From: Flavobacteriaceae bacterium
Lineage (GTDB): Bacteria > Bacteroidota > Bacteroidia > Flavobacteriales > Flavobacteriaceae
Reading direction: 5' to 3'
Assembly (NCBI GenBank): GCA_965224465.1
Contig: OZ245049.1
Span: forward strand, 1,140,001-1,172,000
DNA length: 32,000 bases
The notes below the pieces were generated by a model, which searched no databases, was not told the origin of the DNA, and saw only the letters and a list, made by a program, of their open reading frames with translations. The position numbers were made by a program, and so were the translations under genes. Positions 1 through 32,000 of this stretch are shown one piece after another; within the stretch, counting starts at the first letter, position 1, and every line of letters begins with the position of its first letter.

Positions 1-26
1 TATTTTTAGACTAAACACAACAGCTT

Positions 27-926
27 TTGGAAACAATACTATCTATCACCAACTTACACAAAAAATATGGTAGCGTCCATGCCGTAAATAATTTATCCTT
101 TACCATAGAGAAAGGAAATGTATATGGGATCTTAGGACCTAATGGAAGTGGGAAATCCACCACTTTAGGAATTATTTTAAACGTAGTCAATAGCAGCTCT
201 GGTAGCTACCAGTGGTTTGACGGATCTATCTCTACACATCAAGCCTTAAAAAAGGTAGGTGCCATTATAGAACGTCCCAATTTTTATCCATACATGACAG
301 CCATACAAAACCTACAACTGGTTTGTAAAATTAAGGACATTCCGTATGATAAAATAGAAGAAAAACTTAAAACTGTTGACTTACACGATCGTAGAAATTC
401 TAAATTCGAAACATTTTCTTTAGGAATGAAACAGCGCTTAGCTATTGCTTCTGCCTTGTTAAACGATCCAGAAATACTAATTCTTGACGAACCGACCAAT
501 GGATTGGACCCCCAAGGAATACACGCCATCAGAAAAATAATTAAAGACATTGCTTCTAAAGGAACAACCATTTTACTAGCTTCTCACCTTCTAGATGAAG
601 TAGAAAAAGTATGTTCCCATGTGGTAATAATCAGAAATGGGATAAAGCTATACGCAGGTCGTGTAGATGAAATGACAACTAGCCATGGTCTTTTTGAACT
701 GAAAACAGACCAAGAAAACCAAACACTTGAAACATTGATAAAGGGCATAAAAGAAATTGCAAGTATCTCTGTAGAAAATGGTTTGATTACTGCACAACTA
801 AATGCGCCACTGGCTGCTTCTGACTTAAATTCTTTCTTGTTCAAAAACGGAATCACACTTTCTCACCTTGTCAAAAGAAAACCAAGTTTAGAACAACAAT
901 TCCTTACTTTAACTACTAAAAAATAA
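27..926 (+). CDS. ABC transporter ATP-binding protein (ABC-2 exporter type)
   Basis: 299-aa ORF with Walker A GPNGSGKST, a signature-like FSLGMKQRL and Walker B ILILDEP. TTG start as in the ORF track. Its stop is 2 nt upstream of the permease start. Confidence 0.9.
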   Translation: METILSITNLHKKYGSVHAVNNLSFTIEKGNVYGILGPNGSGKSTTLGIILNVVNSSSGSYQWFDGSISTHQALKKVGAIIERPNFYPYMTAIQNLQLVCKIKDIPYDKIEEKLKTVDLHDRRNSKFETFSLGMKQRLAIASALLNDPEILILDEPTNGLDPQGIHAIRKIIKDIASKGTTILLASHLLDEVEKVCSHVVIIRNGIKLYAGRVDEMTTSHGLFELKTDQENQTLETLIKGIKEIASISVENGLITAQLNAPLAASDLNSFLFKNGITLSHLVKRKPSLEQQFLTLTTKK

Positions 927-928
927 TC

Positions 929-1759
929 ATGTTACGACTTTTATACATAGAACTTCATAAATTAAGACACAGTAGAGCTAGTAAGGTCTTGATTCTAATT
1001 TATTTTGCATTGCTCACTTCTATTTCGTTGATAGCTGCCATTAAGTTTGACGTTGGTCCCATCCAGTTTCACTTAGCTGATATGGGTATTTTTAACTTTC
1101 CATACATTTGGCATTTTAATACATTTACAGCTTCTATTTTTAAATTTTTCTTATTGCTTGTTATTGTCTCCATGATGGCAAATGAATACAGTAATAAAAC
1201 TCTAAAACAAAATCTAATAGACGGTTTAAGTAAAAAGGAATTTATTCTTTCAAAATTTTACACGGTGATTGCTTTAGCAGCATTATCAACTGTTTTTGTG
1301 TTTTTTGTGACTCTAATTTTAGGCTATAGCTACTCCGACTTTACAGAATTTAGCATTGTACTAATGGATATTCAGTTTTTATTCGCTTTTTTTATAAAAC
1401 TAGTTGGATTCTTTTCTTTTGGACTCTTTTTAGGGATTTTAATCAAACGTTCTGCTTTTGCAGTTGGCGCTTTATTAATATGGCTATTTATTGAAAACGC
1501 TATATTTAAAGGGATTCTTTTTTGGAAACTAAGAGACCATATGGACAGCATTATGAGGTTCTTACCCTTAGAAGCTATGAGCAATCTAATCAAAGAACCT
1601 GGGACACGATTGGATGCCGTAAAATCCTTAGGAAAACAAGTAGGAGAAAACTGGGGAGGAAAAGTTTCGGTACAACCTTTAGACCTATTTATTGTAATGG
1701 TTTGGACCTTTATATTTATTTACTTATCCTATATCTTGGTGAAAAAGAGAGACTTATAA
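929..1759 (+). CDS. ABC-2 family transporter permease
   Basis: 276-aa, very hydrophobic ORF with about 6 predicted TM segments. Tightly coupled to the upstream ATPase gene. No specific substrate can be inferred. Confidence 0.75.
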   Translation: MLRLLYIELHKLRHSRASKVLILIYFALLTSISLIAAIKFDVGPIQFHLADMGIFNFPYIWHFNTFTASIFKFFLLLVIVSMMANEYSNKTLKQNLIDGLSKKEFILSKFYTVIALAALSTVFVFFVTLILGYSYSDFTEFSIVLMDIQFLFAFFIKLVGFFSFGLFLGILIKRSAFAVGALLIWLFIENAIFKGILFWKLRDHMDSIMRFLPLEAMSNLIKEPGTRLDAVKSLGKQVGENWGGKVSVQPLDLFIVMVWTFIFIYLSYILVKKRDL

Positions 1760-1802
1760 CTCGTTTTTCATAAATCATATTACTGCCAAACAAATTGTTA
1801 AA

Positions 1803-1832
1803 ATACCCTTAATTTATTGAGGGTATTTTTTT
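1803..1832 (+). terminator. Rho-independent terminator after the ABC operon
   Basis: Stem ataccct(1803-1809)/agggtat(1820-1826) followed by a T-run, about 45 nt after the permease stop. Confidence 0.55.
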
Positions 1833-1970
1833 ATATTTGGCTCTAGCGCTTTCAGAAATCATCCATTCCATGGATTCTATTCTAGAAAATGCAACCCATA
1901 GAAATATGCACCTCTAGACAGCAGTCTTTGTGTATATCTAACCCACGATTCAATAAACAGTAATAGTCCC

Positions 1971-4820
1971 ATGAAAAAAATAATTTACTTCCTGTTTTTA
2001 TGTTCCTTTTTTGAAATATCCGCTCAAGGAGAAGCAAACAACTGGTTTTTTGGTCAAAATGCAAGCCTTAATTTTAACCAAACCCCTCCTAAGTCTGAAA
2101 CTGGACAATTAAGCACCAATGAAGGCTGCTCATCATTTTCTGACAGTAATGGGAACCTCCTCTTTTATTCTGATGGCACAACTGTTTGGGATAAAAATCA
2201 TGCTATTATGCCTAATGGAAACAATCTAAAAGGACATCCTAGCAGTACACAATCGGCTATTATTATCCCAAAACCTAATAGTGCCAACATGTACTACCTA
2301 TTTACAGTCGGCGCCCGTATTAAAGATTCAGGAGAATTTGGCTTTCATTATTACACTATAGATATGACTGCTAATAATGGGAATGGGGCAATCATAGCGG
2401 GTCCCGTAAATCTTGGTGGATCTGACAATCCTGAATGGAGTGAGAAAGTAACGTCTGTAAAAGGAGACGATTGTAATTCTTTTTGGGTGATTTCGTTGGT
2501 TTACAACTTATTTTATGCCTATAAAGTAGATGCTACCGGAGTCGCAAATACACCCGTTATTTCCCGAGTAGATTACAACTCTACCGATGTAAGTAGACGT
2601 GGTTATCTAAAAGTATCTCCTGATGGCACCATGTTAGCCTGTGCCACTTTTGCATTTAATGGCAATCAAGGAGGGCCACAAAACGGAAAACTACACCTCT
2701 ACAATTTTGATGCTAAATCAGGAACTATTTTAAATGATGCAACACTCCTAATTTCTAACGTATCCAATGATGGAGAACCCTATGGAATAGAATTCTCTCC
2801 AAACTCTACTTTTCTTTACGCCTCCACTATGGGGAGTAAGTACCATAAACTATTTCAATTCGATTTAAAAGAACAAGACATTGCTGGCTCAAAAACATTG
2901 ATTGATTCACAAGTTGGATATAGAGGTGCCTTACAATTGGCTCCCAACGGAAAAATATATGCAACAGTCCCTCCTAGCTATACAGATGGAACACATTTTT
3001 TAAATATAATTCACAACCCAGAAGGTAAAGGAACTGCATGTAATTACGAGATAAACGGGCTGGATTTATCGCCAAATTACGCCATGCAAGGCCTCCCTCC
3101 CTTTATCGCTTCTTTATTACTTCCTATAAAAATAACAGAACTTTCGAACCCCACCATCAATCTAAACAATACCATTAAAGGAACTTGCATCGGAGAAAGC
3201 CTTAGCATTAGCTCAGAAATAATAGATGGAGAAGCAATTTATCAATGGTATTTTAATGGAGAACCTTATACTTCTGGATTTTCCTTAGACATTCAAAACA
3301 TTCAATTATCCAATGCTGGATTGTACGAACTAAACGTGCAAACTGTTGATGAATGTGGTTTTAATAAAACCTATAAAGGGAGTATTATTATAAAAGTTTA
3401 CAAAAATCCAGTCGCTAAAAATAGCACCTATGACCAATGTGATTTTGACAACAAACCTCTCAATGGAAAAACCATCTTTAACTTGTCTCTAAAAAAAGAA
3501 AGTATTACAAGTGCGGATGACAATCTAAGTGTGTATTTCTACAAAGACCAAATGCATTATAACAACGATAATTTTATAAAGGATGAAACAAATTTTATCA
3601 ACACAATCCCTTTCTCTCAAACACTCCTCACCAAAATTATCAATAACAGTACAAACTGCTACAGTCAAGGAAGTCTAACACTTAATATCTCCCCTACCTC
3701 ATTAGCCACGTATCCTAACGTTTACCTTTGCGAAAACGATTTGAATGCCGCGGACACAGTTCTTGTCCAAAGTAATGGCGCTGGAGTTTCTAGCTACGAT
3801 TTTGAAGACAAAAAAACCGAAATACAATCTTTATTTAATCCTGTATCTGTTAACGTAGCTATCTATAAAAATTCTATCGATGCACAAACTCAAACCTACC
3901 CTATTAAAGGCATCCATAAAATTGCTTCTCATCTGTACTATGTAAGAATAGAAAACGTAGCCACTAAATCCTGTGTAGCTGTTGGTACTTTTAAAACCAT
4001 TTTAAACTATTTACCCACAGTTTCTTTTTCTAAAAAAGAAATACTGCTTTGCGTTAATAATCCTTTAGATACTCCCCATACAAATACTATTTTATTAAGA
4101 ACACAATTTGGAAAAACCATTGCATATTTTAAATGGTACCTCAACGGAAAGGAACTCTTAGGAGCAAGAAAAAGCAAGTACGAAGCTACAAAAAAAGGTA
4201 CCTATTTTGTAGAAGCCCATAAATATTATTTAAACGATACCGATAGCAATGCTGACGACACCTATTGCATTGGTTATAGCAGCATACAAGTAAACACCTC
4301 AAATCCAGCAGCTATAAAAGACAGCCACCTAAACATTGTAGAGGACAGTTCTAACAACACATTAAACATCATTAACACCAATACTTTAGGTCTTGGAGAT
4401 TACGAATTTGGTTTAAATTTACTTCAAAACGATACCGAATATCAGGAGCATACAAATTTCGAGTATTTATCACCTGGTTTTCACACCTTGTATATCCGAG
4501 ACAAAAACGGATGTGGAACCAGTACAAAAAAATTCGCAATACTTGCCTATCCTAAATTTTTTACCCCTAATAATGATGGAATAAATGACACTTGGAAACT
4601 GATAGGACTAGACCGTACAAAATACAGAAGCGCCAACTTGCAAATTTTTAATCGCTACGGAAAATTAATCAAACAAATGAATCTAACTAATAATTCTTGG
4701 GATGGAAGTTATAATGGTAAACTCTTAAAATCTGATGATTATTGGTTCGTCGTAAAATTGACAGATCTAAATACTATGACCATCATTAAAAAAGGACATT
4801 TTAGTTTACTCCGAAATTAG
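1971..4820 (+). CDS. T9SS type B sorting domain-containing secreted or cell-surface protein
   Basis: 949 aa. N-terminal signal peptide MKKIIYFLFLCSFFEISAQ. The C-terminus FFTPNNDGINDTWKL...FNRYGKLI...WDG.YNGK...DDYWFVVKL matches the gliding-motility-associated (CHU_C / type B) T9SS C-terminal domain. The middle region looks repeat or Ig-like. Confidence 0.85.
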   Translation: MKKIIYFLFLCSFFEISAQGEANNWFFGQNASLNFNQTPPKSETGQLSTNEGCSSFSDSNGNLLFYSDGTTVWDKNHAIMPNGNNLKGHPSSTQSAIIIPKPNSANMYYLFTVGARIKDSGEFGFHYYTIDMTANNGNGAIIAGPVNLGGSDNPEWSEKVTSVKGDDCNSFWVISLVYNLFYAYKVDATGVANTPVISRVDYNSTDVSRRGYLKVSPDGTMLACATFAFNGNQGGPQNGKLHLYNFDAKSGTILNDATLLISNVSNDGEPYGIEFSPNSTFLYASTMGSKYHKLFQFDLKEQDIAGSKTLIDSQVGYRGALQLAPNGKIYATVPPSYTDGTHFLNIIHNPEGKGTACNYEINGLDLSPNYAMQGLPPFIASLLLPIKITELSNPTINLNNTIKGTCIGESLSISSEIIDGEAIYQWYFNGEPYTSGFSLDIQNIQLSNAGLYELNVQTVDECGFNKTYKGSIIIKVYKNPVAKNSTYDQCDFDNKPLNGKTIFNLSLKKESITSADDNLSVYFYKDQMHYNNDNFIKDETNFINTIPFSQTLLTKIINNSTNCYSQGSLTLNISPTSLATYPNVYLCENDLNAADTVLVQSNGAGVSSYDFEDKKTEIQSLFNPVSVNVAIYKNSIDAQTQTYPIKGIHKIASHLYYVRIENVATKSCVAVGTFKTILNYLPTVSFSKKEILLCVNNPLDTPHTNTILLRTQFGKTIAYFKWYLNGKELLGARKSKYEATKKGTYFVEAHKYYLNDTDSNADDTYCIGYSSIQVNTSNPAAIKDSHLNIVEDSSNNTLNIINTNTLGLGDYEFGLNLLQNDTEYQEHTNFEYLSPGFHTLYIRDKNGCGTSTKKFAILAYPKFFTPNNDGINDTWKLIGLDRTKYRSANLQIFNRYGKLIKQMNLTNNSWDGSYNGKLLKSDDYWFVVKLTDLNTMTIIKKGHFSLLRN

Positions 4821-4921
4821 CACTGCTCCATCAACAGTACAAAAAATAAAGATGACTAAAAAAGATGCATGAATGTCAGCATTCAACTTCTTAAAAGCTA
4901 AAAAAAGTTTATTTTTGTAGC

Positions 4922-6925
4922 ATGCAGTTTAAACTAGTTTCAAAATTCAAACCCACAGGCGATCAACCTGAAGCCATTAAACAACTTATCGAAGGTATAA
5001 ATAATGGCGATAAATTTCAAAATTTACTTGGGGTAACGGGCTCTGGGAAAACATTTACCGTAGCCAATGTAATCGCAGAGGTTCAAAAACCAACGCTTGT
5101 ATTGGCGCACAACAAAACATTGGCGGCTCAATTATACCAAGAATTTAAAACATTTTTCCCTAATAACTCTGTAGAATATTTTGTTTCTTATTACGATTAT
5201 TACCAACCAGAAGCTTATTTACCCGTAACTGGAACCTTTATTGAAAAAGATTTATCCATCAACGAAGAAATTGAGAAACTAAGAATTAGCGCATCCTCTG
5301 CTTTGTTATCAGGACGTAGAGATGTAATTATCATCGCTTCCGTGTCTTGTATTTACGGTATTGGAAACCCCGTAGAATTCAAGAAAAACGTAATAAATAT
5401 AGAAATAGATCAGCAAATATCCCGTACTAAATTACTGCATTTACTTGTTAGCAGTCTGTATTCTAGAACCGAAGAAGAAATTAGAAGCGGTACTTTTAAA
5501 GTAAAGGGCGATATTATAACGGTCTATCCATCTTACGGTGAACATGCATATCGAATTCATTTTTTTGGTGATGAAATAGAAGAATTAGAAAGTTTTGACC
5601 TACAAAACAACACCGTACTTGAAAAGTATGACCAACTCACCATTTATCCCGCAAATCTATTTGTAACCTCTCAAGATGTGTTACAAAATGCCATTCATGC
5701 CATTCAGGAAGACATGGTAAAACAAGTGGACTACTTTAAAGAAATAGGAAAATCACTCGAGGCTAAACGACTCAAAGAACGCACCGAATTTGATTTGGAA
5801 ATGATTCGTGAATTGGGCTATTGTAGCGGAATTGAAAACTACTCTAGGTATTTGGACGGTAGAAACCCTGGCACACGACCTTTCTGCTTGTTAGATTATT
5901 TTCCTGATGATTATTTAATGATAATTGACGAGAGCCACGTAACCATTCCTCAAGTACACGCCATGTACGGCGGTGACAGATCTAGAAAAGTAAATTTGGT
6001 AGAATACGGTTTTCGCTTGCCTGCTGCTATGGACAATAGACCTTTGAAATTTGAGGAGTTTGAAATGATTCAAAACCAAGTGATCTTTGTCAGCGCAACC
6101 CCTGCAGATTATGAACTAGAAAAAACAGAAGGCGTAGTTGTAGAACAAGTGATACGACCTACAGGGTTACTAGACCCAATTATTGATGTACGCCCAAGCC
6201 TCAACCAAATAGATGATCTGATTGAAGAAATTCAAATTCGTGTAGAGAAAGACCAACGTACCTTAGTAACTACCTTAACCAAACGTATGGCAGAGGAACT
6301 GGCTAAATACTTGAGCAGAATACAAGTGCGTTGTCGCTATATTCATTCTGATGTAGACACCCTAGAGCGTGTGGAAATTATGCGAGATTTACGTATAGGA
6401 TTGTTTGATGTATTAATCGGTGTCAACCTATTAAGAGAAGGGCTGGATTTACCAGAAGTTTCCTTAGTAGCCATATTAGATGCCGATAAAGAAGGGTTTT
6501 TACGTTCTCACCGATCCCTTACACAAACCATCGGTAGGGCTGCAAGAAATGTGGAAGGACGCGCTATTTTGTATGCTGATAAAATCACCAAAAGCATGCA
6601 ACTTACCATTGATGAAACAGACAGACGTAGAGAAAAACAAATTGCCTATAACACCAAACACAACATCACGCCTACCCAAATTAAAAAAGACATAGACAAT
6701 GCACTAAGTAGTAAAAACGATGCTACTTATGCCTATGACAATTCCGACATGATCGCCGCAGAAGAAGCCATGAATTACGCCTCAAAAAGCGAGTTAGAAA
6801 ACAGTATTAAAGCCATGCGTAAAAACATGGAAATGGCAGCAAAAGAGTTGGATTTTATAAATGCCGCTAAGTTTAGAGATCAAATTAAGGCATTGAAGGA
6901 AAAAATAAAAGGCTTGTCTACTTAA
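4922..6925 (+). CDS. uvrB: Excinuclease ABC subunit B
   Basis: 667 aa. Canonical UvrB N-terminus (FKPTGDQPEAI, Walker A GVTGSGKTFT), helicase motifs (DESH, QTIGRAARN) and a C-terminal UVR motif (AAKFRDQIKALK). Confidence 0.97.
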   Translation: MQFKLVSKFKPTGDQPEAIKQLIEGINNGDKFQNLLGVTGSGKTFTVANVIAEVQKPTLVLAHNKTLAAQLYQEFKTFFPNNSVEYFVSYYDYYQPEAYLPVTGTFIEKDLSINEEIEKLRISASSALLSGRRDVIIIASVSCIYGIGNPVEFKKNVINIEIDQQISRTKLLHLLVSSLYSRTEEEIRSGTFKVKGDIITVYPSYGEHAYRIHFFGDEIEELESFDLQNNTVLEKYDQLTIYPANLFVTSQDVLQNAIHAIQEDMVKQVDYFKEIGKSLEAKRLKERTEFDLEMIRELGYCSGIENYSRYLDGRNPGTRPFCLLDYFPDDYLMIIDESHVTIPQVHAMYGGDRSRKVNLVEYGFRLPAAMDNRPLKFEEFEMIQNQVIFVSATPADYELEKTEGVVVEQVIRPTGLLDPIIDVRPSLNQIDDLIEEIQIRVEKDQRTLVTTLTKRMAEELAKYLSRIQVRCRYIHSDVDTLERVEIMRDLRIGLFDVLIGVNLLREGLDLPEVSLVAILDADKEGFLRSHRSLTQTIGRAARNVEGRAILYADKITKSMQLTIDETDRRREKQIAYNTKHNITPTQIKKDIDNALSSKNDATYAYDNSDMIAAEEAMNYASKSELENSIKAMRKNMEMAAKELDFINAAKFRDQIKALKEKIKGLST

Positions 6926-6990
6926 ATTTAAGAACACTCGGTTTAATCAACAACCTCATCACAAGGGGACGAAGTATGCTTTTCGAAATA

Positions 6991-7119
6991 CTATTTTGTA
7001 TTCCGAGGCAGCGCCCTGAAGAAGATTACTTTAGTTAATTTTACCCAGCGATTTTCTTTTGATAATTCCTGATCAAATGGATGAAAGCATCCTAATAAAG
7101 TTAACTGATTTGAAGGCAT
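6991..7119 (-). pseudogene. N-terminal fragment of a DDE transposase (IS4/IS5-superfamily-like), truncated
   Basis: Hand translation gives MPSNQLTLLGCFHPFDQELSKENRWVKLTKVI... followed by a stop. The xxNRWVKLxxxI motif is typical of the N-terminal region of Bacteroidota IS5/IS1182-type transposases. Only about 42 codons remain. Confidence 0.4.
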
Positions 7120-7475
7120 GTTTTTTACCATAAGTGCACAAGTTTAGTACCTAAAGACACAAAAACATACGCATTCACCAAAACAAACAAAGCGTAAAAA
7201 TACAATTTATATACTGATAATCAAATATATAGACTATATCTGATTAAGAACAAGCAAGCTCTAAGTAGTATAAACCATTAATAATACACAAACTTTATTT
7301 ATTTGAACTGCCCTATAGGTTCATGAGAATTAGAAGTGTTTTTTATACTTATATTAGAAATGACCGTGCGAAGTTCTCGTATGATTTGTCTGTCCCAAAC
7401 TTAATTCTGGAGTGGTGTGAGAGATGCCTGTCAGCTAAACTAACAGGAGTTATTTACATGATTATGGACTGACTT

Positions 7476-9083
7476 TTAATGCGTTTTGATATATTCATCG
7501 GCAAATCTTTGACCCATTAACCTTTGCCCTATTGAGTTAAAATGTAATTTATCACCTTTGTGATTTAAATCAGAAGTTTTAATCAATGTTAAATTATGAG
7601 TTAAAGCATAATTCCTTATTTGACTATTGATACTCCCAAAGTATTTATTTTTAGAAAATGCACCAAGCTCTCCTGATAGAATAGGTAATTCATTATCTCC
7701 TGCAATTTTTCGGAATTTTGTAAATAGCTCAGACAATCTATTTTTATATTCAATAGAACTTTTCTTATTCGCATCACTTTCTCCTTGATGCCACAATATT
7801 CCTTTTAATTGTCCTATGCTTTTTCCAAATTCAACTTTTTCTTCGAAGTTTGTAAGTAAGGGTACGCCTCTGTGTATAGAATCGCCAAGCCATTTATTAA
7901 TAGAACTGCCACCAATAGCTGTAGGAAGTATTAAAACGGATATGCTATCAGGTATTTGTTCAATTAGTCTTTTTCCGAACGAAAGTCCACAATCCAAACC
8001 TATAAGTGTAGGTTCATAAATATTAAGAGGTTCTTTTGCGAGAATAATTTTATTATTTCTGTTTATTGTCAGGACTCTTTTCGATGGAATAGTGTCCTTG
8101 GGTTCTACAAAGCCACGACCTGCCATATTCGATTGTCCTGCCATAATAAATACCCATAAGTTATCCTTCTTTGGAATCGAAACTACATGAACTATTGATG
8201 TTGGAAAGTTTTTGGTTCGTACCTTCTTGTTCACTGATTTTAAAGTCATATTTAGCCAAGCTTCAGCCAAGGAAGGCCATGTTTTAGCTGCAACATTTCC
8301 GGGTCGCATGCCGTATCCGTGGCCACCATTTTGCATCATATGTAGTTCAACGGGGGTTTTATTTTCTCGTAATGCTTTAGCAAATACCAGAGAACTATTT
8401 CCGTATATATCATCAGATGTACCGAAAATAAAAAAGGGAGGTACATCTTTACTCAACGCTAATTCGGGTGTAATACTTCTGTCTTCACCTTTATCTAGAT
8501 AAGCTGGATAGACAAGCATTGAAAAGTTCAGTTTACATGATAATTTATCAATAGCATCCGCTTTAGTATAGGAATCAATTGTAAGGTGGGTTGATGCTCG
8601 TGCTACGAGACTTCCTCCTGCTGAAAAACCAATAGCACCAATTTTTTGAGGATTCAAATGATAGAGGTCTGCTTTATTACGTACAATCTTAATTGCTCTT
8701 TGAATATCATTCAAGGCACCTAATTGATTTTTTGGGACCCGGTATTGTAAAACAAAAGCAGTATAGCCGAGTTTATTAAGCCATTCAGCTATTTCATAAC
8801 CTTCCTTATCAATAGCTAATATATCATATCCTCCTCCAGGACAAACAATTACTCCAACACCTAAATTATTTGAATTATTAGGCTCAAAAACAACTAAAGC
8901 AGGATTTGTAATATCCGTAATTCTAGTTACATCGCCTTTTGTATTATCCGTTTGTACTGGTGGATGTTTTGCCGTTTTCTGATTAGGAACTTTATCTGGC
9001 CACAAATAAATTGTATCTCTGGTTTGAGCCTGAAGTAAGCAAGTGAAAAGAAGAAAGATAAGAGTTTGATATATTAATTTCAT
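7476..9083 (-). CDS. Secreted two-domain carbohydrate esterase: alpha/beta-hydrolase esterase fused to a sialate O-acetylesterase-like (SASA/DUF303) domain
   Basis: Start placed at the internal Met (9083), which gives the signal peptide MKLIYQTLIFLLFTCLLQAQ. The N-terminal half has CPGGGY and the nucleophile elbow GFSAGGS. The C-terminal half has the SASA-type motifs AGQSNMAGRG and WHQGESD. Confidence 0.75.
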   Translation of the reverse strand: MKLIYQTLIFLLFTCLLQAQTRDTIYLWPDKVPNQKTAKHPPVQTDNTKGDVTRITDITNPALVVFEPNNSNNLGVGVIVCPGGGYDILAIDKEGYEIAEWLNKLGYTAFVLQYRVPKNQLGALNDIQRAIKIVRNKADLYHLNPQKIGAIGFSAGGSLVARASTHLTIDSYTKADAIDKLSCKLNFSMLVYPAYLDKGEDRSITPELALSKDVPPFFIFGTSDDIYGNSSLVFAKALRENKTPVELHMMQNGGHGYGMRPGNVAAKTWPSLAEAWLNMTLKSVNKKVRTKNFPTSIVHVVSIPKKDNLWVFIMAGQSNMAGRGFVEPKDTIPSKRVLTINRNNKIILAKEPLNIYEPTLIGLDCGLSFGKRLIEQIPDSISVLILPTAIGGSSINKWLGDSIHRGVPLLTNFEEKVEFGKSIGQLKGILWHQGESDANKKSSIEYKNRLSELFTKFRKIAGDNELPILSGELGAFSKNKYFGSINSQIRNYALTHNLTLIKTSDLNHKGDKLHFNSIGQRLMGQRFADEYIKTH

Positions 9084-9430
9084 GTTTTTTTCAGTCTTAT
9101 ATTTTAGTTTACTAATAACGTTTAGTGTCAAAAACGTAGGACAGTTGATAAGCACTTTCGTTACGGATTATTACCTGACTAAATATAAATGTTTTGCTTT
9201 TATATTTTATTCTATAAACACCAAATTTCATATTTAATTTGAAGAACACTATATACGATATACAGTGTTCTTCAAATGTACATAAAATATGTAGGGCTTA
9301 CTGAGTTTATAAGAGATTAACTAAACTTCATATTAGATATATATTCATGATAATAACCACCTCCATTAAAAAAACAGAAGAACTTATTTGATTCATTTTT
9401 TGAACAAATACTATTTGAGGTTCCTTTTTT

Positions 9431-9700
9431 TTAAAAGGCACAAAAAACAGGATATAAATATGATTTTTTCAATAAAGTTACTAGATTCATTACAAAGAAA
9501 ACTGCACCAATCCAGCTTTGTGAGGTGTCGTTTGTTTTTGCTTTTATATTACTTAGTCCGTATCCATTTTTAGTTTGCCGAAATTTCCCTTCGATTATAT
9601 TTTTTTGGTTTCGCTCTTTCTTTAGTTTTCGTCTCTGATACGCATTTCGTCTTATTTTGGCGGGCGCACTAAAGGTTTTCCTACAATACGAATTCCTCTT
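9431..9700 (-). pseudogene. C-terminal fragment of a DDE transposase (IS4/IS5-superfamily-like), truncated
   Basis: Hand translation of the minus strand gives ...RRNAYQRRKLKKERNQKNIIEGKFRQTKNGYGLSNIKAKTNDTSQSWIGAVFFVMNLVTLLK...*. The IEGKFGQxKNGYGL...TSxSWI...F.VMNL pattern is a typical transposase C-terminus in Bacteroidota. An in-frame stop lies immediately upstream, so only 89 codons remain. Confidence 0.55.
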
Positions 9701-9772
9701 TATTTAAGCCACTTCCTGTTCTTTCTATCCAGATAAATACAATCTTCCAATATCAATAATTTATTTCAAGCT

Positions 9773-9893
9773 CTAGCGTTATTGAAAAACAGAACGATAG
9801 CGAAGGATATCCTTAGATTTTTCGCTTAATTAAAATAAAAATTGATTCCATTTCTAAACTGTCACTTGGAAATACATTTGACATTACACCAAC
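9773..9893. repeat. Left copy (R1) of an imperfect direct repeat of about 120 bp bracketing the toxin/array island
   Basis: Aligns by eye with 20931..21050 in the same orientation. Identical blocks include atccttagatttt, atttctaaac, gtcacttggaaat and tttgacatta. Identity is roughly three quarters by eye. Confidence 0.6.
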
Positions 9894-9912
9894 TACAAAC
9901 ACCTCATAATTA

Positions 9913-10413
9913 TCAGTTTACAGCCACCTCGCAAAATTTTATTAAATCAGCCTTAGTCATAGCACCCGCATAACGTTTTACTTCCTTTCCGTTCCTCACT
10001 AGAACAAATTGAGGCAATCCTTTTATATGGTATTTATCTACGATACTTCTATTAAAATCTGCATTCACTTTTAATACTTTCACCTTTTTTGATTCGGCTG
10101 CAAATTTATCGATTATAGAATCCATCATTACACAAGGGCCACACCATTCTGCCCAAAAATCTATCAGTACTAATCCCTCCTTTTCCAACAGGGTCTCTAT
10201 GTTCTCTCCTTCCAATTTCAACATCACCGAATCCTTATTACTCTTCATTATTTTTTTATAAATATATCTAACAGGTAAGGTGAATGCCGCAAAAATAGTG
10301 GATCCCATAAAGAGTATAAAAGCGAGGATATAATGAATAATCGTACCTGTATTTTTACTTTTTTTGAAATTTTCTTCCGCTTGATTTTGATAAGCTATTA
10401 TCTTTTCTATCAT
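9913..10413 (-). CDS. Membrane-anchored thioredoxin-family protein
   Basis: 166 aa. One N-terminal TM helix (IIHYILAFILFMGSTIFAAFTL) followed by a thioredoxin fold with the active site WAEWCGPC. Confidence 0.85.
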   Translation of the reverse strand: MIEKIIAYQNQAEENFKKSKNTGTIIHYILAFILFMGSTIFAAFTLPVRYIYKKIMKSNKDSVMLKLEGENIETLLEKEGLVLIDFWAEWCGPCVMMDSIIDKFAAESKKVKVLKVNADFNRSIVDKYHIKGLPQFVLVRNGKEVKRYAGAMTKADLIKFCEVAVN

Positions 10414-10488
10414 ATTTTATATGTTTTATAGACTCATTTAATACGTTTACTGAATTCAACTCATAAACGTCACTTTTTGGTTAAACAA

Positions 10489-10698
10489 TCATTGATTCAT
10501 TACAAATATAAGTTTTTGATAATAAACATTTTCCGAGTCCTCTTTATTTAATTTTTCTTTCACCAATTTTATCATCTATTCAGTTCGCATAAAAAAAGCA
10601 CCTCGTTTAGGTAAATATTGCCTAATAAGTCCAGATAAATTTTCATTAAAACCTCTTTCCCTTGAATGGTAAGGGTAGGCAACATAACATGCTGTTTC
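10489..10698 (-). pseudogene. 3' remnant of an IS30-family transposase gene
   Basis: Hand translation gives (TACYV)AYPYHSRERGFNENLSGLIRQYLPKRGAFFMRTE*MIKLVKEKLNKEDSENVYYQKLIFVMNQ*. PYxSxERGxNENxxGLIRQYxPK is the hallmark IS30 catalytic-E region. An in-frame TAG at 10576-10578 and the missing N-terminal two thirds mark it as a scar. Confidence 0.6.
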
Positions 10699-10699
10699 C

Positions 10700-11398
10700 C
10701 TACCAACCCCCTATGCGTATTCTTTCTTTTTGCTGCTCAATGGTATCTTCTGGAGAGGGAATAGCACTAGGATACAAAGGTTTTGGAAACCCGTTTTTCT
10801 TTCTGCGCTCATAATCTTGCTGACGATAATCGTCAAAAGCAGTCCCAGGTGGTAAAGGCCTATTTTTATCCATATACCATACATAAAAACTCCACACTTT
10901 ATAGGGTTCACTGCCATAAAAAGTATACAACAAATCTAATTTTCTTGGCTTAAAAGTATTTACAAACTTTAAATACTCAAAATCTGAATAACCTTCAATA
11001 TTACCTGTTACAGCGATTACAACTTTTAAATCTTTAAAATCTCCTTTCAGTGGAGGAAGAAAAAAAACATCTGGATAGGTAACCGTTCCTTCCAAACGAT
11101 TCAATTCAAAAATTTTATATTCTTTTTTTGCAAACAAACCGTAATACACCCCAAATAAGCCAAGTAAAATCAATAGAATGGTTACGACTACTTGTTGAAT
11201 CCCTTCTATTGGTATCATAAGCCATATAGCAATCACAATGGCTCCTATACCGAATTGCATATAAGAATTTAACCTATGATCATGCGTTTCGAAATAGATT
11301 TTATCATCAGCACGTTTTAACATTGCTTTATCTGATTTACTAACCAAACTCTTATCTATTTCTATCGGATCTTCTATAATTTGATGTGGTTGATACAT
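10700..11398 (-). CDS. Two-TM membrane protein, putative immunity paralog (copy 8; cassette type a-x)
   Basis: 232 aa, the last unit of the array. Its 3' flank runs directly into the IS30 remnant. Confidence 0.8.
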   Translation of the reverse strand: MYQPHQIIEDPIEIDKSLVSKSDKAMLKRADDKIYFETHDHRLNSYMQFGIGAIVIAIWLMIPIEGIQQVVVTILLILLGLFGVYYGLFAKKEYKIFELNRLEGTVTYPDVFFLPPLKGDFKDLKVVIAVTGNIEGYSDFEYLKFVNTFKPRKLDLLYTFYGSEPYKVWSFYVWYMDKNRPLPPGTAFDDYRQQDYERRKKNGFPKPLYPSAIPSPEDTIEQQKERIRIGGW

Positions 11399-11534
11399 TT
11401 TATTTCGTTCTATAAGATTCTAACATTTTAATACTATTTTCTGTAACAATTTTTGGCTTCTAAACTACTTGTCTCACACACACTTTAAAAACTGCAACTC
11501 TCCTATAAAAAAAACAACATAACATGCTGTTTCC

Positions 11535-12233
11535 CTACCAACCCCCTATGCGTATTCTTTCTTTTTGCTGCTCAATGGTATCTTCTGGAGAGGGAATAGC
11601 ACTAGGATACAAAGGTTTTGGAAACCCGTTTTTCTTTCTGCGCTCATAATCTTGCTGACGATAATCGTCAAAAGCAGTCCCAGGTGGTAAAGGCCTATTT
11701 TTATCCATATACCATACATAAAAACTCCACACTTTATAGGGTTCACTGCCATAAAAAGTATACAACAAATCTAATTTTCTTGGCTTAAAAGTATTTACAA
11801 ACTTTAAATACTCAAAATCTGAATAACCTTCAATATTACCTGTTACAGCGATTACAACTTTTAAATCTTTAAAATCTCCTTTCAGTGGAGGAAGAAAAAA
11901 AACATCTGGATAGGTAACCGTTCCTTCCAAACGATTCAATTCAAAAATTTTATAGTTCTTTTTTGCAGATAAACCGTAATAAATCCAAAATAATCCACCA
12001 ATTACTAATACTGTTGGTAATATTCTTTGAGATGGTATTTCTGAATAATAAAAAAGCCCTATTCCAAACACAATGGCTCCTATACCGAATTGCATATAAG
12101 AATTTAACCTATGATCATGCGTTTCGAAATAGATTTTATCATCAGCACGTTTTAACATTTCTTTATCTGATTTACTAACCAAACTCTTATCTATTTCTAT
12201 CGGATCTTCTATAATTTGATGTGGTTGATACAT
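11535..12233 (-). CDS. Two-TM membrane protein, putative immunity paralog (copy 7; cassette type a-y)
   Basis: 232 aa. The C-terminal 138 aa are identical to copy 8, but the TM hairpin cassette is the alternative y version. Confidence 0.8.
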   Translation of the reverse strand: MYQPHQIIEDPIEIDKSLVSKSDKEMLKRADDKIYFETHDHRLNSYMQFGIGAIVFGIGLFYYSEIPSQRILPTVLVIGGLFWIYYGLSAKKNYKIFELNRLEGTVTYPDVFFLPPLKGDFKDLKVVIAVTGNIEGYSDFEYLKFVNTFKPRKLDLLYTFYGSEPYKVWSFYVWYMDKNRPLPPGTAFDDYRQQDYERRKKNGFPKPLYPSAIPSPEDTIEQQKERIRIGGW

Positions 12234-12369
12234 TTTATTTCGTTCTATAAGATTCTAACATTTTAATACTATTTTCTGTAACAATTTTTGGCTTCTGCAT
12301 TGCTTCTAACACACACACTTTAAAAACTGCAACTCTCCTATTAAAAAAACAACATAACATGCTGTTTCC

Positions 12370-13068
12370 CTACCAACCCCCTATGCGTATTCTTTCTTTT
12401 TGCTGTTCAAGGGTATCTTCTGGAGTAGGAATAGCACTAGGATACAAAGGTTTTGGAAACCCGTTTTTCTTTCTGCGCTCATAATCTTGCTGACGATAAT
12501 CGTCAAAAGCAGTCCCCGGAGGTAAGGGCCTATTTTTATCCATATACCACACATAAAAACTCCACTCTTTATATGGATCACTGCCATAAAAAGTAAACAA
12601 CAAATCTAATTTTCTTGGCTTAAAAGTATTTACAAACTTTAAATACTCAAAATCTGAATAACCTTCAATACTACCTGTTACTGCGATTACAACTTTTAAA
12701 TCTTTAAAATCTCCTTTCAATGGAGGAAGAAAAAAAACATCTGGATAGGTAACCGTTCCTTCCAAACGATTCAATTCGAAAATTTTATATTCTTTTTTTG
12801 CAAACAAACCGTAATACACCCCAAATAAGCCAAGTAAAATCAATAGAATGGTTACGACTACTTGTTGAATCCCTTCTATTGGTATCATAAGCCATATAGC
12901 AATCACAATGGCTCCTATACCCCAGTAAATATTCGATTTCAAGAAAAAAGCAAAAGATCTAAAATAAATTTCATCATCTGCTCTATTCAAAGATTTTTTA
13001 TCTGATTTACGAACCAAACTCTTATCTATTTCTATCGGATCTTCTATAATTTGATGTGGTTGATACAT
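12370..13068 (-). CDS. Two-TM membrane protein, putative immunity paralog (copy 6; cassette type b-x)
   Basis: 232 aa. The 5' half matches copy 4, while the extreme 3' end (ERIRIGGW) matches copies 7 and 8. The copy is therefore itself a mosaic. Confidence 0.8.
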   Translation of the reverse strand: MYQPHQIIEDPIEIDKSLVRKSDKKSLNRADDEIYFRSFAFFLKSNIYWGIGAIVIAIWLMIPIEGIQQVVVTILLILLGLFGVYYGLFAKKEYKIFELNRLEGTVTYPDVFFLPPLKGDFKDLKVVIAVTGSIEGYSDFEYLKFVNTFKPRKLDLLFTFYGSDPYKEWSFYVWYMDKNRPLPPGTAFDDYRQQDYERRKKNGFPKPLYPSAIPTPEDTLEQQKERIRIGGW

Positions 13069-13205
13069 TTTATTTCGTTCTATAAGATTCTAACATTTTA
13101 ATACTATTTTCTGTAACAATTTTTGGCTTCTAAACTACTTGTCTCACACACACTTTAAAAGCTGCAACTCTCCTATTAAAAAAAACAACATAACATGCTG
13201 TTTCC

Positions 13206-13904
13206 CTACCAACCCCCAATACGTTTTCTTTCTTTTTGCTGTTCAATGGTATCTTCTGGAGTGGGAATAGCACTAGGATACAAAGGTTTTGGAAACCCGT
13301 TTTTCTTTCTGCGATCATAATCTTGCTGACGATAATCGTCAAAAGCAGTCCCCGGAGGTAAGGGCCTATTTTTATCCATATACCATACATAAAAACTCCA
13401 CACTTTATAGGGTTCACTGCCATAAAAAGTATACAACAAACCTAATTTTCTTGGCTTAAAAGTATTTACAAACTTTAAATACTCAAAATCTGAATAACCT
13501 TCAATATTACCTGTTACTGCGATTACAACTTTTAAATCTTTAAAATCTCCTTTCAGTGGAGGAAGAAAAAAAACATCTGGATAGGTAACCGTTCCTTCCA
13601 AACGATTCAATTCGAAAATTTTATATTCTTTTTTTGCAAACAAACCGTAATAAATCCAAAATAATCCACCAATTACTAATACTGTTGGTAATATTCTTTG
13701 AGATGGTATTTCTGAATAATAAAAAAGCCCTATCCCAAACACAATGGCTCCTATACCGAATTGCATATAAGAATTTAACCTATGATCATGCGTTTCGAAA
13801 TAGATTTTATCATCAGCACGTTTTAACATTGCTTTATCTGATTTACGAACCAAACTCTTATCTATTTCTATCGGATCTTCTATAATTTGATGTGGTTGAT
13901 ACAT
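13206..13904 (-). CDS. Two-TM membrane protein, putative immunity paralog (copy 5; cassette type a-y)
   Basis: 232 aa, with the same cassette pair as copies 3 and 7. Shares KLGLLY and DYDRRKK with copy 3. Confidence 0.8.
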   Translation of the reverse strand: MYQPHQIIEDPIEIDKSLVRKSDKAMLKRADDKIYFETHDHRLNSYMQFGIGAIVFGIGLFYYSEIPSQRILPTVLVIGGLFWIYYGLFAKKEYKIFELNRLEGTVTYPDVFFLPPLKGDFKDLKVVIAVTGNIEGYSDFEYLKFVNTFKPRKLGLLYTFYGSEPYKVWSFYVWYMDKNRPLPPGTAFDDYRQQDYDRRKKNGFPKPLYPSAIPTPEDTIEQQKERKRIGGW

Positions 13905-14041
13905 TTTATTTCGTCCTATAAGATGCTAACATTTTAATACTATTTTCTGTAACAATTTTTGGCTTCTAAACTACTTGTATCACACACACTTTAAAAACTG
14001 CAACTCTCCTATTAATAAAAACAACATAACATGCTGTTTCC

Positions 14042-14740
14042 CTACCAACCTCCAATACGTTTTCTTTCTTTTTGCTGCTCAATGGTATCTTCTGGAGTAG
14101 GAATAGCACTAGGATACAAAGGTTTTGGAAACCCGTTTTTCTTTCTGCGCTCATAATCTTGCTGACGATAATCGTCAAAAGCAGTCCCAGGTGGTAAAGG
14201 CCTATTTTTATCCATATACCATACATAAAAACTCCACACTTTATAGGGTTCACTGCCATAAAAAGTATACAACAAATCTAATTTTCTTGGCTTAAAAGTA
14301 TTTACAAACTTTAAATACTCAAAATCTGAATAACCTTCAATATTACCTGTTACTGCGATTACAACTTTTAAATCTTTAAAATCTCCTTTCAATGGAGGAA
14401 GAAAAAAAACATCTGGATAGGTAACCGTTCCTTCCAAACGATTCAATTCGAAAATTTTATATTCTTTTTTTGCAAACAAACCGTAATACACCCCAAATAA
14501 GCCAAGTAAAATCAATAGAATGGTTACGACTACTTGTTGAATCCCTTCTATTGGTATCATAAGCCATATAGCAATCACAATGGCTCCTATACCCCAGTAA
14601 ATATTCGATTTCAAGAAAAAAGCAAAAGATCTAAAATAAATTTCATCATCTGCTCTATTCAAAGATTTTTTATCTGATTTACGAACCAAACTCTTATCTA
14701 TTTCTATCGGATCTTCTATAATTTGATGTGGTTGATACAT
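14042..14740 (-). CDS. Two-TM membrane protein, putative immunity paralog (copy 4; cassette type b-x)
   Basis: 232 aa, with cassettes KSLNRADDEIYFRSFAFFLKSNIYW and IAIWLMIPIEGIQQVVVTILLILLGLFGVYYGL. The N-terminal 100 aa are identical to copy 6. Confidence 0.8.
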   Translation of the reverse strand: MYQPHQIIEDPIEIDKSLVRKSDKKSLNRADDEIYFRSFAFFLKSNIYWGIGAIVIAIWLMIPIEGIQQVVVTILLILLGLFGVYYGLFAKKEYKIFELNRLEGTVTYPDVFFLPPLKGDFKDLKVVIAVTGNIEGYSDFEYLKFVNTFKPRKLDLLYTFYGSEPYKVWSFYVWYMDKNRPLPPGTAFDDYRQQDYERRKKNGFPKPLYPSAIPTPEDTIEQQKERKRIGGW

Positions 14741-14877
14741 TTTATTTCGTTCTATAAGATTCTAACATTTTAATACTATTTTCTGTAACAATTTTTGGCT
14801 TCTAAACTACTTGTCTCACACACACTTTAAAAGCTGCAACTCTCCTATTAAAAAAAACAACATAACATGCTGTTTCC

Positions 14878-15576
14878 CTACCAACCCCCAATACGTTTTC
14901 TTTCTTTTTGCTGTTCAATGGTATCTTCTGGAGTGGGAATAGCACTAGGATACAAAGGTTTTGGAAACCCGTTTTTCTTTCTGCGATCATAATCTTGCTG
15001 ACGATAATCGTCAAAAGCAGTCCCCGGAGGTAAGGGCCTATTTTTATCCATATACCATACATAAAAACTCCACACTTTATAGGGTTCACTGCCATAAAAA
15101 GTATACAACAAACCTAATTTTATTGGCTTAAAAGTATTTACAAACTTTAAATACTCAAAATCTGAATAACCTTCAATATTACCTGTTACTGCGATTACAA
15201 CTTTTAAATCTTTAAAATCTCCTTTCAGTGGAGGAAGAAAAAAAACATCTGGATAGGTAACCGTTCCTTCCAAACGATTCAATTCAAAAATTTTATATTC
15301 CTTTTTTGCAGATAAACCGTAATAAATCCAAAATAATCCACCAATTACTAATACTGTTGGTAATATTCTTTGAGATGGTATTTCTGAATAATAAAAAAGC
15401 CCTATCCCAAACACAATGGCTCCTATACCGAATTGCATATAAGAATTTAACCTATGATCATGCGTTTCGAAATAGATTTTATCATCAGCACGTTTTAACA
15501 TTGCTTTATCTGATTTACTAACCAAACTCTTATCTATTTCTATCGGATCTTCTATAATTTGATGTGGTTGATACAT
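14878..15576 (-). CDS. Two-TM membrane protein, putative immunity paralog (copy 3; cassette type a-y)
   Basis: 232 aa, with cassettes AMLKRADDKIYFETHDHRLNSYMQF and FGIGLFYYSEIPSQRILPTVLVIGGLFWIYYGL. Shares the KLGLLY and DYDRRKK substitutions with copy 5. Confidence 0.8.
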   Translation of the reverse strand: MYQPHQIIEDPIEIDKSLVSKSDKAMLKRADDKIYFETHDHRLNSYMQFGIGAIVFGIGLFYYSEIPSQRILPTVLVIGGLFWIYYGLSAKKEYKIFELNRLEGTVTYPDVFFLPPLKGDFKDLKVVIAVTGNIEGYSDFEYLKFVNTFKPIKLGLLYTFYGSEPYKVWSFYVWYMDKNRPLPPGTAFDDYRQQDYDRRKKNGFPKPLYPSAIPTPEDTIEQQKERKRIGGW

Positions 15577-15713
15577 TTTATTTCGTTCTATAAGATTCTA
15601 ACATTTTAATACTATTTTCTGTAACAATTTTTGGTTTCTAAACTACTTGTATCACACACACTTTAAAAACTGCAACTCTCCTATTAATAAAAACAACATA
15701 ACATGCTGTTTCC

Positions 15714-16412
15714 CTACCAACCTCCAATACGTTTTCTTTCTTTTTGCTGCTCAATGGTATCTTCTGGAGTAGGAATAGCACTAGGATACAAAGGTTTTGG
15801 AAACCCGTTTTTCTTTCTGCGCTCATAATCTTGCTGACGATAATCGTCAAAAGCAGTCCCAGGTGGTAAAGGCCTATTTTTATCCATATACCATACATAA
15901 AAACTCCACACTTTATAGGGTTCACTGCCATAAAAAGTATACAACAAATCTAATTTTCTTGGCTTAAAAGTATTTACAAACTTTAAATACTCAAAATCTG
16001 AATAACCTTCAATATTACCTGTTACAGCGATTACAACTTTTAAATCTTTAAAATCTCCTTTCAATGGAGGAAGAAAAAAAACATCTGGATAGGTAACCGT
16101 TCCTTCCAAACGATTCAATTCAAAAATTTTATATTCTTTTTTTGCAAACAAACCGTAATACACCCCAAATAAGCCAAGTAAAATCAATAGAATGGTTACG
16201 ACTGCTTGTTGAATCTCTTCTATTGATACCATAAGCCATATAGCAAACACAATGGCTCCTATGCCGAATTTCATATAAGTATTCAGCCTATGACCATGCG
16301 TTTCAAAATAGATTTTATCATCAGCACGTTTTAACATTCCTTTATCTGATTTACTAACCAAACTCTTATCTATTTCTATCGGATCTTCTATAATTTGATG
16401 TGGTTGATACAT
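15714..16412 (-). CDS. Two-TM membrane protein, putative immunity paralog (copy 2; cassette type a-x, slightly diverged)
   Basis: 232 aa. Cassette 1 is GMLKRADDKIYFETHGHRLNTYMKF and cassette 2 is FAIWLMVSIEEIQQAVVTILLILLGLFGVYYGL. The C-terminal domain differs from copy 8 at 2 positions. Confidence 0.8.
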   Translation of the reverse strand: MYQPHQIIEDPIEIDKSLVSKSDKGMLKRADDKIYFETHGHRLNTYMKFGIGAIVFAIWLMVSIEEIQQAVVTILLILLGLFGVYYGLFAKKEYKIFELNRLEGTVTYPDVFFLPPLKGDFKDLKVVIAVTGNIEGYSDFEYLKFVNTFKPRKLDLLYTFYGSEPYKVWSFYVWYMDKNRPLPPGTAFDDYRQQDYERRKKNGFPKPLYPSAIPTPEDTIEQQKERKRIGGW

Positions 16413-16548
16413 TTTATTTCGTTCTATAAGATGCTAACATTTTAATACTATTTTCTGTAACAATTTTTGGCTTCTGCATTGCTTCTAACACACACACTTT
16501 AAAAACTGCAACTCTCCTATAAAAAAAACAACATAACATGCTGTTTCC

Positions 16549-17247
16549 CTACCAACCCCCTATGCGTTTTCTTTCTTTTTGCTGTTCAATGGTATCTTCT
16601 GGAGTAGGAATAGCACTAGGATACAAAGGTTTTGGAAACCCGTTTTTCTTTCTGCGCTCATAATCTTGCTGACGATAATCGTCAAAAGCAGTCCCAGGTG
16701 GTAAGGGCCTATTTTTATCCATATACCATACATAAAAACTCCACTCTTTATAGGGCTCACTGCCATAAAAAGTATACAACAAACCTAATTTTCTTGGCTT
16801 AAAAGTATTTACAAATTTTAAATACTCCCTATCTGAATAACCTTCAATACTACCTGTAACAGCGATTACAACTTTTAAATCTTTAAAATCTCCTTTCAAT
16901 GGAGGAAGAAAAAAAACATCTGGATAGGTAACCGTTCCTTCCAAACGATTCAATTCAAAAATCTTATAGTTCTTTTTTGCAAATAAACCGTAATAAATCC
17001 AAAACAATCCACCAATTACTAATACTGTTGGTAATATTCTTTGAGATGGTATTTCTGAATAATAAAAAAGCCCTATCCCAAACACAATGGCTCCTATGCC
17101 CCAATAAATATTCGATTTCAAGAAAAAAGCAAAAGATCTAAAATAAATTTCATCATCTGCTCTATTCAAAGATTCTTTATCTGATTTACGAACCAAACTC
17201 TTATCTATTTCTATCGGATCTTCTATAATTTGATGTGGTTGATACAT
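16549..17247 (-). CDS. Two-TM membrane protein, putative cognate immunity protein (array copy 1 of 8; cassette type b-y)
   Basis: 232 aa. The ATG lies 1 nt after the stop of the 1116-aa ORF (TAAaATG). No signal peptide. Two adjacent TM helices at about residues 50-88 and a conserved C-terminal domain of about 140 aa. Cassette 1 is SLNRADDEIYFRSFAFFLKSNIYW and cassette 2 is FGIGLFYYSEIPSQRILPTVLVIGGLFWIYYGL. Confidence 0.8.
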   Translation of the reverse strand: MYQPHQIIEDPIEIDKSLVRKSDKESLNRADDEIYFRSFAFFLKSNIYWGIGAIVFGIGLFYYSEIPSQRILPTVLVIGGLFWIYYGLFAKKNYKIFELNRLEGTVTYPDVFFLPPLKGDFKDLKVVIAVTGSIEGYSDREYLKFVNTFKPRKLGLLYTFYGSEPYKEWSFYVWYMDKNRPLPPGTAFDDYRQQDYERRKKNGFPKPLYPSAIPTPEDTIEQQKERKRIGGW

Positions 17248-17248
17248 T

Positions 17249-20200
17249 TTATTTCGTTCTATAAGATGCTAACATTTTAATACTGTTTTCTGTAACAATT
17301 TTTGGCTTCTGCATTGCTTCTTCTTCTGACATATTTTGTAATTTAACCTTACGTACATTTATAGGCTGTTGATATCGATGTGCTGTAAATATACTCGTCA
17401 TATATCTTGTATTATTGTTCACTTTATTATGTAATTGTGCGTTGGTAAATACGTAGCGTTTGTTATGATTAAAATCAGAAGGAGTATACTCATCATCTTG
17501 TACACGAACTCTAAAGGTAAACAATACTTCGCCATCAGGATAATCCATATACCTCCAATAAAACAGATCAGGTAAACCGAAACTAACAATACAATTAGGA
17601 GTCATTTTATCCGCATCAAAAAGGAAGCTCTTTTCAGGAAAACTAGATATAAATGTAGTGATTTCGAAACGTCTTCCTTTTTTTAATGGAGCTTTAATAC
17701 CAAAGGGATAAAACCATGCTTTAATATCTAAATCATAAAATTCACTAATATTTTGAACAGAATATATAGAGGCTCTAAAACGATTGGTACTTACATTATG
17801 TATGTCAAATCCTTTTATAGGCGCAACATAACCAGCATTAGGTTCTGGTTCAAGAACAACTAAACTAGGAATGGCTATGTCTAAGAAAGCTGTATATGCT
17901 TTTTCAAAATTACTAAAACTCGTATATTCTTTAGCTTGTGCGCTTACAAACCATGGATTGATAACTGTTGCGGTACTGTGAGACACCAAGCGATTGATAT
18001 AATCATGTGGTAATTCCGTATCTTTAGGAGGCAATGCATAATCACTTAATGGAAAATTCTTAAAATAGCCTTCGAGTTGGGTGTCAACAAAATATTTTTG
18101 AGCCAAATAGTAACAGCCTAACAAAGCCCCTCCAAGAAGTGCTGCTGGCCAAAAACCAAGAGCAAATACTGCTACGCCTCCACCAATTAAAGCAGTAACA
18201 TCTGCAAATAAGAAAACAGCGCCTATTCCCGCAGCCATTCCGAACAAGGCTGCAGCATCGTTATCGCGCACAGAAAAACTCCGATAGCTATCTCTAGAGG
18301 CAGTAAAAACGGTAATGGCAGAACTTACTATTTTAAGTTTTGCTATATTTTTAGAAAAATCATCCATGCTACTACGAAAAATTTCACCTACAAATCCTTT
18401 TTTTGCTAGATGATTCTCATACAAATTCATTTTTTCAATTAAAGACATACTTGCCGCTCCCAATTGAACACTAGCAAACCCGAATTTTTCAAACCCTCTA
18501 TAAGAAGGGTCTTTTAAAAAACTATTAACAGCTTTAGACAACACAAACACCTCAATTAAAACAACAAGTCCTCCGAAAGCGTTTGATTTTAGAACTTTTT
18601 CTGCTTCTCCTTTAAAACGTTTTGGAAGGTTTCCTTTTAAATTTACTTCAAGTTTTTTGTTTTTGATAAGTGCTTCAGCACTTTGTTTAGTCATTTTTGT
18701 ATACTCAAGGTGCCAGTATTTTTTATATTTATGTAATGTCGCTTTTTCCCCATTAATTTCAAAACGCAAATTGCGGTTATTGATTTTAGTTTCAAATTCT
18801 TCTAGTGCTTTAAATTTAAAGGTAGCTACACGTGTGTTTTTATCTCTAAAATAAGATATTTTACTTTTTACAGGTATGGGAAGTTTTTTTTGCTTTAGCT
18901 TAATAAAAGCACCTATATAGCTATCATGATTTGCATAAGCCTTTATGATTCTTTCAATAACTCCTACTGTTTTATTTATTATACTCAAAACAAACATATC
19001 CTGTATGTCGATCTTATAATCTAATATTTTGGTGGATTTATTAAAAACACTTGGATTTTCGTTGTATAAAGTTTCGTTTATATGGATGTACCAGGGATCC
19101 TTTTTAGGCTCATAGACATTTGTTAAATCTAAATGACGGTCATACATATTAGGATAACTGCCTAAAGCAATGAAATGTACTGCTATAACACCTTTGGCAT
19201 CTTCAATCCTATCGGGAATACTATTCATATAATCATCCGTTGCATCTTGATAATAGTCGGACTTCAAAAAAGTTCCCAAATCATCTCTATACGTATTAAT
19301 TACCTTGCGTTGCACCTTGCGTTCTTCTACGCCTAATATTTTTTCTAGTTTTATTTTTTCGACACCTTTTTGTTCGGTAAATGGTCGAAATACGCCCCCT
19401 ACTGTAAAATCTAAAACACGGTTGGCAACGGTGTTTTTTATTACATCTGAATTGTATTTTTCACTATTATCATGGTTGTTGTACACAAAATCATACGTAA
19501 GTTGCGCCAATCTATGTAAATATTGAATTTGTCTGGATTTTTCAGTATCGGATTTTGGTAATTGCTCCCCTTTTTGAAGCATAGAAAGTATCTCCACGGT
19601 AGACTTCCCTGTTTGTAAACTTGCCATCATCGCTTTAAGTCTCAAAATTTCACTGTCAATACCTACACATATTTCATTGGCACAGCCAATAGGGTCATCC
19701 AGTATAATAAACATATCTTCTAACAAGATATTCCCACCTAGCTTATCTTGTCTCTTTTCGTCGTCAGCAATTCTCGTAAGTATCTCACGGTATTTATACG
19801 CCATAGGATTCCTATCACTTACAACTATAGGTGTATTATTATAATGCGAAACTGACATATTATTTGTTTCTCCATCTTTAGGGATTCCTTTACAGAGTAC
19901 TTTTACCTTACAACGTTGACCCCTTTTTTCTTTGCTATCTAAAAGCTCTTTTACATAATTTGCCTTCCATTGTACAGGAGAAAAAGCAAAGCAATAGGTT
20001 TGGTTATTCCGATCAAGTATTTTATACATAATACCAAGATCGAAAGTGGTCCGAACATCTAAATAGCTACCGTCTTTTTTGTTTTTACTCCAAAGTATTT
20101 CATGTAACAATCCAAAATCATCGACCCTAAATTCCTTAAAATCATCATGAGGTGTTTGATCATTTATCATATAAACATAGCCTGCTCTTAAAGGAGTTTT

Positions 20201-20599
20201 CGATACCGAAAAATTTTCATTAGCTGGAATTTCTGAATCCATAATCACAGCATTCAGTTGTACAAAAGGTATAAAATCCTGATTTTTTAGTTCAGACTCA
20301 GAAGGTTTTTCGTTGATAACCTTCCCAACAGTTGCTTTTTTTTCTTCATTAAAAAAAATAGCTTTAAAATATGCGGCACTATCAGGTGATGAATAACTAG
20401 TTGTTGGCACAGAATAATCAGAACAAACATCAAAAAGTCCATACCGTAAAAAATGAAGTTTTATCCCTCTTTTTTCTATATCCAATGTAGGCATTTCGTT
20501 GCATACAACATTTTTATATGCAGCTGTAAATGAGAGCTGTGTAATTATTTGTTTGAATTCTTTTTCTTGATTTTTTTCAAGTGTTATATTTTCTTTCAT
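17249..20599 (-). CDS. Large protein without a signal peptide, with a C-proximal glycine-zipper TM cluster. Putative membrane-disrupting polymorphic toxin or T6SS-type effector (VasX-N-like motifs).
   Basis: 1116 aa with no N-terminal signal peptide. Residues ~105-320 carry IPFVQLN, PLRAGYVYMI, FAFSPVQW and FIILDDPIGCANEI, which I recall as the motif order of VasX-type effector N-terminal regions. Residues ~673-835 hold several hydrophobic helices, including AALFGMAAGIGAVFLFADVTALIGGGVAVFALGFWPAALLGGALLGCYYLA. The gene is translationally coupled to the downstream two-TM gene. Function is inferred, not demonstrated. Confidence 0.6.
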   Translation of the reverse strand: MKENITLEKNQEKEFKQIITQLSFTAAYKNVVCNEMPTLDIEKRGIKLHFLRYGLFDVCSDYSVPTTSYSSPDSAAYFKAIFFNEEKKATVGKVINEKPSESELKNQDFIPFVQLNAVIMDSEIPANENFSVSKTPLRAGYVYMINDQTPHDDFKEFRVDDFGLLHEILWSKNKKDGSYLDVRTTFDLGIMYKILDRNNQTYCFAFSPVQWKANYVKELLDSKEKRGQRCKVKVLCKGIPKDGETNNMSVSHYNNTPIVVSDRNPMAYKYREILTRIADDEKRQDKLGGNILLEDMFIILDDPIGCANEICVGIDSEILRLKAMMASLQTGKSTVEILSMLQKGEQLPKSDTEKSRQIQYLHRLAQLTYDFVYNNHDNSEKYNSDVIKNTVANRVLDFTVGGVFRPFTEQKGVEKIKLEKILGVEERKVQRKVINTYRDDLGTFLKSDYYQDATDDYMNSIPDRIEDAKGVIAVHFIALGSYPNMYDRHLDLTNVYEPKKDPWYIHINETLYNENPSVFNKSTKILDYKIDIQDMFVLSIINKTVGVIERIIKAYANHDSYIGAFIKLKQKKLPIPVKSKISYFRDKNTRVATFKFKALEEFETKINNRNLRFEINGEKATLHKYKKYWHLEYTKMTKQSAEALIKNKKLEVNLKGNLPKRFKGEAEKVLKSNAFGGLVVLIEVFVLSKAVNSFLKDPSYRGFEKFGFASVQLGAASMSLIEKMNLYENHLAKKGFVGEIFRSSMDDFSKNIAKLKIVSSAITVFTASRDSYRSFSVRDNDAAALFGMAAGIGAVFLFADVTALIGGGVAVFALGFWPAALLGGALLGCYYLAQKYFVDTQLEGYFKNFPLSDYALPPKDTELPHDYINRLVSHSTATVINPWFVSAQAKEYTSFSNFEKAYTAFLDIAIPSLVVLEPEPNAGYVAPIKGFDIHNVSTNRFRASIYSVQNISEFYDLDIKAWFYPFGIKAPLKKGRRFEITTFISSFPEKSFLFDADKMTPNCIVSFGLPDLFYWRYMDYPDGEVLFTFRVRVQDDEYTPSDFNHNKRYVFTNAQLHNKVNNNTRYMTSIFTAHRYQQPINVRKVKLQNMSEEEAMQKPKIVTENSIKMLASYRTK

Positions 20600-20930
20600 G
20601 GCGTCTTTTTCAAAAATATCAGAGGTAGATACCCCACATTTTTAACGTAAAAAACAATGGTACATCCTATTTTTATCTTCCTAGATATAAGTCTATTTCC
20701 AAGAGAAAAGAACAATTACTATTCCCTTTAGACTTCAAAGATACGTAAGAAAAGTTATATGCCGCTTACAACAAATCGTTTTTTTAATAAATTGTGAAAT
20801 AACATTTATTATAGCATCATACCTCCAATCAATAACCGTTAAATTGACTGGGTATTATCTTAATAATTTTATGACGCCTTTATGCCAATTAAAATCCAAA
20901 ATGACCTATATAAATAGGTTGTTTTACGTG

Positions 20931-21050
20931 CTAGCATAGTTAAAAAACAAAACGACAGCTAACTATCCTTAGATTTTCAGCCTAGCTAGAATAAAAAACA
21001 ATTCTATTTCTAAACCGTCACTTGGAAATGTTTTTGACATTAGCAATACT
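20931..21050. repeat. Right copy (R2) of the imperfect direct repeat of about 120 bp bracketing the island
   Basis: Same orientation and shared blocks as 9773..9893. Lies between the lon terminator and the upstream region of the large ORF. Confidence 0.6.
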
Positions 21051-21064
21051 TTTAAAATCAGCTC

Positions 21065-21113
21065 AAAAAAAAAACAAAAAAAGAGCGAAAAAACACATCA
21101 TGTCTTTCCGCTC
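21065..21113 (-). terminator. Probable intrinsic terminator of lon
   Basis: On the minus strand, a bulged stem gagcg-g-aaa ... ttt-cgctc is followed by a long T-run (tttttttgtttttttttt), about 35 nt after the lon stop. Confidence 0.5.
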
Positions 21114-21145
21114 CTTTATGGCTTTTTGCTTAAAGCTATTTCCTA

Positions 21146-23623
21146 TTACACCTCAAATTTAATAGGATTTTTTACTTTTTGTTTGGTCAAAGCTAAATCA
21201 ATTACTTCTTTCATATCAGAAACATAGCTGAATTTCAATCCTTTTAGGTAACTAGCTTTAATTTCTTCAACATCTTTTTTGTTCTCAATAGACAAAATCA
21301 ATTCTTTAATATTGGCTCTTTTTGCAGCTAATATTTTTTCTTTGACTCCTCCTACTGGCAATACTTTACCTCTTAATGTAATTTCACCAGTCATAGCCAT
21401 TTTTGATTTCACTTTTCGCTGAGTTAACACAGAAACCAACGATGTTAACATAGTAATACCAGCACTAGGCCCATCTTTTGGAGTCGCACCTTCTGGCACG
21501 TGAATATGAACTTTATAGGCATCTAATACTTTCTGGTCAACACCAAAATCTGCTGCATGTGCCTTGATGTATTCCATGGCAATAGTTGCTGATTCCTTCA
21601 TCACCTTTCCTAGATTCCCTGTAATGGTCAAGCCTTTTCCTTTAGAGATGATAGACTCTATAAATAAAATATCTCCACCTACACTTGTCCATGCCAAACC
21701 TGTTACAACACCCGCTACATCATTGTTTTCGTATTTGTCACGTTCTAAATGAGACGGTCCTAATACTTTCTCGATAATTTCTATCGTTATATTGGTTTCA
21801 TATTCTTCATCCAAAGCAATCGACTTGGCTGCAAAACGAACCATCTTGGCCAATTGTTTTTCCAATCCACGCACTCCAGATTCACGAGTATAAGCTACTA
21901 CAATTTTCTCGATGGATTTTATATCCATTTGAATATACTTCTTGGTTAAACCATGGTCTTTAATTTGTTTTGGCAATAAATGACGTTTGGCTATTTCAAT
22001 TTTTTCTTCTATCGTATAGCCCGACACATTGATAATCTCCATACGATCTCTCAATGCCCAAGGAATTGTAGATAAACTATTGGCAGTAGCAATAAATAAG
22101 ACTTTAGATAAATCGTAGTCCAACTCTAAATAATTATCGTAAAAAGAGGCGTTTTGTTCTGGATCCAATACTTCTAACATTGCAGATGAAGGATCTCCAT
22201 TATGACTTGAAGATGCCAATTTATCTATCTCATCCAATACATATACAGGATTAGAAGTTCCTACTTTTTTCAAGTCCTTAATAATACGACCTGGCATAGC
22301 ACCAATATATGTTTTCCTATGACCACGAATTTCAGCTTCGTCGCGTAATCCTCCAAGAGACATACGTACATATTTACGACCAATAGCTTCTGCAATAGAT
22401 TTACCCAAACTTGTCTTCCCAACCCCTGGAGGTCCGTACAAACACAAAATTGGTGATTTCATATCTCCTTTCAGTTTTAAAACCGCCAAGTGTTCGATGA
22501 TACGTTCCTTGACCTTGTCCAAACCAAAATGATCTCTATCTAGTATTTTCTGAGCTCTTTTCAAGTCAAAAACATCCTTCGTGTACTCATTCCATGGCAA
22601 TTCCAACAACAAATCTAAATAATTTCGTTGCACCGAATATTCTGCCATTTGTGGATTCATACGTTGCAAACGACCGAGTTCCTTTTCAAAGGTTTCTTTT
22701 ACATCCTTATTCCATTTTTTAGCCTTGGCTTTTACACGCATTTCGTCCAATTCTTCATCATACGAAACACCTCCCAATTCTTCCTGAATGGTTTTTAACT
22801 GCTGATGTAAATAATACTCACGTTGCTGTTGGTCCATATCCACTCTTGTTTTGGATTGGATATCATTTTTTAACTGCAGGCGTTGTAATTCAGCATCCAT
22901 TTTTTGTAAGGTCACCAAAGCACGTTCTTTCAAATTGTTAATTTCTAACAATTCTTGTTTTTCCTTCACAGGTAAATTCATGTTTGCTGACACAAAATTA
23001 ATCAAGAAAGGTTTGCTTTCTATATTGCGTATCGCAAAAGTAGCTTCTGATGGTAGGTTCGGATTTTCTTTAACAATACGTGTCGCCAATTCTTTAATAG
23101 AATCAATAATCGCATCAAACTCTTTTTCATTTTCCTCAGACCTGTCTTCAATAATCTCTTTGGTTGTGGCCTTCATAAAAGGTTCGTCTTGAATCATACT
23201 TTCAATTTCAAAACGTTTTTTACCTTGAATGATAACCGTAGTATTTCCATCAGGCATTTTCAATACCTTCAAAATACTTGCAACAGTCCCCGTTTTATAA
23301 ATATCATTTTCAGTAGGATCCTCTATTTCTTCATCCATTTGGGCTACCACACCTATAATTTTATTTCCTTTGCTGGCTTGTTTAATCAACTCAATGGATT
23401 TATCACGCCCAGCAGTAATTGGAATTACAACCCCTGGAAAAAGTACAGTATTTCGCAAAGGCAAAATAGGTAAAGTGTCAGGAACATCCTCTTTATTTAT
23501 CTCCTCTTCGTCCTCGGGAGTCATTAAAGGAATTAATTCTGCGTCTTCATCCATCATACTATGCAATGACAGATTGTCAAACTTTAAAAACTTAGATCTA
23601 CTCATATATATATTTTCAGTCAC
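21146..23623 (-). CDS. lon: ATP-dependent Lon protease (LonA)
   Basis: 825 aa. Lon N-terminal domain ([19 protein letters not shown]), AAA+ Walker [10 protein letters not shown], Walker [10 protein letters not shown] and a protease domain with catalytic Ser in PKDGPSAGI. The exact start among N-terminal Met codons is uncertain. Confidence 0.97.
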
Positions 23624-23813
23624 TTTGTCATTAAAACAGTGTTACAAAAACCCGCACTAACCTAAAGAAACATTCTTATTAATTGTTAATCAAGACACTA
23701 GCTAAATACACTTATATCTTCCTATTGCTAAAACCCAATAGTTATGCCATAATTAAAATGACCAACTTATAATTTTTCAGTAATTTTAACAAATAACTGT
23801 CACAATTCTCAAC

Positions 23814-24380
23814 TTGCTTTGTATTTATACTATAACTCACTATTTGGAAACAGAAGTTTTACATAAAACACCACTCATAAAAAGATGCCTGCAAGGTGAT
23901 GCTAGTGCAGAGTTCGAACTGTACAAACAGTATTACAAAGCAATGTACAATACGGCATTACGTATCTTAAACGATCGTTTTGAAGCTGAAGATATAATGC
24001 AGGATTCATTTTTAGCTGCTTTTACAAAACTAAATAGCTATCGTGGAACTGTTAGTTTTGGAGCTTGGTTAAAGCGCATTGTAATTAACAAAAGTTTAAC
24101 CGCTTTAAAGAAAAACACTCGTTTTGAAATAGTCCCGATTGAACATGTACAACAAACCTATAGTGAAGCAGCACCAAGCGATTACCAAGACCTACAACCA
24201 GCAAAGGTTTTGGAAGCTATGCAACAGTTAAAACCAAGCTATAAAATTGCATTAACCTTACATTTAATTGAAGGGTATGACCTTAAAGAAATAGCACAAA
24301 TTATGGATATTTCTTACGAAAATAGCCGCACTATAATTTCGAGAGGAAAAAACAAATTACGAACCCTATTATCATCATAA
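23814..24380 (+). CDS. ECF-type RNA polymerase sigma-70 family factor
   Basis: Region 2 (EDIMQDSFLAAF, AWLKRIVINKSL) and region 4 HTH (EGYDLKEIAQIMDISYENSRTIISRGKNKLR). There is no ATG near the 5' end. The start is either TTG at 23814 or the in-frame TTG at 23844. Confidence 0.85.
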   Translation: MLCIYTITHYLETEVLHKTPLIKRCLQGDASAEFELYKQYYKAMYNTALRILNDRFEAEDIMQDSFLAAFTKLNSYRGTVSFGAWLKRIVINKSLTALKKNTRFEIVPIEHVQQTYSEAAPSDYQDLQPAKVLEAMQQLKPSYKIALTLHLIEGYDLKEIAQIMDISYENSRTIISRGKNKLRTLLSS

Positions 24381-24382
24381 AT

Positions 24383-24925
24383 ATGAACCAAGATATAGAC
24401 AAACTTTTTGATCATTTAAAGGGCACATTTGATATGGAAGAACCAACAATAGGGCATTTCCATCGATTTGAACAAAAATTATCAAAAAAACCGATACGAA
24501 AAAGAAACAAAAACTGGATGCCATTTCTATCCATCGCTGCAATGGTATTGGTAATGGTGGGGATTTGGATAGGAATGGAATACAAGCAAGCTGCTCAAGG
24601 ACTAGAGTTGGCTACTGTATCTCCGAAAATGAATGAAACACAAGATTATTTTATCGCTGTAATTAAACGCGAAATTGAAACTATTGGAGGACATAGAAAC
24701 CCAGAAACCAATAAATTAATAGATGATTCGTTCCTTCAATTGACAAAATTAGAAACACAATACAAGCACTTAAAATTAGAACTAGGAGCAAGTTCACAGG
24801 ATAAACGCATTATTTTTGCGATGGTTCGTAATTTCCAACTACGCATACAAGTACTAGAAAATGTATTGCAACAGCTCCAACAACAACAAAATTTTAAAAA
24901 CACCTCCTATGAAAAAACTATATAA
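24383..24925 (+). CDS. Putative anti-sigma factor (single-pass membrane protein)
   Basis: 180 aa. The ATG is 2 nt after the sigma factor stop. One central TM helix (WMPFLSIAAMVLVMVGIWIGM). The call rests on its position after an ECF sigma gene, with no recognised domain. Confidence 0.55.
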   Translation: MNQDIDKLFDHLKGTFDMEEPTIGHFHRFEQKLSKKPIRKRNKNWMPFLSIAAMVLVMVGIWIGMEYKQAAQGLELATVSPKMNETQDYFIAVIKREIETIGGHRNPETNKLIDDSFLQLTKLETQYKHLKLELGASSQDKRIIFAMVRNFQLRIQVLENVLQQLQQQQNFKNTSYEKTI

Positions 24926-25991
24926 ATTAATCATCCTCCTACTCCTTGCTCCTAGCGTGCTATTGGCAAATGAAGACATAGGAAAGTACACCCAGTCTAA
25001 AAAAATACACAAAGAGTTTTCTATTTCTAAAAACGGAAAATTTAAAATCGTTAATAAATATGGAAATATAAACATCCATACATGGAATGAAAACAGGATT
25101 GTTATAGACGTTTATATAGAAACAAATGGAAATAACGAACAGAAAGTATTGGATAAATTAAAACAAATATCTGTTAATTTTGATCATGATATTTCCTATG
25201 TATACGCCAAAACAATCATTGAAAAATCAAATTACAGCAATTGGAGTTTCTTTAAAAGTACTAATAGTATAGGTATGAAAATAAATTACACCATCAAAAT
25301 ACCTATGACCAATACCGTAGAAATACACAATGACTATGGACAAATTACGATTGACAAAATATTAGGTAAAACAAAAATTAATTGTAATTATGGATCCCTT
25401 TTTATTGGAGACCTTCTTAATTCCGAGAATATAATTAATATTGATTACAACGAAAAATCAACCATAGAGTATTTAAAAGGAGGAACAATAAATAGTAATT
25501 ACACCACCCTAGAAATTGAAAAATCCAATAAGCTACGTATAAATGCAGATTATTCTCACATCCAAATCGGAAGTGTAAATCACTTAACATACAACTGTGA
25601 CTACGGCAATTTAAATGTAGAAAATATTGGCTCCATAAAAGGAAATAGCGACTATTTTCATATAAAAATAAAAAACTTAACTGACAATGCTACACTGAGT
25701 AATGAATATGGTTCTATAAAAATCAACAACATCTTAAACGGATTTTCTGAGGTGAAAATTGATAGTGAATACGGAAATATCAAACTAGGTATCTCAGAAA
25801 ACACGCCTTACACTATAAAAGCCAATATAGAATATGGAAGCTTTAAATTTGATCCTAGTAATTTTACTTTTCATAAAAAAAACACCCGAAATAGCAGTAA
25901 ATACTACGAGGGATATTACCTAAAAGAAAACCACAACGCTCGCATAAATCTACAAACAAGCTACGGAAGTGTTACCATTACAAATCACTAA
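24909..25991 (+). CDS. Secreted beta-helix repeat protein (DUF4097-like putative adhesin)
   Basis: Start moved to the internal Met, which gives the signal peptide MKKLYKLIILLLLAPSVLLA. It overlaps the anti-sigma stop by 17 nt. Repeated N.(D/E)YG.I.I motifs occur throughout (NKYGNINI, NDYGQITI, NCNYGSLFI, CDYGNLNV, NEYGSIKI, SEYGNIKL, IEYGSFKF, TSYGSVTI). Confidence 0.6.
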   Translation: MKKLYKLIILLLLAPSVLLANEDIGKYTQSKKIHKEFSISKNGKFKIVNKYGNINIHTWNENRIVIDVYIETNGNNEQKVLDKLKQISVNFDHDISYVYAKTIIEKSNYSNWSFFKSTNSIGMKINYTIKIPMTNTVEIHNDYGQITIDKILGKTKINCNYGSLFIGDLLNSENIINIDYNEKSTIEYLKGGTINSNYTTLEIEKSNKLRINADYSHIQIGSVNHLTYNCDYGNLNVENIGSIKGNSDYFHIKIKNLTDNATLSNEYGSIKINNILNGFSEVKIDSEYGNIKLGISENTPYTIKANIEYGSFKFDPSNFTFHKKNTRNSSKYYEGYYLKENHNARINLQTSYGSVTITNH

Positions 25992-25998
25992 ACTAAAA

Positions 25999-26721
25999 AT
26001 GATGAAAAAATTAATCACATTGAGCATCGTCCTCCTTATTTCAACCTGTATACAAGCTCAGTTTTTTAACAAAAAAATAAAAGGAAACGGTCATAAAATT
26101 CAAACAACACGTGTTACTTCAGATTATGAAAAAATCACTATTTCAGGATCATTTAACATAAAACTTATCAAAGGAACGGTGGGGAAACTTAAGATTCATA
26201 TTGAGGAGAATTTAATGCCATACCTAATTACAGAAGTAAACAAAGGGACGCTGAATATCCATTGGAAAAAAAACATGCATATCAAAACAAGAAGAAGTGT
26301 CTTAATAGAAGTACCTTTTAAATCCCTCAATGCTATATCAATGTCGGGAAGTGGAGATGTTTTCTCTGATGAAACAATTACAACAGATTATTTAAAAATA
26401 GCTCTTGCAGGCTCTGGTGATATCGTACTTCATATAAATTCTAAACTTACAAAAGCAACTATTGCAGGCTCAGGAAATCTTAAACTAAAAGGAACAAGTA
26501 CGCAACTAAAATGTTCCGTAGCTGGATCTGGAGGCTTTTCTGGTAAAAGTTTAAAATGCCAAGAAGTGAATGTTTCTGTTATTGGATCTGGAGATGCATC
26601 TGTATTCACAACAAAATCGTTAAAAGCATCCCTGTCCGGTTCTGGAGATATCACCTATTACGGAAAACCGACAAAAGAAAAAATCCATGTAGTTGGCTCA
26701 GGTAAAGTTGTCATGAGATAA
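25999..26721 (+). CDS. Secreted GIN-domain / DUF2807-like protein
   Basis: Start at the internal Met, which gives the signal peptide MMKKLITLSIVLLISTCIQAQ. Repeated (A/M/V/I)xGSG(D/N/G) strands are characteristic of the DUF2807 head domain. Confidence 0.6.
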   Translation: MMKKLITLSIVLLISTCIQAQFFNKKIKGNGHKIQTTRVTSDYEKITISGSFNIKLIKGTVGKLKIHIEENLMPYLITEVNKGTLNIHWKKNMHIKTRRSVLIEVPFKSLNAISMSGSGDVFSDETITTDYLKIALAGSGDIVLHINSKLTKATIAGSGNLKLKGTSTQLKCSVAGSGGFSGKSLKCQEVNVSVIGSGDASVFTTKSLKASLSGSGDITYYGKPTKEKIHVVGSGKVVMR

Positions 26722-26762
26722 ACTTTATAATATGGTATAACAACCTATCATCAAAACAAAAA

Positions 26763-26796
26763 GCTCGTAATTATTCTTAATTGCGCGCTTTTTTTG
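26763..26796 (+). terminator. Probable intrinsic terminator of the sigma/anti-sigma operon
   Basis: Stem gctcgtaatta / taattgcgcgc with one mismatch, followed by ttttttt, about 40 nt after the stop at 26721. Confidence 0.5.
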
Positions 26797-26918
26797 TTTC
26801 TAATCAATCCTTTTATAAATGATTTTAGTGAATCATTTTAAGCAACTTAATTTAACACAACTCGAGAACATGAAATATACTTCCGAAAAAATTACATATC
26901 CTACTGATACACTATAAA

Positions 26919-29900
26919 TTAAACAATCACAACACTGCTTACGCCATTGGATTTTTTATGAATTTGAATCTGCGTAGGAATCCGTTCTTTTAAATTATCA
27001 ACATGGGAAATAATACCAATCATTTTACCTTGAGCCTGTAGTGTTTCTAACGTTGCAATCACCGTTTCTAAGGTACTACTATCCAAGGTTCCAAATCCTT
27101 CATCAATAAACAGCGAATCAATATTCACGTTGTTGCTGGCCAAATCAGATAAGCCCAACGCCAATGCCAAACTTATAATAAATTTCTCACCTCCACTGGA
27201 AGTATCCACATAGCGCACTTGACCTGTTTGATAATGGTCAATTAAATTAAAATTAAGCTCCTCCCCTGTTTTGTAATTGCTATTCATTTTTAGAGAATAA
27301 CGCTTGTTTAATTTAAACAAATGAATGTTTGCAAAAGCGATTAAGTTTTGCAAAGTCAATCGTTGTACATAGGTATTAAAGGCATCTTTTGAACCCCCTA
27401 ATAAATGAATTAAATCGGTCCATTTTTTAAGTGATTTCTCTTGAATTTTTATCGCATCAAAAACCCCTTGATTCCTAGAAATCACTTCTGCTTCTTTCTT
27501 GAAAATCTGCTTTATTTCTCCAATTCGTTGCAGTACTGTATCTTTCGTTTCTTTTAAAGATAGCCACTTTTCACGCGCCTCAAGAAAGCTAATCTCAAAA
27601 GACTTTAACATATTGTGCTTCGATGTTTTTAACTCTAAACTTTCTTTTAAAGCTAAAATCTCAGTAGAAGATGTATCAATTTTTTGTTTTATAATTTCTA
27701 ATGCTTCCTTCGCATCTTTTGATAAAAGAGCTGTAATCACCGCCTCTTTATTCAAAAAATCGCTTTCCAAAATCTCTTTTTCTAATGCCAATAGCAACGC
27801 ATCTAACCTTGGTTTGATTTTATCTAGTTCCTTTAAGTTTTCCTGCTCCTGTCCTTGTAGTTTTGTTTGTTTCTCTTTTAATAACAGAAAATCCTTTTGA
27901 TTTTTTTCGAATTGTACACTCGCTTCTTTTTTAGAAATTTTCAGTAGCTGATGTTGCTGCGCTAAACTAAGCTCTTTAGGCAACAGGGCATGCCTATCTT
28001 TTTGTAATTCTTCTAAATTAGAAACCTGTACTGCTTGTTCCTTTGTTAACAGCTCAAAATCCGTAAGGTGTTTTTGCAATGTATCTGTATCACTTTTCTT
28101 TCTCAATACAAATTCCGATACCTCCTGCTGTACTTTTAGCAACTGATTTTTTGTAAGGTTATATTTTTGAATTGCCTTTTCCAATCGATTCAGAAAATCA
28201 ACAGTTTCCGAGGGCTTCGGAACATCAAAGTCAAAATCAGAAAAACTTGACTCAAGCTCTTTTTCTAATACTTCTAATTGTGTAACTATCTCAGAAATCT
28301 CACTGCTTTTACGTTCAACATCCTTTTGAAGCAAGTCCTTTTGATTCTTTTCAGTATCTATTAGACCTAATAAGCGAATATTTTTTTCATGTTGATTTGC
28401 ATACGAACTCTCCAATTCAGACTTTTTACTTATCACTTCTTGAGCCGTTTTTATTTTAACATCAAGACCTTCCATTTGTTTTTCTAATAGATTATTATCA
28501 CTCTTAATAATAGTGATTTCATCCAAATTGGCATGCCCTTGAAATGCGCTGGCTTTTTTTAATAGAGACACTTCTAGCAATACAAATTCCTCAAGCCTTT
28601 TTTTATAGGTATCAAGACTGCTAACAGACTTCCCCATTTCTCTATTTAAAAGAACAATCACTTGCTGATGTTCCCTTACTTTTTTCTTGCGTTCTTCCAA
28701 TACTTTTTGAGCCTCAGAGATCGTTGTCGAAATATAAGTTGTCACATACGGATGTTCCGTAGCACCACATAAATTACAGGCTTTCCCTTCTTCCAATTTT
28801 AGACGCTCCTCCTCAAAGCCCTGAATTGCCAATTCCAATTGCACTATTTTTTCGGCATCTGATACCTGTAGTTTTATGTCTAATTCTTTAACAGTCGCAT
28901 CTTTCAATCGTTTTTCTATAGAATGGAACTCTAATTCGGTTTGCTTAATTCCTTTTTTAGAACTGTCTATTAACAGCGTGTTTTCAGAGAAACTTTCTGC
29001 TAAAACAAAAAACTGAATTCCATTTTTAAGATGGGAATTAACCCGCTCTTTTTCTTCTAACAAAGCAGAAAGATCCGCACTGAGAACCTCTTTTTTAATA
29101 CGCTCTAATGCTGATTTCAATTCACCGAACACAACATCTTCTTTCTTTTTTAGTGAATTATTATGACTTATGGATTCGGAAGTTTTTGAAATTTTAAGTT
29201 GGCTATCCTCATTAATTTTAACTAGTACAGCTTGCTCCTTACTCTTAGAATTCAATAGATAAAGCTGTTGGTTCCAATGGTTAAAATTAGGCTCAATAGC
29301 AGCCATTAACTGATGTTTTTCTATATATTGAGTATGTATTTTTTCTTCTGATCTAGCAGACACCAATGCAATATCTAATTCACTTATCTTTTTTTCTAAT
29401 CCCTTTTTCTCATCCTTAAAACGTATCAGTTTTGGGCTGTTATTTTTGATTATATCCTCGGTAGCAACTGCCGATGCTTCAATTCTCGCTACGCGATCTA
29501 ATTTAGGCAACCATTGGTTAAAACTTTCTTCTTCTTTTTCTACCTCTAGCTTTGCCCTTGATACCGCCGTTTTCTGTAAGTCCAAGTTCGGTTCTATTGT
29601 AGCTAAAGAAAACTTAAGATCCTTCCCTATACGTTTTTTTTCCTCCAATTGCTCCTCCAAGCGTTTTACAGCCGCCAAATCGTCTTTAAAAACGGCCGCT
29701 TTATCATGATGTATCAGTTGTTCAAATACGTGATGATGTAGCTCCTTGTTTTTTTGAAGTTCCAAGTTTTTGGTTTCATTATCAGAAATTTCTTTCTGTA
29801 AATTCTCCGATGCTATATACCAATTTTTAACGGTTTCTAGCGTAATGAGTCCTTGCTCAATTTCTATAGATTCTTTATTTTTTAAAACTTGCTCACTATA

Positions 29901-30578
29901 TAACAGCTCTTTTTTAGAAACATCCAGAATATCATCACTATTTATTTTAGAACGAATCCCTTCTAATTTTTTACGTTCCTCACCTAATTTACGCGTAATA
30001 ACATCTCCAATTTTCTTGTAAATTTCCTCTCCCGTAATTTGCTCTAGCAAAGTTCCTTTATCCTTTGAATTGGCAGATAAAAAAGAAGCAAATTCCCCTT
30101 GCGCCAACATTACTGAACGTAAAAACTGGTTGTAATCTAACTGAGTTACACGTACAACAGCCTCTTGTACCTCCCGTTTTTTCTCTGCAATTATCAAGCC
30201 CTCAGAAATATTTTTAAGACGTACTTCTTCTTGTGGCTTATTTAACACTTTTCCGTGCTTAGAAATCAGTCGCATATACCAACTAGCCTCATACGTAATT
30301 CCTCTATTCTTAAATAAAACCCGCGCCATAGCGTCACGTGCACCAAAACTAATTACATCCTTGAGTCCTGCCTTGATATTGGATTGTTTGAAACGCGGCA
30401 CTTGATGATACAAAGCTATTGTAATTGCATCCAAAATAGTGGTCTTACCTGCACCCGTAGGTCCGGTAATCGCATACAATCCAACATTTTCGAAATGAGG
30501 TCCTTCTAGATCAATACAAATAACCGTATCAGATTTAAGAGAATATAAATTCTGTAGTTCAATTTTTAAAATTTTCAT
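26919..30578 (-). CDS. sbcC: Exonuclease SbcCD, ATPase subunit C (SMC/Rad50-like)
   Basis: 1219 aa. N-terminal Walker A GPTGAGKTT, a long coiled coil with a CxxC zinc hook (CNLCGATEHP), a C-terminal signature SGGEKF and Walker B LFIDEGFGTLD. Lies directly downstream of sbcD. Confidence 0.93.
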   Translation of the reverse strand: MKILKIELQNLYSLKSDTVICIDLEGPHFENVGLYAITGPTGAGKTTILDAITIALYHQVPRFKQSNIKAGLKDVISFGARDAMARVLFKNRGITYEASWYMRLISKHGKVLNKPQEEVRLKNISEGLIIAEKKREVQEAVVRVTQLDYNQFLRSVMLAQGEFASFLSANSKDKGTLLEQITGEEIYKKIGDVITRKLGEERKKLEGIRSKINSDDILDVSKKELLYSEQVLKNKESIEIEQGLITLETVKNWYIASENLQKEISDNETKNLELQKNKELHHHVFEQLIHHDKAAVFKDDLAAVKRLEEQLEEKKRIGKDLKFSLATIEPNLDLQKTAVSRAKLEVEKEEESFNQWLPKLDRVARIEASAVATEDIIKNNSPKLIRFKDEKKGLEKKISELDIALVSARSEEKIHTQYIEKHQLMAAIEPNFNHWNQQLYLLNSKSKEQAVLVKINEDSQLKISKTSESISHNNSLKKKEDVVFGELKSALERIKKEVLSADLSALLEEKERVNSHLKNGIQFFVLAESFSENTLLIDSSKKGIKQTELEFHSIEKRLKDATVKELDIKLQVSDAEKIVQLELAIQGFEEERLKLEEGKACNLCGATEHPYVTTYISTTISEAQKVLEERKKKVREHQQVIVLLNREMGKSVSSLDTYKKRLEEFVLLEVSLLKKASAFQGHANLDEITIIKSDNNLLEKQMEGLDVKIKTAQEVISKKSELESSYANQHEKNIRLLGLIDTEKNQKDLLQKDVERKSSEISEIVTQLEVLEKELESSFSDFDFDVPKPSETVDFLNRLEKAIQKYNLTKNQLLKVQQEVSEFVLRKKSDTDTLQKHLTDFELLTKEQAVQVSNLEELQKDRHALLPKELSLAQQHQLLKISKKEASVQFEKNQKDFLLLKEKQTKLQGQEQENLKELDKIKPRLDALLLALEKEILESDFLNKEAVITALLSKDAKEALEIIKQKIDTSSTEILALKESLELKTSKHNMLKSFEISFLEAREKWLSLKETKDTVLQRIGEIKQIFKKEAEVISRNQGVFDAIKIQEKSLKKWTDLIHLLGGSKDAFNTYVQRLTLQNLIAFANIHLFKLNKRYSLKMNSNYKTGEELNFNLIDHYQTGQVRYVDTSSGGEKFIISLALALGLSDLASNNVNIDSLFIDEGFGTLDSSTLETVIATLETLQAQGKMIGIISHVDNLKERIPTQIQIHKKSNGVSSVVIV

Positions 30579-30592
30579 AGTCCGCTACGTTA

Positions 30593-31801
30593 TTAATTAT
30601 CTAAAGCTATTTGTAAGGCTTCATTAAAAGCATCTAAAACTGTTTTGTTTTTCTCCAAATCAAACTCCATTTCCTCACATTTCATTTTAAAAACATGTAA
30701 GGGAGATAATTCTTTTACATGCCTAGTATTGGCTGTCAATTCTTCCAAGCCAACAATAGAACGCTGCGTATTCAAACTCACTTTTAGCACTTCTAAATCA
30801 AGCGTGTCTGCTATTTTATTAATAGCCCCAGCACCCAAGGCACTATGCAACTCATCTTCTAAAACTACTTCTACCCATGGAGTTAAATGATATTGATTTG
30901 ATGCCACAGCCTGTAATTTTTCTTCACAAAGTTCTAAATTCCCTTTCACACGAATCACCTCTCTAAATCTAGGGATCTCTCTATCTATAACCGCATCAAT
31001 CTTGTTGTTCTTTGTTTCTAAAATCAGTACTTTTTTTACTTGATTAATTTCGCTAAAACTAAGAATCACTGGAGAACCAGCATAGCGTACCTTTGGATTC
31101 CCACCAACTATCTGCGGCCTATGTAAATGTCCTAATGCAATATAATCAAAACAACTAGGAAAATCTTCTGCTCCAATATGTCCTAAATTACCAACATAAA
31201 TATTTTGTTCACTATCCGATACCGTTCCGCCAACAGCAAACAAATGCCCCATTGCAATCATAGGATATTGGGCTGAATTTATTGCTATGGATTTCTCCGC
31301 AACTTCTGAATAATGCTGTATTAAAGCAGTCTTGTAACGTTCGGTAATATCATCAAATTGCTCGCCCGCAACAGCTTTCCTTATATCCTGATCTCTTAGA
31401 TATGGGACTGCAGCTACCACAATAGATTCCGTTCCTACAGTCAATTTAAACACCTCATCCGCAAGATCCTCCGTCGCTTTCCCTACTACTTTTACTGCCA
31501 ATGTTTCTAACAATTCTTTTGGAGCATTTAAGGTGCCTGGAGAATCATGATTCCCTCCAGTTACAATCACATGCTTGCAATCACTAGCATGCAGCTGCAC
31601 TAAAAAATCATAATACATTTTCAAACTTAAGGTAGAAGGTGTTCCTGTATCAAAAATATCTCCTGAAATTAATAACACATCTACTTGTTCTGAACTAATG
31701 GTATCCAACAACCATTTTAAAAACAGTTCCTGTTCCTGAGTTTGAACCTGATCGTGTAATCTATGGCCTAAATGCCAATCAGAAGTATGTAGTATTTTCA
31801 T
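30593..31801 (-). CDS. sbcD: Exonuclease SbcCD, nuclease subunit D (Mre11-like phosphoesterase)
   Basis: 402 aa. Calcineurin-like phosphoesterase motifs are present (MKILHTSDWHLGH, SGDIFD, GGNHD, GHLH). Its stop is 14 nt upstream of the sbcC start. Confidence 0.93.
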   Translation of the reverse strand: MKILHTSDWHLGHRLHDQVQTQEQELFLKWLLDTISSEQVDVLLISGDIFDTGTPSTLSLKMYYDFLVQLHASDCKHVIVTGGNHDSPGTLNAPKELLETLAVKVVGKATEDLADEVFKLTVGTESIVVAAVPYLRDQDIRKAVAGEQFDDITERYKTALIQHYSEVAEKSIAINSAQYPMIAMGHLFAVGGTVSDSEQNIYVGNLGHIGAEDFPSCFDYIALGHLHRPQIVGGNPKVRYAGSPVILSFSEINQVKKVLILETKNNKIDAVIDREIPRFREVIRVKGNLELCEEKLQAVASNQYHLTPWVEVVLEDELHSALGAGAINKIADTLDLEVLKVSLNTQRSIVGLEELTANTRHVKELSPLHVFKMKCEEMEFDLEKNKTVLDAFNEALQIALDN

Positions 31802-32000
31802 CTATTTAAACAATTATATTAAAGCGGTCAGAAAGCACATAGCAAGAAGAAATCAATTCGTACATATGTTCCTAATTATGTATCGTTTTTTAATCCTAAA
31901 AAAACCAACCATTTATTCATACAAAAGTAACAAAGCTTTCACTGAATAAAAATAACAATTAACTTTTTATTTAAGCATTCAAAAACAAATTTAATCCTTG

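What the first reader, a model, noticed from the sequence alone, without database searches (positions are those of the whole stretch)
10681..20599. Large membrane-toxin-like gene coupled to an eight-copy tandem array of one two-TM protein gene
Seen directly:
- A 1116-aa ORF without a signal peptide ends at 17249.
- A 232-aa ORF starts at 17247 (TAAaATG).
- That ORF recurs eight times head-to-tail with an 835-836 bp period. All copies are intact and full length.

Inference: tight coupling of a large protein to a small membrane protein is the classic layout of a polymorphic toxin or T6SS effector with its immunity gene. The large protein carries glycine-zipper TM helices. An immunity protein against a membrane-inserting toxin is expected to be a membrane protein.

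What is unusual is the eightfold amplification of the putative immunity gene next to a single toxin gene. The locus sits between housekeeping uvrB and lon. No Hcp, VgrG, PAAR, T6SS, T9SS-CTD or Sec signal is visible in the window. I do not recognise the 232-aa family, so the pair may be undescribed.
Basis: partly seen in the sequence, partly recalled or inferred. Interest (0 to 1): 0.9.

Follow-up and report, generated by a model that had tools for sequence, protein, structure and literature searches.

The report
VasX-type toxin with eight immunity genes
A marine flavobacterium carries a gene for a known kind of membrane-puncturing contact weapon (a VasX-family type VI secretion toxin). It is followed by eight tandem copies of its membrane "antidote" gene, which are nearly identical except for swapped membrane-spanning segments; this is an expected toxin–immunity pair with an instructive repeat structure.

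Summary
A 1116-aa ORF (17249-20599, minus strand) is followed one base later by eight intact 232-aa ORFs with an 835/836-bp period.

The large protein belongs to the characterised VasX/BTH_I2691 family of pore-forming T6SS effectors:
- Pfam VasX_N scores above its cut-off.
- MIX motifs are present.
- Its model's best Foldseek match is P. putida Tke5.
- NCBI names its relatives "toxin VasX".

In 46 of 75 related Bacteroidota loci a VasX-like gene sits directly upstream of 1-9 copies of the same small protein. Hcp, VgrG and PAAR genes often lie upstream of that. Multi-copy arrays are therefore a trait of the family, and eight copies is the high end.

A 2025 PNAS dataset already lists Tenacibaculum, Aquimarina and Cellulophaga VasX orthologues with adjacent immunity genes.

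Three things appear to be new:
- The small-protein family is unnamed (no Pfam, NCBIfam or PDB match).
- Copies within an array differ almost only in two cassettes, the juxtamembrane segment and the two-helix membrane hairpin. All four cassette combinations are present.
- A C-terminal tail is about 74% conserved across the phylum.

Each spacer also repeats the last ~74 nt of the toxin gene, which marks unequal crossing-over.

Verdict: new member of a known kind, of moderate interest.

The parts
17249..20599 (-). VasX/BTH_I2691-family T6SS pore-forming effector gene (1116 aa)
   Evidence: Pfam VasX_N 34.1 bits against a cut-off of 27. NCBIfam BTH_I2691_fam matches residues 658-843 at E 1e-8, below its cut-off. 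PDB sequence hit to Ptx2 (9qpv) at E 1.8e-6. Foldseek top hit is Tke5 (9r8g_A) at E 5.5e-9. NCBI names relatives 'toxin VasX'.
19913..20200 (-). VasX_N / MIX region (residues 134-229), with LRAGYVYMI (137-145) and FAFSPVQWK (204-212)
   Evidence: Pfam hit coordinates. G140, Y141, Y143, Q210 and W211 are invariant across 21 homologues. The motifs were read. The MIX consensus hRxGhhYhh / hh[F/Y]SxxxW[S/T] is recalled from memory.
18113..18595 (-). Hydrophobic Gly/Ala-rich predicted transmembrane (pore-forming) region, residues ~669-829
   Evidence: Kyte-Doolittle segments at 669-696 and 781-829. Long helices in the AF2 model. NCBIfam BTH_I2691 match over 658-843.
17252..17872 (-). C-terminal beta-rich (Ig-like) domain, residues ~910-1116
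   Evidence: The AF2 model has strands at 912-1114 with pLDDT 70-90. Weak Foldseek matches to Ig domains. PMC12718326 describes a C-terminal Ig-like domain in the VasX family.
16549..17247 (-). Immunity-like gene copy 1 (232 aa); cassettes N=B, TM=A
   Evidence: The ATG lies one base after the toxin stop.
15714..16412 (-). Immunity-like gene copy 2; cassettes N=A', TM=B'
14878..15576 (-). Immunity-like gene copy 3; cassettes N=A, TM=A
14042..14740 (-). Immunity-like gene copy 4; cassettes N=B, TM=B
13206..13904 (-). Immunity-like gene copy 5; cassettes N=A, TM=A
12370..13068 (-). Immunity-like gene copy 6; cassettes N=B, TM=B
11535..12233 (-). Immunity-like gene copy 7; cassettes N=A, TM=A
10700..11398 (-). 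Immunity-like gene copy 8; cassettes N=A, TM=B
16413..16548 (-). Spacer 1, representative of seven 136/137-nt spacers (also 15577-15713, 14741-14877, 13905-14041, 13069-13205, 12234-12369, 11399-11534). Its last ~74 nt copy the 3' end of the toxin gene. Its first ~28 nt form a weak hairpin followed by a T-run.
   Evidence: Spacer sequences. Right-aligned comparison with the toxin 3' end: 73 of 74 nt identical in spacer 1. Hairpin energy -10.3 kcal/mol, z -2.7.
20600..21078 (-). Intergenic region between the lon terminator and the toxin start; presumed promoter region of the toxin-immunity operon
   Evidence: Sequence. lon terminator at 21117-21079. No promoter was demonstrated.
20942..21042 (.). 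Upstream copy of a ~100-nt direct repeat bracketing the toxin + array + thioredoxin block
   Evidence: 80-82% identical to 9784-9886.
9784..9886 (.). Downstream copy of the same ~100-nt direct repeat

Best explanation
The locus is an orphan T6SS effector-immunity module, with no Hcp, VgrG or PAAR gene in the window.

Toxin (inferred by homology to VasX, Tke5, Ptx2 and Bte2): the 1116-aa protein is a VasX/BTH_I2691-family toxin. Its N-terminal MIX/VasX_N region loads it onto a VgrG/PAAR spike. It is fired into the periplasm of a neighbouring cell. Its buried Gly/Ala-rich helices then insert into the inner membrane and form an ion-conducting pore that collapses the membrane potential.

Immunity (inferred): the eight 232-aa genes encode inner-membrane immunity proteins that neutralise incoming toxin inside the membrane. 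They have a two-helix hairpin. By the positive-inside rule, the N-terminus and the ~140-aa C-terminal domain probably face the cytoplasm.

Origin of the array (shown by the sequence): it arose by unequal crossing-over of a unit that spans the toxin-immunity junction. Every copy therefore keeps the toxin gene's last ~74 nt and the same start context.

Variation among copies: gene conversion keeps the copies near-identical except for two cassettes, residues 20-49 and the membrane hairpin 50-90. Each cassette exists in two ~62-63%-identical alleles, and all four combinations occur.

Proposed consequence (inferred): the hairpin and juxtamembrane cassettes set which toxin variant is recognised. The array would then be a repertoire that protects against the cell's own toxin and against variant toxins of competing strains, with extra dosage as a side benefit.
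For: Toxin identity:
- Pfam VasX_N is above its gathering score.
- BTH_I2691_fam matches the hydrophobic region.
- PDB sequence hits to Ptx2 and Tke5.
- The only strong Foldseek hit is Tke5, E 5.5e-9, probability 1.0.
- NCBI names homologues 'toxin VasX'.

T6SS link:
- T. maritimum has PAAR-VasX-(240/233 aa) x4-5.
- TssD, VgrG and PAAR domains lie upstream of VasX in L023, L010, L050 and L019.

Immunity role:
- The small genes are always downstream and on the same strand, with tight or overlapping junctions, in 46 of 75 loci.
- Orphan arrays without a toxin also exist (L004, L013), as is known for immunity genes.
- The protein has a two-helix hydrophobic hairpin.
- Divergence of residues 41-173 tracks divergence of the toxin body (rho 0.32-0.56) but hardly that of the toxin's delivery domain (rho 0.13-0.23).
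- Known VasX immunities (TsiV2, Tki5, Pti2, Bti2) are membrane proteins, and Tki5 binds the Tke5 transmembrane region in the membrane (PMC13133200).

Array mechanics:
- Toxin 3'-end copies in the spacers.
- Cassette mosaic.
- The same pattern, with the hairpin the least or second-least conserved region and the tail the most conserved, in all 17 other arrays of four or more copies.
- Copy number and order differ among T. maritimum strains.
Against: - No T6SS structural, Hcp, VgrG or PAAR gene is in the window, and the rest of this genome could not be read.
- Neither toxicity nor protection was tested.
- The large-protein model has modest confidence (pLDDT 64). The TM-score to Tke5 is only 0.31-0.36.
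- Homology of the 232-aa family to TsiV2, Tki5, Pti2 or Bti2 could not be tested.
- If most of the immunity protein is cytoplasmic, it is unclear how it blocks a toxin that arrives from the periplasm, other than within the membrane.
- The extreme conservation of the C-terminal tail is atypical for an immunity protein and is not explained.
- The co-variation analysis is not corrected for phylogeny.
Confidence: 0.85

Rival explanations
1. Pure dosage amplification. The array only raises the amount of one immunity protein, because neutralising a membrane toxin is stoichiometric. The cassette differences are functionally neutral leftovers of recombination.
For: Outside the cassettes the copies are 95-100% identical, and each keeps the same start context. 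Arrays expand and contract between strains.
Against: The cassettes are ~37-38% divergent at nucleotide level, against 0-5% elsewhere. The same hairpin-focused divergence recurs in 17 independent arrays. All four cassette combinations are retained intact. Both N cassettes and TM cassette A have closer relatives in other genomes, so they are old alleles and not drift.
Confidence: 0.25
2. The 232-aa proteins are not immunity proteins. They are accessory factors for the toxin, such as membrane chaperones or export adaptors, or for another membrane process.
For: The C-terminal tail (mean 74% identity across the phylum) behaves like a module that binds a conserved partner. It does not behave like a fast-evolving immunity surface. 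There is no homology to any named immunity family.
Against: From memory, known T6SS adaptors (DUF4123/Tap, Eag, DUF2169) are soluble, single-copy and usually upstream of the effector. Here the protein is a membrane protein, downstream and multi-copy. It also occurs as toxin-less orphan arrays (L004, L013). Its variable parts co-vary with the toxin body. These are immunity-gene signatures. PMC12718326 scored these neighbours as cognate immunity.
Confidence: 0.07
3. Assembly artefact: a shorter array was inflated by misassembly of repeats.
For: Tandem 835-bp repeats at 95-100% identity are hard to assemble from short reads.
Against: The copies are all distinguishable: there are 117 variable sites, and adjacent copies differ in cassettes and spacers. 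The source is a single 5.24-Mb contig. Comparable arrays of 4-9 copies occur in many independent assemblies.
Confidence: 0.03

Closest known systems
VasX/TsiV2 (V. cholerae), Tke5/Tki5 (P. putida), Ptx2/Pti2 (P. aeruginosa): the VasX / BTH_I2691 family of T6SS pore-forming effectors with membrane immunity proteins
   Same: N-terminal VasX_N/MIX region, a large helical body with buried hydrophobic helices, and a C-terminal beta domain. A membrane immunity gene lies immediately downstream. Tke5 is the top structural match (PMC13133200; bioRxiv 10.1101/2025.04.30.651342).
   Different: Sequence identity to the proteobacterial toxins is about 10%. No DUF4123 adaptor gene is seen. In relatives the partner is a ~235-aa PAAR protein. 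The immunity gene is an unnamed family present in eight copies.
Bte2/Bti2 of Bacteroides fragilis (GA3 T6SS) and the 'Bte2 orthologues' listed for marine Flavobacteriaceae (PMC12718326, Dataset S3)
   Same: Same phylum and same T6SS subtype context. VasX-family architecture was recognised by structure. Tenacibaculum, Aquimarina, Cellulophaga, Olleya and Zobellia are already listed there as carrying the toxin with an adjacent immunity gene.
   Different: That work does not mention arrays or cassette structure. Bte2 needs the Rnf complex, which those marine genomes lack. Whether Bti2 is homologous to the 232-aa family is unresolved; no Bacteroides protein appeared among the listed hits.
Tandem strings of T7SS immunity genes in Firmicutes: esaG, tipC, and tsaI next to the membrane-depolarising toxin TspA (PMC9484751)
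   Same: Many non-identical immunity paralogues sit in tandem beside one polymorphic toxin. Conserved sequence blocks support recombination that expands, contracts and shuffles the genes.
   Different: A different secretion system, phylum and protein families. That paper found little recombination for the membrane immunity TsaI. Here the membrane immunity shows clear cassette shuffling.
Orphan toxin-tip/immunity modules of Rhs and CDI loci; orphan T6SS immunity arrays (V. cholerae; Bacteroidales acquired interbacterial defence clusters). This comparison is from memory.
   Same: Toxin 3'-end remnants sit in front of downstream immunity genes. Toxin-less arrays exist in some genomes (L004, L013).
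   Different: The remnants here are only ~74 nt and are almost identical to the resident toxin. They mark duplication end-points and are not displaced alternative toxin tips. In L007 the remnant is longer (138 nt) and diverged (82%).

Membership tests
VasX / BTH_I2691 T6SS pore-forming effector family | VasX_N (PF20249) domain above Pfam's gathering score | tested here: met
   34.1 bits against a cut-off of 27, residues 134-229. All 23 database homologues but one carry PF20249.
VasX / BTH_I2691 T6SS pore-forming effector family | MIX motifs (hRxGhhYhh; hh[F/Y]SxxxW[S/T]; consensus recalled from memory) | tested here: met
   LRAGYVYMI at 137-145 and FAFSPVQWK at 204-212. The family consensus is AYSPVQWS, and G140, Y141, Y143, Q210 and W211 are invariant.
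VasX / BTH_I2691 T6SS pore-forming effector family | Full-length NCBIfam BTH_I2691_fam match above its cut-off (150 bits) | tested here: not met
   Only 34.1 bits, a local match of residues 658-843 to model positions 652-826. The model is built on proteobacterial sequences. PMC12718326 notes that sequence methods miss Bacteroidota members.
VasX / BTH_I2691 T6SS pore-forming effector family | Overall fold: N-terminal beta/MIX domain, large helical scaffold enclosing hydrophobic helices, C-terminal Ig-like domain | tested here: met
   The AF2 secondary-structure layout fits. The Foldseek top hit is Tke5 (9r8g_A) at E 5.5e-9 and probability 1.0 over the whole length. The TM-score is only 0.31-0.36 and model pLDDT is 64.
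VasX / BTH_I2691 T6SS pore-forming effector family | Genetic linkage to T6SS spike genes (Hcp, VgrG, PAAR or adaptor) | tested here: inconclusive
   Absent from the window. Present in relatives: PAAR in T. maritimum, and TssD, VgrG and PAAR in L023, L010, L050 and L019. The closest toxin relatives (L009, L011, L014, L005) are also orphan loci.
VasX / BTH_I2691 T6SS pore-forming effector family | T6SS-dependent secretion, periplasmic toxicity and membrane depolarisation | not testable with these tools
   Needs experiments.
Cognate T6SS immunity protein of a VasX toxin (TsiV2 / Tki5 / Pti2 / Bti2 type) | Encoded immediately downstream of the toxin on the same strand, and conserved across genomes | tested here: met
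   One-base gap in the window. 46 of 75 related loci are toxin-linked.
Cognate T6SS immunity protein of a VasX toxin (TsiV2 / Tki5 / Pti2 / Bti2 type) | Integral inner-membrane protein | tested here: met
   The AF2 model (pLDDT 85) has helices 41-63 and 67-89. Hydropathy supports a hairpin, and flank charges (0-1 K/R in the loop against 3-4 in each flank) suggest N-in/C-in. No dedicated topology predictor was available.
Cognate T6SS immunity protein of a VasX toxin (TsiV2 / Tki5 / Pti2 / Bti2 type) | Sequence or structural homology to a characterised VasX immunity protein | not tested
   No sequences of TsiV2, Tki5, Pti2 or Bti2 were available. There is no Pfam, NCBIfam, PADLOC or PDB-sequence match, and no Foldseek PDB hit at E<0.1. 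No Bacteroides-named hit appeared among the listed homologues.
Cognate T6SS immunity protein of a VasX toxin (TsiV2 / Tki5 / Pti2 / Bti2 type) | Co-evolution with the toxic part of the effector | tested here: met
   Spearman rho is 0.32-0.56 between immunity residues 41-173 and toxin residues 281-1116, against 0.13-0.23 with toxin residues 1-280. The analysis is not corrected for phylogeny.
Cognate T6SS immunity protein of a VasX toxin (TsiV2 / Tki5 / Pti2 / Bti2 type) | Protects against the toxin and binds it | not testable with these tools
   Needs experiments.

The most novel reading that the evidence does not exclude
The array would be a naturally shuffled, combinatorial immunity repertoire. 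Two exchangeable cassettes (juxtamembrane residues 20-49 and the membrane hairpin 50-90) would set toxin-allele specificity inside the membrane. The phylum-wide invariant cytoplasmic tail (WYMDKNRPLPPG...FD.YR..DFERRK..GFPKPLY...RIGGW) would perform a common neutralising step through a conserved partner, for example a host membrane complex that the toxin needs, by analogy with Bte2 and Rnf. That would be a two-part immunity mechanism not described for any T6SS immunity protein.
Probability: 0.15. Interest if true: 0.7.

Novelty: new member of a known kind. Interest (0 to 1): 0.38.

Why it matters
How membrane immunity proteins stop VasX-type pore-formers is still open. The Tke5 paper (PMC13133200) says the precise mechanism of these toxin-immunity interactions remains to be elucidated, and the Ptx2 authors could not co-purify Ptx2 with Pti2.

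This array offers natural chimeras. The eight proteins are identical in the first 19 residues and near-identical from residue 91 on, and they carry every combination of two alleles at two short cassettes, beside one toxin. Testing which variants protect against which toxin alleles would map the specificity determinant directly.

The same hairpin-variable, tail-invariant pattern occurs in 17 other arrays, so the result should generalise across Bacteroidota. This includes the fish pathogen Tenacibaculum maritimum and oral Capnocytophaga.

The locus also gives a clean sequence record of how immunity arrays grow, because the duplication unit spans the toxin-immunity junction.

It does not reveal a new kind of system.

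Tried and rejected
- Tandem Repeats Finder found nothing because the period exceeds its 500-nt limit. The repeat finder and ORF spacing were used instead.
- Exact-sequence look-ups of the window's own proteins failed, so the rest of the genome (T6SS core genes) could not be examined.
- The high 'member' counts of some homologue clusters did not mean 18-20-copy arrays. The two clusters looked up sit in arrays of only 3-4 copies.
- PADLOC: no defence-system match.
- Rfam: no RNA family in the window.
- Immunity protein: no PDB sequence hit. Foldseek gave nothing below E 0.1; a bacterial PH-like domain (3dcx) at E 1.4 is only a weak lead. A Pfam scan of 62 family members gave only scattered sub-threshold hits on the hydrophobic hairpin.
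- A profile of Bacteroidales, Marinilabiliaceae and Capnocytophaga members was searched to test a link to B. fragilis Bti2. No Bacteroides-named protein appeared among the 120 listed hits, so the link stays unresolved.
- The membrane thioredoxin downstream of the array was tested for conserved linkage. None was found in the other 76 loci.
- The sigma-70 promoter scan found fewer sites than shuffles and is not appropriate for Bacteroidota, so it was not used.
- The inter-copy hairpin plus T-run is weak (-10 kcal/mol). It cannot be called a terminator.

Full report
OBSERVATION

The window holds a 1116-aa ORF at 17249-20599 on the minus strand. It is followed by eight intact 232-aa ORFs on the same strand (16549-17247 down to 10700-11398). 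Their start-to-start spacing is 835 or 836 bp. The toxin stop codon and the first ATG are one base apart (TAAaATG). The eight proteins are 81-91% identical to copy 1. The flanks are housekeeping genes:
- uvrB (4922-6925);
- an acetyl-esterase (7476-9155);
- a membrane-anchored thioredoxin (9913-10413);
- lon (21146-23623);
- an ECF sigma factor and SbcCD further on.

THE LARGE PROTEIN

- It passes Pfam VasX_N (34.1 bits, cut-off 27, residues 134-229).
- Residues 658-843 match the hydrophobic C-terminal part of the NCBIfam model for the BTH_I2691 T6SS effector family. This match is below that model's full-length cut-off.
- A profile of 21 homologues hits the solved toxins Ptx2 (9qpv, E 1.8e-6) and Tke5 (9r8g) in the PDB.
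- The AlphaFold2 model has modest confidence (pLDDT 64). It shows an N-terminal beta region, a long helical body containing the Gly/Ala-rich hydrophobic helices (residues ~669-696 and 781-829), and a beta-rich C-terminal domain.
- The model's only strong Foldseek match in the PDB is the P. putida pore-forming T6SS toxin Tke5 (E 5.5e-9, probability 1.0).
- The MIX-type motifs LRAGYVYMI and FAFSPVQWK are present and conserved in the family. The MIX consensus is recalled from memory.
- NCBI already names homologues in Aquimarina, Tenacibaculum and Cellulophaga "toxin VasX".

The VasX family is experimentally characterised. VasX, Tke5, Ptx2 and Bacteroides Bte2 are delivered into the target periplasm and form ion-selective pores that dissipate the membrane potential. 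They are countered by membrane immunity proteins: TsiV2, Tki5, Pti2 and Bti2 (PMC12718326, PMC13133200, bioRxiv 10.1101/2025.04.30.651342).

THE SMALL PROTEIN AND ITS LINK TO THE TOXIN

The 232-aa family has no match in any library searched:
- Pfam, NCBIfam and PADLOC gave nothing.
- A PDB sequence search gave no hit.
- Foldseek gave no PDB hit below E 0.1.

Its AlphaFold2 model is confident (pLDDT 85, pTM 0.82). It has two short N-terminal strands, a two-helix hydrophobic hairpin (41-63, 67-89), a six-strand beta domain and three C-terminal helices. Charge distribution suggests that both termini are cytoplasmic. This is an inference, because no topology predictor was available.

The family has 726 database hits, or 481 clusters at 50% identity. 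Nearly all come from marine Flavobacteriaceae. It reaches Fulvivirga, Saprospiraceae, Marinilabiliaceae, Bacteroidales MAGs and Capnocytophaga.

I examined 75 related loci.
- In 46 of them a VasX-like ORF lies directly upstream on the same strand.
- In T. maritimum the order is PAAR-VasX-array.
- In L023, L010, L050 and L019, Pfam identifies TssD (Hcp), VgrG and PAAR proteins upstream of the toxin.
- Some arrays are orphans with no toxin gene nearby (L004, L013).
- Divergence of immunity residues 41-173 tracks divergence of the toxin body (Spearman rho 0.32-0.56). It hardly tracks the toxin's N-terminal delivery region (rho 0.13-0.23). This analysis is not corrected for phylogeny.

Together these are the expected signatures of a cognate immunity gene.

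THE ARRAY

Multi-copy arrays are normal for this family. 51 of 75 loci have two or more copies, nine have six or more, and the maximum seen within a 10-kb flank is nine. Copy number and order differ among T. maritimum strains. The window's eight copies are the high end of a common pattern.

Three details are worth recording.

1. Every 136/137-nt spacer ends with a copy of the last ~74 nt of the toxin gene (...AMQKPKIVTENSIKMLASYRTK, stop, A, ATG). The duplicated unit therefore spans the toxin-immunity junction, and each copy keeps the same start context. Shorter or more diverged toxin-end remnants occur in L007, L033 and L021.

2. Of the 117 variable nucleotide sites, 84 fall in codons 21-90. 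Two cassettes (residues 20-49 and 50-90) each exist as two alleles. The alleles are 62-63% identical at nucleotide level between types and 91-100% within a type. The segments outside the cassettes (nt 1-57 and 271-699) are 95-100% identical. All four cassette combinations are present. Both N cassettes and TM cassette A have closer relatives in other genomes. TM cassette B has none above 52%. This pattern requires recombination and concerted evolution with retention of cassette diversity. Uniform divergence after duplication cannot produce it.

3. The same pattern recurs in all 17 other arrays with four or more copies. The hairpin region is the least or second-least conserved and the C-terminal tail the most conserved. 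Examples for hairpin against tail are 65% against 99% in L014 and 62% against 98% in L066. Across all loci the tail (residues 174-232) averages 74% identity while the rest averages 20-28%. That degree of conservation is unusual for an immunity protein and remains unexplained.

MECHANISM PROPOSED

The toxin is loaded through its MIX region onto a VgrG/PAAR spike encoded elsewhere in the genome. It is injected into neighbouring cells and depolarises their inner membrane. This is inferred by homology.

The 232-aa proteins sit in the inner membrane and neutralise incoming toxin there. This is inferred from synteny, membrane location, co-variation, and the precedent of Tki5 binding the Tke5 transmembrane region.

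The variable hairpin and juxtamembrane cassettes most likely set which toxin variant is recognised. The array would then protect against the resident toxin and against variants made by competitors. This is an inference with about even odds. Pure dosage amplification is the main alternative.

Toxins of this group are themselves mosaics of delivery and toxic modules. A second, shorter VasX-like protein and further immunity paralogues exist in the same genome.

COMPARISON WITH WHAT IS KNOWN, AND NOVELTY

The toxin belongs to a known, structurally characterised family. PMC12718326 Dataset S3 already lists T. maritimum, T. gallaicum, T. jejuense, T. mesophilum, Aquimarina, Cellulophaga baltica, Olleya and Zobellia as encoding Bte2/VasX orthologues with adjacent immunity genes.

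Tandem strings of non-identical immunity genes shaped by recombination are well described for the T7SS (esaG, tipC, tsaI; PMC9484751). From memory, they are also known for several T6SS and CDI/Rhs systems.

I found no paper describing these arrays, their cassette structure or the conserved tail.

The finding is therefore a new member of a known kind, with features that make a useful experimental handle.

LIMITS

- No T6SS gene is in the window, and the genome could not be retrieved.
- Homology of the small protein to Bti2, TsiV2, Tki5 or Pti2 was not testable.
- Function is inferred throughout.

Noticed in passing
window 9784-9886 and 20942-21042: A ~100-nt direct repeat (80-82% identical) lies just downstream of the thioredoxin gene and again just downstream of the lon terminator. 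It brackets the thioredoxin, array and toxin block. It may mark island boundaries or an insertion site, or it may be a dispersed intergenic element. It is absent from all 76 related loci.
   Followed up: partly
window 9913-10413 (-): A 166-aa thioredoxin with an N-terminal membrane anchor sits directly downstream of the array, inside the repeat-bracketed block. No thioredoxin is linked to arrays in the other loci.
   Followed up: yes
window 13130-13423, 13966-14259, 14802-15095, 15638-15931 (-): Four 97-aa ORFs overlap the 3' parts of immunity copies 3-6 in another frame. They occur in only four of the eight units and are probably by-products of the repeat, not genes.
   Followed up: no
immunity protein residues 174-232 (e.g. 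window 16552-16728): The C-terminal tail WYMDKNRPLPPG..FD.YR..D[FY]ERRK..GFPKPLY.S.IPTPE.T.EQQ.ER.RIGGW averages 74% identity across Bacteroidota loci, while the rest of the protein averages 20-28%. It does not co-vary with the toxin. Its function is unknown.
   Followed up: partly
same genome, outside the window (P0130, P0056, P0385): The 5,241,564-bp source contig encodes a second VasX-like protein of 823 aa (56% identical, ending near residue 840, so it lacks the C-terminal beta domain). It also encodes further immunity paralogues of 240 and 243 aa.
   Followed up: partly
toxin homologues P0122-P0132 against window 17249-20599: The toxins are modular mosaics. One group shares residues 761-840 (70-88% identity) but not the N-terminus (10-44% over residues 1-280). 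Another group shares the N-terminus (35-75%) but not residues 641-840 (25-60%).
   Followed up: partly
L007 10749-10886; L033 5112-5151 and 5878-5917; L021 9022-9050: Remnants of the toxin gene's 3' end also lie between immunity genes in other genomes. The L007 remnant is 138 nt at 82% identity and resembles an orphan toxin-tip fragment.
   Followed up: partly
L023, L026, L044, L049, L050, L074 and others: Many arrays mix ~230-260-aa forms with ~325-345-aa forms that carry an extra C-terminal extension after the conserved tail.
   Followed up: no
window 1971-4820 (+): A 949-aa protein carries a T9SS type-B C-terminal sorting domain (CHU_C / TIGR04131). This confirms a Bacteroidota host with a T9SS. 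It is unrelated to the toxin locus.
   Followed up: no
window spacers, e.g. 16521-16548: After each internal copy, the sequence GGAAACAGCATGTTATGTTG plus a T-run folds into a weak hairpin (-10.3 kcal/mol, z -2.7). The last copy keeps the 20 nt but lacks the T-run. Whether this attenuates transcription along the array is unknown.
   Followed up: partly

Follow-up and report, generated by a model that had tools for sequence, protein, structure and literature searches.

The effector gene and its tandem array

The 32,000-nt stretch of Flavobacteriaceae DNA analysed here (the window) contains, on the minus strand, a gene for a 1116-aa T6SS pore-forming effector of the VasX/BTH_I2691 family (17249..20599), followed by eight tandem paralogous genes (10700-17247). 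The effector is assigned by Pfam, NCBIfam, and the names of its homologues. Specifically, it scores 34.1 bits on Pfam VasX_N (PF20249), where the cutoff is 27 bits (E = 3.5e-8), matches NCBIfam BTH_I2691 weakly (34 bits against a 150-bit cutoff), and has homologues that NCBI names 'toxin VasX'. Its hydrophobic segments are located at residues 668-696 and 780-832, and its stop codon lies 1 nt ahead of the first paralogue, u1. A scan for terminator-like sites found a hairpin after the lon gene (21079..21117, minus strand), which probably bounds the transcription unit of effector and array on its upstream side, and found no such site inside the array. T6SS structural genes are absent from the window, as are genes for VgrG and PAAR; an orthologue of the effector at another locus (L001) is preceded by TssN, Hcp, VgrG, and PAAR genes, and that locus also carries a C-terminal fragment of a toxin gene followed by another member of the array-protein family. 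The species is sampled by one genome, and among its relatives toxin identity reaches at most 64%.

The array comprises eight intact ORFs of exactly 232 codons each, all complete genes with a shared start context, repeating with a period of 835/836 nt and separated by spacers of 136-137 nt. Each copy has two variable cassettes joined by an invariant linker; for a copy starting at position S (the higher coordinate of each ORF), cassette 1 spans S-57..S-149, the linker S-150..S-164, and cassette 2 S-165..S-290. Cassette 1 is of type a or b, and cassette 2 of type x or y. In transcription order, the copies are u1 (16549..17247, b-y; cassette 1 17098-17190, linker 17083-17097, cassette 2 16957-17082), u2 (15714..16412, diverged subtypes a'-x', with a C-terminal part that nearly matches u4), u3 (14878..15576, a-y), u4 (14042..14740, b-x), u5 (13206..13904, a-y, a near-duplicate of u3), u6 (12370..13068, b-x, with nt 1-397 identical to u4), u7 (11535..12233, a-y), and u8 (10700..11398, a-x, a recent mosaic; cassette 1 11249-11341, linker 11234-11248, cassette 2 11108-11233). 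This order, with all four combinations present, agrees with a preliminary description of the locus, as do the identity of residues 1-19 in all eight copies (nt 1-57, 0 differences) and the invariance of the GIGAIV motif at residues 50-55 (nt 151-165, 0 differences). The linker string ACAATGGCTCCTAT (plus strand) has exactly 8 occurrences, where 0 would be expected. The description had put the last 138 residues at no more than 6 differing positions; we count 11 variable columns there, with pairwise differences of up to 9.

Cassette age, recombination, and duplication

Nucleotide differences counted per region reveal the identity cliffs at the cassette edges that had been described, rather than evenly spread divergence. 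In particular, types a and b differ at 34-36 of 93 positions in cassette 1 (nt 58-150), and types x and y at 43-51 of 126 positions in cassette 2 (nt 166-291), giving two versions of each cassette that are ~38% divergent; the last ~135 codons (nt 292-699) show at most 17 differences in 408 positions among copies. The a' cassette of u2 is 8-9 nt away from the other a cassettes and its x' cassette 5-6 nt away from the other x cassettes, and residues 20 (R/S), 89 (F/S), and 93 (E/N) sort independently of cassette type. The cassettes have dS of 0.74-1.23 (dN/dS 0.38-0.61) and the C-terminal part dS of 0.06-0.13, so that synonymous divergence is ~10-fold greater in the cassettes than elsewhere in the gene.

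Comparison with two other loci, in which synonymous sites are saturated throughout, places type a at a pN of 0.15 from its L077 orthologue versus 0.47 from type b, type y at 0.21 from L077 versus 0.40 from type x, and type b at 0.24 from L011 versus 0.41 from type a. Three of the four cassette types are nearer to sequences of other species than to the alternative type in their own array, and no signature of positive selection is present in the cassettes (dN/dS < 1). These comparisons indicate that the cassettes are old alleles, individually conserved under purifying selection across species. In-situ hypermutation and neutral drift are both rejected as their origin.

The PHI test detects recombination (statistic 0.198 versus 0.541±0.011 in permuted data; p < 1/5000, i.e., p < 2e-4), and for the whole coding sequence the minimum number of recombination events (Rmin) comes to 13. 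Over nt 1-165, copy u8 matches u3 at every position; its cassette 2 has one difference from that of u4/u6, and from nt 280 through 20 nt beyond the stop codon it is indistinguishable from u7. Its identity to u3 up to nt 165, followed by a u4/u6-like cassette 2, places a breakpoint within the 15-nt linker; u8 is u7 carrying a converted tract of 114-198 nt, the left end of which lies within the GIGAIV linker. Together with the ~10-fold dS contrast, these results support the earlier reading of recombination or gene conversion, not point-mutation drift. The proposal that the GIGAIV stretch serves as crossover point is upheld by the u8 breakpoint, but the mosaicism is not limited to one junction (Rmin = 13). 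Against this, a shared linker of 15 nt is short for RecA-type exchange.

The pairs u3-u4 and u5-u6 stem from a recent duplication of two units, 1672 bp in length (12672..15121, minus strand): one copy of an exact 778-bp repeat at offset 1672 (15121-14344 and 13449-12672) begins at the C-terminus of u3 and continues into u4, and the other does the same for u5 and u6. For this reason the array amounts to ~5 independent entities, not eight. Each of u2-u8 is immediately preceded, at S+1..S+75 (16413..16487, minus strand, for u2), by a copy of the final ~75 nt of the effector gene (original 17248-17322). In the alignment these tail copies are nearly identical from '...GAAGCAATGCAGAAGCCAAAAATTGTTACAG...' to the 'TAAA' ahead of each ATG, indicating that the duplicated unit began within the effector 3' end. 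The array grew by unequal crossing-over of an 835/836-bp unit starting ~75 nt inside the toxin 3' end, with the two-unit duplication as the most recent step. Strong purifying selection, together with gene conversion and the recent copying of units, keeps the spacer, codons 1-19, and codons ~98-232 near-identical. Homologous exchange has reassorted the two blocks into all four combinations, and one or more of its endpoints lie in the 15-nt linker.

The same pattern is present in other arrays. A four-copy array of Tenacibaculum maritimum (found in one assembly and 15 similar places, and again in another assembly) joins two versions of cassette 1 to two versions of cassette 2, all of them its own, in each of the four possible ways, and a six-copy array of Tenacibaculum sp. 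A30 has alpha/beta and p/q in all four combinations, along with two additional cassette-2 types. Elsewhere in the family, one cassette 1 occurs with four different cassette 2 types, and vice versa.

Predicted immunity function and the specificity question

The window copies have no match in Pfam, NCBIfam, PDB sequences, or Foldseek. Of 62 distant family members, 31 weakly match NCBIfam bfi2_fam (best E = 7e-11), a link that for the window copies is transitive and far under the family cutoff. Bfi2 is given in PMC7604300 as the protein that confers immunity to Bacteroides fragilis Bfe2; the 638R toxin is treated as Bte2, which is assigned to the VasX family (PMC12718326). A family member lies directly 3' of a VasX-like gene (~950-1270 aa) in most of 71 Bacteroidota loci, among which arrays of 2-10 copies are common. 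Based on synteny and remote homology, the array proteins are predicted to be immunity partners of the upstream VasX-family toxin. Immunity proteins of the inner membrane bind and neutralise other toxins of the VasX family (PMC13133200; bioRxiv 10.64898/2026.08.24.746647).

The AlphaFold model of the array protein (mean pLDDT 86, pTM 0.81) has two TM helices, and the charge distribution is consistent with an N-in/C-in topology. In the model, cassette 1 is mostly a cytoplasmic beta-hairpin together with the inner half of TM1, and cassette 2 forms the outer half of TM1, the periplasmic loop, and TM2. The preliminary description had confined the variation to the TM hairpin and held the cytoplasmic domain constant, which fits cassette 2 but not cassette 1, itself largely cytoplasmic or juxtamembrane. 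With both termini cytoplasmic, we infer that cassette 2 faces the periplasm, the side on which the toxin arrives. The cytoplasmic domain has 24 invariant columns among 73 sequences and an identity of 0.8-0.94, versus 0.15-0.52 for any part of the toxin; conservation exceeding that of the toxin is odd in a simple toxin binder.

We favour, at a probability of about 0.6, a poly-immunity array of eight expressed-looking two-pass inner-membrane paralogues, the cassettes of which would broaden protection against non-kin VasX-like toxins. The variable membrane module would recognise incoming toxin variants, the invariant cytoplasmic domain would supply a shared neutralising or anchoring function, and the array would amount to a small combinatorial library. 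The broadening of specificity is plausible, with part of the evidence contrary. In its favour are the maintenance of cassette types across species by purifying selection and the four-way reassortment in two further arrays; against it, the predicted toxin TM region is among the better-conserved parts between genera (identity 0.68-0.74 in the hydrophobic region, versus 0.20-0.38 in the N-terminus), and arrays differ among T. maritimum strains that share an identical toxin.

Variable arrays beside identical toxins, and a toxin TM region without hypervariability, would fit an array that served dosage only, in which case it would supply extra immunity protein to match a pore-former that is neutralised stoichiometrically, the cassettes would be functionally equivalent membrane anchors, and their combinations a by-product of frequent exchange among the repeats. 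The dN/dS values below 1 in the cassettes fit such an array, and the very recent two-unit duplication, with exact repeats of 440-778 bp, suggests that amplification is ongoing. However, conversion that homogenises the ~600-nt flanks should by drift leave one type per array, whereas at least two deep types are retained in at least three independent arrays, and the cassette types are conserved across species at a pN of 0.15-0.24, near the 0.12-0.15 of the constant domain. We regard dosage alone as unlikely, if a serious contender. Less probable still is a role outside immunity, with the 232-aa protein as a toxin accessory that acts, for instance, as a chaperone in the membrane or assists export, or as a module that binds host factors; the cassette variation would then mirror something else than recognition of the toxin. 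The strong conservation of the cytoplasmic domain and the missing Pfam, PDB, and Foldseek matches would suit such a role, but an array 3' of the toxin, nearly coupled to its stop codon and multiplied, is typical of immunity genes; the L001 toxin fragment with its family member resembles a displaced toxin-tip/orphan immunity module; the remote link to Bfi2 points the same way; and known VasX adaptors are soluble and encoded upstream of the toxin.

That the mosaic copies are assembly chimeras of near-identical repeats is very improbable: exact repeats do reach 778 bp and the organism has one assembly, but all eight ORFs are intact at 232 codons with copy-specific SNPs, the 5.24 Mb contig suggests a long-read assembly, and four-way reassortment is also found in many independent complete T. 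maritimum genomes and in Tenacibaculum sp. A30. Programmed diversification, by a diversity-generating retroelement, an invertase shufflon, or pilin-type silent cassettes, is effectively refuted. Sharp cassette edges in conserved flanks are superficially like mini-cassette systems, but every copy is a complete gene, and none is a silent fragment supplying one expression site; genes for a reverse transcriptase or a recombinase are absent from the window; there are no meaningful inverted repeats; substitutions have no adenine bias, with transversions exceeding transitions; and the cassettes are ancient alleles common to other species.

Relation to known systems

One near counterpart of the poly-immunity array that we favour is the GA3 T6SS of Bacteroides fragilis, in which a VasX-like pore-forming T6SS(iii) toxin is likewise directly followed by its immunity gene or genes (Bfe2/Bfi2 in 638R, Bte2/Bti2a,b in 9343; PMC12718326), with two tandem immunity genes in 9343 (PMC7604300) versus eight copies here. 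Distant family members match bfi2_fam weakly, and the window proteins have no match at all; the Rnf dependence of Bte2 is thought specific to gut Bacteroidales. In the literature searched, neither a hyperconserved C-terminal WYMDKNRPLPPG...IGGW domain nor intragenic cassette reassortment is described for Bfi2/Bti2, and no earlier description of constant regions beside diverged cassettes was found for the array-protein family.

In the orphan immunity arrays attributed to sequential effector displacement in Vibrio cholerae (PMC5361080), as in the AID clusters that PMC7604300 cites for gut Bacteroidales, several immunity genes likewise stand in a row 3' of a T6SS effector; effector 3'-end remnants lie ahead of them, and defence against non-kin toxins is the proposed benefit. 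Unlike orphan and AID arrays, the present array consists of a single family with no associated recombinase, and its diversity is made within the gene, by reassortment of two sub-gene cassettes. Every copy is preceded by the 3' tail of the resident effector itself (1-2 mismatches); the array therefore originated in tandem duplication, not in the stacking of displaced alleles or of genes gained by horizontal transfer.

The proteins that confer immunity to pore-forming colicins (for instance Cai, Cbi, and ImmE1) are small and integral to the inner membrane, and each neutralises a membrane-inserting toxin by helix-helix recognition; their specificity resides in TM segments and adjoining loops, and chimeras switch specificity. 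By analogy, the array proteins most likely work in a similar manner, although they have no detectable homology to colicin immunity proteins (no Pfam/PDB match), combine two TM helices with a large conserved cytoplasmic domain, and are encoded by tandem, naturally reassorted genes. Homogenised constant regions beside sharply bounded deep blocks, as in the array, correspond to concerted evolution theory for tandem families, in which selection could favour within-array diversity (PMC9252282); the present case is a bacterial toxin-immunity locus with 836-bp units and sub-gene cassettes of ~100 nt.

Sequence structure and growth of the array

Inspection of window positions 10700-17247 shows eight intact ORFs on the minus strand (u1-u8 in transcription order), each exactly 232 codons long, confirming that the eight-copy array is real. 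The units are 835/836 nt start to start, with spacers of 136-137 nt. Tandem Repeats Finder found no array, since the 836-nt period exceeds its 500-nt limit, and the array was therefore defined from ORFs and a repeat search. The preliminary description had reported sharp identity cliffs around two variable segments, cassette 1 (nt 58-150; type a or b) and cassette 2 (nt 166-291; type x or y), and segment-wise nucleotide differences among the eight copies bear this out. Specifically, there are 0 differences in nt 1-57, 34-36 of 93 in nt 58-150 between a and b, 0 in the linker between the cassettes (nt 151-165), 43-51 of 126 in nt 166-291 between x and y, at most 17 of 408 in nt 292-699, and 0-10 per ~137 nt in the spacers. 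As first read, residues 1-19 and the linker motif GIGAIV (residues 50-55) are the same in all eight translated copies, and from u1 to u8 the types run b-y, a-x, a-y, b-x, a-y, b-x, a-y, a-x. The plus-strand linker string occurs exactly 8 times in the window, with none expected. In the last ~138 residues, which had been said to differ at no more than 6 positions, 11 columns vary and two copies can differ by as many as 9 residues. The cassettes of u2 are diverged subtypes, a' and x', and three more positions, residues 20, 89, and 93, segregate without regard to cassette type.

Every repeat unit also contains ORFs of 68-97 aa, out of frame or on the opposite strand, that overlap the 232-codon genes: on the minus strand at 10711-10917, 11546-11752, 12381-12587, 13130-13423, 13966-14259, 14802-15095, 15638-15931, and 16560-16766, and on the plus strand at 11963-12178, 13634-13885, and 15306-15521. 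These almost certainly arise from the repeat structure and are not genes.

Recombination in the array is demonstrable and pervasive, in agreement with the earlier proposal. The pairwise homoplasy index, computed with our own implementation, is 0.198, whereas permuting the sites 5000 times gives 0.541±0.011; by the four-gamete test, at least 13 events have occurred in the 699-nt coding sequence; and kinship of the C-terminal part (u2≈u4, u3≈u5, u7=u8) is independent of cassette type. In particular, u8 matches u3 exactly over nt 1-165, has a single difference from u4/u6 in cassette 2, and matches u7 exactly from nt 280 until 20 nt beyond the stop codon, a pattern indicating that u8 is a u7-like copy to which a b-x donor contributed a tract of 114-198 nt. 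On its left, this tract ends within the 15-nt linker, in line with the description of the linker as a natural crossover point; 15 nt is a short substrate for RecA-mediated exchange.

The array has also grown by duplication. A copy of the toxin gene's final ~75 nt, with the same TAA-A-ATG junction, stands before each of u2-u8, indicating that the duplicated unit started within the 3' end of the toxin gene. An exact 778-bp repeat at a two-unit offset (15121-14344 = 13449-12672) identifies u3-u4 and u5-u6 as a very recent two-unit duplication, and u7 and u8 have 440 identical bases in common. The recent duplication and the long exact repeats indicate that unequal crossing-over is ongoing, and that about five independent entities underlie the eight copies.

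Programmed diversification by a diversity-generating retroelement (DGR), a shufflon, or silent-cassette conversion was rejected as the source of the mosaic on genes, repeats, substitution pattern, and copy completeness. No reverse-transcriptase or recombinase gene lies near the array within the window, no inverted repeats were found at the array, substitutions in the cassettes occur at all codon positions without adenine bias, and all eight copies are complete, contrary to an arrangement of one expression site and silent partial cassettes.

The toxin and its predicted immunity protein

The toxin gene upstream of the array (17249-20599, minus strand) encodes a 1116-aa protein with a VasX_N/MIX domain (PF20249) at residues 134-229 (34.1 bits versus a 27-bit cutoff) and hydrophobic segments at residues 668-696 and 780-832 (Kyte-Doolittle), in keeping with the large helical region and predicted transmembrane helices of VasX/BTH_I2691 effectors. 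PF20249 is present in 23 of 23 toxin homologues with a precomputed Pfam domain on record, and NCBI names the homologues 'toxin VasX'. The protein falls below the cutoff of NCBIfam NF041559 (BTH_I2691; 34.1 bits versus 150 bits); it is a divergent Bacteroidota branch of VasX/BTH_I2691, in line with the account of Bte2 (PMC12718326). Members of the VasX family are delivered to the periplasm and form ion-selective pores, and inner-membrane immunity proteins bind and neutralise them (PMC13133200; PMC12718326; bioRxiv 10.64898/2026.08.24.746647). T6SS spike or structural genes, VgrG, and PAAR are absent from the 32-kb window and present directly upstream of orthologous toxins: PAAR in T. maritimum, and TssN, two Hcp, VgrG, and PAAR at L001, a locus in a metagenome-assembled genome (MAG). 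The window lacks mobile-element genes, and the toxin-array unit has the look of an orphan effector locus placed among core-genome genes. Ordinary housekeeping genes flank the array (sbcCD, lon, thioredoxin, uvrB, and an ECF sigma factor; window 26919-31801 and 21146-23623). On the same 5.24-Mb contig, outside the window, are at least one more family member (P0056; 240 aa, 51% identical) and a second VasX_N protein of 823 aa (P0135; 56% identical over 75% of the query), probably a second toxin-immunity locus in the source genome. Nearest homologues, contig size, and a GC content of about 33% suggest that the source is probably a marine member of the Flavobacteriaceae near Aquimarina or Tenacibaculum.

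The predicted immunity function of the 232-aa protein is well supported by genomic context and remote homology. Only 1 nt separates the toxin stop codon from the u1 start codon, and the gene lies directly downstream of the toxin gene, as with Bfi2/Bti2-type immunity. Bfi2 is listed as the immunity protein of Bfe2 in B. fragilis 638R, and two tandem immunity genes, Bti2a,b, are present in strain 9343 (PMC7604300); the 638R toxin is also called Bte2, and Bte2 has been placed in the VasX family (PMC12718326). The window copies do not match NF053700 (bfi2_fam; cutoff 350 bits), and 31 of 62 distant family members match bfi2_fam weakly (best E=7e-11, far below the cutoff), suggesting kinship to Bfi2 at the superfamily level at most. 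Searches of Pfam, NCBIfam, PADLOC, PDB sequence profiles, and PDB structures (Foldseek) gave no meaningful match to the 232-aa protein; the best Foldseek match has E=2.2, and weak PH-like matches have negligible probability. A sigma-70 promoter scan, uninformative for Bacteroidota, gave fewer sites than shuffled sequence. In a eukaryotic transcriptome, a family member and a VasX-like toxin (P0039 and P0128) appear as isoforms of one Trinity gene (DN1221_c0_g1); they are probably bacterial contamination or from a symbiont, and their listing as isoforms hints that toxin and immunity genes are co-transcribed.

An AlphaFold2 model of the 232-aa protein (mean pLDDT 86, pTM 0.81) has strands at residues 27-30 and 34-38 and TM helices at residues 41-61 and 67-89, followed by a domain rich in beta structure that also contains three helices. 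The protein is predicted to reside in the inner membrane, and the charge distribution suggests that both termini are cytoplasmic (N-in/C-in). With the model and this topology, cassette 1 would correspond to a cytoplasmic hairpin and the inner half of TM1, the linker to the Gly-rich middle of TM1, and cassette 2 to the outer half of TM1, the periplasmic loop, and TM2. Residue G50 is invariant across the family.

The cytoplasmic domain (residues ~100-232 of each copy) has 24 invariant columns across 73 sequences. Among its motifs are EYLKFVNTFKPRK, WYMDKNRPLPPG, DFERRK..GFPKPLY, and a terminal IGGW, and its conservation is 0.8-0.94, versus 0.15-0.52 for any part of the toxin. This hints at contact with an invariant partner, whether a structural element of the pore or a component of the host. 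The domain, hyperconserved and unannotated, is also a lead to how these pores are neutralised. At another family locus, L020, a copy of a different subfamily still bears the locus-specific C-terminal tail, suggesting that the 3' end evolves in concert or is co-adapted to the toxin of its own locus.

Age and distribution of the cassettes

Between cassette versions dS is 0.74-1.23, versus 0.06-0.13 for the C-terminal part (Nei-Gojobori), and cassette dN/dS is 0.38-0.61. The closest known toxin, 64% identical, is on metagenome contig L077 and is followed by a single a-y-like gene. Type a is closer to this gene (pN 0.15) than to its alternative b in the window (pN 0.47), y is likewise closer to it (pN 0.21) than to x (pN 0.40), and b is closer to a family locus in another genome, L011 (pN 0.24), than to a (pN 0.41), synonymous sites being saturated in these cross-species comparisons. 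This pattern indicates that the a/b and x/y splits are older than the species splits and that each cassette type is under purifying selection. Clear counterparts in the other species compared exist for a, b, and y, and none for x; assignment of a T. maritimum cassette-2 type as x-like was dropped, since its nonsynonymous distances to x and y are equal. The cassettes are old alleles, not products of local hypermutation, and the constant region has been homogenised within the array since the a/b and x/y splits.

The mosaic pattern characterises the family. In T. maritimum, 3-4 family members follow a PAAR gene and a gene for a VasX_N protein of 1118 aa. The common array there has four copies, in which two cassette-1 and two cassette-2 types of its own occur in all four combinations; it was seen in the assembly shown, at 15 similar places, and in one further assembly. 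A broken copy or a pseudogene is present in other strains, beside an identical toxin. The six-copy array of Tenacibaculum sp. A30 carries alpha/beta with p/q in all four combinations, and two further cassette-2 types. Across proteins, one cassette 1 is paired with four different cassette-2 types, and the reverse also occurs. Other arrays show the same contrast in synonymous divergence between variable blocks and constant region; at family locus L022, protein-level constancy is due mainly to purifying selection, with pS at 0.17-0.28 and pN at ~0.

The family comprises 465 clusters at 50% identity (E≤1e-3). In a census of 71 loci from species-representative genomes (source genome not in the set; best match 68% identical), a family member directly follows a VasX-like ORF (~950-1270 aa) in most, and arrays with 2-10 copies are frequent. 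Flavobacteriaceae predominate among the taxa, joined by Fulvivirga, Marinilabiliaceae, Bacteroidales MAGs, and Capnocytophaga. At L001, two immunity genes are separated by a 133-aa ORF (10814-11215) with homology to the C-terminal end of the VasX-like toxin, an arrangement resembling the displaced toxin-tip and orphan immunity modules of CDI, Rhs, and Vibrio systems. The same locus encodes an 888-aa protein followed by at least 4 tandem 326-aa paralogues and fragments (12083-20702; no Pfam match); these may represent a second effector and an immunity array dedicated to it. In some T. maritimum strains (L003, L005), a three-gene block encoding AAA_23/LmuB_C and MC3 domains and a 370-aa protein lies directly downstream of the immunity array (13255-16758) and looks like a Lamassu-type defence system; its absence from other strains (L002, L004) indicates that the array adjoins a variable defence spot.

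Retention of shuffled variants and relation to known systems

The preliminary description hypothesised that the variants broaden specificity against variant membrane-inserting toxins. In favour of this, cassette 2 is predicted by the model to face the periplasm, each cassette type is conserved across species, and at least two deep types persist in arrays whose flanks undergo homogenisation. Against it, cassette dN/dS is below 1, the hydrophobic region of the toxin is among its better-conserved parts between genera, and different arrays stand beside identical T. maritimum toxins. The main rival, that the array is a dosage amplification in which the cassettes are functionally equivalent anchors, strikes us as unlikely. 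A bolder reading, to which we give a probability of roughly 0.3, is of a Bacteroidota-wide modular immunity platform. An invariant cytoplasmic domain, effector-neutralising or host-factor-binding, would be joined to two recognition cassettes that can be exchanged independently, one a juxtamembrane hairpin and the other a periplasm-facing TM loop; selection would keep several old cassette alleles per array and favour reassortment, such that one locus would provide a small combinatorial repertoire conferring broad immunity to the diverse VasX-like toxins of competitors.

If the cassettes set specificity, the five natural variants constitute a chimera panel for mapping membrane recognition of VasX-type pore-formers, the mechanism of which is still unresolved (PMC13133200). 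Cassette-set specificity would also help to account for the survival of marine Flavobacteriaceae, among them the fish pathogen T. maritimum, when exposed to one another's toxins. The platform reading, if true, would follow a logic similar to that of combinatorial receptor repertoires, here for bacterial toxin immunity.

T6SS immunity is usually pictured as one toxin and one antidote, with extra immunity genes thought to be gathered by horizontal transfer or left after effector displacement. The locus and its relatives suggest another route: tandem duplication, then sub-gene cassette reassortment in a single membrane-immunity scaffold. The literature searched contains no account of the present family, which is restricted to Bacteroidota, or of its hyperconserved domain, or of recurrent two-cassette sub-gene reassortment within one immunity scaffold. 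Poly-immunity arrays and orphan and duplicated immunity genes are already established (PMC5361080; PMC7604300; PMC3482391), and the present array resembles them in having several, here eight, immunity genes in tandem near an effector. In orphan and poly-immunity arrays (effector displacement; AID clusters), however, the members derive from different effector alleles or families or from horizontal transfer, sometimes with a recombinase, whereas the array described here consists of one family, carries the resident toxin's own 3' tail in each unit, and has no recombinase in the window.

Follow-up and report, generated by a model that had tools for sequence, protein, structure and literature searches.

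A VasX-family toxin gene in a marine flavobacterium and its eight-copy array of presumed immunity genes with toxin-tail remnants in the spacers

The toxin gene and the genes downstream

The window, by which we mean the whole 32-kb stretch of marine flavobacterial DNA analysed here, carries a toxin ORF followed by eight ORFs of 232 aa; these genes, and all the spacer features described below, lie on the minus strand. The toxin gene (17249..20599) encodes a protein of 1116 aa, assigned to the VasX family by a Pfam VasX_N match (PF20249, aa 134-229, 34.1 bits versus a cut-off of 27) and by homologues in Aquimarina, Tenacibaculum and Cellulophaga that have the same domain and the name "toxin VasX". 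Two other matches are weak: one to NF041559 (BTH_I2691_fam; aa 658-843, 34 bits, below the cut-off of 150), and the sole match of a PDB profile search, to the Ptx2 toxin (E=0.065). A G/A-rich hydrophobic stretch can be read from the sequence at about aa 780-835, and the tail motif EEAxQKPKIxxENxIxxLxSY is kept across the toxin homologues. The product is presumed to be a membrane-disrupting T6SS effector. In about 30 of 36 related loci a PAAR gene lies directly upstream of the toxin gene, but it is absent here, and neither a PAAR gene nor any other T6SS gene was found within the 32-kb window; linkage to the T6SS spike is therefore true of the family and not of the window locus. The neighbours of the array are genes for Lon protease and thioredoxin, and a recombinase domain, as in integron-like or recombinase-associated (rAID-type) immunity islands, was found in none of the window's ORFs of at least 120 aa.

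The first of the 232-aa ORFs, copy 1 (16549..17247), has its ATG 1 nt downstream of the toxin stop codon and is the presumed cognate gene. Then come copies 2 (15714..16412), 3 (14878..15576), 4 (14042..14740), 5 (13206..13904), 6 (12370..13068) and 7 (11535..12233), and the terminal copy 8 (10700..11398). The period from ATG to ATG is 835 or 836 nt across the eight copies, with spacers of 136 or 137 nt. Tandem Repeats Finder, limited to periods of up to 500 nt, detected nothing, and the array was characterised by script. All eight genes belong to one family, with C-domains that are 96-100% identical and first 18 codons that are 100% identical. The model of the 232-aa protein (pLDDT 85.8) predicts a TM hairpin (H41-63, H67-89), which would fit a membrane-targeting toxin, and a beta-rich domain; no relative was found in Pfam, NCBIfam, PDB sequences or PDB folds, nor among characterised immunity proteins. 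In nearly every one of the 36 related loci the toxin gene is directly followed by a homologue, which is often present in several copies, and from this synteny the 232-aa genes are presumed to be the immunity genes of the toxin. Immunity to the resident toxin is probably provided by copy 1, and the array probably also covers variant VasX toxins made by competitors.

The spacers and their toxin-tail remnants

All seven spacers end in an indel-free copy of the toxin gene's 3' end, joined to the next gene by the sequence TAAaATG. By base-by-base comparison the source of this remnant is 17248..17321, that is, the last nt of codon 1093, codons 1094-1116, the stop codon and a single A. A 64-nt pattern that runs from the toxin tail through the ATG has exactly eight matches at no more than one mismatch, and none in 100 shuffles. 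The original prediction that the toxin tail recurs upstream of each downstream copy, with the TAAaATG junction preserved, is thus borne out in seven of seven spacers, and the resemblance is not the chance similarity of AT-rich sequence against which that prediction had been staked. The tail had been put at about 68 nt; counted to the ATG it measures 74 nt in the two longer cases and 63 nt in the other five, and each remnant has 1-3 mismatches.

A division of the spacers into classes of two and five had also been predicted, and it holds base by base. The class I spacers (16413-16548 and 12234-12369) share 74 nt with toxin 17248-17321 and read LEAMQKPKIVTENSIKML(A/E)SYRTK*; their remnants lie at 16413..16486, with one mismatch to the toxin, and at 12234..12307, with two. 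The five class II spacers read (R/I)QVV*KPKIVTENSIKML(E/A)SYRTK*, and their 63-nt remnants are preceded by a patch, GTGTGA(G/T)ACAAGTAGTTT, which on the plus strand is the predicted aaactacttgt(c/a)tcacac. Class II remnants are found at 15577..15639 (three mismatches, after patch GATACAAGTAGTTT), 14741..14803 (after patch GAGACAAGTAGTTT), 13905..13967, 13069..13131 and 11399..11461. Five substitutions separate the two classes, clustered in 12 nt beside 63 clean nt, a distribution that looks odd for point mutation. At position -38 all seven remnants have a T and the toxin a C. The divergence of remnants from toxin, 1.4-4.8%, is about that of the C-domain of copy 1 from those of the other copies (~3.5-4.2%), so that survival of the remnants needs no special constraint.

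The remnant does not fill the spacer. The repeated unit had been taken to run from the toxin's last ~22 codons to ~20 nt past the immunity gene's stop codon; the 20-nt end stands, but the sum, 74 + 699 + 20 = 793 nt, falls short of the 835-836 nt period and leaves about 42 nt in each spacer. This filler consists of a T-run and then ATAGGAGAGTTGCAGYTTTTAAAGTGTGTGTG, and it is near-identical in all seven spacers; the example at 16487..16528, a T-run and then ATAGGAGAGTTGCAGTTTTTAAAGTGTGTGTGTT, has seven matches in the window, all in spacers. Similarity to the filler was at shuffle level in the last 600 nt of the toxin gene, in both flanks and in the rest of the window, and scans of metagenome contigs with the filler and with a degenerate tail pattern gave 0 matches each. 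The 20 nt that follow the stop codon (16529..16548, for example) are common to the flank of the terminal copy, and with the T-run they are predicted to form a 13-bp hairpin (-9.4 kcal/mol, z = -4.5). This short hairpin alone stands out, as RNA folds of whole spacers are no more stable than those of shuffles (z = -0.4 and -1.8), and no Rfam family was found in the window. At the far end of the array, the homology stops 20 nt past the stop codon of copy 8 (10680..10699), between GGAAACAGCATGTTATGTTG and CCTACC, where the flank CCTACCC pairs instead with GGGGGTTGGTAGG at the ORF end. Alternative-frame ORFs of 41-97 aa extend across the spacers, and are treated as by-products of the repeat.

Mosaic units and the growth of the array

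The 232-aa genes contain two variable cassettes, aa 19-55 (the juxtamembrane segment) and aa 56-97 (the TM hairpin); the two alleles of each are deeply diverged, and the array includes every one of the four A x B combinations. Copy 1 carries A2+By, which is unique in the array; copy 2 carries A1'+Bx'; copies 3, 5 and 7 carry A1+By; copies 4 and 6 carry A2+Bx; and copy 8 carries A1+Bx. Copies 3 and 4 form a two-unit super-repeat, unit 3 differing from unit 5 at 9 positions and unit 4 from unit 6 at 15. The structured differences between units, at 9-157 positions, speak against an assembly artefact, and this possibility was rejected. The values of dS are about 0.6-1.0 for the cassettes, about 0.1 for the C-domain and about 0 for the remnant with the ORF 5' end, and the By cassette is 74% identical to P0028, from another organism, versus 48% to Bx. 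The cassettes are thus far older than the framework in which they lie, so that the diversity cannot have come from duplication alone; the internal cassettes are the only parts that look foreign or old. Two near-identical blocks surround them, one of about 120 nt (the remnant and the first 57 nt of the ORF) and one of about 540 nt (the C-terminal domain and the spacer start), and between the cassettes lie a conserved ~27 nt without any invariant run of 18 nt or more. Variability within the unit is lowest in the block of the remnant and the ORF 5' end (pi 0-0.026), and spacer pi is 0.03-0.12.

These sequence patterns indicate that recombination among the units is pervasive. The four-gamete test is failed by 2515 of 4465 site pairs, a PHI-like test gives p<0.0005, and patch class, T-run variant, the A/E polymorphism, cassette A and cassette B assort independently. 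The two spacer classes had been offered as a relative chronology; with recombination so pervasive, they give no order of events.

What event founded the array? We give a probability of roughly 0.7 to the reading that one founding junction next to the VasX-family toxin gene gave rise to a tandem array, now of eight copies of the presumed immunity gene, by amplification and reshuffling. In the founding event, the region just downstream of the immunity gene would have been joined to toxin codon 1093/1094, yielding an 836-nt unit made up of the hairpin with its T-run, ~42 nt of filler, the toxin tail, TAAaATG and the ORF. The toxin 3' end is unavoidably part of any copy in which the gene is whole and retains its A-rich start context, and the remnant is an expected by-product of array growth. 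The unit would then have been amplified by unequal crossing over and gene conversion between units, which are the likely means of the reshuffling seen in the sequences and would still be at work, with exchanges running through the two long near-identical blocks. The close match of units 3-4 to units 5-6 points to a two-unit duplication as the latest step. A single origin of the seven spacers at a toxin/immunity junction is supported by the shared filler and the T at -38, and to this extent the predicted tandem duplication of the junction stands. Simple duplication followed by divergence does not, given the cassette dS values and a By allele nearer to a protein of another species. The filler is not explained by simple duplication of native sequence and, like the tight cluster of substitutions that separates the spacer classes, weighs against the main account.

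The related loci contain both simple and expanded arrangements. A single-copy arrangement, proposed as a check in related genomes, was found in four loci, which are those of the closest sequenced relatives (L001, L002, L003 and L005). Elsewhere the remnants measure 207 nt (L004), 194 nt (L018), 125 nt (L021), 75 nt (L015), ~17 nt (T. maritimum) and ~7 nt (L006). In L004 a TGGTAA microhomology marks the joint between the immunity stop codon and toxin position -198, and by this junction the locus demonstrably grew by tandem duplication with its left breakpoint inside the toxin gene. Strains of T. maritimum differ in copy number (2, 4 and at least 5), with a (240,233)x2 super-repeat among the arrangements, and the T. 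maritimum spacer has three parts: 12 nt of flank, ~57 nt of filler and ~17 nt of tail.

Might the array instead have been started from outside? Displacement would have a toxin-immunity module from another strain recombined in, anchored in the conserved toxin body and with an illegitimate end in the last codons of the resident toxin gene; the immunity gene already there would then lie further downstream, behind a stump of tail, the filler being the donor's 3' flank; later cassettes would have come from other strains through the conserved blocks, and unequal crossing over would have multiplied the unit. Such a history would account for a filler without a source in the window, for the three-part spacer of T. 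maritimum and for cassette alleles older than their framework, By above all, and it has been published, with a shifted effector 3' end, for V. cholerae arrays (PMC5361080). The original prediction had held that orphan immunity genes acquired independently would not carry the toxin fossil, but orphan immunity genes with a tail exist: on three metagenome contigs (L041-43) the nearest outside immunity homologue lies in a foreign context, behind an unrelated HEFGH-motif gene fragment, and upstream of it stands a lipoprotein-like ORF fused to a VasX tail, ...EEALQKPKIISEKNITKLQSYRIK*. These orphans mean that the remnant is compatible with acquisition. Against displacement stand the membership of all eight genes in one family with near-uniform C-domains and 5' ends, the clean in-situ duplication junction of L004, and metagenome scans that yielded no donor sequence; moreover, no more than one such event is needed to explain seven near-identical spacers. 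On balance we think displacement unlikely.

There is a caution of method here. Since a single nucleotide separates the toxin stop codon from the immunity ATG, the gene takes the tail along however it is copied or moved. At loci with abutting toxin and immunity genes, every immunity gene that is relocated or copied will bear a tail remnant, and the remnant alone cannot tell in-situ duplication from acquisition.

Very improbable, in our estimate, is that selection keeps the remnant as an internal promoter, a 5' leader or a translational-coupling mini-ORF that each copy needs for expression. A mini-ORF, MLxSYRTK*, does end 1 nt before the immunity ATG, A at -1 to -3 and an A-rich leader would suit Bacteroidota start contexts, and the low variability of the remnant block would also be expected. 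In L018 and L015, moreover, the remnant shares 92-96% identity with the toxin tail and is better kept than the ORFs beside it (66-84%), but in L004 it is no better kept (82% versus 85%), and in the window its divergence equals that of the C-domain. Remnant lengths vary from ~7 to 207 nt across loci, so the copies can do without any fixed element. In V. cholerae a promoter for tsiV2 lies within the last 253 bp of vasX (Miyata et al. 2013, PMC3857813), but no promoter was detected in the window remnant: matches to Bacteroidetes-type -33/-7 elements stayed below 8/10 throughout the remnant and the toxin's last 300 nt, and a scan of the spacers for sigma-70 promoters and terminators gave nothing above shuffled expectation. 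The sole candidate for a spacer promoter reaches 8/10 and combines the class II patch TAGTTTAG with TTTT-N19; matches of that quality are found at 6.9 per kb, which is background, so the promoter idea is unsupported.

Comparison with known immunity arrays

The reading of a founding junction that was amplified and reshuffled invites comparison with systems already described, of which the closest analogues are the recombining T7SS esaG arrays and the remnant-keeping arrays of V. cholerae, Rhs and CDI systems. The strings of T7SS esaG and tipC immunity genes in Staphylococcus and Streptococcus (Garrett et al. 2022, PMC9484751) consist, like the window array, of non-identical immunity paralogues downstream of a polymorphic toxin gene. 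In both, the intergenic regions are uniform in length and highly similar, and conserved blocks, one of them across the gene end and intergenic region, flank variable regions that assort independently. Recombination between paralogues explains gain and loss of copies in those strings (PMC9484751), and would do so in the window array. The window array differs in its association with a T6SS-type toxin, in Bacteroidota and with other protein families; in a conserved upstream block that is the toxin 3' coding end; and in having only two variable cassettes with two alleles each, in all four combinations.

The T6SS immunity arrays of V. cholerae, attributed to sequential displacement (Kirchberger et al. 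2017, PMC5361080), and the orphan toxin-tip and immunity strings of Rhs and CDI systems resemble the window array in another way. Several immunity genes lie downstream of one effector gene, effector 3' ends remain in the array, and homologous recombination spreads and reshapes arrays (PMC5361080). Those arrays are heterogeneous, however, with immunity families from different donors, and the authors argue against duplication (PMC5361080). A toxin 3' fragment is found upstream of the window copies too, but the heterogeneous genes and remnants are not: the copies are of one family, the spacers are near-identical and the remnants all derive from one tail, so that amplification of one unit dominates.

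A literature search found no paper on these Flavobacteriaceae VasX loci. They offer a sequence-level view of the growth and diversification of immunity arrays beside a membrane-targeting T6SS-type toxin in marine Flavobacteriaceae, a group that includes the fish pathogen Tenacibaculum maritimum, among whose strains copy number differs. The two-cassette mosaic makes the TM hairpin a likely specificity determinant. We suggest, tentatively and as something of a long shot, that the toxin-tail/5'-ORF and C-domain/spacer blocks serve as built-in recombination anchors, and perhaps also as a portable expression leader, and that the array is a combinatorial shuffler of two specificity cassettes. Were this so, the array would give pre-emptive immunity to VasX variants that the organism itself does not make.

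The V. cholerae VasX/TsiV2 pair shares with the window locus a toxin gene with a VasX_N domain and, directly after it, a membrane immunity gene (PMC3857813). VgrG, Hcp and the VasW adaptor are encoded at the V. cholerae locus but not in the window, and the immunity gene tsiV2, unlike that of the window array, is single-copy. A second VasX locus is present in the genome of the window's organism.

Anatomy of the locus

The toxin and array genes all lie on the minus strand, and the anatomy of the array can be read directly from the window. The 1116-aa toxin ORF (17249-20599) matches Pfam VasX_N at 34.1 bits against a curated cut-off of 27, and its hydrophobic C-terminal half gives a sub-threshold match to the BTH_I2691 family of T6SS effectors. 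Starting one base after the toxin is the first of eight 232-aa ORFs, the presumed immunity genes: copy 1 (16549-17247), copy 2 (15714-16412), copy 3 (14878-15576), copy 4 (14042-14740), copy 5 (13206-13904), copy 6 (12370-13068), copy 7 (11535-12233) and copy 8 (10700-11398). The period, ATG to ATG, is 835 or 836 nt, of which 136 or 137 nt fall in each of the seven spacers; Tandem Repeats Finder did not report the array because its period exceeds the tool's 500-nt limit. Full-length toxin homologues, 38-64% identical and named 'toxin VasX' by NCBI, occur in Aquimarina, Tenacibaculum, Cellulophaga and uncultured Flavobacteriaceae.

The array is flanked by genes for a Lon protease and a thioredoxin, and neither T6SS structural genes nor a PAAR gene was found in the 32,000-nt window. 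In about 30 of 36 related VasX loci a 230-aa PAAR-domain gene ends just upstream of the toxin (L002-L004, L007-L030 and L039 are listed); it is absent from L001, L005 and L006 and from the window, where 546 nt of non-coding sequence (20600-21145) lie between the toxin start and the Lon gene. At this locus, then, the toxin is missing the spike partner that it usually has and has lost. Two proteins encoded elsewhere on the same 5,241,564-bp contig, P0010 and P0080, add a second VasX paralogue (823 aa, 56% identical), which, since it ends inside the hydrophobic region, may be truncated, and a 240-aa paralogue of the immunity protein (51% identical).

The 232-aa protein has no Pfam family, and no PDB relatives by fold or by sequence, though it belongs to a large unnamed family (726 matches) from the same marine Flavobacteriaceae. 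In its AlphaFold model (pLDDT 85.8), residues 41-63 and 67-89 form a TM helical hairpin, and a beta-rich domain comes after it. Because a homologue, often multicopy, follows the toxin gene in nearly all 36 related loci retrieved, we infer that these proteins confer immunity to the toxin. In a transcriptome set from eukaryotes, one Trinity component (TRINITY_DN1221_c0_g1) has among its isoforms a toxin homologue and an immunity homologue (i3 and i6; proteins P0003 and P0063); these transcripts, probably bacterial contamination, hint that in a relative the two genes are expressed and linked on RNA.

Toxin-tail remnants in the spacers

The original prediction held that every spacer keeps a fossil of the toxin's 3' tail, and this is borne out. 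A 64-nt pattern that starts in the toxin tail and includes the immunity ATG has exactly eight matches, with at most one mismatch, against none in 100 shuffles. Compared base by base, the two class I spacers (12234-12369, 16413-16548) hold 74 nt matching toxin 17248-17321 and the five class II spacers hold 63 nt; each remnant has 1-3 mismatches and no indels, and the TAAaATG junction is intact throughout. Class II remnants are preceded by GTGTGA(G/T)ACAAGTAGTTT, which puts an in-frame TAG in place of the toxin's CAG. The predicted coordinates and translations, and the plus-strand string described as a replacement in class II, are all correct.

The class II patch (11462-11475, 13132-13145, 13968-13981, 14804-14817, 15640-15653) and its class I counterpart (12308-12320, 16487-16499) differ by about five substitutions clustered in 12 nt (GAAGCAATGCAG versus CAAGTAGTTTAG), beside 63 nt that hardly vary. 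Such a cluster suggests a small conversion or template-switch patch rather than point mutations, and no source for the patch was found. On the minus strand of the class I spacers (12235-12360, 16414-16539) there is also a predicted 41-codon ORF, which starts at an ATG inside a hairpin and continues across the remnant to a stop 1 nt short of the next immunity ATG; class II spacers retain only a predicted 8-codon ORF (MLxSYRTK*).

The hairpin follows each immunity stop codon; it is 13 bp long, with a T-run as its 3' arm (-9.4 kcal/mol, z = -4.5; for example 16513-16545). After the last copy the T-run is absent, and CCTACCC in the terminal flank (10671-10712) pairs instead with GGGGGTTGGTAGG at the ORF end, so that the repeat boundary lies inside a hairpin. 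Homology beyond the last copy does end 20 nt after the stop codon, as predicted. The predicted unit, from toxin tail to that point, comes out too short: 74 + 699 + 20 = 793 nt, against 835-836 nt. The difference is a filler of about 42 nt per spacer, the T-run and then ATAGGAGAGTTGCAGYTTTTAAAGTGTGTGTG, found only in the spacers; comparison with the toxin, both flanks and the rest of the window gave no score better than shuffled controls, and metagenomes did not contain it. The filler and a T at -38, where the toxin has C, are common to all seven spacers, which firmly indicates descent from a single founding junction.

Mosaic copies

Nucleotide diversity (pi) is 0-0.026 over the remnant and first 57 nt of the ORF, 0.17-0.41 over nt 62-270 of the ORF, and mostly 0-0.06 over the rest of the gene, with a rise to 0.09 at its end (last 30 nt). 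Two cassettes make up the variable stretch, one at aa 19-55 (alleles A1, A2) and one at aa 56-97 (Bx, By; the TM hairpin), and a short conserved stretch encoding GIGAIV lies between them. Nei-Gojobori counts put dS between cassette alleles at about 0.6-1.0, compared with about 0.1 for the C-domain and 0 for the first 18 codons. Allele By shares 74% identity with a protein of another organism and only 48% with Bx, and both A1-like and A2-like motifs recur in Tenacibaculum maritimum. By these comparisons the cassette alleles long predate the spacer framework.

Every one of the four possible pairings occurs in the array: copy 1 is A2By, copies 2 and 8 are A1Bx, copies 3, 5 and 7 are A1By, and copies 4 and 6 are A2Bx. 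Patch class, T-run variant, a GCA/GAA polymorphism in the remnant and both cassettes assort independently, 2515 of 4465 informative-site pairs fail the four-gamete test, and a PHI-like permutation test gives p<0.0005. Recombination among the copies is clearly indicated, and the two spacer classes do not supply the relative chronology once read from them. Since units 3-4 differ from units 5-6 at only 9 and 15 positions, the most recent step is a two-unit duplication.

Origin and meaning of the remnants

Why should an immunity gene carry the end of a toxin gene? As the toxin stop and immunity start are 1 nt apart, any copied or moved immunity gene that is complete with its start context takes toxin 3' sequence with it. 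Among related loci the breakpoints lie at differing depths, leaving remnants of 207 nt in L004, 194 nt in L018, 125 nt in L021, 75 nt in L015, about 17 nt in T. maritimum and about 7 nt in the six-copy array of L006. It had been argued that independently acquired orphan genes would lack the fossil, but orphans do carry the tail. The nearest outside immunity homologue (73% identity), on three independent metagenome contigs (L041-43; region 2-1702 in L041), lies downstream of a fragmentary gene that encodes an HEFGH metallopeptidase motif and directly after a chimeric 95-aa ORF, lipoprotein-like in its first two-thirds and VasX tail in its last ~30 residues, ending in KPIDMPEEEALQKPKIISEKNITKLQSYRIK and a stop. 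The arrangement resembles an orphan immunity gene taken up into the locus of a different toxin.

Was the founding event a tandem duplication of the toxin/immunity junction? The single-copy arrangement looked for in relatives is present in several close ones (L001, L002, L003 and L005). In L004 the ...GGATGGTAA of the first immunity gene runs straight into toxin -198 at a TGGTAA microhomology, with nothing inserted between them, which supports the core of the original reading. For the window, simple duplication leaves the filler unaccounted for, and the copies are mosaic. A founding event that joined donor DNA into the toxin tail, as in the Vibrio 'displacement' model, fits a filler without a source in the window. 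It also fits T. maritimum, whose spacers have the same three-part build: 12 nt common to the terminal flank, a filler of ~57 nt and a toxin tail of ~17 nt. The filler and the three-part spacers are also consistent with a duplication and a later loss at the distal end of the array. In the proposed mechanism, one founding junction inside toxin codon 1093/1094 would have given the array unit. The long identical blocks would then have served unequal crossing-over and gene conversion, which amplified and reshuffled it, the old cassette alleles being retained or imported via the same blocks. There is little in favour of the remnant as a functional element: it sits in the unit's least variable block by pi, is conserved above adjacent ORFs in L018 and L015, and recalls the tsiV2 promoter within the last 253 bp of V. 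cholerae vasX (PMC3857813), but its 1.4-4.8% divergence from the toxin matches how far the C-domain of copy 1 has diverged from those of the other copies, its length runs from ~7 to 207 nt across loci, and in L004 its conservation does not exceed that of the ORFs. Scanning with the Bacteroidetes -33/-7 consensus gave no match in the remnant or the toxin's last 300 nt; its sole match, at background level, is in the class II patch.

The closest analogues are the T7SS esaG/tipC arrays of Firmicutes, strings of non-identical immunity paralogues with uniform, similar intergenic regions and homology blocks (one across the gene end and intergenic region), in which recombination shuffles the variable regions (PMC9484751). 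Toxin 3' remnants are kept in immunity arrays of V. cholerae T6SS clusters and in Rhs and CDI orphan modules (PMC5361080). The array is well documented but not surprising. It probably benefits its carrier through immunity to the resident toxin and to competitors' variant VasX toxins, with specificity presumably in the TM hairpin and juxtamembrane segment; only if the array is a working combinatorial immunity repertoire would its significance be greater.

A full-text literature search found no paper mentioning both VasX and Tenacibaculum. In the fish pathogen T. maritimum, 2, 4 or at least 5 immunity copies follow the same VasX gene (L039, CP020822; L044, CP137269; L045, CACSGR01), one strain carries a (240 aa, 233 aa)x2 super-repeat, and one spacer is shortened from 88 nt to 43 nt. 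In L044, Lamassu-like genes (LmuB_C, AAA_23) lie right after the array.

Follow-up and report, generated by a model that had tools for sequence, protein, structure and literature searches.

[quoted passage not shown] What kind of toxin is this protein, how would it be exported from a locus with no apparatus genes in view, and how would its producer be protected? The analysis indicated that it is very probably an antibacterial effector of the VasX family, belonging to the Bacteroidota-type T6SS (T6SSiii), with activity and secretion deduced from sequence and a predicted structure. The features of the locus are listed in Table 1.

Table 1. Features of the effector locus, in window coordinates
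Feature	Residues (aa)	Position (nt)	Strand	Description and basis
Effector gene	1-1116	17249..20599	(-)	1116 aa, stop codon included; VasX-family T6SS toxin (ORF check, Pfam, NCBIfam, Foldseek)
MIX-type N-terminal domain	1-262	19814..20599	(-)	Pfam match, AF2, motif conservation, Ptx2 profile match
Variable insert holding IPFVQLN	61-122	20234..20419	(-)	pLDDT <50; 23% identity among close relatives
Alpha-helical scaffold	263-665	18605..19813	(-)	AF2 helices 265-580 at good confidence
TMD (membrane-insertion) region	666-840	18080..18604	(-)	Kyte-Doolittle, BTH_I2691_fam match, AF2
Post-TMD helical segment	841-909	17873..18079	(-)	AF2 secondary structure, Ptx2 domain description
C-terminal beta-rich domain	910-1116	17252..17872	(-)	AF2, Foldseek
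Putative immunity genes, eight tandem	232 each	10700..17247	(-)	Period 835-836 nt (ORFs, junction, homologues, AF2)
Non-coding upstream region		20600..21117	(-)	lon terminator-like hairpin 21079..21117, then ~480 nt

The effector belongs to the VasX family

The ORF was confirmed. Pfam VasX_N (PF20249) matched aa 134-229 (nt 19913..20200) with 34.1 bits against a gathering cut-off of 27 (E 3.5e-8), and 23 of 24 homologues carry the same precomputed annotation. The NCBIfam model BTH_I2691_fam (NF041559) matched aa 658-843, corresponding to model positions 652-826 of 858 (E 1e-8). The score, 34.1 bits, was far under the curated whole-protein cut-off of 150 bits, indicating that the likeness to this proteobacterial subfamily is local only. 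On these profile scores the effector is homologous to BTH_I2691 proteins in the TM region, yet outside their subfamily. The same model matched the hydrophobic cluster in all 19 family members (best E 3.1e-28). Among the scanned genome contigs, the best match of the effector was 58% identical.

A single-sequence search against PDB sequences returned nothing meaningful; only the family profile reached Ptx2 (9qpv, E 2.6e-6) and Tke5 (9r8g, E 0.016), and the Ptx2 match fell in the MIX-type N-terminal domain. The effector was modeled with AF2 (pLDDT 62.8, pTM 0.58). Foldseek comparison of the model with the PDB gave a sole significant match, the toxin Tke5 (9r8g, E 8e-10, prob 1.00), over 1185 aligned columns spanning the full length. 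The TM-score was only 0.28/0.32, with aa 584-840 at low confidence in the model. Because Pfam VasX_N, NCBIfam BTH_I2691 and Foldseek to Tke5 agreed as three independent tests, sequence and predicted structure directly support the effector as a flavobacterial member of the described VasX / BTH_I2691 / Tke5 / Ptx2 / Bte2 family of pore-forming T6SS effectors. The annotated VasX resemblance was therefore borne out by the above-threshold Pfam hit, by the BTH_I2691, Ptx2 and Tke5 profile matches and by fold.

A colicin-type pore former was also considered and rejected, as the Pfam scan of the effector gave no colicin family at E <= 0.1 and the listed PDB matches, whether by sequence or by fold, included no colicin.

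Domain organization of the effector

AF2 predicted a MIX domain, a helical region, TM helices and a beta-rich C-terminal domain, and this order matches that published for Tke5, Ptx2 and Bte2. The N-terminal domain was modeled as beta-rich, with pLDDT 75-90 at aa 125-260. The first-pass annotation had picked out four motifs, IPFVQLN (aa 110-116), PLRAGYVYMI (aa 136-145), FAFSPVQW (aa 204-211) and FIILDDPIGCANEI (aa 297-310), and a hydrophobic cluster; recomputation returned exactly the same coordinates. The MIX motif, as quoted in PMC12909789, has a central element hRxGhhYhh, a C-terminal element hhF/YSxxxWS/T and a less conserved N-terminal element shhPhR. In the effector, LRAGYVYMI (aa 137-145) fits the central element and FAFSPVQWK (aa 204-212) the C-terminal one, for which the family consensus is AYSPVQWS. 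Both were kept in 19/19 relatives, and no convincing instance of shhPhR was found in the effector. By sequence, the annotated motif series is the published MIX motif, a point that the annotation had missed. PLRAGYVYMI, FAFSPVQW and FIILDDPIGCANEI were conserved across all 19 aligned relatives. IPFVQLN was not conserved and does not qualify as a family motif; it sits in a poorly conserved, low-confidence insert that is probably disordered according to the model.

The N-terminus carried no hydrophobic segment; along the protein, Kyte-Doolittle values first exceeded 1.3 in the window starting at aa 296. The effector therefore has no signal peptide or lipobox, as had been annotated.

The scaffold was the best-conserved region (56% identity among close relatives), with a conserved block EDMFITLxDPxGCAD (aa 294-308) at its start. 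Hydrophobic segments of the TMD region were located at aa 668-696 and 780-833 (maximum KD 2.06); the hydrophobic helices themselves span about aa 673-696 and 782-833, with amphipathic helices between them. AF2 modeled this region as long helices at low confidence; in published work on Ptx2, Tke5 and Bte2, the TMD region adopts two conformations. The 53-residue core contained 11 of the 31 small-xxx-small motifs of the whole protein, compared with ~1.5 expected by length alone. Its annotation as rich in GxxxG/A packing motifs was correct in this count, but only two of the 11 were strict GxxxG, and the enrichment mostly reflects Gly/Ala-rich composition, as in the TM segments of Tke5.

The final ~280 residues, annotated as one unassigned domain, were divided in the model into a helical segment and a beta-rich domain of ~205 residues. 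By analogy with Ptx2 residues 963-999, the helical segment probably returns to the scaffold. The beta-rich domain was predicted to contain ~14 strands, most 10-residue blocks having pLDDT 66-90 with a few dips to 40-49. In the model, it occupies the place that the Ig-like domain has in Tke5, Ptx2 and Bte2; besides the full-length Tke5 alignment, Foldseek gave weak Ig/TCR matches. It was the most divergent region of the protein: close relatives share 39% identity here and distant ones 14.5%. When this domain was queried by itself against 1.84 billion representatives, only 10 matches came back. Its sequence relatives were C-termini of VasX-like proteins of ~1000-1100 aa, or short proteins (85-300 aa), probably fragments, and so there was no sign of a mobile module.

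Gene context and probable PAAR partners

Gene linkage was examined in 48 related loci. A PAAR gene lay directly upstream of the effector in 33 of them and a DUF4280 gene in about five, while VgrG was present in 22/48 and Bacteroidota-type Hcp (TssD) in 14/48. The linked Hcp belongs to the T6SSiii TssD family PF17642, and the linked VgrG carries Phage_GPD and Phage_base_V domains. A gene of the 2-TM immunity family followed the effector in 45/48 loci, in one to eight copies.

In our locus, tblastn with PAAR, VgrG and Hcp of the relatives gave no match anywhere in the 32-kb window, and no T6SS remnants were found there. The effector is thus an orphan, as the first-pass annotation had supposed. 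This status is less remarkable than was implied, because five Tenacibaculum loci have an identical orphan layout and the same 5,241,564-bp contig has genes for three PAAR proteins (P0059, P0099 and P0104) of the partner subfamily. The contig also encodes a second effector paralogue, P0010, truncated inside its last TM helix, and an extra immunity homologue, P0203.

The ~480 nt upstream of the effector held no ORF or PAAR remnant, and the effector's own promoter is presumed to lie in the non-coding region. Scanning for sigma-70 promoters, whose consensus is not appropriate for Bacteroidota, gave fewer sites than shuffled sequence did. The Bacteroidota -7 motif TAnnTTTG was found 56 times against 50.6 expected; as it was not enriched, no promoter is claimed. 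GC content was 30-35% across the locus, with no base-composition island signature.

An eight-copy mosaic array of putative immunity genes

Directly downstream of the effector are eight putative immunity genes, which the first-pass annotation had missed. The ATG of the first one lies 1 nt past the effector stop codon; by this junction, it is translationally coupled to the effector. Each protein was predicted to have a 2-TM hairpin and a conserved globular part. The family comprises 726 members. The protein matched no Pfam or NCBIfam family, and its AF2 model (pLDDT 79) had no significant structural match in the PDB.

The organization of the array could be read directly. Outside one 230-nt stretch, the copies were 96-100% identical in DNA. 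This stretch consists of two cassettes with two alleles each (63-68% identical in DNA), and all four combinations were present. The variable cassettes cover the pre-TM segment and the TM1-loop-TM2 hairpin. Every spacer of the array retains the last ~48-75 nt of the effector gene. From their sequences, the eight copies are best read as a cognate immunity gene together with a reserve of variants that would protect against related toxins of competing strains.

The positive-inside rule places the conserved globular part in the cytoplasm, away from where a periplasmic toxin would first be encountered, which makes the immunity mechanism the weakest step of our reading. A tentative proposal, which we regard as possible but rather doubtful when its parts are taken jointly, is that the immunity system works in an undescribed way. 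The array may have arisen by recent amplification and cassette shuffling, as a library built on an otherwise near-identical gene and acting within the membrane. The almost invariant C-terminal tail of the immunity family may be cytoplasmic and have a role other than toxin binding. In the Bacteroidota, the MIX-domain receptor may be a PAAR protein with a conserved C-terminal extension in place of the Tap adaptor. If this were true, a single cell would be protected within its membrane, through the cassette library, against several variants of VasX toxin.

Proposed mechanism and alternative explanations

We propose that the toxin is synthesised in the cytoplasm and is at first soluble and closed, its hydrophobic helices packed within the helical scaffold. 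The N-terminal MIX domain would dock on the T6SS spike, where the partner in this lineage is most likely a PAAR protein of 230-255 aa with a conserved C-terminal extension, which in this genome would come from another locus. Once injected into the periplasm of an adjacent Gram-negative cell, the toxin would insert its Gly/Ala-rich helices (aa ~673-833) into the inner membrane and form an ion-conducting pore, and the membrane potential would collapse. Toxicity would not reside in the divergent C-terminal beta domain, whose role is probably to tune recognition of the target or membrane. Self and kin would be protected by the downstream 2-TM proteins, most likely by intercepting the toxin helices inside the membrane.

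The effector could instead be a decaying relic, an orphan no longer loaded into a T6SS and kept only through linkage to an immunity array that is useful in defence against the toxins of other strains. The lack of PAAR, VgrG and Hcp in the window and the truncation of P0010 agree with this, and the eightfold amplification of the immunity gene would fit selection on defence, not attack. However, the ORF is full length relative to its relatives and keeps both MIX motifs as well as all 38 invariant family residues (the latter by construction of alignment A1), and its translation is coupled to that of the first immunity gene. Three partner-type PAAR genes are present in the genome, and conservation of the orphan layout across five Tenacibaculum species argues for function. 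We consider a relic unlikely.

Two readings would change the target or the exporter. VasX of V. cholerae was first described against Dictyostelium and intoxicates amoebae, so that grazers or a host might be the main target here also; but an amplified immunity family beside the gene marks a toxin that hits kin bacteria too, and the characterised relatives are all antibacterial, which makes a mainly eukaryotic target very unlikely. As for the exporter, the AF2-predicted C-terminus is beta-sandwich-like, as T9SS sorting domains are, and PAAR-like and VgrG-like proteins occur in extracellular contractile injection systems (eCIS) too. A T9SS cargo needs a signal peptide, and searches found no T9SS C-terminal-domain family in NCBIfam (E <= 1) or Pfam (E <= 0.1); with neither a signal peptide nor a type A or type B sorting domain in the effector, we rejected the T9SS cargo. 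The T6SSiii type of the Hcp linked in relatives, the domains of the linked VgrG and the MIX domain, a T6SS marker, also speak against T9SS or eCIS export, which we regard as extremely improbable. The reading as a VasX-family T6SSiii effector was retained.

Significance

The effector itself is an ordinary protein, one more case of a known toxin family. Two cryo-EM structures and a phylum-wide catalogue are already available for that family, and this effector adds one marine flavobacterial member to it. The more unusual feature of the locus is the eight-copy mosaic immunity array, not the toxin. With variation confined to the TM hairpin, the array is a natural experiment on how membrane-embedded immunity recognises pore-forming toxins, and it bears on the recognition question left by the Tke5/Tki5 and Ptx2/Pti2 studies. 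The locus also illustrates cleanly how a T6SSiii effector can be an orphan that would have to be loaded in trans, in a lineage that probably pairs the MIX domain with a PAAR protein instead of a Tap adaptor.

Comparison with known systems

VasX, Tke5, Ptx2 and Bte2 all act from the periplasm and depolarise the inner membrane. With Tke5 of Pseudomonas putida and Ptx2 of P. aeruginosa, the effector shares N-terminal similarity by sequence, the MIX domain, a large helical region with buried Gly-rich TM helices, a C-terminal beta domain and a downstream gene for a membrane-protein immunity factor. For Tke5, the helical region is toxic alone and the beta region is not, and its immunity protein Tki5, located in the membrane, binds the TM region. 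Identity to Tke5 was ~11% in the structural alignment. The effector differs in a probably disordered 62-residue insert in its N-terminal region, in a beta domain of ~205 aa compared with 133 in Tke5, and in an immunity protein unrelated in sequence to those of Tke5 and Ptx2. A Tap/DUF4123 gene lies between vgrG and the effector gene in P. putida and upstream of most Ptx2 homologues, whereas the gene directly upstream in our effector's lineage, by which this was judged, is PAAR or DUF4280 (~38/48 loci).

Close relatives from Tenacibaculum, Aquimarina and Cellulophaga, carrying the NCBI name "toxin VasX", have been catalogued as VasX-like before. Ratner et al. (PNAS 2025, PMC12718326) included Aquimarina algicola, Aquimarina sp. 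and Cellulophaga baltica among Foldseek-derived 'VasX-like' orthologues, and further species in their genome table are Tenacibaculum gallaicum, T. maritimum, T. jejuense, Olleya aquimaris, Spongiivirga citrea and Pseudozobellia thermophila; the score is 'rnf No, immunity Yes' throughout. Several of the species named have proteins with 25-56% identity to our effector, whose source genome is absent from the list. Bte2 of Bacteroides fragilis comes from the same phylum and the same T6SSiii context but requires the Rnf complex of its target. As the marine Flavobacteriaceae in that table lack rnf, our effector is, by analogy, presumably Rnf-independent.

VasX/TsiV2 of Vibrio cholerae shares the Pfam VasX_N region, C-terminal TM helices and an adjacent immunity gene. 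While vasX has hcp-2, vgrG-2, the accessory gene vasW and tsiV2 as neighbours in a satellite T6SS cluster, our locus has a single orphan effector and eight immunity paralogues. In orphan immunity arrays, such as those of Bacteroidales acquired interbacterial defence and Vibrio T6SS auxiliary clusters, paralogues lie by an effector locus and are presumed to protect against non-self toxin variants. Acquired interbacterial defence systems are mentioned in the abstract of PMC10470768. The array described here differs from them in its near-identical copies, its two-cassette mosaic and the effector-tail remnants in its spacers.

Family assignment of the effector

The ORF call gave the 1116-residue effector ORF of the first-pass annotation, whose nucleotide ranges for the motif region, the hydrophobic cluster and its core were arithmetically exact. 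The VasX-like character of its N-terminus was borne out by the Pfam model VasX_N (PF20249), which matched residues 134-229 (E 3.5e-8) with 34.1 bits against a gathering score of 27. The NCBIfam model BTH_I2691_fam, a T6SS effector family that includes Tke5 of P. putida, matched residues 658-843 at model positions 652-826 of 858 (E 1.1e-8), with a score of 34 bits that is far under the model's cut-off of 150 bits. All 19 aligned relatives matched this model, with a best E of 3.1e-28. A search of 5.8 billion proteins recovered 24 relatives of the effector, and PF20249 was found on almost all of them. Relatives from Aquimarina muelleri, Tenacibaculum maritimum, T. jejuense, Cellulophaga baltica and Spongiivirga citrea carry the NCBI name "toxin VasX". 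Two homologues, P0013 (40% identity), labelled as Alteromonas sp. KUL156, a gammaproteobacterium, and P0003 (57% identity), from a eukaryote transcriptome assembly, likely reflect contamination or associated flavobacteria and not true hosts. The effector sequence alone found no match in the PDB. The profile of the 19-sequence alignment matched Ptx2 of P. aeruginosa (9qpv, E 2.6e-6) and Tke5 (9r8g, E 0.016), both via the N-terminal region.

The MIX ("marker for type six") motif has a central element, hRxGhhYhh, flanked by shhPhR and hhF/YSxxxWS/T (Salomon et al. 2014, as quoted in PMC12909789). The four motifs that had been read as a VasX-N-like series sit at residues 110-116, 136-145, 204-211 and 297-310. 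LRAGYVYMI matched the central MIX element and FAFSPVQWK the C-terminal one, for which the family consensus is AYSPVQWS; both were kept in 19/19 relatives. These two are elements of the published MIX motif, and this part of the series stood. IPFVQLN was ruled out as a family motif, being located in a poorly conserved 62-residue insert (aa 61-122, pLDDT <50, 23% identity). The fourth motif falls in a conserved block, EDMFITLxDPxGCAD, with which the helical region opens; the Pfam model does not cover this block.

Kyte-Doolittle analysis found no hydrophobic segment before residue 296, indicating that the effector has neither a signal peptide nor a lipobox, as had been noted. Windows above 1.3 were found at residues 668-696 and 780-833, and 11 of the effector's 31 small-xxx-small motifs fell in the 53-residue core, in agreement with the proposed hydrophobic cluster and its core rich in packing motifs.

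Predicted structure and domain layout

An AlphaFold2 model of the effector was built on the 19-sequence alignment (mean pLDDT 62.8, pTM 0.58). Its sole significant Foldseek match in the PDB was the pore-forming effector Tke5 (9r8g_A, E 8e-10, probability 1.00, 1185 columns). All other PDB matches, including weak Ig/TCR ones of 125-160 columns, were at E >= 0.01. The TM-score against 9r8g_A was 0.28/0.32. Papers on Ptx2, Tke5 and B. fragilis Bte2 describe that predictors put TM helices either buried or extruded, so a low TM-score and a weak middle of the model were expected.

Four parts make up the published layout: a MIX domain, a helical scaffold (alpha-region), a TM region rich in Gly and a C-terminal Ig-like domain. 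As modelled, the effector maps one-to-one onto this architecture of Tke5 and Ptx2. The final ~280 residues, previously taken as one unrecognised domain, are thus the tail of the helical region (841-909) followed by the family's beta domain (910-1116).

The beta domain was the most divergent part of the effector: close relatives share 39% identity here and 56% in the scaffold. Searched alone, it found only 10 relatives among 1.84 billion representatives, all of them C-termini of ~1000-1100-residue proteins or short 85-300-aa proteins resembling fragments. Killing by Tke5 needs only the helical region; its beta region is dispensable and not toxic.

Features of the window, the effector, the known effectors and the loci of relatives (nt positions of the window unless marked aa or given with a locus)
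Feature	Position	Strand	Remarks
Effector ORF	17249..20599	-	1116 residues
Immunity array	10700..17247	-	eight 232-residue ORFs, period 835-836 nt
Immunity spacers (examples)	16413..16548; 15577..15713		136-137 nt
97-aa ORF, four copies	13130..13423; 13966..14259; 14802..15095; 15638..15931	-	different frame
lon	21146..23623		window neighbour
Thioredoxin	9913..10413		window neighbour
949-aa protein	1971..4820	+	N-terminal signal-like sequence
Effector, N-terminal beta-rich domain	aa 125-260		joined by strands from residues 18-57; pLDDT 75-90; AlphaFold2
Effector, helical region	aa 265-580		good confidence; AlphaFold2
Effector, long helices	aa 584-840		low confidence; AlphaFold2
Effector, short helices	aa 841-909		AlphaFold2
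Effector, C-terminal beta-rich domain	aa 910-1116		~14 strands; most 10-residue blocks at pLDDT 66-90, few dips to 40-49; AlphaFold2
Tke5	aa 17-238; 239-863; 608-813; 864-996		MIX; helical; TM (inside helical region); C-terminal beta
Ptx2	aa 36-258; 259-816 and 963-999; 817-962; after 999		MIX; helical; TM; C-terminal beta
PAAR subfamily (examples)	L001:9109-9816; L016:9268-9984; L018:9278-9991		30 other loci
Other cargo in relatives	L026:6822-8288; L030:7208-8281; L021:4373-7615; L028:7586-9199		same T6SS islands
Flavivirga aquatica effector gene	L046:10001-12037		first of a tandem pair

Genomic context and T6SS linkage

No T6SS genes were found in the window, where tblastn with the PAAR, VgrG, Hcp and DUF4280 proteins of relatives gave a best E of 0.015. 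Besides lon and thioredoxin, the window contains sbcCD, uvrB and an ECF sigma factor with its anti-sigma partner. The C-terminus of the 949-aa protein contains FFTPNNDGINDTWKL, a stretch that looks like the type B sorting domain of T9SS cargo in gliding Bacteroidota.

A scan of one genome per species gave 45 effector loci, mostly from marine Flavobacteriaceae (Tenacibaculum, Aquimarina, Spongiivirga, Olleya, Flavivirga, Pseudozobellia, Ulvibacter and Hyunsoonleella), with one locus each from a Marinilabiliaceae bacterium and Fulvivirga. With two T. maritimum loci and the window added, ORFs of 48 loci were called and clustered, and family names of neighbour genes were assigned by Pfam. A 2-TM protein family, the predicted immunity family of the array, lies 3' of the effector in 45 of the 48 loci (135 members). 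On the 5' side, the effector has a ~238-aa PAAR protein as neighbour in 33 loci and a PAAR-like DUF4280 protein in about five; farther upstream are VgrG in 22 loci and Bacteroidota-type Hcp (TssD, PF17642) in 14. The orphan layout of the window is common to five Tenacibaculum loci.

The PAAR proteins directly 5' of the effector in the 33 loci form a subfamily of 223-255 aa with a conserved C-terminal extension of ~140 residues, for which there is no Pfam model. This subfamily could take the place of the Tap adaptor as partner of the MIX domain. A profile of it found three members (P0059, P0099 and P0104) on the window's own 5,241,564-bp contig, judged by a sole contig that agrees in length and sources with that of the window's proteins. 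The effector had been suggested to be an orphan far from any apparatus genes; this holds for the window, and the matching spike parts in the same genome make it an orphan only locally. They are indirect evidence pointing to a T6SS in this genome. The contig also encodes an additional immunity homologue (P0203) and, outside the window, a second VasX-like gene, P0010, 56% identical to the effector. P0010 stops near residue 820, within its last TM helix, and lacks the post-TM helices and the beta domain; it is possibly a pseudogene.

The relatives' T6SS islands also contained other cargo: a Tle1-like phospholipase beside a DUF2931 protein, a 1080-aa PAAR-HetC fusion and a 537-aa PAAR protein with an uncharacterised C-terminal domain. 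Flavivirga aquatica carries a second effector gene downstream of the first, making a tandem VasX-like pair with its own immunity genes after each.

A mosaic array of predicted immunity genes

The first immunity ATG lies one base past the TAA of the effector. Neither Pfam nor NCBIfam has a model for the immunity family, of which 726 members were detectable. An almost invariant C-terminal tail marks the family (WYMDKNRPLPPG.AFD.YR..D.ERRK..GFP.PLY...TPE.T..Q..R...GGW); this Pro-rich stretch of ~60 residues is nearly unchanged even between members with 37% overall identity (immunity-family alignment; window 16549..17247, minus strand). The AlphaFold2 model (pLDDT 79.3, pTM 0.73) had two N-terminal strands, a TM hairpin (41-63 and 67-89), a beta-sheet (96-160) and three helices, and gave no significant match in the PDB. 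Across 30 members, Lys+Arg counts were 2.0 (N-flank), 0.8 (loop) and 4.0 (C-flank). Under the positive-inside rule, these counts predict a cytoplasmic location for both termini, the conserved tail included, and for the conserved globular part, so that only an acidic 8-12-residue loop would be exposed to the periplasm.

The array genes were 100% identical at nt 1-54 and 96-100% identical at nt 286-699. Between these stretches lie two cassettes with two classes each: nt 55-150, the pre-TM segment (~63% identical), and nt 151-285, covering the second half of TM1, the loop and TM2 (63-68% identical). All four combinations of the two cassettes occur. The hairpin-confined variation agrees with Tki5, the immunity protein of Tke5, which is itself a membrane protein and binds the toxin's TM region; it suggests that the toxin may be neutralised within the membrane.

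Each spacer ends in a copy of the last ~48-75 nt of the effector (...EAMQKPKIVTENSIKMLASYRTK*). A 48-nt probe of this tail had seven matches in the window and at most one in each of the 47 other loci, indicating that the array is the product of recent tandem duplication, the duplicated unit being one that straddles the effector-immunity junction. The four 97-aa ORFs overlap immunity 3' ends and spacers and are probably a by-product of the repeat, not genes.

Comparison with known systems

VasX, Tke5, Ptx2 and Bte2 act after delivery to the periplasm, where the small ion-selective pores that they form depolarise the inner membrane. For Ptx2 and Bte2, toxicity depends on NaCl or KCl rather than sucrose. 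The VasX-type interpretation of the window's effector was supported. Ratner et al. (PNAS 2025, PMC12718326) showed B. fragilis Bte2 to be a divergent VasX member. Their table of genomes with VasX-like toxins includes Tenacibaculum gallaicum, T. maritimum, T. jejuense, T. mesophilum, Aquimarina sp., Cellulophaga baltica, Olleya aquimaris, Spongiivirga citrea and Pseudozobellia thermophila, all nine scored "rnf No, immunity Yes". The effector is 25-56% identical to proteins from several of the listed species; the family and its architecture, as well as its occurrence in marine Flavobacteriaceae, have therefore already been described. What merits a further look is the mosaic eight-copy array and the predicted inward-facing immunity domain, rather than the effector itself. 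Compared with the proteobacterial archetypes, the upstream slot holds PAAR/DUF4280 by Pfam assignment, apparently in place of a Tap/DUF4123 adaptor, the beta domain is bigger, and the immunity family is unrelated to theirs.
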